From the NCBI RefSeq assembly GCF_030028105.1, contig NC_092383.1, positions 87,377,921 through 87,441,920 on the forward strand: a stretch of DNA of 64,000 nt, in the 5' to 3' direction. The notes beneath the pieces are model-generated. The model was given only the letters and a program-made list of their open reading frames with translations. It was not told the DNA's origin and searched no databases. The translations under genes were made by a program, and so were the position numbers. This DNA comes from Mobula birostris (lineage: Eukaryota). Below, piece by piece: positions 1 through 64,000 of the stretch. Each line of letters begins with the position of its first letter. The stretch's first letter is position 1.

Positions 1-59
1 TTCTATTCCTCAAACTGTGAACATTTGTTTTACTCATCAGCATCCAGTATTATTGGAAA

Positions 60-754
60 TGTAAGGGGGTTCCGACTTTTATGTTACTGCGGAGGCTAAT
101 TAAAATGGCGTCTTTGTAATGTTAATCTGGGAAATGTGGCTTTGTTGTGTTAAACGCTGAGAAAGTTTACGCTAGTAGCTTGTTTTTGCTTTAGAGTGTG
201 ATAAGAGAGTGCAATTAACCAATTGGGATAGTTGTTATGGTTTTGGTGTATTTGAAGATACTGTATGCGGGGGGTTTGGGGCAGAAGGCGGAAGAGCGAG
301 ACAGAGGATGGACGAGGTGCTGTGAGTCCGCTAACAGGGCCGGACCCCGAGCGGGACGTTCGGTGAGGAGACGGAGACGGACTCGTGTGGAGCGTCTGGT
401 CGACCACCGTTGTTGATCCCAGGCGGCCAGTCGAGTTGGTCCGAGGGGGTCGCAGAGTGAAGAAGAAGGTCCTTGAGCTCCAACGGGTTTTGTGCATGAA
501 GAGATTGAACTTTGATAAAAGTGGCGCCTTTTATTTTCCTTTTATATTTTATTCTCTCTTAATTATATAGTTCCAGTAATATCTATAAACTGTATATTAT
601 TTAATTGCATCTGGTGTATTGTCTGTTATTTGGGCGGGGTGGGGTACCTCACACAGCATCCACACAAATTACCCAGTTTGCCGGGGCTGAGGCTGTTTCT
701 CTAGACGACAGCGAGCCAAGTGACCCTGAGGGTGGCCGGGGTGGGGGGGCTACA
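60..754. mobile_element. Solo LTR (Gypsy/ERV-type) with 4-bp target-site duplication
   Basis: Starts TGTAAG (60) and ends GCTACA (754), giving TGTA..TACA termini. GAAA flanks both sides (56-59, 755-758). No internal coding sequence. Confidence 0.75.
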
Positions 755-784
755 GAAATAATTTAGAAAATGTTTAGCACACTT

Positions 785-960
785 GCAGAAGAGACGAGAT
801 AGAATAAGAGATCTCTCATCACTGCCTTCCAACATGGACTGAACGCAGGGGTCCAGCAGAACATCGTGACAAGCAGAACAGTCTGGATAACCTGATTAAT
901 TTGGCTATTTGAGTTGATGACCCGGTAACCGAGTGGCGCAGGGAAGAAAATGTCTCAAGC
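785..960 (+). mobile_element. Ty3/Gypsy gag relic
   Basis: Interrupted translation LAEETR*NKRSLITAFQHGLNAGVQQNIV...SLDNLINLAI*VDD resembles the retrotransposon-gag capsid pattern WN..L..AF..GL...L..LI.LAI..D. Confidence 0.45.
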
Positions 961-1046
961 TTCTTACAGTCTGATCACTCTCTTTCCTCACCCTCTCCCT
1001 CATCATCCACAGTCTCTTACAATGAAAGAACATTTATCATACACAG

Positions 1047-2200
1047 TGTCGCAGAATAAGTCTGTTTGATTCAGGTCACCGAGAAACAATGAACACGTTC
1101 ACAAGCACAGAATCAGTTGGTCAAACTTTAATTGATAGCTGGACAAACTGATGAAATTGACCAATCCCGTGATGTCTCATGACAAACCAATAAACAGTAG
1201 CTCAGTAGATAGGACACCTCCCCACCTGTAAGATTTTAGGGGAAACCAGCCTAATAATATTTCACTGGTTTTCTGGTCCGTTCTGATCTACGCAATCCAG
1301 AAACTACAGGATTCAGTGTTGTCCAGATTCGGTGCTTTCAAATGGGAATTCCACTTTGATAGGTTGTGGGGTTAACCTGTTGGGGCTAACTGATCTTGTT
1401 CGGCAACAAGGGATATACTTTCTGTTTCCTGATGTGGTCTAGATGTCGATGGCATACACTTCCATCCTCAAGCGCTGAAGTAACCTACTGGCCCTCTTTC
1501 AACACAACTTCTCCTTTCATCCACATTCAGCTCTCAGGATTTGGGTGAACATAAACTGGCTCTCCTGCCTCAAAGTTCCGATGTTCTGTTTTTGAATCGT
1601 ACCGCACTTTCATTCTGTTGTCTGTGTCTTACTTGGTTTTCCGGCGGAAGGCGCAGTAAATCCAATTGGGAACGCAACCTGCGGCCCATCAATAGCTCAG
1701 ATGAAACCTCTGGTGGTTTCTGGAGTTATCATGTACCTGAAAAAGACTGTTCATCCTGGTGTGTATGTCCACATTCAACTTTTGTATCCCCTGCTTGACA
1801 GTCTGAACAGCTCTCTCAGCCATACCGTTTGATGATGAGTGACGGGGGGGGGGGGGGGGGGTGAATGTTGAAATCAAATTCCATTGTCCTGTAAAAAATA
1901 ATTTGAATTCCACACTTGTAAACGAGAGACCATTATCATAGATCACAGTATGGAGGATTTTACGTGTACCTAATAGTAAGCATAAAAAATTTATCGTTGT
2001 GTTGGTCCATGTCATCACGGCTTTGGCATCATTCCATTTAGAAAGCGCATCGACGACAACCAGTAGCATCCGACTGTCCAATGGACCTGTGCAGTCTACA
2101 TATAAACATGTCCAGGGTTTGGTGGGCCTTGCTTGAGAAAGTGGAGCATTCAGTTGACTGATGCTGGAGATGAGCAATATTCATTTTATATTTAGATATT
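1047..2200 (-). mobile_element. Ty3/Gypsy integrase relic with PPT and short 3' LTR
   Basis: ORF 1689-2177(-) reads PWTCLYVDCTGP..LLVVVDALSKW..VIYDNGLSFTS.EF..HSSSNGMAERAVQTVK, an rve core with D,D,E. Downstream are a purine tract GTGGGGGAGG and a putative LTR at about 1047-1216. Confidence 0.85.
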
Positions 2201-2529
2201 CCTTTCAGCCGTGGAGTTGGCATCTAGTTTTCCTTTTGAGAGTTTCAGTAAATGGCACTGTTTGGCCTCATGTTTATTGTTTTCTTTTCCCTTCAAATCC
2301 TGTTTGTGTTAAAGTCTGTGAACTATTGACCTGCTTCAGTGTCTCTCTCTCTCTGCACTTTGGCCATATTCGAACATCGTGACAGCAAGTCTCAGACCAC
2401 CAAAGTGAGACCCAGCAGAGTAAAAACAGCTGATCTTGGCCCTGAGCTTCATTGGTCAGGCAGGGGACAAGCTACAGGTGATTGACTCTCTTCTGTGTGA
2501 AGCGACTGAAGCAATGAGGCAGATAATCT

Positions 2530-2620
2530 CTCAATCTCTCCCTCTCTCTCTCTCTCTCTCCCCCATTCCCTCCCCTCTCTCTTTCTCTCACCTTCTCTCC
2601 CTCTCCCTCTCTCTCCACAC
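2530..2620. repeat. (TC)n-rich microsatellite / low complexity
   Basis: Direct inspection of ctctctctctc runs. Confidence 0.8.
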
Positions 2621-4458
2621 TTGCGTGATATCCGAATGCAGTCACACCCCATCCAGAGTTTGTCTGACTGGTGTCAGTGGTTGCAGAATCAGGATTCATG
2701 ATATGCTCCAGCTGCTGATATGACCATCCACCACCAGCTCCCATGGCTTCACGTGACCCTGACTGAGGGTTACTGAGCAGGTGCTACACCTTGCCCAAGG
2801 GTGACCTCCACAGGGTACCAGAGGTAAGGCGCTTCTTACACTTCCTTTGGTGGAGAGGAATCTCCACCCCACCACCAGTGTATTAATGGATAAGCAAATA
2901 CAAGGATATTGAGGAATGTGAGGATGATGTTGGACCTTGTTGAGTTTGATCACTGATCATTGAGTGTGACTGAAGATGTAGATAAGGTGATTAGAAAGGC
3001 AGACAAAACAGCTTCCTTGATATGCACATTCCAAGGATATAGGGGAAGTGTGGTTATGCCCATGGCTTGAACACTGTGGTCATTTGTGGTCACCACATTA
3101 CCAGAAAGACAAGAATGCATTGGGGAGACTGCTGCCTGGGAATGAGTGCTTCACCCATTGGATTGATTGGATTGGCTGGGGTTAATTTGTCTGAAACTAA
3201 AGAGGCAAAGAGGAGACTTAATTGACTTGTGAAAAATTATAAAGAGCATCAAAAGTTTGAACAGGAATAATTGTGATCACTTAGATGAGGTGTTAAAAGT
3301 AGGGGTCCTGGGTTAAAAGTTATCTGTTGTTAGGATTAGAGGGGGAATGAGGAGAACACTTTTCTCCCAGGGAGCAGTAGTAGTAACATAATCACTCGAC
3401 TCATGTATGTCTATTGGTGGGTCCTCAGGTGGCTGCAGGATCCACATCATCACAATTCTGACCCCTACACCACTTGCTGTGTCAATCTGACATGACATGG
3501 TGGATTTCCTTAATGGAGGACACCTGTGCAGGATCTTGTTTAATGTAGGGAGGCTGATGCATGGCCAGCCACAACTTGGTCCTTGACAGATTTCGGTTTG
3601 GGTCCAATAGCATGGAATGCAAGATGACTGATGGACCCTTCACTACTGCCGCCTTCCTCCACCATCTCTGCCGTTGTGATGTCATCATCTTCCACTAGTT
3701 GCACCTTTGAGGTCTTCCTTGGATCCCTTGTTGTCTGCAACCCCCCATTGAATTTTCCACCAACGGAGACCAGACCAGGAGCTACCCCCTGGACAACATC
3801 ACTCACAAGTCTCTCCAACATGACAAGGTGACAATCCACCGAGAAGTGAGGAAGTGGTGCAGTTCTGGATCTCACTTCCTGAAGGGTTTGTAGAGGCAGG
3901 ACCTTCAGTACGAAAACAGAGCCTGGAAGGTGTATTTGAAGAGCCGTCACCTGCCAGGCAAAGGACCCAGGGAAGACCAGAACATTGAGTGCTTTTTCGA
4001 CCAGTACTGAATAGAGGGCTGAACAGCCTCCTACGTTGTAAATTCTATGATCCTGACCAGAAAAACAGAAGTGAAACTGGTTATTTTTATTGACAGGAAA
4101 TTCTGGTTACATATGTCAGTTTTCTTTTTTGCTAAGTTACGAAACCAGAATGTGTGAGGATTATTTTGGGGTTTAACATTTTCTGCATATATAGTACTTT
4201 GACATTGCCCTCAAGTTTTGAGCGAATATAAATAAACTATTTTTCAGATCACATCAGCTTTCACACTACAATGAAATCATCATGGAACAGTTAGACAGAA
4301 TGCATTACTTCTCCAATATGTGTAAATTCATGGCAACTGTTATCCCTTGTACTGGGATTTTATCTGCTGCAGAGAATCACACAGCACAAACTGGATAGAT
4401 CCCACTTCGAATAACATCTAAAGTTCTAACCAGGTAAACAGTGATAAGGTAGATTTAC

Positions 4459-5012
4459 AAACCCAAGAGAATCTATAGATGCTGGAAACCCAGAGCAACA
4501 GACAAAAAATGCTGATGGAATTCAGCCAGTCATGCAGTATCTATGGAAAGGAAAAAGCAGTTAAGGTTTTAGGCAGAGACACTTTTTCAGAACTGGATTA
4601 TCATGAAATATTGTGATATATTGTGAAAAAACTCACTCTACCTCACCACTTCTTCTATACCTCAATATGGCCTCTTAGCTCTTCTCAGATGCTTATCACC
4701 TCCCCCCGGGTTCTCTCCCACTCCTCTTCCTCTTATGGGTCCACTCTCTTTTTCAATCAGATCCCTTCCTCTCCAGACCTTTGTTTTTCCTATTCACCTG
4801 GTTTCACCTATCACCTTCGAGATATCTTCTTTCCCTCCTCCCCCCTGCATTTTATTCTGCTGTCTTTCCCCGTTCCTGCCCAGTCCTGAAGAAAAGTCTT
4901 GGCCCAAAACATCGACTGTTTATTCACTTCCATAGATGCTCTCAACTGCTGAGCTCCTCCAACATTTTGTGTACATTGCTTTGGAATTCCAGTATCTGCA
5001 GAATTTGTTGTG
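4459..5012. mobile_element. Two Penelope-like 3' ends in opposite orientation
   Basis: The left arm is the reverse complement of the ctgctgagttcctccagcattttgtg-type tail. The right arm carries a hammerhead-like motif at 4881-4918 followed by that tail. Confidence 0.7.
4881..4918 (+). ncRNA. Degenerate minimal type I hammerhead ribozyme (Penelope-associated)
   Basis: CAGTC-CTGAAGA-AAAG TCTTGG CCC-AAAA-CATC-GACTG. Stem I (CAGTC/GACTG) is intact and the core is mutated. Confidence 0.55.
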
Positions 5013-5834
5013 TTCATGTATTGTGGAAGTGGTAACTTTTATTAGCTGAGAAGGTGAGTGAAGGGATGTAGATTAGAGGTAAGGGTGTCTATAGGGGGAG
5101 ATAGATACTGTATATGTGACCTCTTCAATTTTTGTCCGGTATCATTCTGTGAGAAATACTTAAGTGACTCACACAGACCATTTCATGTCAAAATGGATTT
5201 GATTTGACTCAAGAACAGAGCTGATATGGATTTTACCACTGTGATAAAATCCATATCACCACAGTGCATGAATGTGTAATTCCAATCAGCTGTCCCCCCT
5301 CCCCCAACATTGAACTGAAGTAAAGTGAAATCCCATCATAGTTCTTGAAATTGCACTGACCAATGGAATATATTTCAGAAGAGGTGAGTTTTAAAGTTTG
5401 CTTCAAGGAACTGACAGAGCCTTTAGAGGGAATAAAGCCAAGTGTTGGATGCTGAGTACACATGAAAAGCTCCTTCTACATCACATCTGTGTCCTGCTTT
5501 GTTATTTCCTCAGTGGCAAGTTCTCCAAAACAGATTTGACTGAATTATCACCAAGATAGGTCCAGAAGGATGTACACACCCTGGAGTGCAAATCTATAAC
5601 TTCTTGAAGGTGGCAACGCCAACAGATGTAATGTCAGTGGTAGAACAGGCTGCAGTCTGGACTTAAGACAAAAAAATGTCAGGAAAGCATGTAGTGGCTG
5701 TATAAAACTTTGCTCTAGCCATATTTGGAGAATGTGGGTAGTTCTGGTTGCTGCATAACAGGAAGTATGTGGAGCCTTTAGAGTGGCTGAAGAGGAGTTT
5801 CACCTGCTTATATTTGCGATGACAGCTTTATAGA

Positions 5835-8170
5835 GTGGGCACAGAGTAGAGGGAGACAGAGTAGGAGGGCTTTGGCTCAATGGGCTTATGCAATAAGGAG
5901 TTGAAGCAAGGTAAGTTACTTGGGTGGAATAAGAAGTATCTCTGTGTGGCTGGTGTTCTGTACTGGATGTCAGATGTGGGATGTCCAGGAGACTCCCAGC
6001 CTTCCGGATGGCCACATCTGCGCCACATGCGTCGAGCTGCAGCTCCTTAGGATGCGAGTTAGGGAACTGGAGGTGCAGCTCAATGATCTTTGCCTGGTCA
6101 GGGAAAATGAGGAGGTGATACAGAGGAGCTATAGGCAAGTAGTCACACTGGGGCCTCGGGAGACATTTAAGTGGTAACAGTTAGGAGAGGGAAGGGCAAG
6201 AGTCAGATACTTGAGAGTATCCCTGTGTCTGTCTCTCTTAACAATAAGTGCTTCTGTTTCAGTACTGTTGGGGGGGGGGGGGGGAATGACCTAACGGAGG
6301 GAAGCAACAGTGGCCTTGCCTCTGGCACAGAGTCTAGCCCTGTGGCTCAGAAGGATAGGGAAAGGAAGAGGATGGCGGCAGTGATAGAGGACTTTATAGT
6401 TGGGGGTCAGACAGGAGATTCTCTGGATGCAGGAAAGACACATGGATGGTAATTTGCCTCCTAGGTCCAGGGTCTGGGATGTTTCTGATCACGTCCAGGA
6501 TACCCTGAAGCGGGAAAGTGAATAACCAGAGGTCATGGTACATATTGGTACCAATGACAGAGGAAGGAAAAGGGAGGGAGTCTTGAAAACAGTCTACAGG
6601 GAGTTAGGAAAGAAGCTGAGAAGCAGGACCTCAAATGTAGTGATCTTGGCATTACTACCTGTGCCACACGACAGTGAGTATAGCAATAGAGTGAGGCAGA
6701 GGATAAATGCATAGCCGAGGGATTGGAGCAGAGGGCAGGGATTCAGATTTCTGAATCATTGGGAGCTCTTTTGAGGCAGGTGTGCACTGTACAAAATGGA
6801 CAGGTTGCACTTGAATCCGATGGGGAACAATATCCTGGCAGGAAGGATTGCTAAGTCTATTGGTGAGAGTTTAAACAAAAGTTGCTGGGGGGGTGGGAAC
6901 CAAACTGAAGGGACAGAAGAAGGGACAGTTGTCTGACAAATTGAGAAAGCTTGTAGACAGTGTGAGAGGGAGGATAGGCAGGTTATAGAGAAGGGATGTG
7001 TTCAGTCCGATGGCTTGAGATGTGTCTATTTGAATGCAAAAGGCATCATGAACAAAACATATGAGCTTAGAGCGTGGATCAGTACTTGGAGTTATGCTGT
7101 TGTGGCCATTACAGGAACTTGGATGGCTCAGAGGCAGGAATGGTTACTTAGAGTGCCAGGCTTTAGATGTTTTAGAATGAAAGGGAGGGAGGCAAAAGAG
7201 GTGGGGGTGTGGCACTGCTGATCAGAGATAGTGTCACAGCTGCAGAAAAGGAGGAAGTTATGGAGGGATTGTCCATTGAGTCTCTGTGGGTGGAAATTAG
7301 GAACAGGAAGGGGTCAATAACTCAACTGGGTGTTTTTTATAGACCACCCAATAGTAACATGGACATCAAGGAGCACTTAGGGAGACAGATTCTGGAAAGG
7401 TGTAATAACAAGAGGGTTGTCGTGGTGGGAGATCTTAATTTCCCAACTATTGATGGGCATCTCCCTAGAGCAAGGGGTTTAGTTGGGGTGAAGTTTGTTA
7501 GGTGTGTTCAGGAAGGTTTTCTGATACAATTTGTAGATGTGCCTACAAGAGGAGAGGCTGTACTTGATCTGGTATTGGGAAAAGAACCTGGTCAGGTGTC
7601 AGGTCTCTCAGTGGCAGAGATTTTTGGAGATAATGATCTTAATTCTATCTCCTTTACCATAGCATTGGAGAGAGATAGGAACAGACAAGTTCAGAAAGCA
7701 TTTAATTGGAGTAAGGGGAAATATGAAGCTATCAGGCAGGAACTTGGAAGCATAAATTGGGAACAGATGTTCTTAGGGAAATGTACAGCAGAAATGTGGC
7801 AAATGTTCAGGGGATATTTGTGTGACGTTCTGCATTGTTTGTTCCAATGACAGGGAAAAGATGGTAGGGTACAGGATCTGTGGTGTACAAAGGCAGCAGA
7901 AAATATAGTCAAGAAGAAAAGAAAAGCTTACGAAAGATTCAAAAAACTAGGTAATGATAGAGATCTAGAAAATTATAAGACTAGCAGGAAGGAGGAAATT
8001 AGGAGAGCCAGAAGGGGCCATGAGAGGGCCTTGGCGAGCAGGATTAAGGAAAACCCCAAGGCATTTTACAAGTATGTGAAGAGCAAAAGGATAGGACATG
8101 AGAGAATAGAACCAATCAAGTGTGACAGTGGAAAAGTGTGTCTGGAAGCGGAGGAGATAGCAGAGATACT
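5835..8170 (+). mobile_element. CR1 LINE, 5' part (ORF1 zinc finger and SGNH esterase; ORF2 APE endonuclease), 3'-truncated
   Basis: ICATCVELQLLRMRVRELE (ORF1). Esterase-like VHIGTND and LHLN remnants at 6500-6850. APE motifs CVYLNAK, VVAITGTW, GVFYRPPN, VVVGDLNFP and LDLVLG at 7015-7850. Many stops and frameshifts. Confidence 0.9.
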
Positions 8171-9804
8171 GTAGCTCCCTTCATGTAGCCGCTGAGAGGC
8201 TAATTGTACATCCACGGGTTACAGTCACATGTCAACTCGAAGAGAAGTAGCAACTTCTATTTGCAGATTCACACTCCACTGACCATTGCAAGCTGCATCA
8301 AGCTGTAACCACTCATTTTGTCAATGTCCAACTTTTAATTCCATTGTTCAATCATTTTTAAGACCTTTGAATATTGACTGGAAATGTACCCAATTTCAAT
8401 CATTTTTAATGTTATGTTGATCAAATTGTTGCATCATTCTCAGAAAAGAAACTTAAATTTATTATTAAAGTACATACTACATTTGTCACCATATACTATC
8501 CTTACATTCATTTACTTTTGGGCATTCATTCACAGTGAATACAAAGTAACACAACAGTATCAATGAAAAAGTACCCATGAACGGACTTCCGGTATGGCGC
8601 AGGTACAGCCAGTAGCATAATCAGTAAGGGCTCCCAGCTGGTCTTATTTCCCCCTAAATAATGAACGGTTATTTAAATAGAAAATAGTGTCTTGTAGCAT
8701 GAAAGGGGGAAACAAAAGAAAGATGAGGAAAACCGCAACAAAACCCAAAGAAAAGGTATAAAATACCGACTGACGGCGAGGACACTGACGACGGCTCGAG
8801 CAATCGAGCTGAACACAAGGATACAGAGGCTGTTCATGATAACATCATGGCCAAAATAGAGACGCTTCGGTCGGACATGATAAAAGAACTGAGTGATACC
8901 TTGGGTTTTCTGAAGAAGAAACTGGTGGATTTTCAGAGAAGAAATTAACCAGAAGCTGAATGCTATTGTTGGTGATTTAAAAGAAATAACGGGTAGAGTT
9001 GAGGATATGGAGCAAAGGGTGGCAGAAGTGGAGGAATGGAATGCCGAAGCCAGGGAGGTTCATTTCCACACACTGGAACTTCAGGAGATCATTCAAGCTT
9101 GACTAATGGACCTGGAGGTGCGTTCACGGAGGAATAACATACATATGGACGGAAATTCCGAGTGGGTGGAAAGAGACAACATACAGGAGTTTCTGGAAAA
9201 ATGTATTAAAATAGAGTTGTTCCTTCCCGATGCCGCCCTCAGCAGACAACGCTGCCATTGATCTCTTGGATTCAAACCACCACAAGGTTCCAACCCAAGG
9301 TCCGTGGTTATCTACTTTCTGGAGTATAAAATTAAAGAGTTGGTGCTTCGCTCTGCTTGGAAAAAACGAGAGATTTATTACGACGGGAAAAGAGTATTTT
9401 TTGATCAAGGCTACCCGACCGAAATACTTATGAAAAGAATAGCTTACTCCACCATCAGAAAGACGCTTAAAGAAAAGGGGCTCCGGTTCCAGACTCTTTA
9501 CCCAGCCAAACTTCAAGTGTTTTTTGACACTGGACAAGTCATCTGCAATAACGCATCGTAGGCGACAGAAGACTTGAAGAACAGAGGAATTTTTCCCGGA
9601 CTGTCCCTGAATCGTGGCTTCCGTGGAAGGCACGGCCACACGAAACTGAGACAACTTTCCTGGGCGGCAGCTTCTACAAAATCCCGCTGGGACCGAGAAA
9701 CACATCTGAAAAGCATCCAGGACAAGCTAAAGGAATTTCAACGCAACAAAGATACTGCGTGAGAGCTCTTAAAGGTATAGTGATAAAATATCCATCAGCC
9801 AGGT

Positions 9805-10322
9805 CGGTCAGCTGAGAAGATTATTGGGGTCTCTCTTCCCACCATCACAGACATTTACACCACACGCTGTATCCGCAAAGCAAACAGCATTATGAAGGAC
9901 CCCACGCACCCCCCGTATAAACTCTTCTCCCTCCTGCCACCTGGAAAAAGGCACCGAAGCATTCGGGCTCTCACGACCAGAATATGTAACAGTTTCTTCC
10001 CCCAAGCCATCAGACTCCTCAATACCCAGAGCGTGGCTTGACACGAACCTACTGCCCTCTACTGTGCCTACTGTCTTGTTTATTATTAATTATTATTTAT
10101 TGTAGTGCCTGCACTGTTTTGTGCACTTTATGCAGTCCTGGATAGGTCTGTAGTCTAGTGTAGTTTTTGTGTTTTTTCTTACATAGTTCAGTGTAGTTTT
10201 TGTGTTGTTTCATGTAGTACCATGGTCCTAGAAAACATTGTCTCATTTTTACTATGTTTTGTACCAGCAGTTATGGTTGAAGTGACAATAAAAAGTGATG
10301 ACTTGACTTGACTTGACTTGAT
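9805..10322 (+). mobile_element. Rex1/Babar-type LINE 3' fragment nested between L1 ORF1 and ORF2
   Basis: Encodes IYTTRCIRKANSIMKDPTHP..LFSLLP.GKRHRSIRALTTR.CNSFFPQAIRLLN. AATAAA is followed by a (GACTT)n tail at about 10298-10320. Confidence 0.8.
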
Positions 10323-12009
10323 GTACCTTAACACCAAACTATAATTGACTTTGTATTAAGAACTTAAAAATAGAACATAAACAATCTTTCCTCTGTAAGC
10401 TCTTATTACTATAACTGACCACAAACCTGGGAGCTGATGTTTGATTTCTGTTTTTGTTTGTACACAGTCCTGATTTCAATTATTCAGAGGCATCAACCTG
10501 CACTAGGAGGTGCCCCTTCGGGTTTAAGGGCTCCCCCCTCCACCCCCGACTTAGAAGTTTAGTTTAAACTTCAAGGATGGAAGTCACAGATGTTATATGT
10601 CTTGCTTATATGTTAAATGTTAGTGTGTTGTACAGACAGAAGTTCATTTGTTTAGGTCATCTAGGGATATTTAACTATTTATATAAACCCTTTTTTATTG
10701 GTGTGGAATGCCATAACAAGAATACAGAGTAATCACCCTTAATATGAATGGGTTACAGAACCCAATCAAAAGGAGTAAGGCTATAGCTAAAATGAAGAGA
10801 GAAAACCAAGATATAATTTTTTGGCAAGAAACTCACCTTTCAAAGATTGAACATGAGAAGTTACGCAAAATGAGATTTAAAAATTGTTCTTACTCTTCTT
10901 TTGAGAGGAGAAATACAAGGGGAGTTGCAATATTAATCTCAAATAAAGTAAATTTCCGGTTTTTCTCGCAGATTACAGACAAAGAAGGGTGTTATTTACT
11001 GGTGAAGGGTTTTATTGATCATAAAGAATTTACACTACTGAATGTTTACAGACCACCAGGAAATGATAAACAGTTGATTAAGATGGTTTTTAATATGATA
11101 TCTATGGAAACATCTGGTGTGGTAATGTGTGGGGGGAACTGGAATATTCAATTACATCCTTCCCTGGGCTCCTCAAATAGAACAAAAAAGATAAACCCAG
11201 AAAAATTACACGTCAAGAAACTGCTCAAAGAAATAGGCATGATAGATATATGGAGTGAGTTACACCCACTTGATAAACCATTCACCTTTTTTTCTCACAC
11301 CCACTCCGTGTGCTCAAGAATTAATTTTTTTTATGTTCAATTCAGAGAGACAAAGGATTGTAAAATGCGATATAGGGGTAAGAGACAACGCTGACCACAC
11401 AGGGGTTTACTTAACATTACATTTGGACAACAAATGCAAAGATACCTTGTGGGACTTAATACAAGTCTTTTGAATGAACCCCTATGTTTAAACTACCTAA
11501 AAAAAGAGTTTGAAGATTATATGATATATAATGATAAGGAGCGGTGTCCCCCAGCACTCTGTGGGATGCTGCAAAAGCTGTTATTAGGGGTAAACTCATA
11601 AAGTAGTCAGCTCAGAAGAAAAAGGAAAGAGACAAACAAATCAAGGATCTTAGTGAAAAATTACAATTTTTGGAGAGTAAGCATATGGAGTATAATGACA
11701 GTAATGTCTTGAGTCAAATTCTGGATACAAAATGAACTCTATAATATTTATGAAAGTGAAGTTGAGAAGAGAGCTAAGTTTGTTAAACAAAATTTCTATG
11801 AGAATGGTCCGAAATCTAAGAAATTACTTGCATGGAGAGTACGTAAACAACAGGCTGAGAGATCTATACATAGGGTGAATGACACCCTGACTAATAAGAT
11901 GCTTCACAAATTGGAAGATATTCAAAAATCTTTGGAAACGTACTGCACAATGTTATACGCTCAACCCAAAGCTGCAGAGTTAGCAGACATATCTAATTTC
12001 TTAACGTCC

Positions 12010-12345
12010 TTACCACAGTCCAACTCTGAGTCCGTCCGAAAACTCTGAGCCTCCGACCAGCTCTCCAACAGCGAGCACCATCTCTGCCGAGTGCTTGGAC
12101 CCCGGCCCCTTCAACAGGCAATAGGCAAAGCCGAGGATCTGGGGCCTTCTCCTCCGGAGATTCTCGATCGCACAGCAGCAGCGAAGCAGACATTACAGAA
12201 GTTTCTCCAGATGTTCCTCGGTGCTTCTCACGGCTGTCTCCATCAAATCAGGAACGTGCACGGCATCCTACATCACAAATACGCTATCAATTCAGAGCGG
12301 CTGCGAGCGCTGCATCGCGCTGCCATCTTCTCCTCCCCTCCTACA
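12010..12345 (-). mobile_element. 5' part of a non-autonomous retroelement inserted in L1 ORF2
   Basis: Clear homology to 32340-32690. It begins AAGATGGCAGCG on the minus strand and replaces the N-terminal part of the L1 RT. Confidence 0.65.
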
Positions 12346-15074
12346 ACCTGGAATCTGTAGTAATTAGCCTTGATGCTGAAAAGGCCTTTGACTCGGTACG
12401 ATGGGAATATCTCTACCTGGTACTTAAGCGGTTTGGCTTTAATAATCAGGTAGTTGGATGTCTGAAATCTTTATATTCTTCCCCTACAGCCAGAATTAAA
12501 ATAAATGGGAATTTATCTAAAAGAATATCTCTTGAAAGGGGATGTCGACAAGGGTGCCCCCTAAGCCCCATGCTTTTCACTCTTTTTATTGAGCCATTGG
12601 CCCAGGCAGTTAGAGAAGACAAGATTATAACAGGTGTACTGATCAGAGATACAGAATATAAGATTTGTCCATATGCGGATGACATTCTCGTGACTCTTAC
12701 CAGTCCCCAGTGCAGGTTTGCCCAAAATTTTTATCCCTTCTGAAAGAATTCGATTCCTACTCTGGCTATAAATTAAATTTATTTAAAACCCAAACTTTAA
12801 ATTTTAATTATGAACCACAAGGAAACATTTAAAGAATGAGTAAATTCAAATGGAAAGGTAATATTATTAAGTACCTAGGAGTGCAAATACCTGAAGACTT
12901 ATCTACTATGTACGAAAATAATCATATTCCTATAACAGCTGATATTAAGGAAGACTTAAATAGATGGTCATTGCTGCCAATTCATATGTATAATCAAATA
13001 GAAGCCATAAAGATGAATGTATTATCTAGATTGCTCTTTCTTTTTCAGTTATTGCCTGTTGAAGTACCTTTTAAGCAATTTAATGAATGGAAAAGAATGA
13101 TTTCAACATTTATTTGGGGAAAACAGAAAACAATAATTAGATTTCAGACATTACAGCTGCATAAGGATAAAGGAGGATTTGCTGTGCCTTGCTTTGAAGA
13201 TTATTATAGAGCAGCACAGCTGCGCAGTCTGGTCTGCTGGTGTGACCCTCATTGTGAGGCAAAGTGGAAGGATTTAGAACAAAGTCTAATAAATATCCCT
13301 CTCCAATCTATACCAGGGGATAAAACACTCCAAAAGAAGCATTTAATCAAATTGACTCTGTGGACAACAGTCCCTCTAAGCATCTGGTATAAAGAATTTA
13401 AAGACCCAAAATTTGAAAGAAATGTAAGAATACTGCGTTGAGTGGCACATGACACAGAATTTATCCCAGCACAATTGGATGAAAGATTTACACATTGGAC
13501 AAGCAAGGGAATCTCCTTATTCTGTACAATATCCTCCATCAAGGGTTTGGAGTCCTTTCAACAACTCACAGAAACATATCACTTAGAGAAACAAGACTTC
13601 TTTAGATATCTTCAACTAAGACAATATTTTAATAAAAATATTAAAACTATTGGAGAGAAGGGGTTAAGTCCGGTTAATATATTCATTGATTTGTATAAAG
13701 GTAATATTAAAAAGAAACTGATAACCAGGATTTACTCGATTTTACAATCTCTCCACAATGTATGTTAAATCAAAATGGGAGAAAGAAGCCAATATAAAAT
13801 TGACAGAAAATGATTGGTTAAACATATGCAGAACACATTCAATTACTTCAAGCTCAGGTCTGTGGAGGGAATTCACCTGGAAAAATACCTTAAGATTTTT
13901 CATAACGCCAAAAATAAAGTTACAAATTAACAGACCTGAACAAGGTCAATATTGGAGAATGTGTTTGCTGATCATTTTCATATTTTCTGGGAGTGTCCAA
14001 GAGTTTGTCTTGTTGGTTAGATGTGGTAAAAAAGATAAGGTCAATAATCATCCCAGAGATTAATTTTGACTTTAACATTATTTATTTCGGTAATGTACCA
14101 AATGGGCTCAAAAAACATGAAAGGGATTTGTTACAAATACTACTAGCAGCCAGTAAGAAAGCGATTACCAGGAAATGGCTAAGCAAAGAGTCTCCTACAG
14201 TCCTGGAATGGATAGAAAAAGTTCAAGAAAGTTATGTTATGGAACGATTGACTTTCTTTCTGAGACATGCCACGAAAAAATTTGAAAGATACTAGGAAAA
14301 TTGGACATTTTAGTTGAACCTGAAATGACTTCATCATTGTGCACTTATTTGGTATGAAGAACTTTGTTTTATTTTTTCCTATGAAGGAACCTGCAGAATG
14401 GACTTTAAAGTCATGGATCTTAAGGTCCCCTGAGACTTTGAAGGACAATTATGGACATAAGAGTTTGGTTAACCTTGATACAGCAATATAACCCATTTCT
14501 CTATTCATTTTTTCTATTATAAGATACGGATTTTACTTCACCCTTGATGACCCTGTCTGTTTGTTCTTATCCTGTTCATTCTGCTATTCTTACAAAAAGA
14601 AAAAGTACCCATGAACAAAGACAGACAAACAACAAATGTGTAAAAGACAAACAATTATGCAAATACCAAAAGAAAACAAAATAATAATAACAATGATAGG
14701 TAAATAAGGAATAAATACTATTTCAGAACGTGAGTTGTAGAGTCCTTAAAATTGAGCCCATAGGTTGTGAAGTCAGTTCAGTGATAGGTGAAATTATCAA
14801 CTCTGGTTCAGAATCTGTTCCTGAACCTGGTGGTGTGGGACGTGAGGCTCTTGTACCTGCTTCCTGATGGCAACAGCAAGAGGAGAGCATGGCCTGGATG
14901 ATGGATGCTGTTTTTAGTACAGCAATGTGCTCAGCAATGAAGAGGAGTTTACCAGTGATGGACAGGGCTGTATGCACTATCTTTTGTGGTTTTTCCGTTC
15001 AAGGGATGATATTTTCATACCATGCCATGATGCAGTCAATAAGCGTACTGTCCACTGTGCATCTATAGGACTTT

Positions 15075-16110
15075 GTCAGAAAGTGGGGAGGGCAATATGT
15101 GCCTAGTGGTGGGATTCCGTTGGAGATGTCAGAAGTTCTGAAGAATTATGTGCTGGACATGGAGACTCAAGGCTTACCACCCACCAGCTTCCATGTCCAG
15201 CACAGAGGTCTCTGTAACTTCCACCACCTCCAGTGGAATCTCACCACCATGCACATCTTTCCCCCTCCCCCACTTTCTGCTTTCCACAGCAACTGCTTCC
15301 TACGTAACTCCCTTATCCATCCATCCCTCTCCACTGATCTCCCTCCTGGCACTTATCCTTGCAACAAGAACAAACGCCTCACCTGCCCCTGCAGTTCCTC
15401 CTTCACCACCATTCAGGGCCCCAAACAGCCCTTCCAGGTAAGGCAACACTTTACCTGTGAATCTGTTGGGGCCATCAACTGAATCCGGTGCTCCAGGTGC
15501 AGCCTCCTGTATATTGGTGTGACCTGACATAGGTTGGGAGACTGCCTCGCCGAGCACCTATACTCCGTCTGGCAGAAAAAGTGGGATCTCCCAGTGGCCG
15601 CCTGTTTTACTTCTACTTCTCATTCCCATTCTGACACGTCAATCCATGGCGTCCTCCACTGTCGTAATTAGGCTACACTTAGATTAGAGGAACAACACTT
15701 TATAATCCATCTGTGTGGCCTCCAACCTGACGGCATGAACATCGATTTCTCCAGCTTCCAGTATTGCCCTGCCCCTTTCACCATTCCCAATTCCCCTTTC
15801 CCTTCTCAACTTATCTCCTTACCTGCCCATCATCTCCCTCTGGTGCTCTTCCCCCTTTTTTTCTTCCATGGCCTTCTATCGTCTCCTATTAGATTCTCCC
15901 TTCTCCAGCCCTTTATAGGTTTCACCAAACAACTTCCCAGCTCTTCATTTCACACATCCCCCCTCCCCCAGTTTCACCTACCATCTTGTGTTTCTTCCTC
16001 CCCTCACCCCAACTTTTATCTCTGATTCCTCATCTTTTTTCTTCAGTCCTGATGAAGGGTCTTGGCCCAAAACGTTGACTATACTCTGTTCCATATATGC
16101 TGCCTGGTCA
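15075..16110 (+). mobile_element. Penelope-like element 3' part (GIY-YIG endonuclease and 3' UTR), with an inverted copy of its 5' segment
   Basis: PGTYPC..RQHFTCESVGA..IRCSRC.LLYIG..HRLGD..EH..EEQH.I..L.GLQPDGMNIDFS. 15075-15160 is an inverted homolog of about 15194-15290. Confidence 0.88.
16044..16081 (+). ncRNA. Minimal type I hammerhead ribozyme motif, best-preserved copy (G12 mutated)
   Basis: CAGTC-CTGATGA-AGGG TCTTGG CCC-AAAA-CGTT-GACTA. The CUGAUGA core, stem II (GGG/CCC) and stem I are present. GAAA has become AAAA and GUC has become GUU. Confidence 0.7.
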
Positions 16111-16143
16111 TCATTTGAGGACAGACAGGTCTCTGTGAATAAA

Positions 16144-16183
16144 ATGCTGTGGACTTTGCTTGTTTGGATTGGTTTCCTCCCCT
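16144..16183 (+). CDS. Leader (signal peptide) exon of Ig-superfamily receptor gene A
   Basis: MLWTLLVWIGFLP plus 1 nt (40 nt, phase 1). The 5' flank ggtctctgtgaataaaATG and about 110 nt of the following intron align with the paralogous leader at 61042-61081, with the GT at the same position. The donor context is weak (CCT|GTGATT). Confidence 0.75.
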
Positions 16184-17538
16184 GTGATTTACAGACAGCT
16201 CTGGATATTTGCAAAATCAATGTTGGTTTGAGAGTTGTACACCGTTCCCACAACAATGCTCGAATACCCGTCGACACTAAAGATGTCAGAAACTGGAGTT
16301 CGGAATTCAACGGGTCAAGCTGCACCTGTCAAGGGGAGGAGAAATGTCAATGGTTTGGATCGAGACCCTGCATCAAGTGTGAGTGGAGAATGAGATAAAG
16401 TAAATAGGACAGGAGGAGGTGTGAGACTGGGTCCATTAGGTGGTTCAGGACTGAGGAGAGGTGAAGCACAACATGCAAATGGAATGGGGAAGAAAAGGGG
16501 TGGCCTTTGGAGGCTGGTGAGAGGTTGAAACAGATCAGGAGAAAAGGGGAGTCGTGCAGGTGAGGGAAGAATACATCCAGATGGAGAAATCCCCTTGAGG
16601 CTGTTAAGTGGAAACATCAGGTCTTCCATTGCTGGAATCTGATCTTCCTCTGTAAGAATCACTATGACAATTGACTTTATTGTCTTGAAATCATTGTCTT
16701 TCCTGGGTCAGTGGGGCAATCAGTAAAGAATATTACTGGAACTGGAGTCCAAGGTAAACTAGGGTGGGTAGAGATGAAAAGATTTCTCTCCTTCAAGGAC
16801 TTTCTAATCCAGATGGAATTCTGCAATCTGGCAATTCGTCATTATCATTATCAATATGTGGTTTTTAATTCCAGATATAATTAATAAATTTGATCGAAAC
16901 ATACAATATATTTTTACAGAATTTGAAATTAAACTGGATTTCTGCATACTAAAGTAACAACCTTTGTTGCAGCACCTTCTAACTGCACATACAAGTATTT
17001 GACAGGTACAAAATATAATATTTCCTTTGGAATCAGAAGGCACAGTTTCGGGCACTATGAAGGGTTTCTTTCTGCAGTTTATAAATTTGTCTGTAAGTGG
17101 GGAGGAAGTCAGGACATTCACCTCAAGAGATCCCATCAACCACATCTGAATCCTGGAGTTCCCTGGAATCTGAGATGCAGATGCATCCCAAATGAAACAG
17201 CTGGGATCTTTGTCGACATTTCAAAGGCTGAAATATCCTGAAGTAAATGGAAAGCTCAACACTGCGCTGTCCCTCAATACTGCACTGGAAGGTCAGCTCT
17301 GGGTTTCTGCTCAGGACTCTGGAGTGGAAAGTGAACCCACAATGTACTGACACAGGGGAGAGAGCACTGACACAGCTGACACAGTAACAGCACTGACCGC
17401 ACTTCATGCCAAAATCATTGGCTGTGGCGTCATGGACCACATGTGTTGGACATGACCTGGACATGTTTTTACCATCATGTTCAAAAATATTTGTTTGCAT
17501 TGAATTGTTCCTGTCAAATCTGAAAATATCTCCCTCAG

Positions 17539-17859
17539 TTTCAGGTGCATTGTGGGCAGAGAAATATGTAAGAGGAGTCGTCGGAAGAGCGATCACAGTC
17601 GATTGTCACTATGAAGAAAAGTACCGCTCACACACAAAGTATTGGTGCCATGGATGGACTCGTCACTGTTCAGCTTTAGTGGAAACAAATGGGCAACACA
17701 GACAGAGTGGACGAGTGTCAATCACAGATAACCCAGAACAGAGAATATTTACTGTTACTATGGAGGATCTTCGCTCTGGAGATACAGGGTGGTACAGCTG
17801 TGGAATTACAACAGCAGGTGTCGATACGAGATCTAGTGTACATCTACAAGTATCTGATG
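17539..17859 (+). CDS. V-type Ig exon V1 (CD300/pIgR/MDIR-like)
   Basis: ctccctcag|..|gtagg, 321 nt, phase 1-1. SGALWAEKYVRGVVGRAITVDCHY..KYWCHGWTRHC..GRVSITDN..FTVTMEDLRSGDTGWYSCG carries the V-set Cys/Trp/DxGxYxC motifs plus the C-C' extra Cys pair. Confidence 0.95.
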
Positions 17860-18235
17860 GTAGGTTTCTCAGGGATTGACTTTGTGCCTTCCATAAAGTA
17901 AGTGTCTCTTGATCTTTGTCCAAGCATTGTCAATCCCTCACTATCTCTGCATTCACATCAGTGCCAAATGTTCACTTCTTTATGGTAGGTCATTGAACCC
18001 AGTCACAAATTAATTATCTCCTGAAAGCCACCAAACAGATATCTCACATTACTGTGGAATTATAAGACTAGTTTTCAATGGGAGATTTAATTTACATCTA
18101 CAAGTAAAGTAAATGTCTCCTGATCTTTGTCCCCATCCTGTCCATCCCTCACATAAACCCAGTCACAATATCATTTTCTCCTGAAAGACACCAAACATGT
18201 GACAGATATCTCACATCACTGTCTTTAAACAAGAA

Positions 18236-18810
18236 GGGGCCACTTTATTTGGTACCTCCTATACCTAATAAAGTGGCCAATGATTGGATGTTCTTGGTCT
18301 TCTGCTTCTGTGTCCCATCCACTTCAAGGTTCAATATGTTGTATTTTCAGATGCTCTTCAGCACACCACTGTCATAACACACGGTTATTTGAATTCCTGT
18401 CAGTTTCTGTCAGCTTGAACCAGTCCGGCATTTCTCCTCTGACCTCTCTCATTAACAAGGTATTTTTTGTTCACAAAATTGCTGCTCACTGGATGTTTTA
18501 TTTATGTTGTTCACACCATTCTCTGTAACCTCTAGAGACCGTTGTGGGTGAAAATCCCAGAAGATCAGTAGTTTCTGAGATTATCTAACTACACCATCTG
18601 GCCCCAACAAGTATTTCATGGTCAAAGTCACTTTAGATCACCTTTCTTCCTCATTCTGATGTCTGGCCTAAACAGAGACAGAATTTCTTGACTCTGTCTG
18701 CATGCTTAAATGGACTGTATTGCTGCCACATGATTGACCAATTAGATATTTGGATTAATGAGCGGGTGAACAGGTGTGTCTAATAAAGTGGCAGAAGAGT
18801 GTTTGATTTT
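18236..18810. mobile_element. Tc1/mariner-derived non-autonomous element
   Basis: Repeated cctaataaagtggc terminal motifs near 18266 and 18779. A similar element lies at about 59560-60000. Confidence 0.5.
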
Positions 18811-18853
18811 CAGATGTTCATTCAGTGTCTGATTGTTTAATTCTTTCCCACAG

Positions 18854-19174
18854 ATCCTGTGTCTGTTCCTGTGCTTCGATATCTGTCACCAGCAAATGTC
18901 TCACGTCTCGGGGGCTCAATGTCAGTTTCCTGTGAGTCTCTCCAGGGATCCCTTCCCATTCAGTACACATGGTATGAACAAACCTCATCTGGGCATCCAA
19001 AGATCTCAGATACCAATGAACTAGCTCTACATTGTCAATCCTTCAACCAGCAGCACCATCAATATTACTGCAGTGCCTTGAATTGGCTTGGAGCAAGATC
19101 CAGTGCAATGGTTAATGTGACAGTCTTCAACAACGGAGAGATCTGTAGTTATGTGACAGAAATCAATGGCACCA
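18854..19174 (+). CDS. C2-type Ig exon C2a (FcR-like/MDIR)
   Basis: tttcccacag|..|gtaagt, 321 nt, phase 1-1. PVSVPVLRYLSP..SVSCESLQGSLPIQYTWY..LHCQSF..QYYCSALN.LG..S..VNVTV..EICSY. Confidence 0.95.
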
Positions 19175-20489
19175 GTAAGTCCTCCTTTCAAGGGAGGATA
19201 CATTTAAATATTTCTTTTTGTTACTCTGTGACTGCTGCTCTTACACTTCTAGTGAGAGTACGGTATTTCTTTGCATTTGTAGAAGCTACACTTTGCAGAC
19301 ACCTTGGGGTAGAAATAAGGTGTAGTGAACAGTCAGATCCATCACTTCCTCAATGAAGATGTGGAGCATCTCAAACATAGTTGGAATTGCACTTCCAGAC
19401 AAATTGAGAGAATTCCATTCATACTTCCAGCTTGTGCTTTGAAAAGGCCAGAATAGGCATTGAGTTGTGAGACAGTGACACTCATAAAATGAAAAGGAAG
19501 GACAGGTCTGCAAGTAGATAAATCACCTGGACCAGATAGACTGCACCCCAGCATTCTGAAAGAGATAGCTGAAGAGGTTATGAAGGCAATAGTGGTGAAC
19601 TTTCAAGAAGAACAAGACTCTGGAATGTTCCAGAGCACTGGAAATTTGAAAGTGTCACTCCACTCTTTAAGAAGGAAAGGAGGCAAAAGGAAGGGAATTA
19701 CAGAACAGTTATTATGACATCAGTGGTTGGGAAGATGTTGGAGTCCATTACTAAGAACAAGCTTTTTCTTTGCAAACATCCACAAAAACAGAGGAGTGGC
19801 CCAAAGAATGAATGACAGTTAAACGTTAGAACCCCTAAGCCTCCCCCAGCTCCCCCCTCCCATTCACAAGCAGCAGCAAGGCAATGACACCCCTCCTTCC
19901 CACATGAGCAAAAAAAGCACCAACACCCTCCACCGAGCACTCAAACATGCAGCAAAGCATCAATAAAGACACAGACTTGCAGAACCCCAAAGACAACTCC
20001 TCCCAGTAATTCGATATACTGCAGGGTCTCTGTCTCCCAACTAAGAGAAAAGGGGGTCTCCCCGTATCTCAGTGAGAGGGAACATATAACAAACAACTCG
20101 TTGATTTATAATGTTAAATGGCTGTTGCGTCACTTTTCCAAGCTCGGTGCCCAGAGGGTCGGCCCCAGGGCTCAGGTCTCAGGACACACAGCCAGCAGCT
20201 AACCCACTGCTCCCGATGTTCCATGTTCTCCAGAGACGCCTCAGTCAGGGGCACCGGCCGAGAATCAGCATGTCCCCAGAGACACAAAAATCCGGCACCC
20301 TGAATGCAGGCTAGTCTTCCAGGCCACGTCCTTGGGATATCAAAAAGCGGCCGGTCGTAAGGACTTGATAGTGGGTCCCATTTCCGCAAATATCCTAAGT
20401 CAGAGTCAGAGTCTTCCAAAGAACCTTGATAAGGAAAAAAAACGTATATAAAAAAACAGGAATAGAGCCATTTCCAAAGATGCAAGAAA

Positions 20490-20760
20490 AGTGGTAACGT
20501 TACAGCACTATAGGACCATGGTCAGACCCCACTTGGAGTACTATTCTCATTTCTGGTCACCTCACTACAGGAAGGATGTGGAAACTATAGAAAGGGTGCA
20601 GAGGAGATTTACAAGGATGTTGCCTGGATTGGGGAGCATGCCTTATGAGAATAGGTTGAATAAACTCGACCTTTTCTCCTTAGAGCGGCAGAGGATGAGA
20701 GATGACCTGATAGAGGTGTATCAGATGATGAGATACATTGATCGTGTGGATAGTCTTATG
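20490..20760 (+). mobile_element. CR1 LINE RT C-terminal fragment
   Basis: LQHYRTMVRPHLEY..FWSPHYRKDVETIERVQRRFTRMLPGL. Confidence 0.9.
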
Positions 20761-20920
20761 GTCCCATTGTCTTATGGTCATCACTATCTTTAGAAGTTCA
20801 TGAACAGTTCAAGTAAATCATTGACTACTTGAACTGAGTTTCAGGTTGCTGATTAAAATACCTCGCTCACTTTGAGATACAGGAAGGGAACCCAGACCTT
20901 CTATTTGTGTCTATTGTCAG

Positions 20921-20959
20921 ATATGAACAAGGCTGCTGCATTTCATGGCTGTGAACAGG
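20921..20959 (+). CDS. Candidate 39-nt stalk mini-exon (NMNKAAAFHGCEQ)
   Basis: ctattgtcag|..G|gtaata, phase 1-1. Its HxCE segment ttcatggctgtgaa matches ttcatttctgtgaa in the stalk exon at 30985. Confidence 0.45.
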
Positions 20960-22007
20960 GTAATAAGCTTTAAAAATCCATGTAAAACATTATAGGAATG
21001 TCAATCCTATGCGAAGGATGGGCAAGTCATCAGTTTGCTGCTCCACGAGGTTTACCTGTCTCTGTGCTGAACTGAGCCGGTGGCCTGTAACTAACGGCTC
21101 CTTAACTGGCTGCATTGATGACTGGCTTTATGGATGTGGACACACATTTGTGAATTTCAGTTCCAAATTTATTTACTTTCTTTTATTCTTTGCATGATTT
21201 ATTTTTTTACTACACATTGTGTGTTTAACAATGTTTTTGAAAGGATTCTATAGTTTTTTTTTGTTTTGCGGCTCCTTGTAAAGAGAAAATTTGAAGCCTG
21301 TATATTGTATTCATACTTTGACATTAAATATACTTTGAAATTTGAAATTGAACTGCAATATGATTGGCTGTAATCCAATAAACTGTCACACCAATGCAAT
21401 GAAATAGAATTCTGATTTTAACCTTTCAAAAGTATGTTACAGTTTAGAGAGGATGCAGCAGAGTCATAGAGATATAGGCTATGGAAACAGGTGCTTCAGC
21501 CCAAATTGTCCACGCTGACCACAGTGTCTTCCTGAGCTTCTCCCATTTCCTCACATTTGGCTGGTATCCTTCTAGAGCTTTCCTGTCCATGAATGTACAA
21601 ATCTATTTGAAATATTGTTTGTGTACCCACCTCTAGCTCTTCCTCTGGCAGCCTTTTCCACATACACACTGCACTGCTCTGTGTGGAAAACACTGCCCCT
21701 CCAAGTCTCTGCCCTCTCACCTTAACCCGATGCTCTCTAGTTTGTCATTTCCCCTACCATGTGATAAAGACCGTGATTATCCACCATACCTTTGCACCTC
21801 TTAATTTGTAAACCTTTATAAGGTCATCCCCAGCTCTGTTCACTTCAGGGAAAACTGCTCCAACCTATCGATAACCCAGACGCCCCAGTTCCAGCAGCAT
21901 CTTTGTGAATGCTTTCTGTACCTTCTCTAATTTAATCACACTCTTCCTCTGGAACTGCACAGCATAGGCAAGGTGATTATCTTGTCAACGTCCTTTATAG
22001 TTGTAAC

Positions 22008-23934
22008 CATAGTTCTCTCTAAGCTGTGCCCATGTCCACGCACACACACATTTTTCAACCAGCTCACAAAGGAAATTAATGTGCGCACAAAAAGTTAGCT
22101 TCCTAAAATAATGTAGTAGTTAATAAGTATACTTATTGAAAATAATCTTTTAGCTAACTGTTTCTGTTAACTAGTTAGTCAGTTTTTCAAATACCACAAT
22201 GCACATCACTAATTTACGTCACCTCACCTATCCTGTTCCGGTTTCTACAGCTGCATCACGGCGGCAGCCATGTTTGGCGGACAGTGTCCCTATCGGAAAG
22301 TTTACAAAGATCTGTTTCAAATCCTGTAGATAGCTTACTAAATTTTTGTTGGAAAAAATATTGATTCACTATGTCGAATTCAAAAGAAGTGAAGGGCATG
22401 AAGCGCAAAAGAACTGCAAAGTTGTTTAAAGTTGAATGGCTTAACAAAATAGTAGAAACTGTTACACCAAAAGCTCATGAGGTCATGCACGTTCAGCTAC
22501 AAGAAATATTTATGTGTGATTCGGAAACTGGAGTAATCTGTTTGTATTGTCGTGATGCAAAAGTTGCTGGAGAATTTGCTAGTGGAAATAATGGGATGAT
22601 ATTTGGAAACTTAACTTTTTGAAGTGTCATTTGGCAAGTAAATCACATTTGGACGGTGTATAAAAGCTCAGGCAACAGAACCCGTCATTACCCGTTACAG
22701 GAGTGCTACGCATGTTACGGTTGAGTGCAGATGAGCAAGAGCGAAAACGATCAAACTCAGAGGAGATCAAATTTCAGGTACAAGAATGATCGGCTTTTGA
22801 TTTCTCCGCAATTGCAGATTGTGACTTCACTTTTGACGATGAACAAGTTAATACCTTATGTTTAAAATATCATGATTTTCTAGCTGAAAATATTGTAATC
22901 TTTAGACAGTTTAATAATTTCAAATTTTCCACGCGAGAAACAATTTAATCCAAACCGATTTCAAACTTTTCTCAAATGGTGGCATTTGTACCTCAAAATG
23001 AACAGTTTTGCAACCTTGCACAGTTGATGGACATTGGGGGAACCTTTCTTGCGTGTAGTGCGGACTGTGAGCGAGGTTCTAGCCTAATGAATCAACTCAA
23101 AGACAAGCTGAGAGACTGTTTAGGTAAATGTCATTTGGATATGTTAATGAGAATCAAAAGCTATCAATGTGATGGAAGTTCTATTAGTCGAGATAGAGCT
23201 TACAAAGAATGGGTAAATGCCAAAGATCGGAGAGAGAAAAAATAACTGAGTGACTTAAATATGATAAAAAGTAAATATCTCCAACGTGACGGCATGAACA
23301 TTGACTTCTCTAACTTCTGTTAATGCCCCTCCTCCCCTTCATACCCCATCCCTTATTTATTTATTTATTATTATCATTATTATGATTTTTTTCTTTCCCC
23401 TTTTTTCCTTTCTTTTTTCTCCCTCTGTGCCTCTCGCTGTAACTTCTTGCCCATCCTCTGGGCTTCCCCCCCCCCACTTTTCTTTCTCCCTAGGCCTCCC
23501 GTCCTATGATTATTTCCCTTCTCCAACCTCGTATCCCTTTTGCCAATCAACTTTCCAGCTCTTAGCTTCATCCTCTCCCCCTTCGGTCTTCTCCTATCAT
23601 TTCGGATCTCCCCTTCCCCGCCCATTTTCAAATTTCTTACTGTCTGTTCTTTTAGTTAGTCCTGACGAAGGGTCTTGGCCCAAAAAGTCGACTGTACCTC
23701 TTCCTATAGATGCTGCCTGGCCTGCTGTGTTCACCAGCATTTTTTGTGTGTGTGACTTCAGTATGTATGTTATTTTGTTGTTATTCTGAGCAGTTTCATG
23801 TCAAGTATTTTGTAAACCTACATAAACTGTCCCATGTGTGCATTCAGTGCGCACATACTTCTGTCACAGGAAACAAAATTGCACAACATAAGATTTTTAC
23901 GCACACTGGCTACTACAAATTAGAGGGAACATTG
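22008..23934 (+). mobile_element. Internally deleted hAT DNA transposon
   Basis: TIRs CATAGTTCTCTCTAA / TTAGAGGGAACATTG. 8-bp TSD GTTGTAAC (22000-22007) vs GCTGTAAC (23935-23942). N-terminal zinc-finger-like FKVEWL..CLYC and hATC-like SADCERGSSLMNQLKDKLR..LDMLMRI. Confidence 0.85.
23277..23750 (+). mobile_element. Penelope 3' fragment with hammerhead-like motif (23657-23694), nested in the hAT
   Basis: LQRDGMNIDFSNF end of the endonuclease, pyrimidine-rich UTR, then TAGTC-CTGACGA-AGGG TCTTGG CCC-AAAAA-GTC-GACTG. Confidence 0.8.
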
Positions 23935-25427
23935 GCTGTAACATGCCATTCCAATGGTACTTAATGCACCATCCAAAGAAGGTAAGCCAGTCATACTCCT
24001 TGTTCAACACTTTGTCCACCTGTGTTGCCACTTTCAGGAACCAATGTAGTTGCACACCTCATTCCCTGCAGTGTAAGTTGTGTCCTTGTTTAATTTCCCA
24101 AAATGCCTGAGTTCAATTCCATCACCTGTTCCATTGGCCACTTTCCTAGTTCAAATTTTAAAGTAATTTTGTTACCAAACTCTGTACACTATAAACAATC
24201 GAGAGACACATCTTTTTGCAGATACCCACAAAACAAAGTAACACAATAGAATCCACGACAAACCGCACACTACATAGACTGACAAACATCTAATGTGCAA
24301 AAGAGGATGAATGGTGCAAATAATAAAAATATGTAAACAATTAACACGTGGAACATGAGACACAGAGTCCCTGAAAGTGAGTCCGCAGCTGCAGAGTCAG
24401 TTCAGCACTGAGATGAGTGAAGCCAATTCAGGAGCCCGATAGCTGCAGATCACCAGGTGCTGACAAACCTGGTGGTGTGGGCCCCAAGACTCCAGCACCT
24501 CCCACCTGATGGTAGTAGCAAGAAGAGAGGGAGACGGGTCAAATGCAGGCAGATGGAACAGGCTCAACTGGGGGTTGTTGCTGGCACAGAGTAATGGGGC
24601 TGAACACTGGATCATTTTCCAGGTCCCTTTGTAAACTTAAACAACTCTTTCCACTGTCCACTGCACTACAGTGTCATCCACACATTACTAATCATGTTAC
24701 CTACATTATCATTACAAACTATTCATATCAATGACAAATAACAGTGGTTAAGAAAAAACAGCACTGATCCCAATGGTACACCACTGGTGATAAAGTCCGA
24801 TGTTGTCAGAAAACCCACTCCTCACTATCACAATCTGACTGCTTCCATCATCAAACAAATGAGTCATATTTTTAGAGAGAAGATTTCCCACGCACAAAAT
24901 CATGTTGACTATCCCAAATCAGATCTCGCCTTTTCAAATTCAGGTAGATCCTGTCTCACACTATCACCTCCAGTAAGTTACCCACCACTGATCTTGTGCT
25001 CACCTGCCTGGAATGGGACTGAATCGGTAATCTATTGACTCAGAAATGTGGAAACACACTGAGACATTAGTGGTCAGTGGCAATGATGACTCCAATTAAA
25101 TAAAAATCATTACATGTGAAGAGCTGGGAGCACCAGATGAGGGACGTTGCTGTTGTCTTCTCAGTCAATGTGGAATTCAATTACACCAATTGATAGTGTG
25201 GCAGATTCCTTAGAACACAGCGACAGTTTTAAATAAAACAACTTTATTTAATTTTAGTCTATTCTTTATATTGTGTTTTTTTTTGTTCTCCATCAGATCC
25301 AGAGAAACAATGATTTTGTTTTCCTTTACACTTGTTACAGGAAATGACATTAAACAATCTTGAAACTTGAATCTGCTTGTGTAAATTTGATTTTACCCGT
25401 CCATTTTCTGAAGAACTTCTCCCTCAG

Positions 25428-25748
25428 TTTCAGGTGCTTTATGGGCAGAAGATAAAGTGAGAGGAGTTGTGGGAAGAGCGATCACAATCGATTGTCACTA
25501 TGCACTAATGTACCGTTCACACACAAAGTATTTGTGCCACATGTGGGATCGCCAATGCTCATTGTTAGTGAATACAAATGGGCAAAGTGAACAGTATGGA
25601 AGAACGACAATCAGAGATAGCACATCCCTGGGAATATTTACTGTTACTATGAAGAATCTTGTCTCTCAAGATACAGGACTTTACAGATGCGGAATTGTAA
25701 CATCTGGCAATCATCCAGCCTTTGACATTTATGTAGAAATTTCTGACG
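25428..25748 (+). CDS. V-type Ig exon V2 (CD300/pIgR/MDIR-like)
   Basis: ctccctcag|..|gtagg, 321 nt, phase 1-1. SGALWAEDKVRGVVGRAITIDCHY..KYLCHMWDRQC..FTVTMKNLVSQDTGLYRCG is a paralog of V1. Confidence 0.95.
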
Positions 25749-26799
25749 GTAGGTTTCTCGTATATAGACGATGTCTCCACTGAAATGTCTGATTCCTGTT
25801 TTCCCTGGTCAGAGTTAGGGCAGCGCGGATATCCTGAGGCTCGACAGTGCTGCAGAGTCCTGTGGGTTGTTGGCAAGGAACGGGGAAACCTCTCTCATGA
25901 TGCTCTCATTGAGTGCGGAGTCTGACCCACTGATGGGACACTGATTTCCAGTGGGAGGCTCAACACGTTTTCCTGCCTCTGAACTGTATGAAATGTCACC
26001 TTGTCAGAGGTTTGAGTTCAGACCAAAATTAATAACCTGATATTAACAGGTTGATGAGAAACAAGTGTTTCTCATGGTTAAATACCTTGAAATCCATAAA
26101 AAGGGAATCAGTTCCAGAGCTAAACAGACTTCATTCAGTTCTCCCACAGCAGGCTTTCCCACTACCCATCCCTGCTTCATGGACCAGTCACTCCCCCCTC
26201 TACCACATGCTGACTCTCTTTGTCTCTGTCAATGTGCTCCAGGAATCCACCGCCCAGCACCCACTGACCATCTACTTCCCAGCAGCCAGCCTCTACACCC
26301 AGCTCATTCCTTGTGAGAAATAGAGCAATGGATTTAGAGAAAACATGGGACACAGTCCAGCACAAGAATAGACTCTTTGGTTTACTTACCATGATTCCAT
26401 CGTATTGCATTGGGCTATATCCCTTCCATCCCTCCCTTTTCATATCCTTGTACAAAAACCTCTTAAATATTGTGATAATATCCTTTTCCTCCTGCCGATC
26501 TGATTGTCTGACTGTATGTTCCATGCAATCACCACCCTCAGTGTAAAAGAAAAGTTGTGTCACAAATGTCCTTTAAAATTTCCCCTGTTCACCTTAAAAC
26601 TATGCTTACAGTTATTTGATATTTCAACCCTGGGAAATAAAGATTCTGACTATTTTCCCTATCTCTGACTTCTATAAATTTATAAACTTCTACCAGGTCC
26701 TCCCTCAGCCTCCTACACTCGAGTGAAAACAAACCAAGTTTTTCCAAATATGTCCATGGCTAATACACTCCAATCCAGATAAATATGTATTGATTGATT

Positions 26800-27070
26800 G
26801 ATTGAGATATAGCGTGGAATATGCCCTTCAAGCATTGCCACCCAGCAGTCCCCAGATTTAGCCCCAGCCTAATCATGAGAAAATTTACAGTGAAAAAATT
26901 AACCTACCAACCGGTAGGTCTTTGGACTGTGGGATGAAACCGGAGCACTTGGAGGAGTCCCATGTGGTCACAGGGAGAAAGAACACATTTGGAACAGTCA
27001 GTGGCAGGAATTGAACTCAGTCGCTGGTACTGTAAAGCATTGTGGTAACCGTTATGCTGTGTGACGCCCC
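26800..27070 (-). mobile_element. tRNA-derived SINE (HE1-like); related copies at about 30430-30720(+), 32750-33020(-) and 33600-33840(-)
   Basis: The minus strand starts with a tRNA-like head (..ggttaccacaatgctttacagtaccagcgactgagttcaattcc). A shared body gtttcctccgggtgctccggtttc-like recurs in the other copies. Confidence 0.65.
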
Positions 27071-27379
27071 GGTGACATTCTAGTGAACCTCTTCACCCTC
27101 TCCAAAATACTCACATCTTTTCTGCAGTGTTACACCAGAAATACATATTATGTTCCAAATGTGGCCGAACCAAAATTTTATGAAGCTACAAAATGCCTTA
27201 TCAGCCTCAGTCTCCAACATGTAGAATGAAGAAGGCAAATGTACAGAATGTTTTCATTACCATTATGTCCACTTACGTTGGTACTTGCAGGGAGCAATGG
27301 ACTTGTACACCAAGAATCTCTGTACATCAACTCTAAAGAAATCCAGATATTAAATTCTAGATGAAGTCAATCCTCCCTA

Positions 27380-27790
27380 TTGTATGTGGAGTATTTGAAG
27401 GCCCTGGGCCTGAATTTGATGGAGTTTAGAAGAATGAGGGAGGATCTCATGGAAAGCTATCAAGTATTGCAAAGCCCAGTGGATGTGGAGAGGATGTTTC
27501 CAACATCTAGAGTGCACAGACTCAGAATAAAAGTATCTTCTTTAAAGGAGAGATGAGGTGGAAGTTCTTCAGCCTGAAGTTGGTGAATCTGTGGACTTCA
27601 TTGCAGCTTTGGAGGCCAAATCATTGGGTACATTTAAAGCAGAGGTTGATTAATAAGGGTATCAAAGGTTACAGAGAGAAGGCCGGAGAATAGATGAAGA
27701 GGGATAATAAATCAGCCATGATTGAATGGTGGAGCAGACTCGATGGACTGAATGGCCTATTTCTGCTCCTATATCTTATGGTCTTATGGC
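27380..27790 (+). mobile_element. CR1 LINE 3' end
   Basis: Decayed RT C-terminus followed by the (ttatggtc)n-type tail at about 27775-27790. Confidence 0.7.
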
Positions 27791-28278
27791 CTACGGTCCT
27801 TCTAGTTCTCTAGTCACATATGATTTCTTATTGGCTTCATATCAATATCAATACTCATGGGTTCCTTTGCTGCTGTCGGTCACTGAAACCAATAACAATT
27901 ATACTCTGTCCCAAAAGTCACCATTCATTTTGTACATATCTGACAATTTCCTGCTTTCACATGATGGGGAGTTTTCCAGGACACACATAAACGTTGCCAT
28001 TCCAACGTCAAACTGTTGGGTGCCACTTTAGACTGTCTCCTTGATGCTGAGAGAGATTGTAACTCTGATTTTCTCACTGACACATACTCAGTGTCATCCC
28101 TGCTGTCCTGATTTGGAGTCCTGCAGACATGGCAGTTCAGGCAGATGCGAGGACGCAGAGACACAGAGAGGTAAATAAGCTGCTGAGATTTCAAACTGGT
28201 TGCTCCTGGTCGAGATACAGACCTGCTGAAGTCTTTAATGCGCTTGATTTTCAGATATTCACTGATTCTTTTCCACAG

Positions 28279-28596
28279 ACCCCGTGTCTGTTCCTTTGCT
28301 TCGTTTTTCACCACCAAGTGGCTCAAGTTGTGCGGACTCTGTGTCAGTGTCCTGTGAGTCTGTCCATGGATCCCTTCCCATTCAGTACTCGTGGTATGAA
28401 AAGACGCCATCTGTGGATTCAAAGATCGCTGACACAAATAAACTGGATCTACATTGCCAATCCATAAAATACAAAAATCATCTGTATTATTGCAAAGCCT
28501 CAAATACTAAAGGAGAAAAGTCCAGTGAAGTGGTCAATGTGTCCATCTCCAACAGTGTCAGCACCTGCAGAAATGTGATTGAAGTCAACAGCATGG
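28279..28596 (+). CDS. C2-type Ig exon C2b
   Basis: ttttccacag|..|gtaagt, 318 nt, phase 1-1. PVSVPLLRFSPP..SVSCESVHGSLPIQYSWY..LHCQS..LYYCKASN.KG..SEVVNVSI..STCRN. Confidence 0.95.
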
Positions 28597-29869
28597 GTAA
28601 GTGACTTTGATCCTTTATGATAGTCAATGGGGTACATTTGAATGATTGATATGTGCTGGATATTGTGTGTTGGAACTTCACTCAGGATCATGGAGTGTAT
28701 GTTGTCACCACCTTTCAGAGAATGAAAAGCTTTTCGGCACAGCAGTTCAAACGTCAGTCTCTCAGCACAGGGTCTCCTGTCTCTGATCTGACTCTTGCTG
28801 GCTGGGTGTGAATGTGTCTCATCTGGTAATATTTCTGGCCATTCATTAAGATAGTCCCTCTGAGATAAACTACTTCAAAGTTTAAAGTAAGTTAATTATC
28901 AAAGTATATACATTTGTCACCACATACTACCCTGAGATCCACTTTCTTGCAGGCATTCAGAATAGATACAAATAAATAAAACAGAACCAATGAAAACCAC
29001 ACACCATCAAAGATGTATAAACAACCATTGTCAAAAAGAAGAAAAACTGTGCAAATATAAAAGAAACAAATTATTAATAAGTAAAAAAATGATATTGAGA
29101 GCATAAGTTAAAGATATCTTGAAAGTGAGTCCATTGGTTGTGGAATTGATTTGTGTTGAAGTGAGAGGAGTTATCCAGGCTGACTTAGGAGGCTGATGGT
29201 TGAAGGTTAATAACTGATTCTGAACCTGGTGGGGTGAGACCTTCTTCTCAATGGCAACAGTGACAAGAATTTCAGAGAGAAGATTTGAGGAAAGGAACAA
29301 ACATGAGACTACAAGGATACAGGGTCATTATCAGTTGGGAGCCAAAGTTCAAAGTAGATTTAGTATTGAAGTATGTATACCATGTACAACTTTGAGATTT
29401 GTCTCATGACAGGCAGCCACAGAACAAAGAAACTCAAAAGAACCAATTAAAAAAAAGACAATCAGACACCCAATGTTCAAAAAAACATAATCAATTAAAC
29501 AATTATAGTAAGCAAATAACATTCAGGACTGAAGTTCTGGTAAATGAGTCCACAGCAATGAAAACAGTCACAGCTAGTCTCGGAGCCCTTTAAATACAGG
29601 CTACAGCCTCGGTTCAGCACATAGACGAGTAATCCTTGAGGAGCAGTTAGCCTCACATCAGTCCATCCCTATTCCCCTGCCCTGACACACTGACCTTTTC
29701 AATCTGGCCTGGTGTTTATATCAGGATCGTTCCATCCTCTCTGAATCGAGGCCCTGCCTCTTCAATATACTCTCATGCCCATGACCTAAATCATCAATTA
29801 GGACTGTACCTGACCTTTCCAATCTAACCGGGCACTAAAATTGGTCGGGCATCAGTGTGTTCCTTGGTC

Positions 29870-30420
29870 TTCAGGCCACCAGCGTTGTACGCAGTTTTGG
29901 TCTAATGAAAGATGTTCTTGTTCTGGACAGAGGTGAGCAAAAGATCAGCAGACACAAGGAAACCTGCAGGTGCTGGAAATTCAAGCAACACACATAAAAG
30001 TTGCTGGTGGATGCAGCAGGCCAGGCAACATCTCCAGGAAACGGTACAGTCGACGTTTGAGATGCTACCTGGCCTGCTATATTCACCAGCAACTTTTATA
30101 TGTGTTGCTTAAAAGATCAGCAGACTGATTTCTGGAATGCCACAAGTGGTTGATAAGGTTTTTATTTGCTGGAGTTCAGCAGGCTGAGAGGTGTGCATTG
30201 CCCCTTTTCCCTCCAAACATGCCAATATGAATTCCTGCCAGGAAGTTCAACTTTTTTCTCACTTGTCCACAGAACATTCTCCCAAAATCGTTGTAGAACA
30301 TCCAGGTGGTCTTTTGCAAACTTGAGATGTTTTTTGTTGGAGAACAGTGGTTTCCTCCATGGTGGCCTTCCATGAACACCATTCTAGTTCAGTATTTTTC
30401 TTACAGTGGACACGTGCAAT
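29870..30420 (-). mobile_element. Tc1-type transposase relic interrupted by a 157-bp insertion
   Basis: The minus-strand translation matches the Tc1 FW.NVLW.DE.K.ELFG..WRK.G region and C-terminal segment. A 15-bp duplicated target flanks the insert at 29954-30110. Confidence 0.65.
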
Positions 30421-30984
30421 AAGCATAACATTATTAGAGTGCCAGCGATCAGTGATGGGGGTCCAATTCCCACCAATGTTTACATTCTCCCAGTGACTCT
30501 GTGGGTTTCCTCTGGGTGCTCCGGTTTCCTCTCGCATTCCAAAGATGCACAGGTTGGTATTAGTAATTCGCAGGTAAGCTATTTTGGCTCTGGAAGCATG
30601 GAACACTTGCCAGCTGCCCCCAGCACATAATCTATGTTGGTCGTTTTTATAAACGATGCATTTCACTGTGTGCTCTGATGTATATGTGACAAGTAAATCT
30701 CATCTTTAATCTTTAAATGTGCATTGAGTAAGAGATCACTTTTGGTTCACCATGCTCAAGTACTATTGGTCCAACAATTCTGTCTCTTATTCTTTCAAGT
30801 ACAACCAGTTGAAATTTCCGAAATACTGATGAAGGGCCTCGGCCAGAAACTTTAACTATTTACTCTTTTCCATTAATAGTGCATGGCCTGCTGAGTTCCT
30901 CCAGCATGTTGTATGTGTTGATTGGATTTCCAGCATCTGCAGATTTTCTCTTGTTTGAAATTGAATTTTATTTTCTTTTAACAG

Positions 30985-31063
30985 GGCCAATTCATTTCTG
31001 TGAAAATGCCGTGACACAATTCATGACAACTGCACAAAGGGAAGAATCTTCATCATATAAAAT
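30985..31063 (+). CDS. Stalk exon (GPIHFCENAVTQFMTTAQREESSSYK)
   Basis: ttttcttttaacag|..AT|gtaaag, 79 nt, phase 1 to 2. It links C2b in frame to the TM exon. Confidence 0.75.
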
Positions 31064-32004
31064 GTAAAGTATAAGGTTCCCTGTACAGATGTTTCACTAC
31101 TACTGCTTCCAAACAGAGCCAGTTGGGAGAGAAATCTGTTTTTGACATGATTAACTTCAATGAATTTATGAATTAGAAACTGAGTACTCCTCATTTTCCT
31201 GTACAGGCATCAAGCCTGAGATCAAAGATAATCTTCTTTCCCAAAACATTTAATAATTGAAGCATAGCAGTTCATTTCTAGTCATCTCATTATGGGAAGG
31301 ATGTAAAAGCTTCAGAATAGACTTACCAGGATGCTACCTGGTATAGACGTGTGCCAATAGGTTGAGTGAGCTAGGGCTTTTCATTTTGGACAGAAGGGTG
31401 ATGAGAGGTATTCAGATAATAAATTTTCTTTGAACTTTAAGATGAGAAGACGTAATTTTAGTTATGGGGGAAAATATAGGTGGGATGTCAGATGTAGGTT
31501 TCTGACACAGAGAGTGGCAAGTATTTGGAATGTGCTTCTAGGTACAGGTAGAGACAAGTTTGTTTGGGAAATTTAAGATAGGCACATGAGGAAAGGAATA
31601 TAAAAGGCTATGTGGGAGGAAAGGGTTAGATTAATATCGGAATAGTTTAAAGAGCCAGCACAACATGGTGGGCCGAAGAGTCTGTATGTTGCTGTGCTGT
31701 TCTATGTTCTATCTGCTTTTCCCTTACATATTTGGTTTTTTTATTTGTTTCCTTCTCTATTATCATCATAAAGTGAATTTTATCTTGCTTACATCAACTT
31801 ACTTTTCCTACATATTTTGGTTAATTTACCCTCTAAATCGAGTATTCCCAACCTGGGGTCCATAAACCCCTTCCTTAATGGTATTAGTCCATAGCATAAA
31901 AAAGGTTGGAACCCTTGCTCTAAATGTTCAAATTTGCAAATTCCCTTCATTATCTCTTTAGCCATTGTGTTACAAGTGAGTCCCTTCTACATTGTTGATC
32001 TTAA

Positions 32005-32690
32005 CTCCTCTATTAGATTATGATGACATGCAGTCCTCTTTTATTGTTATTTAGTAATGCATGCATTAGGAAATGATACAATTTGTTCCTCCAGAATGAT
32101 ATCACAGAAGCACAAGAAAAACCAAGGCTAAAAAAAACCTGACAAAAACCACGTAATTATAACATATAGTTACAACAGTGCAAGCAATACTGTAATTTGA
32201 TAGAAGAACAGACCATGGGCACAGTAAAAAAAGTCTCAAAGTCTCTCGAAAGACCCATCATCTCACGCAGATGGTAGAAGGAAGAAAACTCTTACTGCCA
32301 TGAGCTTCCAGCACCGCAAACCTGCCGATGCAGCACCCTGGAAGCACCTGACGACAGTCCAACTCCGAGACTGTCCGAAAACTTCGAGCCTCCGACCAGC
32401 TCTCCGACACAGAGCACCATCTCTGCCGAGCGCATTGAGCCCGGCCCTGGCAACAGGCAATAGGCAAAGCCAAGGATTTGGGGCCTTCCCCTCCGGAGAT
32501 TCTCGATCGCACAGTAGCAACGGCAGCGAAGCAGGCATTTCAGAAGTTTCTCCACATGTTCCTCCGTGCTTCTCACGGCAATCTCCCTCAAATCAAGATT
32601 GTGCACGGCATCCTACTTCACAAATACGATATCAATTTGGTGCGGCCGCGTGCGCTGCGTCACGTCGCCATCTTCTGCTCCCCCTACCAC
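32005..32690 (-). mobile_element. Short non-autonomous retroelement
   Basis: The minus strand begins AAGATGGCG and ends with AATAAAAGAGGACTGC..cataatctaat. Homologous to 12010-12345. Confidence 0.6.
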
Positions 32691-34177
32691 TGTACTTATT
32701 CACTGTATTTCCACACCTACCACTGTGTTTTCTTATTTATTCTCTTTACTGAGATATAGTGTGGAATAGGCCTTTCCAGCCCTTTGAGCCGCACCACCCA
32801 GCAACCCTCAATTTTAACCTCAGCCTAATCACAGGACATACTACACAACCAATTAATTAACTGACCAATATGTCCTTGGATTCTGGTAGGAAACTGGAGC
32901 ACCAAGGGAAAATGAACACATTCCATGAGGAGGACAGACAGACTCTTTACAGATCACATTGGTGTTGAACTCTGAATCCCAAAGCCGTAATAGCATCATG
33001 CCATGGTGCCCAAGGGATACTGAGATTTTTGAAATCATCCCCGGTTACTTTTCTGAAGGTTTTTTTAAATTGTCCTTATTTATCTGTGTATTCTATCCCC
33101 CAACTCCCTTCTTAAGACACGTATGGATCATTTATCAGTTTTCATACAGTATCTGTCAGCAAGGTTTCATAGCCGATCTTCTAAAGGTGATGTCCTCTGT
33201 GTCTTCTTTCGGCAAGATTGTCTATATTTGTCACATGTACATTGAGACATACATTGAAAAGCTGTCAGGCCTGCTCATAAAGGAACCTCCCAATCTTCAT
33301 CTGACTAATAGAATTCACCTGCCCCTCATTCTGGACTCATTACCTGCAGCCTATTTAACCCAGTTCTCATCCACAGTCCTTGTTCACTCATCAAACCAAC
33401 TGGCCTTCACTCTCCATGCATAAAGTTTACCTTGTTGCCTGCTGTGTTCATTTTCTGGTCTTTCTTGTTTTGTGTCCACTCATCACTTGTTATTTTATTA
33501 TCTATTAGTAAAGTATCATTTACTGCTAAATTGTCTCTGCTGCTCGATTTTGGTCAGGCCTCATCTATTTTTCCTGACAAATGCATCATTTTACATCAAA
33601 CTAAGTCAGCAAAGATTTTGTTGGGCAGCCCACAAGTGTTGCCACACTTCCGATACCAACATCACACACCAACAGCAAACTTACCCTCACTCATATGTCT
33701 TTGGAATAATGGAGGAAACTGGTGCCCCTGGATGAAGCCCATGCAGTCACTGGGGGAAAGTACAAACTCCTTACAGACAGTAGCAAGAATTAAACCCAAT
33801 GTTACAGCTGACAGTTATAAATCATTATGCTAACCACAACGGACCATTTCAACGACATTACATTATCCCCAGTCTCATCGTTACCCAACCTCATTATTTC
33901 CTTCCCTGCCATTCCTAAATCTTTCTGCATTATCCACTGTCACAACATACAGTATCTGCAGTCGTGTTTCGGCAATTATGTCGCCAAATGAAGATCATAG
34001 GTTATCTTCCCTCCCTCAGTCCAGCATCAGATTAATCTCCCAGCTGAACTTCCCTGGCCTTGCTGCTTTCATTGCTCCACTTCACTAATTTCACAGAGGA
34101 TCCAGGAGGTAAATATTTCAAATGCAAAGGTGTCTTCTCTTCTACTACTGACTCTATATCTCTTCCCCTTTGTTCAG

Positions 34178-34268
34178 TTACATGATCTGGAACATGGGGC
34201 GCTGGCTGTTCTTTGCTCTGCTGGGGATCTGCACTATCGCTGTCACATCGTTCACAAGAGACAAGAAG
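34178..34268 (+). CDS. Transmembrane exon (IYMIWNMGRWLFFALLGICTIAVTSFTRDKK)
   Basis: cccctttgttcag|..AAG|gtaagt, 91 nt, phase 2 to 0. Hydrophobic stretch with an Arg (34200-34202) in an N-x-x-R context, followed by basic stop-transfer residues. Confidence 0.85.
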
Positions 34269-35074
34269 GTAAGTCTAGGTCAGTAGATGCTCCCGAATGG
34301 TTTCCATGAATTAGAACATAGAACATTGAACACTACAGCACAGGAAATGTACGTTGGCCCACTATGTTGTGCTGACCTCTTAACCTACTCTAGGATCAAT
34401 CTAACCCGTCTGTCCTATATAGTCTTCAATTTTTCTGTGATCCATGCATTCTTTGGAAGAGTTTCTTAGATGCTGCTAATGTATCCGCCTCTACCACAAA
34501 CCCTGGTAGGATCCTTCACGTACCTACATCTCTCTGTGTAAAAAACTTACCTCTGGCATTCCCTCGATGCATTTCTCCAATCACCTTAAATTATTCCCCC
34601 TCATATTAGACATTACTGCCCTTGGAAAGTGTATCTGGCTACGCAATCAATATATGCCTCTTATTCTTACACTTCAAGGTATAATACTTGCCATCCTCCT
34701 TTGCGCCAAATTACTTCAAATATGTTGGATATTTAAAGGTAAAAAAGCATTCACAAATGAACTTTAAACTTTTTGTCAAACCAGTATTCCATGAAGATGA
34801 TATACTTTAAGCAGGTTTTCATGCTCTGTCCATGTGTAGAATGAAGTCCAGTGCTCTACAAGAAAATGTATTGGACACCGTGTTTCGGACAGAATTCTGT
34901 TGCCAGTTGCCCACATGAAATGTAAATCAAAGTCAACGTCCACTTTATTGTCCAATGCACAAGCACGTGTATGCATCAGTACAATGAATGCAACATCACA
35001 GGTGCATAGAATCATGCAGTATTGCATGGTTCCCTGTGTCAATCAATCTGATAATTTCACTTTTGCTTTTATAG

Positions 35075-35170
35075 AGATCTGATCAATCAGATCCTCACCG
35101 CCTGGTCCAAGAGAAAAAGAGAAGGATCCCAGATTTCACCGACCGTGGGGGAGTTTTGCACCAAGAATAA
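35075..35170 (+). CDS. Terminal cytoplasmic exon (RSDQSDPHRLVQEKKRRIPDFTDRGGVLHQE*)
   Basis: ttttgcttttatag| acceptor, phase 0, stop TAA at 35168-35170. No tyrosine. Confidence 0.65.
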   Translation, partial: RSDQSDPHRLVQEKKRRIPDFTDRGGVLHQE

Positions 35171-35488
35171 TTGTCATTATTCATCCTGCTTTGTGAAACT
35201 TTTATACAGAATGAATCTCTTGTCATTAAATCATTGAATTGCATTAATGAATTTGAAATGAAACAAAAAATCTTGTCATGCTTCAGGATAATGGCTTCGT
35301 TTGATAGAAATTCACCAGCAGCACTTCAGCTGTGCTGATCTTAACAATGCGATACCTTCTCAAGATTTCTTGCTTCACCCCAGCATCAATTTTTAACCTT
35401 TTTATGATCGTGAACTGTTAGAAATTCTTATACTATGTTGAAATCTGTTCTGTACTTTCAAATTACTGTATTCACTGTAGTTTATTTG

Positions 35489-35494
35489 AATAAA
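35489..35494 (+). terminator. Candidate polyadenylation signal of the receptor gene
   Basis: AATAAA about 320 nt after the stop, in an AT-rich 3' UTR. Confidence 0.45.
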
Positions 35495-36804
35495 CAATTA
35501 TTAATATATTAATGAAAATGCTCCTTCACAAAGTTCTGTTTTCAATGAAGAATGTATCCATTCGTTCTGTTTAGAATATGACTTCACTCATGAATTCAGA
35601 GTCCTAGATTTCCCTTCAGGTGCCAGCGGATGGAAACTTTTAGGAGAGGGAATTAAATAGTCTTCAGATCATGACATCCCATCAGAGTGATTTTAATTGA
35701 AAAATGCTGACCTGAAGCATTGGCTTTGTTATTCTCCTTCTACTGCAGTTGCTGGCTGACCTGCTGAGTATTTCCATCAATTTCTGGTTTCCTTTCAGCT
35801 CGGCACATACTGTATTTTCCTGATTTATTTAGGAGTATCAATATACAGTGGGTAAACCTCATGAGCTGGATCGAGCATGTGCTTAGAAGGGAACCTGACA
35901 ACATCACATGTATAGCCCTCCACCGGACACCAGAAAGAAAGAGGAAAAGAGGAAGGCCCAAGAATACCTGGCATCGAATTGTAGAGGGAGATCTGAAGAC
36001 CCTGGTACCATCCAGAAGTTAGCCAGAACAAACAGAAGTGGAGGACCCTTGTTGCTGCTCTACATGCCAGGTAGGCATAATGGGCACCAAAGAAAGAAAA
36101 GTCAATATACAGTGAATACCGCAATGTTAATCACATTGAGCACAATTACTGTCACTGTACAAAGGTCTTGAGGACAGTGATCAATGGAGAGTAATGCCGG
36201 GTACTGAATACTGTCAAATGGATGACTACTCACCATATGTGCTGAGCACCATCTTATCATCATGAGCACTCTCTTCCATCAGAAAAAACAAATTCATGGA
36301 TCTTTGGCAGCATGCCTGATCAACACATTGGTATCTCATTGACTATGTCATTGTCTGAGCTAGGGACTACCATGATGTGTTTATCACAGGGGCCATGATT
36401 GGCAAAGATGACTGCTGCATAGTTTGTTGGCTGACCCACTCCACCATGTCACAGAGTCATAGAAAAGTCCAGTACATTAACAGGCCCTTGGGCCCATCTC
36501 GTCCATACCGAGGCATTTAAATTGCCTACTCTCATCTCCCTGCACCAGCACATTAGCCATCCATACTCCTATCATGTACCCATCCAAACTTCTCTTAAAT
36601 GTTGAAATCGAGCCTGTATGCACCACTTGTGCTAGCAGCTCTTTCCACGCTCTCACAACCCTCTGAGTGAACAGGTTTCTCCTCAATTTCCCATTAAACT
36701 CTTAAACTTTTCTCCTTTCACCCTTAACCCATAACCTTTTGTTGTAGTCCTACCCAACATAAGTGGAAAATTCCCTATTTTCACCTACCAAAATTTGTAA
36801 GTAT

Positions 36805-37245
36805 ATTATATTGGAAAACATTTTAACTCTGTTTTCTAAATGTTTATTTTAAGTGTGCTTTTATTGCACATCGAGTGTTTATTCTGATGTTGACCATGCC
36901 TTTACTATGCATTAAGTGTCTGTTACTGAGTGCGTGGGATTACTATGGTATTTGGGATGTAACCATTAAATGAAACCTGTGTACTTTTAACCCCTCAAGA
37001 AAAATGAATGTAGCCAAGTCAGAGAGATAAGAGTAATTGATTTATTAGTTAGAGTAAAAAACTTACAGCGGTATGCTAACCCAGAAGGGCTATAAAGAAT
37101 GCTGTGTGAAAAAATAGGCAGGCATTCAGTGGTGGGCATTCAAAGGCTAGCCCACTGTCTGTCTCAGCTTTACTTTGTAAATTAAAGTTTAAGCATTTCT
37201 TGAAGAATCTTCGGTGCTTCTTTCTCATTTGTAAAAACCACGACA
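36805..37245 (+). repeat. 5' LTR of the ERV
   Basis: Aligns with 43822-44274. Contains CTATAAA and ATTAAA and ends ..ACGACA. The start is uncertain by a few nt. Confidence 0.85.
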
Positions 37246-37249
37246 AAAC

Positions 37250-37268
37250 TGGCGTAGTCGGCAGGATT
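37250..37268 (+). promoter_or_regulatory. Primer-binding site complementary to tRNA-Ser
   Basis: TGGCGTAGTCGGCAGGATT is the reverse complement of the 3' end (..AATCCTGCCGACTACG-CCA) of vertebrate tRNA-Ser(AGA/UGA), recalled from the known tRNA sequence. Confidence 0.85.
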
Positions 37269-37921
37269 GGGAAGAGACCTGTGGAAGAAGGGAAGCGGCA
37301 GATTGAGGGTGCTTCCAGGTCCCTGGGGGACCTCCACAGAGCTAACAGAATTCAGGGTGCACCCAAACAAAGGTAAGCACTTTTTAGCAACAATTTGGAC
37401 TAAGAATTATGTTGGTTTTTGGGGAGATCTTGGGGACTCAGAAGTGTGAAACAACTGCCGAAGGGTCTCTCCAATTCAAAGAATCTGGCAGATTTGAGGG
37501 TTAAAAGGAGGCTCAGGGGATTAATCAAGAACACTGCAGTGGGGGGTGAATATGAATAAAGTAATAAGAAGTTAAGTAAGAAAAATTCCACGTGGTGTTG
37601 TTAAGTCCTTGTGGATACAGCTTCATACGAGACGAAGGTCTGAACGGGCAGGGAAAGAAAGAAAGAAGAGAAAATCCTCATGAATACCACCTTAAGAAAA
37701 GTAAGGGTCTGAACAGGCGAGGTGCAAAAAGAAAGTTCTGTGGATACCACCCGAGAAAGGGGTCTGCACGGGCAGAACAGAATAGAAGATAAGGATAGCT
37801 TAAGTAGATAATTTAGACGCGGGTGAGAAGAAACCATAACGCTAGATAGAAAATAGGTTACAGAAAATAGTATTACCGAGGTGTGAGACGTTAAGAATAC
37901 CTTAAAAAGGGGAAGAACAAT

Positions 37922-39618
37922 ATGACAGGGAAAGGAACAGCAGTAGAAATATTGAGTAAGATATTCCCGGTGTGTCAAGGTAAGATCGCGGAAATTTCAG
38001 AAAAATGAGAAAAAAGAACCCAAAATCTGGTCATGAAGTGGCCGAAAGGAGGAACATTTGATGTAAGTTTATGTGAGGAAATGGTGGCGCCGATTAAAAA
38101 TCACAAACCAAGAGGTAAATCCAAGAAAAGAGAGAAAAAAGAAAATAGAAGATAGAAGTGTTAAAACTCTTTAGGATGGAGGGAGAAAGATTGAGAAAGA
38201 AAGGAAGAATATCAGTAGCAAGTAAAGAAGATACTGAGAAACAAGAAAAGCAGTCTGGTAAACCACAGGAGAAACAGAATAAGGAGCCGACTCTATACCC
38301 AGACGGGAGAATTGTAGAAACCCCTTCCCCTTATTACGAGAAGGAGACTCTTAAACAGTGTCCTGTATTATCAGGAGAACTAGAACTGGAGAGAAAGTTT
38401 AAAGTCTGGGATACCGAGAAGGAAAGAAGAAAATATGAGGAGTCGGGTGAGGAGGAAAATCATAATACGGGGAGAGAAGGATAAAGTGATGCCGTTGTTA
38501 ATAAAAGGTCAGGACAAGTACAGTATGTTCTTTGGGGCTCCCAGGACCTGGAAGGGCTGAAAAACACCCTGCCTAGCTTACATGAAGGAGCAGGGAAGTG
38601 GATTAGAGCTTCTTAAGAAGAAACTACGGGATGGTTATTGGCTACGGGAGATTTGAAGGCACTGCTGATAAGGTTGATGGGAAACTCCAAATTAAAAGAG
38701 CTGATGGAAACGGCTGGACTGCTAAATGCGTTCAGCCCAATGACTGACGGGACCAGCTTTGACCAAGTGAGGCAGAGGGTATGGCAGGCCCTCTGGAAGC
38801 TTTACCCACCCAAACTGGACCCCAAAGCTTTGAAAGGGGATCCACTGGGGGACACTGGGAATCCAGCAGCCTATGTAGAAAATCAGTTAAAAAGGTGGAG
38901 ACTGGAGACTGAGCAAGAACTGGAAGGCAACTCGTTTATGACCATACTGTTCCGAACCACAGTTTTGGACACAATGCCTCCGCAAGTTAAATCTAAGCTG
39001 GAGGAAGTGGTCGGACTGATGTCAATGAACTCACAAGAATTTAGAGACCACGTAGTCCATGCGGTCGAGAAATATCGGAAAGACAAACGGAAGCTGATTG
39101 AGCAGCAGGAAGAGGTGCAAAGAAAGCTAATGCAAATGCAGCTTGAAGAACTCAAAAAGAAGGAAAAAGAGAAGGGAAAAAAGATGCTGCTAGTCGTATC
39201 CGATTTGAGTGCAACCGTTGAAATGAATGAAACACCACTGTATGGAGGAACTAGTCACACTGTCAGACAGCGGCCAGAAAACCCCAAGCCAATAATAAAC
39301 GTCTTTGGAGGAGCATTCCTACGAATGCTCTATCAGGAACAGAGTAAATTTAAACAGCTGCCCAGACAGGACTGGAAACCCCAAGGAGGGGTACAGAGAG
39401 GTTATGGACAAAGAAGGCCAGTGAGGAGACAAGGGGAGAGAGAGATAGAGAGACTGTGCTGGGGGTATAACCAGCCGGGACACATGAGAAGAGACTGTTC
39501 ACTCAGGTCATGGCCCGTCACGTACCAGCAGGGACCGATGAGAAGGGAACGGCAGGTTAGCCAAGGACCAGCCCCTACAGGCTCAGGCGGACCCGTGAAC
39601 CCTTATGCAAGATGCTAG
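37922..39618 (+). pseudogene. gag: ERV gag (interrupted)
   Basis: MTGKGTAVEILSK.. N-terminus. Capsid-like QYVLWGSQDLEGL..GAGKWIR..GDLKALL. ORF 38638-39618 with CWGYNQPGHMRRDC knuckle (one Cys to Tyr). Confidence 0.85.
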
Positions 39619-42600
39619 GGGTGCCCAGAGAACCCAGGTGGGAAGGGACATTACCCAGTGATAACAAGGGAGGTGGAAGAGGAACCCATTGTTCAGGTTA
39701 TGTTAGAAGGGCAATTGACACCCATGATGATAGACACTGGAGCCATGTATACCTGTGTACAGCCACAGTACGCCCTTCACCTTCCCACGTGAGGAAAATT
39801 TATTAAGACAGTAGGGTTCTCAGGGAAAACACAGTTAACACAATGTACAGCTCCAGTACGGTTGAGGATAGGTAATAAAAGAATACTTCTGCCAGTATTA
39901 GTGTCCAAAGGGACCCCGATTAATTTGCTAGGCAGAGATGCCCTATTAAAACTAGAATTAAAATTAGAACGCAGTAGAAATGAGTTGAGTATGAAAAGAT
40001 CAAATACTCAGTTGTTAGTGCGGGAAATCAAGAAAGCTAATGTTTTCTGGATAGGAGACATAGAAGATCAGATCTGGGAAACCTGGGGAAAATGGAAAAA
40101 GGGCGTGAAGGCCATATTGCCCAAGGCGGTAGCGCCCAAGTCTGAGTTAAATTGCACAGTAATTTTTGACGAGACTCTGAGTAAGGAGTTAGAGGACAGA
40201 TGACACGAGGGAACATGTACCCGGCAGCACCTAAGAGGAGAGGCTATAATAATTGGAAAGCAAGGGGCAGCCCTATGAGCCAGATGGAATACCTTGGAGA
40301 AATGGTATAGAATACCGGAGGCTGTGCCTCACATAACGTTGCTAGTGAATGAAGGAAACCAGTCTAGAGACCTAGGACCCTTAGTAAAACTCGCTGGAAC
40401 CGTAATGGTTTGGAGGAAAAGCATGCATGAGGTATGGGCATTGGGAGACAACAACTACATTAAAATAATGGTAGATATAGATATGACAGGAACTATAAAG
40501 GAGGTCGAAGTAATTCCTCAGCCGCATATGTCACTATTGGAAAAGGAGAAAGGTTAGGAAAAAGATAACAGGTTGGATAGGTTACCATCTATTCTGTGGT
40601 TGCAACATGACACGGACCTAGGGAGAATAAAAACAGCAAGTCCGGTAGAAATAAAACTGAAAAAGGGAGCAGTTCCACCTTGGAGACCACAATACCCTTT
40701 AAGACCAGAAGCAGAGGAGGGAATAGCGCCCACGATACAGGGGTTGCTCGAAGCAGGCGTACTTAAGAGGATAGATAGTCCGTGTAATACCCCGTTGCCG
40801 CCCGTCTTAAAAGCGGACAAATCCAAATGGAGACTGGTACATGACTTACGAGCGGTAAATGAGGTAGTGGAGGACTGGCCAGCCGCAGTCCCCAATCCGC
40901 ACACGGTCTTGACTAACGTTCCGCCGGAATCAAGCTATTTTTCAGTGACTGATTTGTGCTCAGCTTTCTTCGGCATTCCCCTGGCCGATCAGTGTCAGTA
41001 CCTATCTGCATTTACATACAGAGGTAACCAGTATACCTATACTAGAATGCCGCGAGGATTTAAGCACTCACCGCACATTTTTAATCAAGTATTAAAAGCA
41101 GACTTAGAGGGCATATCGTTGGAAAGTACATTAATACAGTATGTGGATGATTTGTTAATTTGCTCTGAAAGTGAGGAACAGTGTGAACAGGATACCGTAA
41201 CCCATTTAGAAAGACTGGCGTATGGAGGACATAAGGTATCCAAAAAGAAGTTGCAATTCTGTAAGCAACAGGTAGAATACCTAGGTAGGGTAATCTCCAA
41301 GGGAATGAAGACGATAGCGCCGAGTCAAATTGAGGCAATAACTGAAGCTCCTAAACCCCAGACGTAAAGCAGATGATGACGTTTTTAGGATTAATAGGAT
41401 ACAGTTCAGATTGGATTGGGGAATATGCTGAAATCGTAGTGCCATTAAGGAAAATTATGAAGGAAGCAGGACATACAAGTTTGAAGAGTGGCTTACAGTG
41501 GAATGAGGAGGCGGAAATAGCGTTTAATACTATTAAACAGGAATTGCAGTCAACCTCAGCGTTAGCTTTGCCTGACTGAAAAGCACTTTCGTTTGTATGT
41601 ATCCAACCGGCAGGAAGGCTATGTCACAGCGGTCCTAACACAAGAGACGGGCACAGGAAAAGCAAAACAACCTATTGCATACTATAGTGCGAAATTGGAT
41701 GAAGTGGCTCAGGGGTACCCACCCTGTTATCAGGGACTAGCAGCATTATACTATGCCTATCAAAAGGCATCATCCGTGACCATGGGCTACCCTGTGATCC
41801 TGTACACACACCACAAGGTAACAGAATTACTGGAAAGAGGTAAATTGGTGTTGACACCAGCCAGAATAGCAGCATATCAGACGTTATTGACATTTCCAGG
41901 TATAACTATACAGAGATGTACTACCAGTAATATAGCTGATTATGTCCCCTTGGGTCATGAAGGAGAACCCCATGACTGTGTAAGAGAAGCAATGGCATTT
42001 GCCAAATTAAGAGCAGATTTACGATCCGAACCACTAGAGGATGAAGATAAAAAGGTCTTGATTGTAAATGGCTCCTGTTATAGGGATTATGATGGAAATC
42101 ATGCAGGTTTCTCAGTAGTGCAGCAGGATCAGACAAGCTTTAAGAATATTAGAATGGAAGCTTGCCCCCAACCGTGTTCCACCCAATTAGCGGAAATCAA
42201 AGCCCTGACAGCAGCGTGCGAAATGATCGAAGGTGAGAAAGTAGACATTTATACTGATTCGGCATATGCGCATGGAGTGTGTCATTTGTTTGGGACAGTG
42301 TGGAAACTTAGAGGCTTTAAGAAGAGTAATGGAGATCCCATACAGCACTGTCAGCAAATTTTAGATTTAATAACAGCGATGATGAAACCCAAAGCTCTGG
42401 CTATAGTGAAGTGTCAGGCACATAAAAAAAGGAAAGGATGTAATAACCAAGGGAAACCAAGCTGCAGACGAAGCAGCCTGGAAAGCATCTGGATGTATGT
42501 CGGCCTTCATTGCACCCCAGGCAAGTTTGGAGCCGGAACCTATGGTAGAGGACCTGATTGAAATACAAGGTAAGGCAACTTTGGCAGAGTAGACAATGTG

Positions 42601-43591
42601 GAGACGAAGGGTGGCCAAGCAGAGCCCAGACGGCCTGTGGAGCACGGAGGACGGTTTATTGGTAGCACCCACCCCGTTGTTGACTATCCTGATTTCAGAA
42701 GTGCATGCGATGGATCATTGTGCAAGAGGGGAAGTGATAAGGAAAATAACAAAGGACGGTTTTTGGTCGCCTGATTTACAGGCTTCAGTAGATTACGTGC
42801 TGTTGCAGTGCGTGGTATGTGCACAGAATAATGTTCGGAAAGGAATTACAACCCCAACAGGTCATATACCCGTGCCCGAAGGGCCATTTAAACATTCAGT
42901 GATTGACTATGTAGACACGATAAGGACAGTAAGAGGGAAAAGATACATGTTATTAGTAACTGACAGATTCAGTAGATGGGTAGAAGCGGTACCCTCGAAA
43001 GATCAAGGGGCAGGAACAGTGGTAAAATTCCTGACAAACGAGGTGTTCCCAAGATTCGGAATACCTACTGAAGTCAGCTCAGACAATGGCTCAGCGTTTA
43101 TCCAAAAGGTGGTCAAATTAGTACTGCAAGCACTAAGAATAAAGCAGAGGTTTGGAGGCGTGTATCACCCTCAATCGCAGGGCATGGTGAAAAGAATTAA
43201 CGGGACCTTAAAAACCAAACTGAATAAAATTTGTGTGGGTACTAAACTCAACTGGATCGACGCGCTGCCGTTAGCATTAATGAGTTACCGCACGCAAACT
43301 AATCAAGTGACGTGTCTAACACCGCATGAAATGCTAACCAGAAGGCCCATTCCAGTGTCCCAGTGGAGAGGACCATATAAAGGGCCTAGCTTGGAACAAT
43401 TGGAAGTAGAACTAAAACAATACATGCAGCAACTAACTATGATACATAAGTCTACTTATGCACAGGAAAAACGGAAAGAGCCGGAGATCATGCAAAGGGA
43501 AGGACCAATCAAGCCCAGTGGAAAGAGAAATACTGATGATGTATTGTTGCAGCTTACACGACATGCAAGATGTACAGGAGGGAAATCATAA
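39619..43591 (+). pseudogene. pol: ERV pro-pol (PR, candidate 2H domain, RT, RNase H, IN) with stops and frameshifts
   Basis: DTG at 39733-39741, LLGRD, YVDD at 41140-41151, RNase H LAEIKAL/YTDSAY, IN HHCC and DRFSRWVEA/SDNGSAF. In-frame stops at 39790, 40201, 40276, 40555 and 41365. Confidence 0.92.
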
Positions 43592-43821
43592 TGTGGAAGT
43601 AGACTGTAAAGGCTCCTGAGTCTTTTTTCCTGTCTCAGACACGAAGGGGCAGGTTTTTGGCTCAGTGGCCGAGGAAGGTAGGGAGAGAACACTTTGAGTT
43701 CTAAGCACAAGAAATCATAGTTTGACCCAGATTTGGGAGTAAATTCTGGAGTTTATTTGAGCTTTTGTGCGTGGACTCATAGTTTCCTCTCTGTGTCTGA
43801 CCCTATAGGTCTCAAAGGGTG

Positions 43822-44274
43822 ATTATATTGGAAAACGTTGTAACACTCTGTTTCCTAAGTGCTTATTTAAGTGTGCTTTTATTGCGCCTCAAATGTTTAT
43901 TCAGGTGTTGATCATGCATTAAGTGTCTGTTATTAAGTGTGGAGGGGATTACTACGGTATTTCACGATGTAACCATTGATATATCAGCTAGAATGAAACC
44001 TGTGTACTTTTAACCTCTTGAGAAAGAAAGATGTAGTTAAGTAAAGAGATAGAGTGATTGATTTATTAGCTAGAGTAAAACTTGCAGTGATATGTTAATG
44101 TAGTTAAGCGAGAAGAGGGCTATAAAAAATGCTGTGTGAAACAGACAGGCAGGCATTCAGTGGAGGCATTCAGAGGCTAGCCCACTATCTGTCTGAGCTT
44201 TGGTTTGCAAATTAAAGTTTAAAAATTTCTTGGAGAATTTTCGGTGCCTCCTTGTCATTTGTAAAACTACGACA
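43822..44274 (+). repeat. 3' LTR of the ERV
   Basis: Homolog of 36805-37245, preceded by the purine tract AAAGGG. Confidence 0.85.
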
Positions 44275-44279
44275 ATAGC

Positions 44280-44900
44280 AGATCAACGTAGAGTGAAAGT
44301 AAAAAAAGAACTTAATCCTTATAGACGTGTTAAAGCAAGTAAAATATGAAGTTGTACAAGAGCGAGAAAGAAACCAACATAAAGATCACTACAAAATTAT
44401 GCAAGAAAATAATAACGATGCAACCCACCGAAGCATTGATAAAAATACAATTATTCCAACTGCTTCACGATCCGATGTTAACTACAACAGTTCCAGAGCT
44501 TCCACAGAATACTGATGATGAAGCTAAGTTTACAGACAAAATTATCCTAATACTTAACAACACACTAACAGAGTACATGGGCAATGACCCAATAAAAAGA
44601 CCCTGCATACAAAAACACCGTATGTCATCAACATTTGCTAAAAGCATTTATACTCTTAACATTATTACCACAACATTTAGGAAAACTTGAAACATTTGAA
44701 GAACTACACACAATAACAGACTGTGCAACATTAACAGCAGTTCAGTGCACTGGCTCCATAATAGAGGCACTCAATGAATAGAAATACAAAACTAAATAAT
44801 GAAACAAGAACAGCGAAATGGCGAAAGGGATTCAAACACAAAATAGAAATCTTAAGAGCAGAAATAGCCCAACTAATGGAGTGGTTTCCACCTAAAGGGG
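44280..44900 (+). mobile_element. Non-LTR retrotransposon N-terminal relic (R4/Dong-like, tentative)
   Basis: Lys/Asn-rich frames, with a segment resembling KWR.RI..KI..LRA.I..L (44815-44880). Confidence 0.4.
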
Positions 44901-46044
44901 AAATCACAAAATATCCATAAAAGCATCATCATGTATATTTGTTTACATGAATTGTAACATCATGTATTTCGCAACTAATCGCCACTCACTGAGGTAACCA
45001 CAAGAAACTTTGACATCCCGGTTCAGATTTTTACTGCGATGTTGTGGGTATTTCATTTTAGTAGCTCTGTAAGAGCAGACTGTTCTGCTTTCAGCTTGTT
45101 TGGGTTACTGTTCAAGCTAAGGGAACTTAGGAATGTTGTGTCATCCAGTCAGGATGGTGGATCTGGGAGAAAGTTCTAGAGGATGCTCGGGGGTGGGGGG
45201 TGAGGTTTTTTTTCAGTGAGAAATGAGAAGAAAAGAGCTCCATGAGAACTCACCATAGGATTCAAACCAGCAGGAATGCGCGATTCAAGGATCCGCGAAC
45301 ATTAGTAGGTGCCGTGAGTATATCGGACACATCGGCTTTTGGAAGATTTGTACATGGAGTGGTAGGCTTAGAGAGATGAGGAATAAATGCAGGAAATCAG
45401 TATCAATCAGGTTTAATATCACTGCCCTATGTCGTGAAAAAGTGATAGAGAGAGAAAGTGTGTGTGTATAAAACTGTATTAAATAATTAAAGCAAAAAGA
45501 GAGGAAAAAAATAGTGAGGTTGTGTGCATGTGTACATTGTCCATGTAGATATCTGATGGTGGCGGGGAAGAAGCTGTTTCTAAAATGTTGAGTGTTTGTC
45601 TTCAGGCTCCTCTTCCTCCTTCTTGATGGTAGCAATGAGGAGAGGGCATGTCCCGGGTGAAGGGGGTCTTTAAAAATGGATGCTGCCTTTTTCAGGCACC
45701 GCCTTTTGAAGATGTCCTTGATGCTGTGTTTATACAGGAGACAGCCACTTTAATGGCTCCCTTGATCTTATACTGTAGGCATTATTAAGTACAATTTAAC
45801 ATCAGCATTCATCTGTTGTCTCACCCAGTGAGTAGCAGTTCTGTGCACACAATGCCTTGTTAATGAGAGAAGTCAGAGGTGTTGGAAACCACTGCTTTTT
45901 TAAAATAGTACTTTTTATAAGATTTGTACATTTTAACAAACTCATGTATTTTTCACCATACCTGCTGGTTTGTCCCCACTCACTGGCAGAAAGCGGTATA
46001 GCAGTTAAACAGTCCGTAGGACACTCAAAGCAACTGCACAGCTT

Positions 46045-46700
46045 GACTCTGTGGTTAAGAAGGCATACGGTGTATTGGCCTTCATCAATCGTGGAATTGA
46101 ATTTAGGAGCCGAGAAGAAACGTTACAGCTATATAGGACCCTGGTCAGACCCCACTTGGAGTACTGTGCTCAGTTCTGGTCGCCTCACTACAGGAAGGAT
46201 GTGGAAACTATAGAAAGGGTGCAGAGGAGATTTACAAGGATGTTGCCTGGATTGGGGAGCATGCCTTTTGAAAACAGATTGTGTGAACTCCGCCTTTTCT
46301 CCTTGGAGCGATGGAGGATGAGAGATGACCTGATAGAGGTGTATAAGATGATGAGAGGCATTGATCATGTGGATAGTCAGAGGCTTTTTCCCAGGGCTGA
46401 AGTGGCTGTCACAAGAGTGCACAGGTTTAAGGTGCTTTGGAGTAGGTACAGAGGAGATTTCAGGGATAAGTTTTTTATGCAGAGAGGGGTGAGTGCGTGG
46501 AATGGGCTGCCAGCAACAGTGGTGGAGGCGGATATGATAGAGTCTTTTAAGAGACTTCTGGTTAGGTACATGGAGCTTAGAACAATAGAGGGCTATGGGT
46601 AACTTTAGTAATTTCTAAGCTAGGAACATGTTCAGCACAACTTTGTGTGCCGAAGGGCCTGTATTATACTATAGGTTGACTATGTTTCTATGTTTCTAGG
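46045..46700 (+). mobile_element. CR1 LINE 3' end
   Basis: ORF 46051-46602 KAYGVLAFINRGIEFRS..VRPHLEYC.QFWSP..WNGLP, with a (tatgtttc)n tail at about 46680-46697. Confidence 0.92.
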
Positions 46701-48865
46701 TCTGATTGTTTTTACAACGCTTCGCAGGCCCTGCCTTTTACTGTGCAGTTCTGCCCTGGCTTAACTTCTGAAAATTAACCCCTCACTATTGTCCAGGTTA
46801 AATTCCCCATCCTTTTCCCCGCCTACCTTTCCTGTTAAAAAATACTGTTGTATAATTAGATAAGTTTCTTCATAATTTTCATTTCACCTACTAAATTACT
46901 AACCTGCCTGTTACATTCTTATCCAAATTGTTAATATAGATAATAAGCAACAGTGGACCCAGCAGCGATCATGACGGCACACCACTGCTCACAGGCCTCC
47001 AGAATGAAGAACAACCCCCCGGCACAACTTTCTGATTCCTACCGTTAATCCAGTTTTGCATGTGGATGGCTATCTCACACGGGACTCTCTGTGAAAATGT
47101 TGTACAACACAGGGACATGGTAGTACAAATGAATAATCCCCTGAAAGTGGAGACACAGAGACTGGGTGGTGAAGAAGACATTTGGCTTGCTTACATTCAT
47201 TCTTCAAGGCAATGACGTCAGGAGTTATGATGTCATTTTACAGTTTACAAGAGATTGGTGGGACAGCACTTGGAATACCGTGTGTAGTTCTGGGACCTGG
47301 TGTGTGTAGGATGCAATTAAGCTGGAAAAGATACAGAAAAGATTCACAAAGACCTTAAAGGTACTGGAGAGCTTTGATGTGTAAAGAGAGACCAGATTGG
47401 CCAGGGGCTTTTTCCTCGCGTTTACAAGGCTGAGGGGTGACCTTATGGACATTCTCAGTGGGTAAAATCCTCATCAGATCTGTTTCTAAACTAAATCTCA
47501 ATTCCATTTTGACAGGAAATGGTCTGTGTAAGTAGACAACCCTGTAGCTTCTATTTCTCATAGAATCATAGAGCACAGTAAATGGACAGGTCACACTTGT
47601 CCAAAGAGAAGACATTTCTGTCTTATCTATCTCACCCCATGGTCACCCTGACTCTTGACCCTGCACACCTTAGCTGAGATTCTCAGTTGCTAACTTCCCA
47701 ATATCCCCATTCACCTGGTTAGATCTTTCAATGTTAGTCGAAGTGTGATCTATCCAGATTCATGCTGTGTGATTCACTGGGGCAGATGAAGTCTGAGGAG
47801 AGCTTCAGTACAAGTGATAACAATTCTCATGTGTCACACATATTGGACAAGTGATAGGGAAACAGAATCGGAATCAGGTTTAATATCACCAGCATACTGT
47901 TTGTCATGAAATTAGCTGTAGTGTTCCTGAATAGGAAAAGTCGATGATTCCCATTCAAGCTGTACACAAAGCCTGTCTTATCAGCACTATCTGGAAGATT
48001 AACTAAATAATGTTAATTGTTCAACCTTGATTTCATTGTAAACACAAGAAAATCTGCACATGCTGGACATCCAAATGAACACATACAGTAGAAAATGCTG
48101 GAGGAACTCAGCAGGTCAGGCAGCATCTATGGAAATGAATAGATAGTCAACATTTCTAGCCAAGAGCCTTCTTTGAGACTGAGAAAGAAAAAAATCTGGT
48201 AGTGAAAGAGGTTATCTCAAAGGTGATAGGTGAAACCAGCTGGGTGGGAAAGGTCAAGGGCTGCAAAGAAAGGAAACTGATAGGTGAGGAGAGTGGACTA
48301 CAGGAGAACTGGAAGGAGGAGGGGACCCAGGGGGAAGTAACAGGCAGGTGAGAAGAGGTAAAACAAGTACCTTGGCCTGAACAGAAAATACTCTGCAGAT
48401 GCTGTGGCCAAAGCAACACGGCCTGCTGAGTTCCTCCAGTGTGTTGTGAGTGTTATCTTGGTCTGAAAACTTGCGGATCCACTCATTTCCACAGGTTCCG
48501 CCTGACCTGCTGGCTTCCTCCAGTACTTTGTAGGTGTTGCTTTGGTTTCATTGTAGTACAAGCATTGAGGTGATCCAAGAATGTAGCTGATTAATGGATG
48601 AAGGAGGTCCTGAGCATGTCTGGATGATGGGGCTCCTTGATGGTGGATCCTGCTTTCTTGTGTCAACACTCCTTTATAGATGTGCTCATTGGAAGGGAGG
48701 GCTTTACCTATCAACTGATCAGACTTAATCAATTTCCATATAGACTGTCTCTCAGTAATGAATCAATCTGATTTTACAGATGCCTAAATGTCAATGTTGC
48801 CCTTAGATCAGACAACATACAAATATTACTCAATATGTTATCAATATCTTCATGCTATTGTCATA

Positions 48866-49335
48866 GTCATAGTCATAGTCATACTTTATTGATCCCGGGG
48901 GAAATTAGTTTTTGTTACAGTTGCACCATAAATAATAAATAGTAATAGAACAATAAATAGTTAAATAGTAATATGTAAATTATGCCAGGAAATTATGAAA
49001 TAAGTCCAGGACCAACCTATTTGCTCAGGGTGTCTGACCCTCCAAGGGAGGAGTTGTAAAGTTTGATGGCCACAGGCAGGAATGACTTCCTATGACGCTC
49101 TGTGCTGCATCTCGGTGGAATGAGTCTCTGGCTGAATGTACTCCTGTGCCCACCCAATACATTATGTAGTGGATGGGAGACATTGACCAAGATGGCATGC
49201 AACTTAGACAGCATCTTCTTTTCAGACACCACTGTCAGAGAGTCCAGTTCCATCCCCTCAACATCACTGGCCTTACGAATGAGTTTGTTGATTCTGTTGG
49301 TGTCTGCTACCCTCATCCTGCTGCCCCAGCACACA
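48866..49335 (-). mobile_element. Rex1/Babar-type LINE 3' fragment
   Basis: ORF 49017-49463(-) AVVCWGS..NRINKLIRKAS..HPLHNVL..QRLIPPRCSTERHRKSFLPVAIKLYN, with a (catagt)n tail at about 48866-48883. Confidence 0.85.
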
Positions 49336-50095
49336 ACTGCATGTAAAACCGAGAAGGAAGAGTAATTCTGAAAAATGGACAGAAAGAAAATAAGTTCAGT
49401 TATTTGTAGGAAAATAGAACATCGAACAGTCCAGCAGAGTATGTGCCCTTCGACAAGATTCAAAACATCTTAAAAGCAAATAAACAGTAAAACAATTAAA
49501 AGTTGAGTGTTGAACAAAATGAGTGGTTACAGCTTGTTGCAGCTTGCAATGGTCAGCGGGGTGTGAATCTGCAAACAGAAGGTGCTACTTTTCTCAGAGT
49601 TGACGTGTAACTGTAACCCGTGGATGTATAATTAGCCTTGGAGCTGCTACATGAAGGGAGTTGTTTGCAAATGTAAGAATCCCCACTGTATGATAACAAA
49701 GTGCAAAATATTAGAAGATCTTTGGAATCAGATAGTGATGTAGTTTCGCATAAATTTCTTCACACCGTGGATGAGGGAGAGAAGAAATAAGACCAAAGGC
49801 TGCCTTTATACTGAAAACTGTGGCAGGTCACTGTTATGCCAGGAGTTTCAACATGGAATAAAAGTGTTATGTACACACCAATTTTGAGCTGAATTCAGTC
49901 CTATGCCTTTCAATTTGCAGATTCATAGACTGGTGACCAATAATTTGCAGCTCACTCATTATATTCAGCACCGAACTTTTATTTCCATTACTTGTTCTGC
50001 TTTAACACTTTTATACAGGGAGTGGAAATGTTCATGCTGTCTCTTTCTCACTCCATTTCTACAAAATGTGTTCCAAAAGGTCAGTAATTATACAC

Positions 50096-51513
50096 CAGAC
50101 ATCCCACCTCTCCCGGGAGTTCCAGGAGTCTCCCGCAAAGCAATAGCGGCTCCCTGATACCCGCAAATTACATACAGTATCCCAGAAATCAATTTTTTGG
50201 AGAGGGAGAGGGGGTAAAAAAAGAAAGAAAGAAAATGAATGAATCCTGCTTGATCTCTCTTTGTGCCAAGTAGATCTATCAGTTTTCTCTGTGGGCGGGC
50301 TTTACAGTCGATCTCTCTCTCTCTGTCCCCTATCTTCCATCAGTTCAGTTACTGCCGTCTGTAATGACGCTAAAATCATGTCGGTGTTGAAGTACAAAAG
50401 CCCAGTGAAGAAATTCCCAAGGCTGGCGGTGACAATCTGACTACACGAGGCTGTCCTGTACGGGCGGGGCGCGTTGGCGTTTTAGGGGATTAGAGCGGGG
50501 TTTAAATTGGAGCAAAATTCCAAAATCGTCCGCTAAGACATCTTTAAAAGCGCGCTCGCAGCAAGCAAATTCTTCAGGGGTTTTTTCCTGAATACTTCCA
50601 CTTCCAGGTACAGCGAAGCCCGTGATGGGCTGCGTTTAAGCGCAGCCGTTTTCAGAAGAAAAACCGATTTTTAATAAATACTCGGCCCCCACCAAGGTCT
50701 CATCATTAGGACAGTGAACTGTTTACCTGTGCTGTGCACTTTATATGCATTTTGAATTGCACTCTATTAAGTAATATGGTAATATATTGTTTTATGTGGT
50801 GTGCGTGATATATGTATTGTGGCTACACCGTGGTCCGGACAGAGGTTTTTTTCTTTGTGGACAATCAGCCAGATGACAATAAACTTCAACTTGAAGATAC
50901 AGATCTCCTAAATCACTCATTTAAAATCCCCCATTTCGATGTAAAAAAGTAAGTTCTGATCCCGACTATTGCAGGCAATGTGTGTGTGTGACTACGGACG
51001 TTTCTGCGATCGGACTTTGTCCGAATGGACATTAAGCGGTGCACACCTGTAATAAGGCTACACCTTATGTTTTTTTTCTTTTAGGGACCACAACATATTA
51101 GGGAGGCTAAGCGCAGGGCAGGCTGCTCAAGTATTTCACAGTTCTTTTCAGCAGAAAACCAAAGTCTGACAGAAAAGGTCACTAGAGCTGAGCTGTACTT
51201 TACATCTTGAGCATAACCTGCCATTCCAGGTGTGTTAGCACACAGGCAAGCTATTCAAGAAAATGTTTCCTGATTCAGAAAGAGCAAAAAACTATGCCTG
51301 CTCATCAGCCAAGACAGCAGCTATTGTGAACACGGCACATTAAGACAGAATTCAGAAGTCAGCTGTCTCACAAAACACTTGTGAATCTGATGTCTTGCAA
51401 AATTAACGAATTCATTGACACAGACTGCTATGAGGTTGAGACTTCTGGTTGAGACCCCCCAGAAATGAAGTTGAGACCTCCCTGAAATGAGTTTTTGCAG
51501 GGTGGGATGTCTG
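50096..51513 (+). mobile_element. Non-autonomous hAT-like DNA transposon with 6-bp TSD
   Basis: Perfect 13-bp TIRs CAGACATCCCACC (50096-50108) / GGTGGGATGTCTG (51501-51513). ATACAC flanks both sides. Transposase relic EHNLPF..HTGKLFKKMFPDSERAKNYACS..KTAAIV at 51200-51330. Confidence 0.8.
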
Positions 51514-51719
51514 ATACACCTTATCAAAGTTAAAAAGCGTCATGGTAATCTATTATCAAGGTACGTATATGTCAGCAAATACTATCCTGAGATTCATTTT
51601 CTTACATTTCTTCAAAGAATGACAATAGAATCAATGAAACACTACACACAAGGACTGACAAACTACCAATCTGCAGAGGAAGGCAAATGCTGCAAATACA
51701 AAAAAAAATTAAAGACATA

Positions 51720-52830
51720 AGTAAGGTTCCCCATGCAGGGCTCATTCAGAAAGTAAGAAGGGGTGGGATCCAAGGAGACCTTGCTTTGCGGATCCAGAAT
51801 TGACTTGCGCAAGGAAGGCAATGTCTGGTTGAAGATGTCTTGCATTCTGCATGGTGGTCAGTGACCAGCGGTGTTCCGCAGGGATCTGTTCTGGGACCCC
51901 TCTTCTTTGTGAGTTTTATAAATGAACTGGGTGAAGAAGTAGAAGTGTGAGCTAGTAAGCTTACTGATGACATAAAGATTGGAGGTGCTGTGGATAGTCT
52001 GGAGGGTTCTCTGAGGTTACAGTGGGACATCGATATGATGCAGAACTGTGCTAAGAAGTGGCAGATGGAGTTCAAACCAGAGGAGTGTGCAGTGGTTCAT
52101 TTTGATAGATCAAATTTGAAGACAGAATATAGTATTAATGGTAATACTCTTGAAAGTGTCGAGGATCAGAGGGATCTTGGACTCCATGTCCATAGATCAC
52201 AAAAGAACTGCTGTGCAGGTTAACAATGTTGTTAAGAAGACACAAAGTTTTCACTGTGGGATTGAGTTCAAGAGTCACGAAATAATGTTACAGCTAAATA
52301 AGACCCTAGATTGACCACCTTGGAGCACTGTGTTCAAATCTGGTCTCCTAACTACAGGAAGGATGTGAGTACTATATAATGAGTGCAGAGGAGTTTTTCA
52401 AGGGTGTTACCTGCATTGCAGAGTGTGCCTTATGAGAATAGGTTGAGTGAACTTGTCCCTTTCTCCTTGGAGCGACAGAGGATGAGAGGTGACCTGACAG
52501 AGGTGATGAGAGACATTGGTCGTGTGGATAGCCAGAAGCTTTTTTCCCACACTGAAATAGCTGACACAATGGGGGTATAGTTTTAAGTTTCTTGGAAGTA
52601 GGTACAGAGGGGATGTCAGGTGTACGTTTTTCACACAGAGAGTGGTGGGTGCATAGAATTCACTGCCAGCGATGACAGGGAAGGTGGATACAAGAGGTAC
52701 ATGGAGCTTAGAAAAATAGAGGGCTAAGCAGTAGGGTAATTCTAGGCAGTTTCTAGAGTAGGTTACATGGTCAGCACAACATTGTGGGCCAAAGGGCCTG
52801 TAATGTGCTGTAGATTTCTATGTTCTATGT
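51720..52830 (+). mobile_element. CR1 LINE RT and 3' end
   Basis: SGVPQGSVLGPLLFV, DDIKIGG and WQMEFKPEEC motifs, with a (tatgttc)n tail. Confidence 0.88.
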
Positions 52831-54194
52831 AACTAAATAAATAAGATTGGGACATGGGTTATGGGGACCTTTAAAGTGAATCATAGGTTGTGTTCAGTGA
52901 GCAGTTCAGTATTGAGGTGGATGATGTTATCCAAATTGGTTTAGAAGCCTGATGGCTGAACTATTCCTGAACCAGGTGGTTTCGGATCTAAGGCTCCTTT
53001 AATTCCTTCCTGATGGCAGCAGCGAGAAGAGATCATGTCTGGATGATGGGGGTCTTTGATGATGGTTCCTGTTTTCTTGTTGCAGTATTCATTTAGAGAT
53101 GCACTCATTGGAAGGGAGGGCTTTACCCATCAACTGATCAGTCTTAACCGATCTCCGTACAGGCTGTCTCTGAGTAAAGAATGGGTTCTGTTTATATAGA
53201 TGTTGTAAATCCAGGTTGCCCATAAATCAAATCACACACAAATATCACTCAATATGTTCTCCATTCCTCTATGGTATTGTAGTGATTGGCATCAACTGCA
53301 TATAAAACTGAGGAGAAAGAGTAATTCTGAGAAGTCGACAGAAAGTAAACTAGTTCTTTTATCTGTAGGAACATAGAGCATAGAACAGTACAGCACAGTA
53401 CGGACCCTTTGGCCCATAGTGTTGTCCTAATCTATAGTCTATGATCAATTTAATCCTTCCCTCCTACACAGCATATAACTATATTTTCATACATACATGT
53501 ATGTGCCTATCGAAGTGCCTTGAAATGTCTCTGTTGTATCACTCTCTACCACCATGCCTGCAGTGCGTTCCAAGGACCCATCACTCACTGTGTAAAATAA
53601 AACTACCTCTTAATTCTCCGCTAAACTTTCTTCCACTAAACTTAAAGAGATGTCTTCTGATATTGGATATTGTCAGCATGAGAAAAGGTGCTGGCTGTCC
53701 ACTCAGTCTATGCCCTATACGCCACAATTCTCCAAGTGTGATCGAACCAGAGTTTTATAGAGCTGTAACATTACTTGATGGCTCTTGAACCCTGTCTCCT
53801 GAATGAGTGAAGTTCAGCACATTATACACTTTATTTAACACCCTTTCAACTTGTGCAGAAACTTAGAGGAATCTACAGACCTGGACCCCAATATTCCTCT
53901 GTTCCTCCACATTGCTCAGAATCCTGTCATTAACCTTGTAATCTGCCTTCAAGTTCAATCACCCAAAGTGTATCACTTCACATTTTTCAGTGATAAACTC
54001 CATCTACCACTTCTCCACACAGCACTACATCCTGTCTATATCCTCTTATAACTTACAACAATCTTCTGTACCATCCAAAACACCGACAATCTTCGTGTCT
54101 TGTGTAAATGTATGTTCATGCATTGGGCTTTACATAGAAGTGTCCGTAAATTAGGAGTTCATATCCTGGGACTGCACTGTATCATCTTTTATTG

Positions 54195-54755
54195 TGTATA
54201 GGTTGGGCTCCTCATCTTCGAAGAGTTATGCTTGCAATGGAGAGGGTCCTGATGAGGTTCACAACGATCATTCCAGAAATGAAAGGGTTATCATACAAGG
54301 AAAGTTTGATGGCTCTGGGTCTGTACTCACTGGAAATCAGAAGGATGAGGGGGGATCCCATTGAAACCGTTCGAATGTCGAAAGGCCTAGGCAAAGTAGA
54401 TGTGGAAAGAATGTTTCCCATTGTGGGAGAGTCTAGGACAAGAGGGCACAGCCTCAGGATAGACGGGAGGTCTTTCAAAATAGAGATGCAGAGAAATTTC
54501 TTTAGCCTAAGGGTGTTGAATTTCTGAAATTTGTTGCCACAGGCAGCTGTGGAAGCCAGGTCGCTGGGTGTATTTAAGGCAGAGATCGGTAGGTTCTTGA
54601 CTGGACATGACTTCAACAGTTACAGGGAGATGGCCAGGAATTGGGGTTGAGGAGGAGAAAAAATATGGATCAGCCATGATTGAAGAGCGGAACAGACTCG
54701 ATGGGCCAGATGTCCTAATTCTGTTCCTATGTCTTATGGTCTTATGGTCTTTATC
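54195..54755 (+). mobile_element. CR1 LINE 3' end
   Basis: ORF 54192-54527 LGLYSLEIRRMRGD..TRGHSLRI..RNFFS, with a (ttatggtc)n tail. Confidence 0.85.
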
Positions 54756-54929
54756 TTACACAGCATTCCCCCAAATAGATCTGCTTTTTAAACCATGTCC
54801 TCCACTTTTAATCCAGATCTGAGGAGCAGTTCCTGACCTTAAACTGGGTCTCAGCCAGAAATATCCACTAATAATTCCTTTCCATACATGCTGCCTGATC
54901 TATTGAATTCCTGCAGTACTTGTGTGTGG

Positions 54930-55830
54930 TCAATCCGCATGTTGGAGGAAGACTGAAAATCTGGCTGTATGGCGGCATAACAAGCATCTCTCACTCAACT
55001 TCAACAACACCAAAGAGTTGATTGTTCTCTACAGGAGGAGGCATCCAGAGGTCCATGAGACAGCCCTCATCAGGGAATCAGAGGTGGAAAGAGTCAGTAG
55101 CTTTTAATTTCTTGGTGTTATCATTTTGGAAGATCTGTCCGGGTCCAGCACATAACTGCCATTACAAAAGAAGTACAGCAGTGCATTATTTACTTAGAAG
55201 TTTGTGAAGATCAACATGTTATGTAAAACTTTGTCAAAGTTCTATAAATGCACAGTGCTTACTGGTGGCATCATGGCACGGTATGAAAACTCCAATGCTC
55301 TTGAATGGAAAAAGCTACACAAAGTAATGGATACAGCCTGGTCCATCACAGATAAACCCCTCCTCACTGTTAAGCACATTGTCACACTAAAAACATCACC
55401 CATCATCCAGGCTATGCTTTCTTGGTGCTGTTGCTGTCAGGAAGCAGGTACAGGAGCCTATGTCCCGCACCACCAGGTTCAGGAACAGATATTACCCCTG
55501 AACCATCAGGCTACTGAACGAGAATGGATCATTTCACCAAACACTGAGCTGATTCCAAAACCTATGGACTAACTTAAAAGGACTCTACAACTCATGTTCT
55601 CAAATATTATTTTGTACTTCTTTACCTATTCTTATTATTACTTTGTTTTTCTTCTGGTATTTGCAACTTTTTTCTTTTACACATTTGTTGTTTGTCTGCC
55701 TTTGTTTATGTGTAGTTTTTCATTGATTCTATTGTGTTTCTTTGTATTTACACTGAATGCCCAAAAGTAAGTGAATGTCAGGATAGCATATGGAGACATA
55801 TACAGTATGTACTTTAATAATGAATTTAAA
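54930..55830 (+). mobile_element. Rex1/Babar-type LINE fragment
   Basis: HLSLNFNNTKELIV..FYKCTV..LTGGI..W(Y)..HPGYALFL..LSGSRY remnants. Confidence 0.7.
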
Positions 55831-55903
55831 CTTCTTTCTGAAAATGATGTAATAATTCAATCAACATAAAATAACAGTGAATTGAAATTGAGTATACCTC
55901 CAG

Positions 55904-56386
55904 TGTCAGGATGCTGGAGCAGGGATCCAATCGCAGACCCAGTACTGTGCACGCAGTGATATCAATTGAGTAACAAATCCCACAGTGCCAACAAAGCCGG
56001 TGTCAAAGTTCAGGCAGAGTTAAAAACTTCCAGAAAAATCCAAAAACTAGAATCAGGAAACAGGCAGAGTTAAAAACTTCCAGAAAAATCCAAAAACTAG
56101 AATCAGAAAACAGGCAGAGTCAATATTCAGACAGACAGAGTACAGATATGAATGCTGGAAAGGCTCAGGATAATTCACTGGCACAATCTGGTAACAAACA
56201 GGTGAACACAGAGGACTAAAGCACACTGAGCAATAAACAGAGTGGCAGATGATAGGTGGAGCACAATGAGACACAGGTGGCAGCAATACAGGTAATAATG
56301 AGAAACAGATGAGAGACAGAGCACTCAGTGATACAGGGTTCAGAGCAGAGCAGGAGCATATGGCAATACAAAACCACAAACTGACA
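55904..56386. mobile_element. Solo LTR-like element with internal 50-bp tandem duplication
   Basis: Termini TGTCAG..CTGACA. 50-bp units at 56011-56060 and 56061-56110 (1 mismatch). No TSD seen. Confidence 0.6.
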
Positions 56387-56409
56387 GCTAGGGGGAAAAC
56401 ACACAAGAA

Positions 56410-56770
56410 GACAGGTTGGAGGAACAACACCTTATATTCCGTCTGGGTAGCCTCCAACCTGATGGCATGAACATTGACTTCTCTAACTTTCGCTAATGCC
56501 CCACCTCCCCCTCGTACCCCATCCATTATTTATATACACACATTCTTTCTCTCCTTTTTCTCCCTCTATCCCTCTGACTATACCCCTTGCCCATCCTCTG
56601 GGCTTTCCCGCCCCCCCCCCACTTCCCCTTTTCCTTCTCCCTGGGCCTCCTGTCCCATGATCCTCTCATACTCCTTTTGCCAATCACCAGTCCAGCTCTT
56701 GTCTCCATACCTTCCCCTCCTGTCTTCTCCTATCATTTTGGATCTCCCCCTCCTCCTCAGACTTTTTCCA
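56410..56770 (+). mobile_element. Penelope 3' fragment
   Basis: LEEQHLIFRLGSLQPDGMNIDFSNFR* followed by the same pyrimidine-rich UTR as at 23300-23640. Confidence 0.85.
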
Positions 56771-56989
56771 CTTAGGTTGGGTTGGACTGTAACCAGAGGT
56801 CATGGGTTAAGGGTGATAGGTGAGAAGTTTAAGGGGAACATTACTTAGAGAGCTGTGTGAGTGTGGAATAAGCTCCCAGCACAACTGGTGTATGCAAGCT
56901 CGATTTCAATGTTGAAGAAATGTATGGATAGCAGGGGTTTGGAGGGCTATGGTTCTGGTGCAGGTCGATGGAAGTGGGCAGTTTAAATG

Positions 56990-57930
56990 ATTTCAGCATG
57001 GACTGCACTTCTCTATTACTCGATAATGAGGTGAAGGATGGTTGCAATAAAGATGGCAATTTGACACCGCACTATTAGACTCCTGTATTAATAGTGAGGG
57101 ATTCTGATTCATCAGCAGTATTACTGAGTACTGTGGCTGACATGCCATTATTCAGTAGCCTCAGTATTTGTAAGCACTTGTCAAGACAGCCATGTCTTGA
57201 TAGTATATATTAGAGAGCTTTACACCTACTGTATCAAATACCTTAGCCACATCTATGAAAGCCAAGTACAGGGTTCCTTTTGATGGCATTTCTTCCTGCA
57301 TTTGGTGGGCTGTGAAGTTCATGTCTCCCAGACCTATGGATGGGTGGACACCACCTTCAGGGAGAACATCTTCCGATAGCAGAAGGAGGCAGGATACGTG
57401 CAAGTACTTTGCCTGTTGTTGACAGGACGGAGGTGCCTCTGAAATTACCACAATCTGCCTTGTCTCCCTTTTTGCAAATGGTCACAGTTAAAGCATACCT
57501 GAGCTATGAGGGCACTTGTTCCTTTTCATAGACCTTCAGGAGCAGGGCCGGCATGTGATCCAAGGAGTGCTGGTGTTTTAGAAAGTGTTCTCTCCATGGA
57601 TTGTTGATATCCTTCCAATACTTTAGCAAGTACTTCTCATCCATTGAGCACAGGCCTTTTCATCCACAGTAACTTGGACTAGAGTCTGCTTTGGTGGCAC
57701 TGAAGAAGCCTCTCATTACACGAGAGTCTGCTAGCCCCAGGATTTCCAGGGCTTTCTCAGTCCACCAAGAATTTTTAGCCCCCTAGCCTTGTGCTGGACA
57801 TTAGCTTTGGCTCTGGAATAAGCTTCTCCTTTGGTGTTGCTGCTGATATCACTCTGCCAGATACAGAAGGCTTTCCCTTCTTGGAGATAAGTTGTTCTAT
57901 CTCCATGTCGTTATCATCAAACCAGTGAAT
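56990..57930 (-). mobile_element. RTE-clade LINE RT relic
   Basis: ORF 57161-57451(-) QMQEE..TLYLAFIDVAKVFDTV. Confidence 0.6.
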
Positions 57931-58288
57931 ATCTGCACGAAAATGGATCTCAGGGTAGTATATGGTGACAAATACGTACCTTGATAATAAATTTACTTTA
58001 AACTTTGAAGTAGTTTATCTCAGAAGGACTTAATTAATGGCAGAAATATCACCAGATGAGATGCATGCACACCCAGCCAATGAGAGCAGATGAGAGGCAA
58101 GAGACCCTGTGGTGAGTGAATGATGTTTGAACTGCTGTGCTGAAAGGCTTTTCATTCTTTGAAAGGTGGTGACAACATATACTCCATGTTCCTGAGTGAG
58201 GTTCCAAAAAACACAATATCCAACACGCACCAGTTATTCAGTTGTACTCCATCGACCATCATAAAGAATCAAACCCTGCACCACTCGC

Positions 58289-58609
58289 CCGTGCTGCTGA
58301 CTTTAATCACATTTCTGCAGATCCTGACACTGTTGGAGATGGACACTTTGACCATTTTACTGGACATTTCCCCATTAACATTTGAGGATTTGCAAAAATA
58401 CGGATATTTTTTGTATCTTAAGGATTGAGAACGTAGATAAAGTTTATTGATATCAGAGACCTTTGAATCTGCAGATGGCATCTTTTCGTACCATGAGTAC
58501 TGAATGGGAAGGGATCCATGGACAGACTCACAGGACACTGACACAGAGTCCCCACAACTTGAGCCATTTGTTGGTGGTGAAAATCGAAGCAAAGGAACAG
58601 ACAGGGGTT
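58289..58609 (-). pseudogene. Orphan inverted C2-type Ig exon (paralog of C2b), open frame, GC donor
   Basis: ttttcccacag|AA CCC CTG..ACG G|gcgagt, 321 nt. PLSVPLLRFSPPTNGSSCGDSVSVSCESVHGSLPIQYSWY..YFCKSSN. No partner V, stalk or TM exon was found on the minus strand in the window. Confidence 0.8.
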
Positions 58610-60489
58610 CTGTGGGAAAAAATCAGAGAACATCTGAAAACCTAGCACACTAAATATTTCAGCAGTTCTGAATCGCATCTAGAACCCACCAGCTCAGCAG
58701 CTCATCTACCTCCTGTGTGTCTGGATCTGCATCCTCATATCTGCCTGAACTGCCATGTCTGCCATTACCCCAGACTCCAGATCAGGACAGGACAGCAGTG
58801 ATGACACTGAGTACGTGTCAGTGTGAAAATCAGAAGTTGCAATCTCACTCAGCAGCAAGGAGACTGTCTAAAGTGGCACCTAACCATTTGACTTTGGAAT
58901 GGCAACATTTGCGTGTGTCCTTGAAAACTTCCCATCATCAAAAGCAGGTAATTGTCAGATACATACAAAATAAATGGTGACTTTTGGGACAGAGTATAAT
59001 TGTGATGGGATGCAGTGACCTACAGCAGCAAGAGAACCCGTGAGTATCGGTATCGATGTGAAGCCAACAAGGAATTATATGTGACTGGAAAACTAGAAAG
59101 ACCATAGGCCATAAGACCATAAATATAGGAGCAGAATTAGGTCTTTCTGTTCATTGAGACTGCTCCACCATTCAATCATGGCTGATTTATTATCCCTCTT
59201 TATCTATTCTCCTGCCTTCTCTTTGTTACCTTTGATGCCCTAAAGAATCAACCTCTGCTTTAAATATACCCAATGATTTGGCCTCCACAGCTGAACACAA
59301 TATCTGAGTTTTTCTGAAGAGTTGATCAGAGGAACTGCTGAGAACAGGGCAGTAGTGTTTAGCACATGAATTTAGCAAGGCATTTGACAAGATCTTGCTT
59401 TGTAGACTGATCTGTAATGTCAGATCTCATGGTAAGCTAGCCAGATGGATACTGAATAGACTTGGTGGATGGATTCAGATTGTGGTGGTGGAGTGTTGGT
59501 TTTCTAAAACTATTCAATTCCATTCAAAATAATACTGAGTTTTCCTCAACAGGAGATATCTGATAAAGTGGCCACTGAATGTATGTTCATGGTCCTCTGT
59601 TGTTGTAGCCCATTCACTTAACAAGTTGTCCAATTGTGTGTTCAGAGATGCTCTTCTCCATACCACTGTTGTAACCCATGGTTACTTGCGTTACTGTTGC
59701 CTTCCTGTCAGCTTGAACCAGTCTGACCATTCTCCCCTAATCTTTCTTATTAATGAGGCATTTTCCCACACAGAACTGTCACTCACAAAATGTACACATA
59801 TATTTTGCACCATTTTCTCTGAACTCTAGGAACTGTTTTCTGTGCCAATTGCAGGAGATCAGCAGTTTCTCAGAGATTCAGAGAGCCCCATCTGGCACCT
59901 ACAATCATTCCACAGCCAAAGTCATTTTGATTGCCCTTCTTCCCCATTTTGATGTTTGTTCTGAACAACAATGGAACCTCTTGACCATGTCTTTTCTCTT
60001 CCTCTCATTCTTTTCTCGTCTTCAGCTAACTTTTCCCCATGAAACTCAATGACTCATGGTGGCTGACATTTTCACTCAAGTGAGAAAAAAAATCTTCTGG
60101 AGGAACTTGGGGAGTCAGATAGCAACTGCAGATGCAGAGTCATTAACATTTTAGATTAAGCCCCTGCTTCATGACTCCTCCAGCAATTTATTTTTGCTCC
60201 AGATTATAACATCTGCTGTTGCTGGTGTCTAACAATTCAACACAGGAGCAGAATTTGGCACATCGAGTCTGCCCCACCATTCAATCATAGCTGATCTTTT
60301 ATTTGGTCTCTTCAAACCCATGCTCTGGCCTTCTCCCCTTAACCTTTGATGCTGTGACTAATCAAGAATCTACCAACGGCCTGGTCTCCACAGTTGCCTG
60401 TGGAAAAATATTACACTAATTCACTGCTCTCTGGCTAAAGAAACTTCTCTGAAAAAATGTTTTCTATCAACCTTGATATTGTTTGCTAG

Positions 60490-60860
60490 CTTGCTTTCAT
60501 ATTTCATCTTTTCCCTCCCAATGATTCTTTTGGTTGCTTTCTGTGGGTTTGTAAAAACTTCCTAATCCCCTGTCTTGCTGCTAAGTTTAGCTTTGTTGTA
60601 TGCCCTCTCTTTTGCTTTTCCGTTGGCTTTGAACTCCTTTGTCAGCCATGGTTTTACTATTTTGCCATTTGAGTATTTCTTTGTTTTTGGAATACATCTA
60701 TCCTGCACCTTCCTCCCTTTTCCCAGAAATTCAAGCCATTGCTGCTCTGCTGTCATCCCTGCCAGCATCTCCTTCCAATTTACTTTAGCCAACTCCTCTC
60801 TCATTCCACTGTAATTTCATTTACTGCACTGAAATACTGCTACGTCAGACTTTATTTTCT
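60490..60860 (-). mobile_element. CR1 LINE fragment; a + strand CR1 RT fragment also lies at about 61370-61690
   Basis: MREELAKVNWKEMLAG..QWLEF..PWLTKE, and NYRTVSLTSVVDKMLES..SQHGF. Confidence 0.8.
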
Positions 60861-60934
60861 CCCCATCTAATTTCAAGTTGTACTTGAAGTATGATCACAT
60901 GATCATTTGATCACACATCACACATAAACTGGCT

Positions 60935-60975
60935 CGCTGTGGTTTCATGATCGGACTTCCTGACCTCTTCCTCCT
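60935..60975 (+). promoter_or_regulatory. Candidate RUNX + ETS sites upstream of the paralog D leader
   Basis: TGTGGTT followed by ACTTCCT and TCTTCCT within about 110 nt of the ATG. Motif match only. Confidence 0.3.
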
Positions 60976-61041
60976 TATTTTTATTTGACAGTTAATTCTC
61001 TCTGTGAACGGACAAGTGCTGACTGGGTCCATGTGAATTAA

Positions 61042-61081
61042 ATGATGTGGATTTCGATTCTTCTAATTAGTATCCTAGATG
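61042..61081 (+). pseudogene. Leader exon of paralog D (MMWISILLISILD)
   Basis: 40 nt, phase 1, strong donor G|gtaagt. Homologous to 16144-16183 including flanks. Confidence 0.8.
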
Positions 61082-63116
61082 GTAAGTGACATCCAACATA
61101 GGATATTGTCATTATCTGTTTTGGTTTTGGGGTCGTGCATCATTTCCAGAACAGTGTGTGAATATATATAGACACTGAAGATGTCAGAATGTGGATTTCA
61201 GAGAAAACTCCTGGAGGAACTCAGCAGGTCGAGCAACATCAATCAGGGAGAAGGGATTGTCAATGGTTTGTGTCAAGACCCTGCATTGAATCTGAGTGGA
61301 ACGGGAAGATAGTGTAAACAAGAGAGAGGGCATTGTGAAACAGGATTAGTTACCTGGACTGTACCCCAGGGTTCAGAACGAGGTAGCTGAAGAGATTGTG
61401 GAGGCACTTGTAGTAATCAGTCAAATATGCTTCCGGAGGAATAGAAAATAACAAATGTCACTCATTTCTTTAAGAAGAGAGGAAGACAAAAGGCAGGAAA
61501 TTATAGGACAGTTAGCCTGACTTCAGTGGTTGATAAGATGTTAGAATCTGCTATTAAGGATGTGATTTCAGAGTACTTGGAGGCATGTGATAAAATTGGC
61601 CAAAGTCAACATGGTTTCCTTCATGAGAAATGTACCCTCCCCAATCCATTGGAATTATTTGAGCAAATAATAGGCAGGACAGGCAAAGGAGACTTTGTTG
61701 ATCAGTGCATTTGGATCGCTCTGCCAGGTCCCAAAATAGTCCACAGACTGCATGCTATACTAGAGTTTCTCTCTGTTTTTAAACTCTCATCATTCAGAAC
61801 CTAGCCTGCTAAAAATTCTCAAGGGAGCAGGAAATAATGGAAGAGGAGGCTGCCCATTGATACTTTGTGCTTGGTTTTCGGGCTCCAGTAGATTGGAGGG
61901 AGACCTGCAAGGGACTGACTTCACTCCTGAGGGACAATCAGACAGCAGTGTGGTCAGATGGATGGTTGACGGTACTGTGAGGACTAAGGGATTTCACTGA
62001 TCCTCACACCCAAATGTCATCTGAAAAATCAAGGCCAGTGTTGTTTAAATGAAAAATGTAGCCAATACAGCTGGGAGTTCTCTTAATGAAACATTAGTGA
62101 GTGATCATTGTGTGCATTTGAGTAGTTGGAAGGCATCTGATTTGAAAGCAGCATCTCCATTACTGCTAGACTTCAAAGTTCTAAGTATATTTATTATCAA
62201 AGTACATATGTCTTCATATACTGCCTAGAGATTCATTTTCACGTAGGAAATCACAGTAGAACAAAGGAATACAATGGAATCAATGAAAAAATTGCACCCA
62301 AACAAAAGATTGACCAACAACCAATGTGCAAAGAAGACAGAGAGCAAATAAAAAATTAAATATTTTTCATATATTATTTTTATCCTGAAAATGAGTTGTA
62401 AAATCCTTGAAAGTGAGTCTGAGTCCATGGGTTGTGGAATCAGTTCAGAGTTGAGGTGAGTGAAGTTATTCACCTCGGTTCAGAAGACTGATGATTGAAG
62501 GGTATTAAATATTCCTGAACCTGAGTGAGTGGGAACTAAGGTGACCGCACCTTCTATGCAATGGTAGGCGCGAGAAGAGAGCCTGGATGGTGGGGGTCCT
62601 TGATGATAGGTATGGCTTTTTTGTCACAGCTCTCCTTGTAAATGTATTTGTCCAGTGGTGGGTGGCCTTTCCCTGTCGTGGACTGGGTTGTTTCCACCAC
62701 TCATGGAACATAGAAGATAGAACATTATAGCAGAGTGCAGGGGCTTTTACCCTCCTCGAAGATCAGTCTAATCCGTCCCTTCTGTAACTCTCCTATCCTC
62801 CATGTGCTCACCTGAGAGATTACTTAAATGTATCTGCATATCCCATCACTCCTGGCAAGGCTTTCCATGCACCCAGCACTCTGTGAAGATCCTGTCTCTG
62901 ACGCCCCCTCAATACTATCCTCCAATCACCTTGAAATTACTCCCCACACTTTAGCCATTTCTGCCCTGGGATATACTTTTGATAGCCACTTGAGCTATGC
63001 CTCTGATCATTTTGTACATCTCGATCATGTTGTCTCTCACCCTCCTGTGCTCCATTTCTGAATTGTCTTCAGATCCTCAAGAACTACGCTTTTACGTTCG
63101 GTTTTCTTTTGCTTAG

Positions 63117-63300
63117 AAGGAGATGGAGCTGTGTAGATGGACAGAGAGGGTAAGAAGAGTTGTTGGAAAAGTGATCAGAATCAATTGCCCCTCTGCAACA
63201 GTAAATCAGTCACACACAGTGTATTGGTGCTGTGGAATATTGGTCACAAATATTCAGTTTCAGAGGAAACAAATGGGCTACATAGACAGGAAGAAAATAT
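63117..63300 (+). pseudogene. Degenerate, truncated V exon of paralog D
   Basis: GAV*MDRE-VRRVVGKVIRINC....QSHTVYWC-..EETNGLHRQ aligns with V1 GALWAEKYVRGVVGRAITVDC..SHTKYWC..VETNGQHRQ. TAG at 63134-63136, two frameshifts, and the 3' half is missing. Confidence 0.8.
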
Positions 63301-64000
63301 TGAATGTATATTCAGTTTTATTAAATAGATTTGCTTTTTATTTGTCACACGTCCATGAAAACATCGAAACATACAGCAAGATGTAGCTTCTTGAGTCAAA
63401 TGACATTAGTGACGACTGTGCTGGGATTAGGCTGGGTTAAATCGGTGGGTTACTGGGCAGTGTGGCTCATTGGGCCTAAAGAGCCTGTTCTGTGCTGAAT
63501 CTCCAAACAAATAAATACTGAGAACACGAGTTGTGGAGTCCTTGAAAGTGAACCCACAGGTTGTGTGCAGTGATCAGTTCAATGTTGAGTGAGTGAAGTT
63601 ATCCATGCTGATTCAGGTGCCTGATCTTGAAACTACAGTCTGTCAGTTACTGAAACTTGCCACATTAAAGTATGAATCCTCTACATCATATTTAACAAAG
63701 AAAATGACATCATCTTGATCAATGGTGAAAGATGTGCAACTAAAATAAGCTCAAAATTGGATTGTAGATAGCAGTTTTATTCCATGTTGAAGCTTGTGTA
63801 GTAGTGACTTGCCACAGTCTTTCATGTAATGGCAGCCTTTGGTCATATTTCTTCTCTCCATCTTCCACCGTGTGAAGAAATTTATGCAAAACGACATCAT
63901 TATCTGATTACAAAGAATCTTTGAATATTTCTAACTTTGTTACCATGCAGTGTTGATTCTCACATTTGCAAACAGCTCCCTTCATGTAGCAGCTCCGAGG

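What the first reader, a model, noticed from the sequence alone, without database searches (positions are those of the whole stretch)
16144..35170. Four-domain V-C2-V-C2 activating immune receptor apparently made by fusing two tandem V-C2 genes
Seen: all exons have AG/GT boundaries and compatible phases (L 1; V1, C2a, V2, C2b 1-1; stalk 1-2; TM 2-0; tail 0), giving an open 528 aa product (541 aa with the mini-exon). V2 still begins with SGALWA, the half of the signal peptide encoded at the start of every N-terminal V exon. I found no leader or intron-1 homolog in front of V2 and no TM or tail exon after C2a. Established: skate modular domain immune-type receptors (MDIRs) combine CD300/pIgR/TREM-like V domains with C2 domains. 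Inference: an internal duplication of the V-C2 cassette created a longer single receptor within a rapidly turning-over chondrichthyan receptor cluster.
Basis: partly seen in the sequence, partly recalled or inferred. Interest (0 to 1): 0.85.

Follow-up and report, generated by a model that had tools for sequence, protein, structure and literature searches.

The report
Manta ray four-domain MDIR activating receptor
This is a correctly read, intact gene for a four-domain cell-surface immune receptor of a ray, but its V-C2-V-C2 build is an old one shared by rays, skates, sharks and a chimaera (skate MDIR5 has it), not a new fusion made at this spot.

Summary
The exons are real. Eight + strand exons with AG/GT borders and compatible phases give an open 528-aa protein: leader, V1, C2a, V2, C2b, stalk, TM, tail.

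The single-gene reading is supported.
- A Mobula birostris RefSeq model (332 aa) links a C2a exon to this locus's C2b (99%) and to its stalk, TM and tail, which match the window residue for residue.
- Searches with 249 family proteins find no leader, TM or tail exon in the 6.25-kb C2a-V2 intron.

Caveat: most exonic RNA contigs differ from the window by 3-9%, so they may come from alleles or close paralogs.

The "fusion of two tandem genes here" reading is not supported.
- The protein is collinear end to end with skate MDIR5 (56% identity). V-C2-V-C2 models are annotated in stingrays, sawfish, skates, sharks and chimaera.
- V2, C2a and C2b each sit in well-supported clades of same-position domains from Mobula, Hemitrygon and Hypanus.
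- AU tests reject V1+V2 (p=0.0016) and C2a+C2b (p=7e-5) as sister pairs.
- SGALWA begins 63 internal V domains across the family.
- The mini-exon has no support.

Verdict: a new member of a known kind, an MDIR-type activating receptor. Earlier scan notes concern other receptor families, not this one.

The parts
16144..16183 (+). Leader exon: ATG plus 13 codons (MLWTLLVWIGFLP) plus 1 nt, donor GTGATT, ends in phase 1
   Evidence: A leader-plus-intron homolog lies at 61026-61156. Family leaders are 69-77% identical.
17539..17859 (+). V1 exon (321 nt, phase 1-1). A pIgR/CD300-type V-set domain with the extra C-x7-C pair; it starts with F-SGALWA, which completes the signal peptide.
   Evidence: Pfam V-set E 8e-14. 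PDB best hits are pIgR at 2e-51 and CD300/CLM-1 at 1e-20. RNA contig depth is 36-190, against 0 in the next 200 nt of intron.
18854..19174 (+). C2a exon (321 nt, phase 1-1), an FcRL-type C2 domain
   Evidence: It sits in a 99* clade of position-2 domains of Mobula, Hemitrygon and Hypanus. RNA contigs cover 18873-19170.
19175..25427 (+). 6.25-kb intron between C2a and V2. It holds a LINE RT fragment (about 20491-20793) and an interspersed repeat (23280-23750). No family exon is found in it.
   Evidence: Low-depth contigs with no differences from the window lie within it (records 1, 2, 6, 12, 22, 30).
20921..20959 (+).
   Evidence: Contigs 20766-21056, 20792-21051 and 20801-21112 cross both of its borders unspliced. 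Homologs have ...EINGT-I-SGALWA... with no insert.
25428..25748 (+). V2 exon (321 nt, phase 1-1), an internal V-set domain that starts with I-SGALWA
   Evidence: Pfam V-set E 3e-9. A 105-nt X2 contig consists of 28 nt of the C2a end, then TA, then 25428-25502 with 0 differences. V2 sits in a 98* clade of position-3 domains.
28279..28596 (+). C2b exon (318 nt, phase 1-1), an FcRL-type C2 domain
   Evidence: PDB FcRL5 E 7.8e-32. 99% identical to P0004 residues 140-244. Sits in a 95* clade of position-4 domains.
30985..31063 (+). Stalk exon (79 nt, phase 1-2): GPIHFCENAVTQFMTTAQREESSSYK
   Evidence: It is one of the candidates that give an open 528-aa protein. Exact match in P0004 and homologous stalk in P0005.
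34178..34268 (+). Transmembrane exon (91 nt, phase 2-0): YMIWNMGRWLFFALLGICTIAVTSFTRDKK, with an arginine in the membrane span
   Evidence: 100% identical in P0004. The W-x-x-x-R-W core is conserved in rays, skates (MDIR5) and sharks.
35075..35170 (+). Cytoplasmic tail exon: 31 aa, no tyrosine, stop TAA at 35168-35170
   Evidence: 100% identical in P0004 and 75% in P0034.

Best explanation
The region is one gene of the chondrichthyan MDIR family (modular domain immune-type receptors). RefSeq names its relatives 'polymeric immunoglobulin receptor-like' or 'Fc receptor-like 5'. It encodes a 528-aa type I membrane protein. The signal peptide is split between exon 1 and the start of the V1 exon. 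Four Ig ectodomains follow, alternating a pIgR/CD300-type V with an FcRL-type C2 (V1-C2a-V2-C2b). Then come a short stalk, a transmembrane helix with a buried arginine, and a 31-aa tail without tyrosine.

Shown here: exon structure, open frame, domain types, collinearity with skate MDIR5, and the C2a-to-V2 splice in RNA contigs.

Inferred: the arginine recruits an ITAM-bearing adaptor (FcR-gamma or DAP12 type), so ligand binding by the ectodomain activates the cell. Inhibitory relatives with near-identical ectodomains and ITIM tails (such as the 597-aa Hemitrygon protein) act as counterparts. The ligand is unknown.

The V-C2-V-C2 build was inherited. The cassette duplication happened before mobulid and dasyatid rays split, and probably much earlier.
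For: - Exons, phases and the 528-aa ORF.
- Domain types.
- Splice junction: contigs in X2 (depth 108) and X4 (depth 152) run from 19172, plus 2 nt, straight into the 32 nt that occur only at 25428 in the window. The X2 contig matches V2 at 75 of 75 nt.
- The M. birostris RefSeq protein P0004 joins C2a (94%) to C2b (99%), then to a stalk, TM and tail that match the window residue for residue, so the two halves are annotated as one transcription unit.
- No leader, TM or ITIM exon lies in 19175-25427.
- End-to-end alignment to MDIR5 P0202 (56% over 510 aa), to M. birostris P0172 (77% over 513 aa) and to P0154 (89% over 441 aa).
- 27 V-C2-V-C2 models from 16 chondrichthyan species entered the trees (architectures).
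- Position-specific clades at 98*, 99* and 95* and the AU rejections.
- The transmembrane arginine is conserved and the tail has no tyrosine.
Against: - Most exonic RNA contigs differ from the window by 3-9% (C2a 11 of 298 nt, V2 16 of 179, C2b 23 of 315), while intronic contigs are identical. The junction contig carries T instead of C at 19173. The RNA may therefore come from another allele or a close paralog such as the P0154 gene.
- Contigs are short k-mer assemblies, and none spans more than one junction.
- The only public model with this TM and tail (P0004) skips V2 and reads V1 out of frame.
- Leader-to-V1, V1-to-C2a, V2-to-C2b and C2b-to-stalk junctions were not seen directly for this allele.
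- Adaptor pairing and ligand are untested.
Confidence: 0.8

Rival explanations
1. One reading: the four-domain gene arose at this locus, recently, by fusing two neighbouring V-C2 genes. Gene A lost its TM and tail, gene B lost its leader. Alternatively it arose by a lineage-specific internal duplication.
For: V2 keeps the SGALWA signal-peptide half and the same acceptor sequence as V1. No leader lies before V2 and no TM lies after C2a. The intron between the halves is large and full of transposons.
Against: The same collinear build is found in skate MDIR5 and in many ray, shark and chimaera models. V2, C2a and C2b group with same-position domains of Hemitrygon and Hypanus rather than with V1, or with each other. 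AU tests give p=0.0016 and p=7e-5 against sister pairs. SGALWA begins 63 internal V domains family-wide. V1/V2 are only 60% identical and C2a/C2b only 55%.
Confidence: 0.05
2. Two units, not one functional gene. Either L-V1-C2a is a decaying or secreted two-domain remnant and V2-C2b-TM is a leaderless pseudogene, or the joined transcripts seen are read-through splicing from a paralog and not from this locus.
For: Exonic RNA contigs are 3-9% unlike the window, and no run holds the exact V2 exon (share of words 0.07-0.27). The P0004 model is aberrant: it uses a cryptic donor in V1 and skips V2. Orphan family exons exist elsewhere in the window.
Against: All eight exons are intact with good splice sites and matching phases. 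One junction contig matches V2 at 75 of 75 nt. P0004 ties C2a to this TM and tail. The arrangement is the family's standard one. Intronic contigs identical to the window suggest that the locus is transcribed, although DNA carry-over in the RNA libraries was not excluded.
Confidence: 0.1
3. One gene, but the four-domain form is only one product. Because every ectodomain exon is phase 1-1, exon skipping yields 2-, 3- and 4-domain receptors, and a shorter form may predominate.
For: RefSeq model P0004 joins C2a directly to C2b. A 322-nt X2 contig enters a V2-like exon from 248 nt of other sequence, and its last base before the junction fits the end of a V exon (record 5). Family models show many domain orders, including V-V-C2, V-C2-C2 and C2-V-V.
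Against: Gene-finder models can be wrong, and several are clearly fused or transposon-contaminated. The C2a-to-V2 junction has high contig depth (108 and 152). No quantification was possible.
Confidence: 0.3

Closest known systems
Skate MDIR5 (Modular domain immune-type receptor 5, Rostroraja/Raja eglanteria; UniRef entry, P0202, 501 aa; family described by Cannon et al. 2006, Immunogenetics 58:362, cited in PMC3031540)
   Same: It is collinear over the whole length: leader, V, C2, V, C2, stalk, TM with the W-K-V-G-R-W arginine, and a short acidic tail. Identity is 56% over 510 aa. The internal V also begins with SGALWA.
   Different: It comes from a different order (skate versus mobulid ray). 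The window gene has N where MDIR5 has K before the arginine, and a longer, different tail (31 aa). Its a-type and b-type domains belong to ray-specific clades. I could not read the 2006 paper, so what it says about MDIR5 signalling is from my memory only.
Mobula birostris RefSeq 'Fc receptor-like protein 5' (P0004, 332 aa) and 'polymeric immunoglobulin receptor-like' isoform X1 (P0172, 505 aa)
   Same: P0004 shares C2b (99%), and its stalk, TM and tail match the window residue for residue. It is the ortholog, an allele or a near-copy. P0172 is a full V1-C2a-V2-C2b-TM(R) paralog, 77% identical over 513 aa.
   Different: P0004 lacks V2 and reads V1 out of frame. Its gene spans 14.0 kb, against 17.5 kb for the same stretch in the window. 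The full four-domain product of this locus is not among the public models found.
Hemitrygon akajei 'polymeric immunoglobulin receptor-like' (P0005, 597 aa)
   Same: It has the same V1-C2a-V2-C2b-stalk ectodomain, 76% identical over 467 aa.
   Different: It has an uncharged TM and a long tail with three ITIM-like Y-A-D/N motifs. It is the inhibitory counterpart type.
Mammalian pIgR, CD300/CMRF35 and FcRL5
   Same: The V domains hit pIgR (2e-51 over several domains), CD300/CLM-1 (1e-20), NKp44 and TREM2. The C2 domains hit FcRL5 (7.8e-32).
   Different: No mammalian receptor alternates these two domain types. pIgR has only V-type domains and a long transcytosis tail. CD300 has one V. FcRL5 has only C2-type domains.

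Membership tests
MDIR (modular domain immune-type receptors of cartilaginous fish) | Significant full-length sequence similarity to the named skate MDIR proteins | tested here: met
   56% identity over 510 aa to MDIR5 P0202. MDIR2, MDIR3 and MDIR5 were recovered in the family search.
MDIR (modular domain immune-type receptors of cartilaginous fish) | Ectodomain built from CD300/pIgR/TREM-like V domains combined with C2/I-type domains in variable number | tested here: met
   Pfam V-set and Ig_2/Ig_C17orf99. PDB hits to pIgR/CD300 and FcRL5. Architectures listed.
MDIR (modular domain immune-type receptors of cartilaginous fish) | Member of a multigene cluster with activating (charged TM) and inhibitory (ITIM) forms | tested here: inconclusive
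   Further family exons lie in the window at 58290-58607 (-), about 61026-61156 (+) and 63138-63289 (+). Inhibitory relatives were seen in other species. An inhibitory neighbour 23 kb upstream is only an unchecked scan note.
Adaptor-coupled activating Ig-superfamily receptors (FcR-gamma/DAP12 class) | Basic residue inside the transmembrane helix | tested here: met
   The arginine in WNMGRW is conserved in rays, skates and sharks. The preceding N is not conserved (K/N/D/S/Q/T).
Adaptor-coupled activating Ig-superfamily receptors (FcR-gamma/DAP12 class) | Short cytoplasmic tail without ITIM, ITAM or any tyrosine | tested here: met
   The 31-aa tail has no Y.
Adaptor-coupled activating Ig-superfamily receptors (FcR-gamma/DAP12 class) | Physical association with an ITAM adaptor, and signalling through it | not testable with these tools
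   This needs co-expression and co-immunoprecipitation.
Polymeric immunoglobulin receptor (the RefSeq name of most relatives) | Ectodomain of V-type domains only, and a long cytoplasmic tail with transcytosis signals | tested here: not met
   Two of the four domains are FcRL-type C2, and the tail is 31 aa. The name reflects V-domain similarity only.
Fc receptor-like 5 (the RefSeq name of P0004) | Ectodomain of C2-type domains only, and a tail with ITIM or ITAM-like tyrosines | tested here: not met
   V-set domains are present, and the tail has no tyrosine.

The most novel reading that the evidence does not exclude
The phase 1-1 ectodomain exons may be used as optional cassettes. One locus would then produce four-, three- and two-domain receptors on the same arginine-bearing TM: C2a to V2 in RNA contigs, C2a to C2b in the RefSeq model, and a V-like to V2-like junction in another contig. 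Ectodomain length would be a regulated variable within a paired activating/inhibitory family.
Probability: 0.3. Interest if true: 0.45.

Novelty: new member of a known kind. Interest (0 to 1): 0.25.

Why it matters
It gives a complete, checkable gene model for a manta-ray MDIR-type activating receptor. The nearest public model for it is truncated: 332 aa, V2 skipped, V1 out of frame. It also shows that the alternating V-C2-V-C2 build, with distinct 'a' and 'b' cassettes, is older than the split of mobulid and dasyatid rays. That helps anyone tracing how pIgR/CD300-type and FcRL-type domains were combined in early jawed vertebrates. It does not reveal a new kind of receptor or a new gene-fusion event.

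Tried and rejected
- **A leader for V2.** tblastn and blastn with this gene's leader, TM and tail and tblastn with 249 family proteins found nothing in 19175-25427. An ATG/hydrophobic/phase-1-donor scan gave one candidate at 23710 (MLPGLLCSPAFFV). It lies in an interspersed repeat with at least 8 copies in the window and very high RNA depth, and no joint from it to V2 was listed.
- **Shared upstream homology.** The match 15851-16107 vs 23473-23720 looked like a duplicated promoter but is the same repeat.
- **One read-laying run across the whole intron.** The junction spans 6255 nt, which is over the 6000-letter limit, so two adjoining stretches were used instead.
- **DNA of the M. birostris loci of P0004 and P0154.** The file was too large and no DNA was returned. 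I could not test whether V2 is deleted there or decide allele versus paralog.
- **The MDIR paper and a review.** Neither is held.
- **Matching the RNA C2a variant to P0004.** It is a third variant, 100 of 106 identical to each.
- **Earlier scan notes by words.** Nothing relevant was returned.
- **Not done.** I did not predict a structure. The domain assignments were already clear.
Full report
**Observation.**
The + strand between 16144 and 35170 holds eight exons with canonical borders.

| Exon | Coordinates | Notes |
|---|---|---|
| Leader | 16144-16183 | ends in phase 1 |
| V1 | 17539-17859 | phase 1-1 |
| C2a | 18854-19174 | phase 1-1 |
| V2 | 25428-25748 | phase 1-1 |
| C2b | 28279-28596 | phase 1-1 |
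| Stalk | 30985-31063 | phase 1-2 |
| TM | 34178-34268 | phase 2-0 |
| Tail | 35075-35170 | stop TAA |

Each acceptor is an AG behind a pyrimidine tract, and each donor is a GT, mostly GTAAGT or GTAGGT.

Pfam calls V1 and V2 V-set. It calls C2a and C2b weak Ig_2/Ig_C17orf99. Against solved structures, the V domains are closest to pIgR and CD300/CLM-1, then NKp44 and TREM2. The C2 domains are closest to FcRL5.

V1 and V2 are 60% identical, and C2a and C2b are 55%. At the DNA level the similarity is confined to the exons plus about 20 nt of acceptor region.

**Is it one gene?**
Three lines of evidence say yes.

1. RNA contigs show the predicted splice.
   - In runs X2 and X4, contigs of depth 108 and 152 run from the end of C2a (19172), plus two bases, directly into a 32-nt string.
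   - That string occurs in the window only at 25428, the first base of V2.
   - In the second lay, the X2 contig is 105 nt long: 28 nt of C2a, then TA, then 25428-25502 with no mismatch (record 6).
   - A k-mer contig can cross that point only if reads do, so a C2a-to-V2 spliced RNA exists.
2. The representative search returned P0004, RefSeq 'Fc receptor-like protein 5' of Mobula birostris (332 aa).
   - It reads C2a (94%), then C2b (99%), then a stalk, TM and tail that match the window residue for residue.
   - Its junction codon is exactly C2a's last base plus C2b's first two.
   - NCBI's pipeline therefore placed a C2a exon and this TM and tail in one transcription unit, in a V2-skipping form whose N-terminus is V1 read out of frame after a cryptic donor.
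3. Nothing in the 6.25-kb interval looks like a leader, TM or tail.
   - Neither this gene's own exons nor 249 family proteins find any such exon there.
   - The one leader-like ORF, at 23710, lies in an interspersed repeat.

**Caveats on the RNA evidence.**
- The intron contigs shown that lie clear of repeats are identical to the window: 441, 185, 157, 260, 312 and 291 nt with 0 differences.
- Most exonic contigs differ from the window by 3-9%: C2a 11 of 298, V2 16 of 179 and 11 of 122, C2b 23 of 315.
- No run holds the exact V2 exon; the share of words is 0.07-0.27.
- The junction contig has T for C at 19173.
- The expressed sequences may therefore be other alleles or close paralogs. P0154 of M. 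birostris, for example, is 89% identical to the window model over its first 441 aa.
- The junction proves the architecture for this gene or a near copy of it. It does not prove that this exact allele is expressed.
- The contigs are too short to link more than one junction.

**The mini-exon.**
The stretch 20921-20959 has AG/GT borders. Three contigs cross both borders unspliced. Homologs join ...EINGT to I-SGALWA with no insert. I drop it.

**How it arose.**
- The family search shows V-C2-V-C2 proteins in many lineages:
  - Mobula (P0162, P0172);
  - Hemitrygon (P0005, P0184, P0189);
  - Hypanus (P0163, P0174, P0181);
  - Pristis (P0179);
  - skates (P0196, and the published MDIR5, P0202);
  - sharks (P0199, P0203, P0208, P0201, P0215);
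  - Callorhinchus (P0225).
- The window protein aligns end to end with skate MDIR5 (56% over 510 aa) and with P0172 (77% over 513 aa).
- In domain trees, V2 falls in a 98* clade made only of position-3 V domains of Mobula, Hemitrygon and Hypanus.
- C2a falls in a 99* clade of position-2 domains, with one exception.
- C2b falls in a 95* clade that also holds two two-domain proteins. Pristis and skate domains of the same position are neighbours at lower support.
- AU tests reject trees that make the window's V1+V2 (p=0.0016) or C2a+C2b (p=7e-5) exclusive sisters.
- The cassette duplication therefore predates the split of mobulid and dasyatid rays and may be as old as batoids. It was not made at this locus.
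- The SGALWA start of V2 is likewise a family trait. Among the proteins with a species label, 63 internal V domains and 50 N-terminal ones begin with it.
- All V exons seem to carry the signal-peptide c-region. When the exon is internal, that stretch serves as linker.

**Likely function.**
- The TM helix carries an arginine in a W-x-x-x-R-W core that is conserved from sharks to rays and in MDIR5.
- The tail has 31 residues and no tyrosine.
- By established knowledge of paired Ig-superfamily receptors, this predicts association with an ITAM adaptor and an activating role.
- The 597-aa Hemitrygon protein has the same ectodomain type, an uncharged TM and three ITIM-like motifs. It shows the inhibitory counterpart.
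- Adaptor pairing and ligand are inference only.

**Comparison and novelty.**
- This is a member of the MDIR family. RefSeq's names ('pIgR-like', 'FcRL5') each describe only one of the two domain types, and the defining features of pIgR and FcRL5 are not met.
- The four-domain architecture has been public since the MDIR5 sequence was deposited. The 2006 paper is cited in PMC3031540, but I could not read it.
- New here is only a full model for this manta-ray locus, which public annotation has as a truncated form, and a dating of the a/b cassette split.
- Species: the 99-100% match of C2b, TM and tail to an M. birostris protein and other agents' unchecked notes point to a manta ray.
- The window is not the exact RefSeq locus of P0004. 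There is 1 aa difference in C2b, 6 differences plus an indel in C2a, and a gene span of 14.0 kb against 17.5 kb.

**Verdict.**
The fusion-at-this-locus reading is not supported. Interest is low to moderate.

Noticed in passing
window 58290-58607 (-): An intact C2b-like exon on the opposite strand, 72% aa identical to C2b. No V exon of the family lies on that strand in the window. It is probably an inverted gene fragment or part of another family member.
   Followed up: partly
window 61026-61156 (+) and 63138-63289 (+): A leader-plus-intron-1 homolog (66% nt) is followed 2 kb later by a degenerate V-like exon, only 47% aa identical over 34 residues. This is another family gene or pseudogene running off the window's end.
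   Followed up: no
window 23280-23750; copies at 15721-16107, 56453-56753, 29988-30105, 48092-48171, 4498-4972, 30826-30918: An interspersed SINE-like repeat with very high RNA contig depth (about 10^5). One copy ends 37 nt before the leader ATG at 16144, so it may contribute the promoter or 5' UTR.
   Followed up: partly
window 20491-20793 (+); also 46119-46378 and 52283-52531: LINE reverse-transcriptase tail fragments. The copy at 46119 is 91% identical to the one inside the C2a-V2 intron. Several RefSeq family models (for example P0181 residues 470-519) contain translated pieces of this element.
   Followed up: no
proteins P0013, P0009, P0010, P0212: Some public family models are clearly fused or contaminated. 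P0013 ends in a coiled-coil, transposon-like stretch. P0009 is a TRIM69-like protein joined to C2-V-C2-TM. P0010 and P0212 contain two TM segments. Domain counts taken from annotation should be treated with care.
   Followed up: partly
window 25427-25500, X2 contig record 5: A 322-nt RNA contig enters a V2-like exon (5 of 74 nt differences) from 248 nt of other sequence. Its last base before the junction is G, which fits the end of a V exon rather than a C2a exon or a leader. This may be a V-to-V splice of a paralog or a C2a-skipping form.
   Followed up: no
window 9517-9794 and 14529-14681 (+): Two stretches match the N-terminal 150 residues of the Mobula hypostoma model P0152 (about 60% aa), upstream of that model's first V domain. 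They may be upstream exons of a neighbour or repeat-derived sequence.
   Followed up: no
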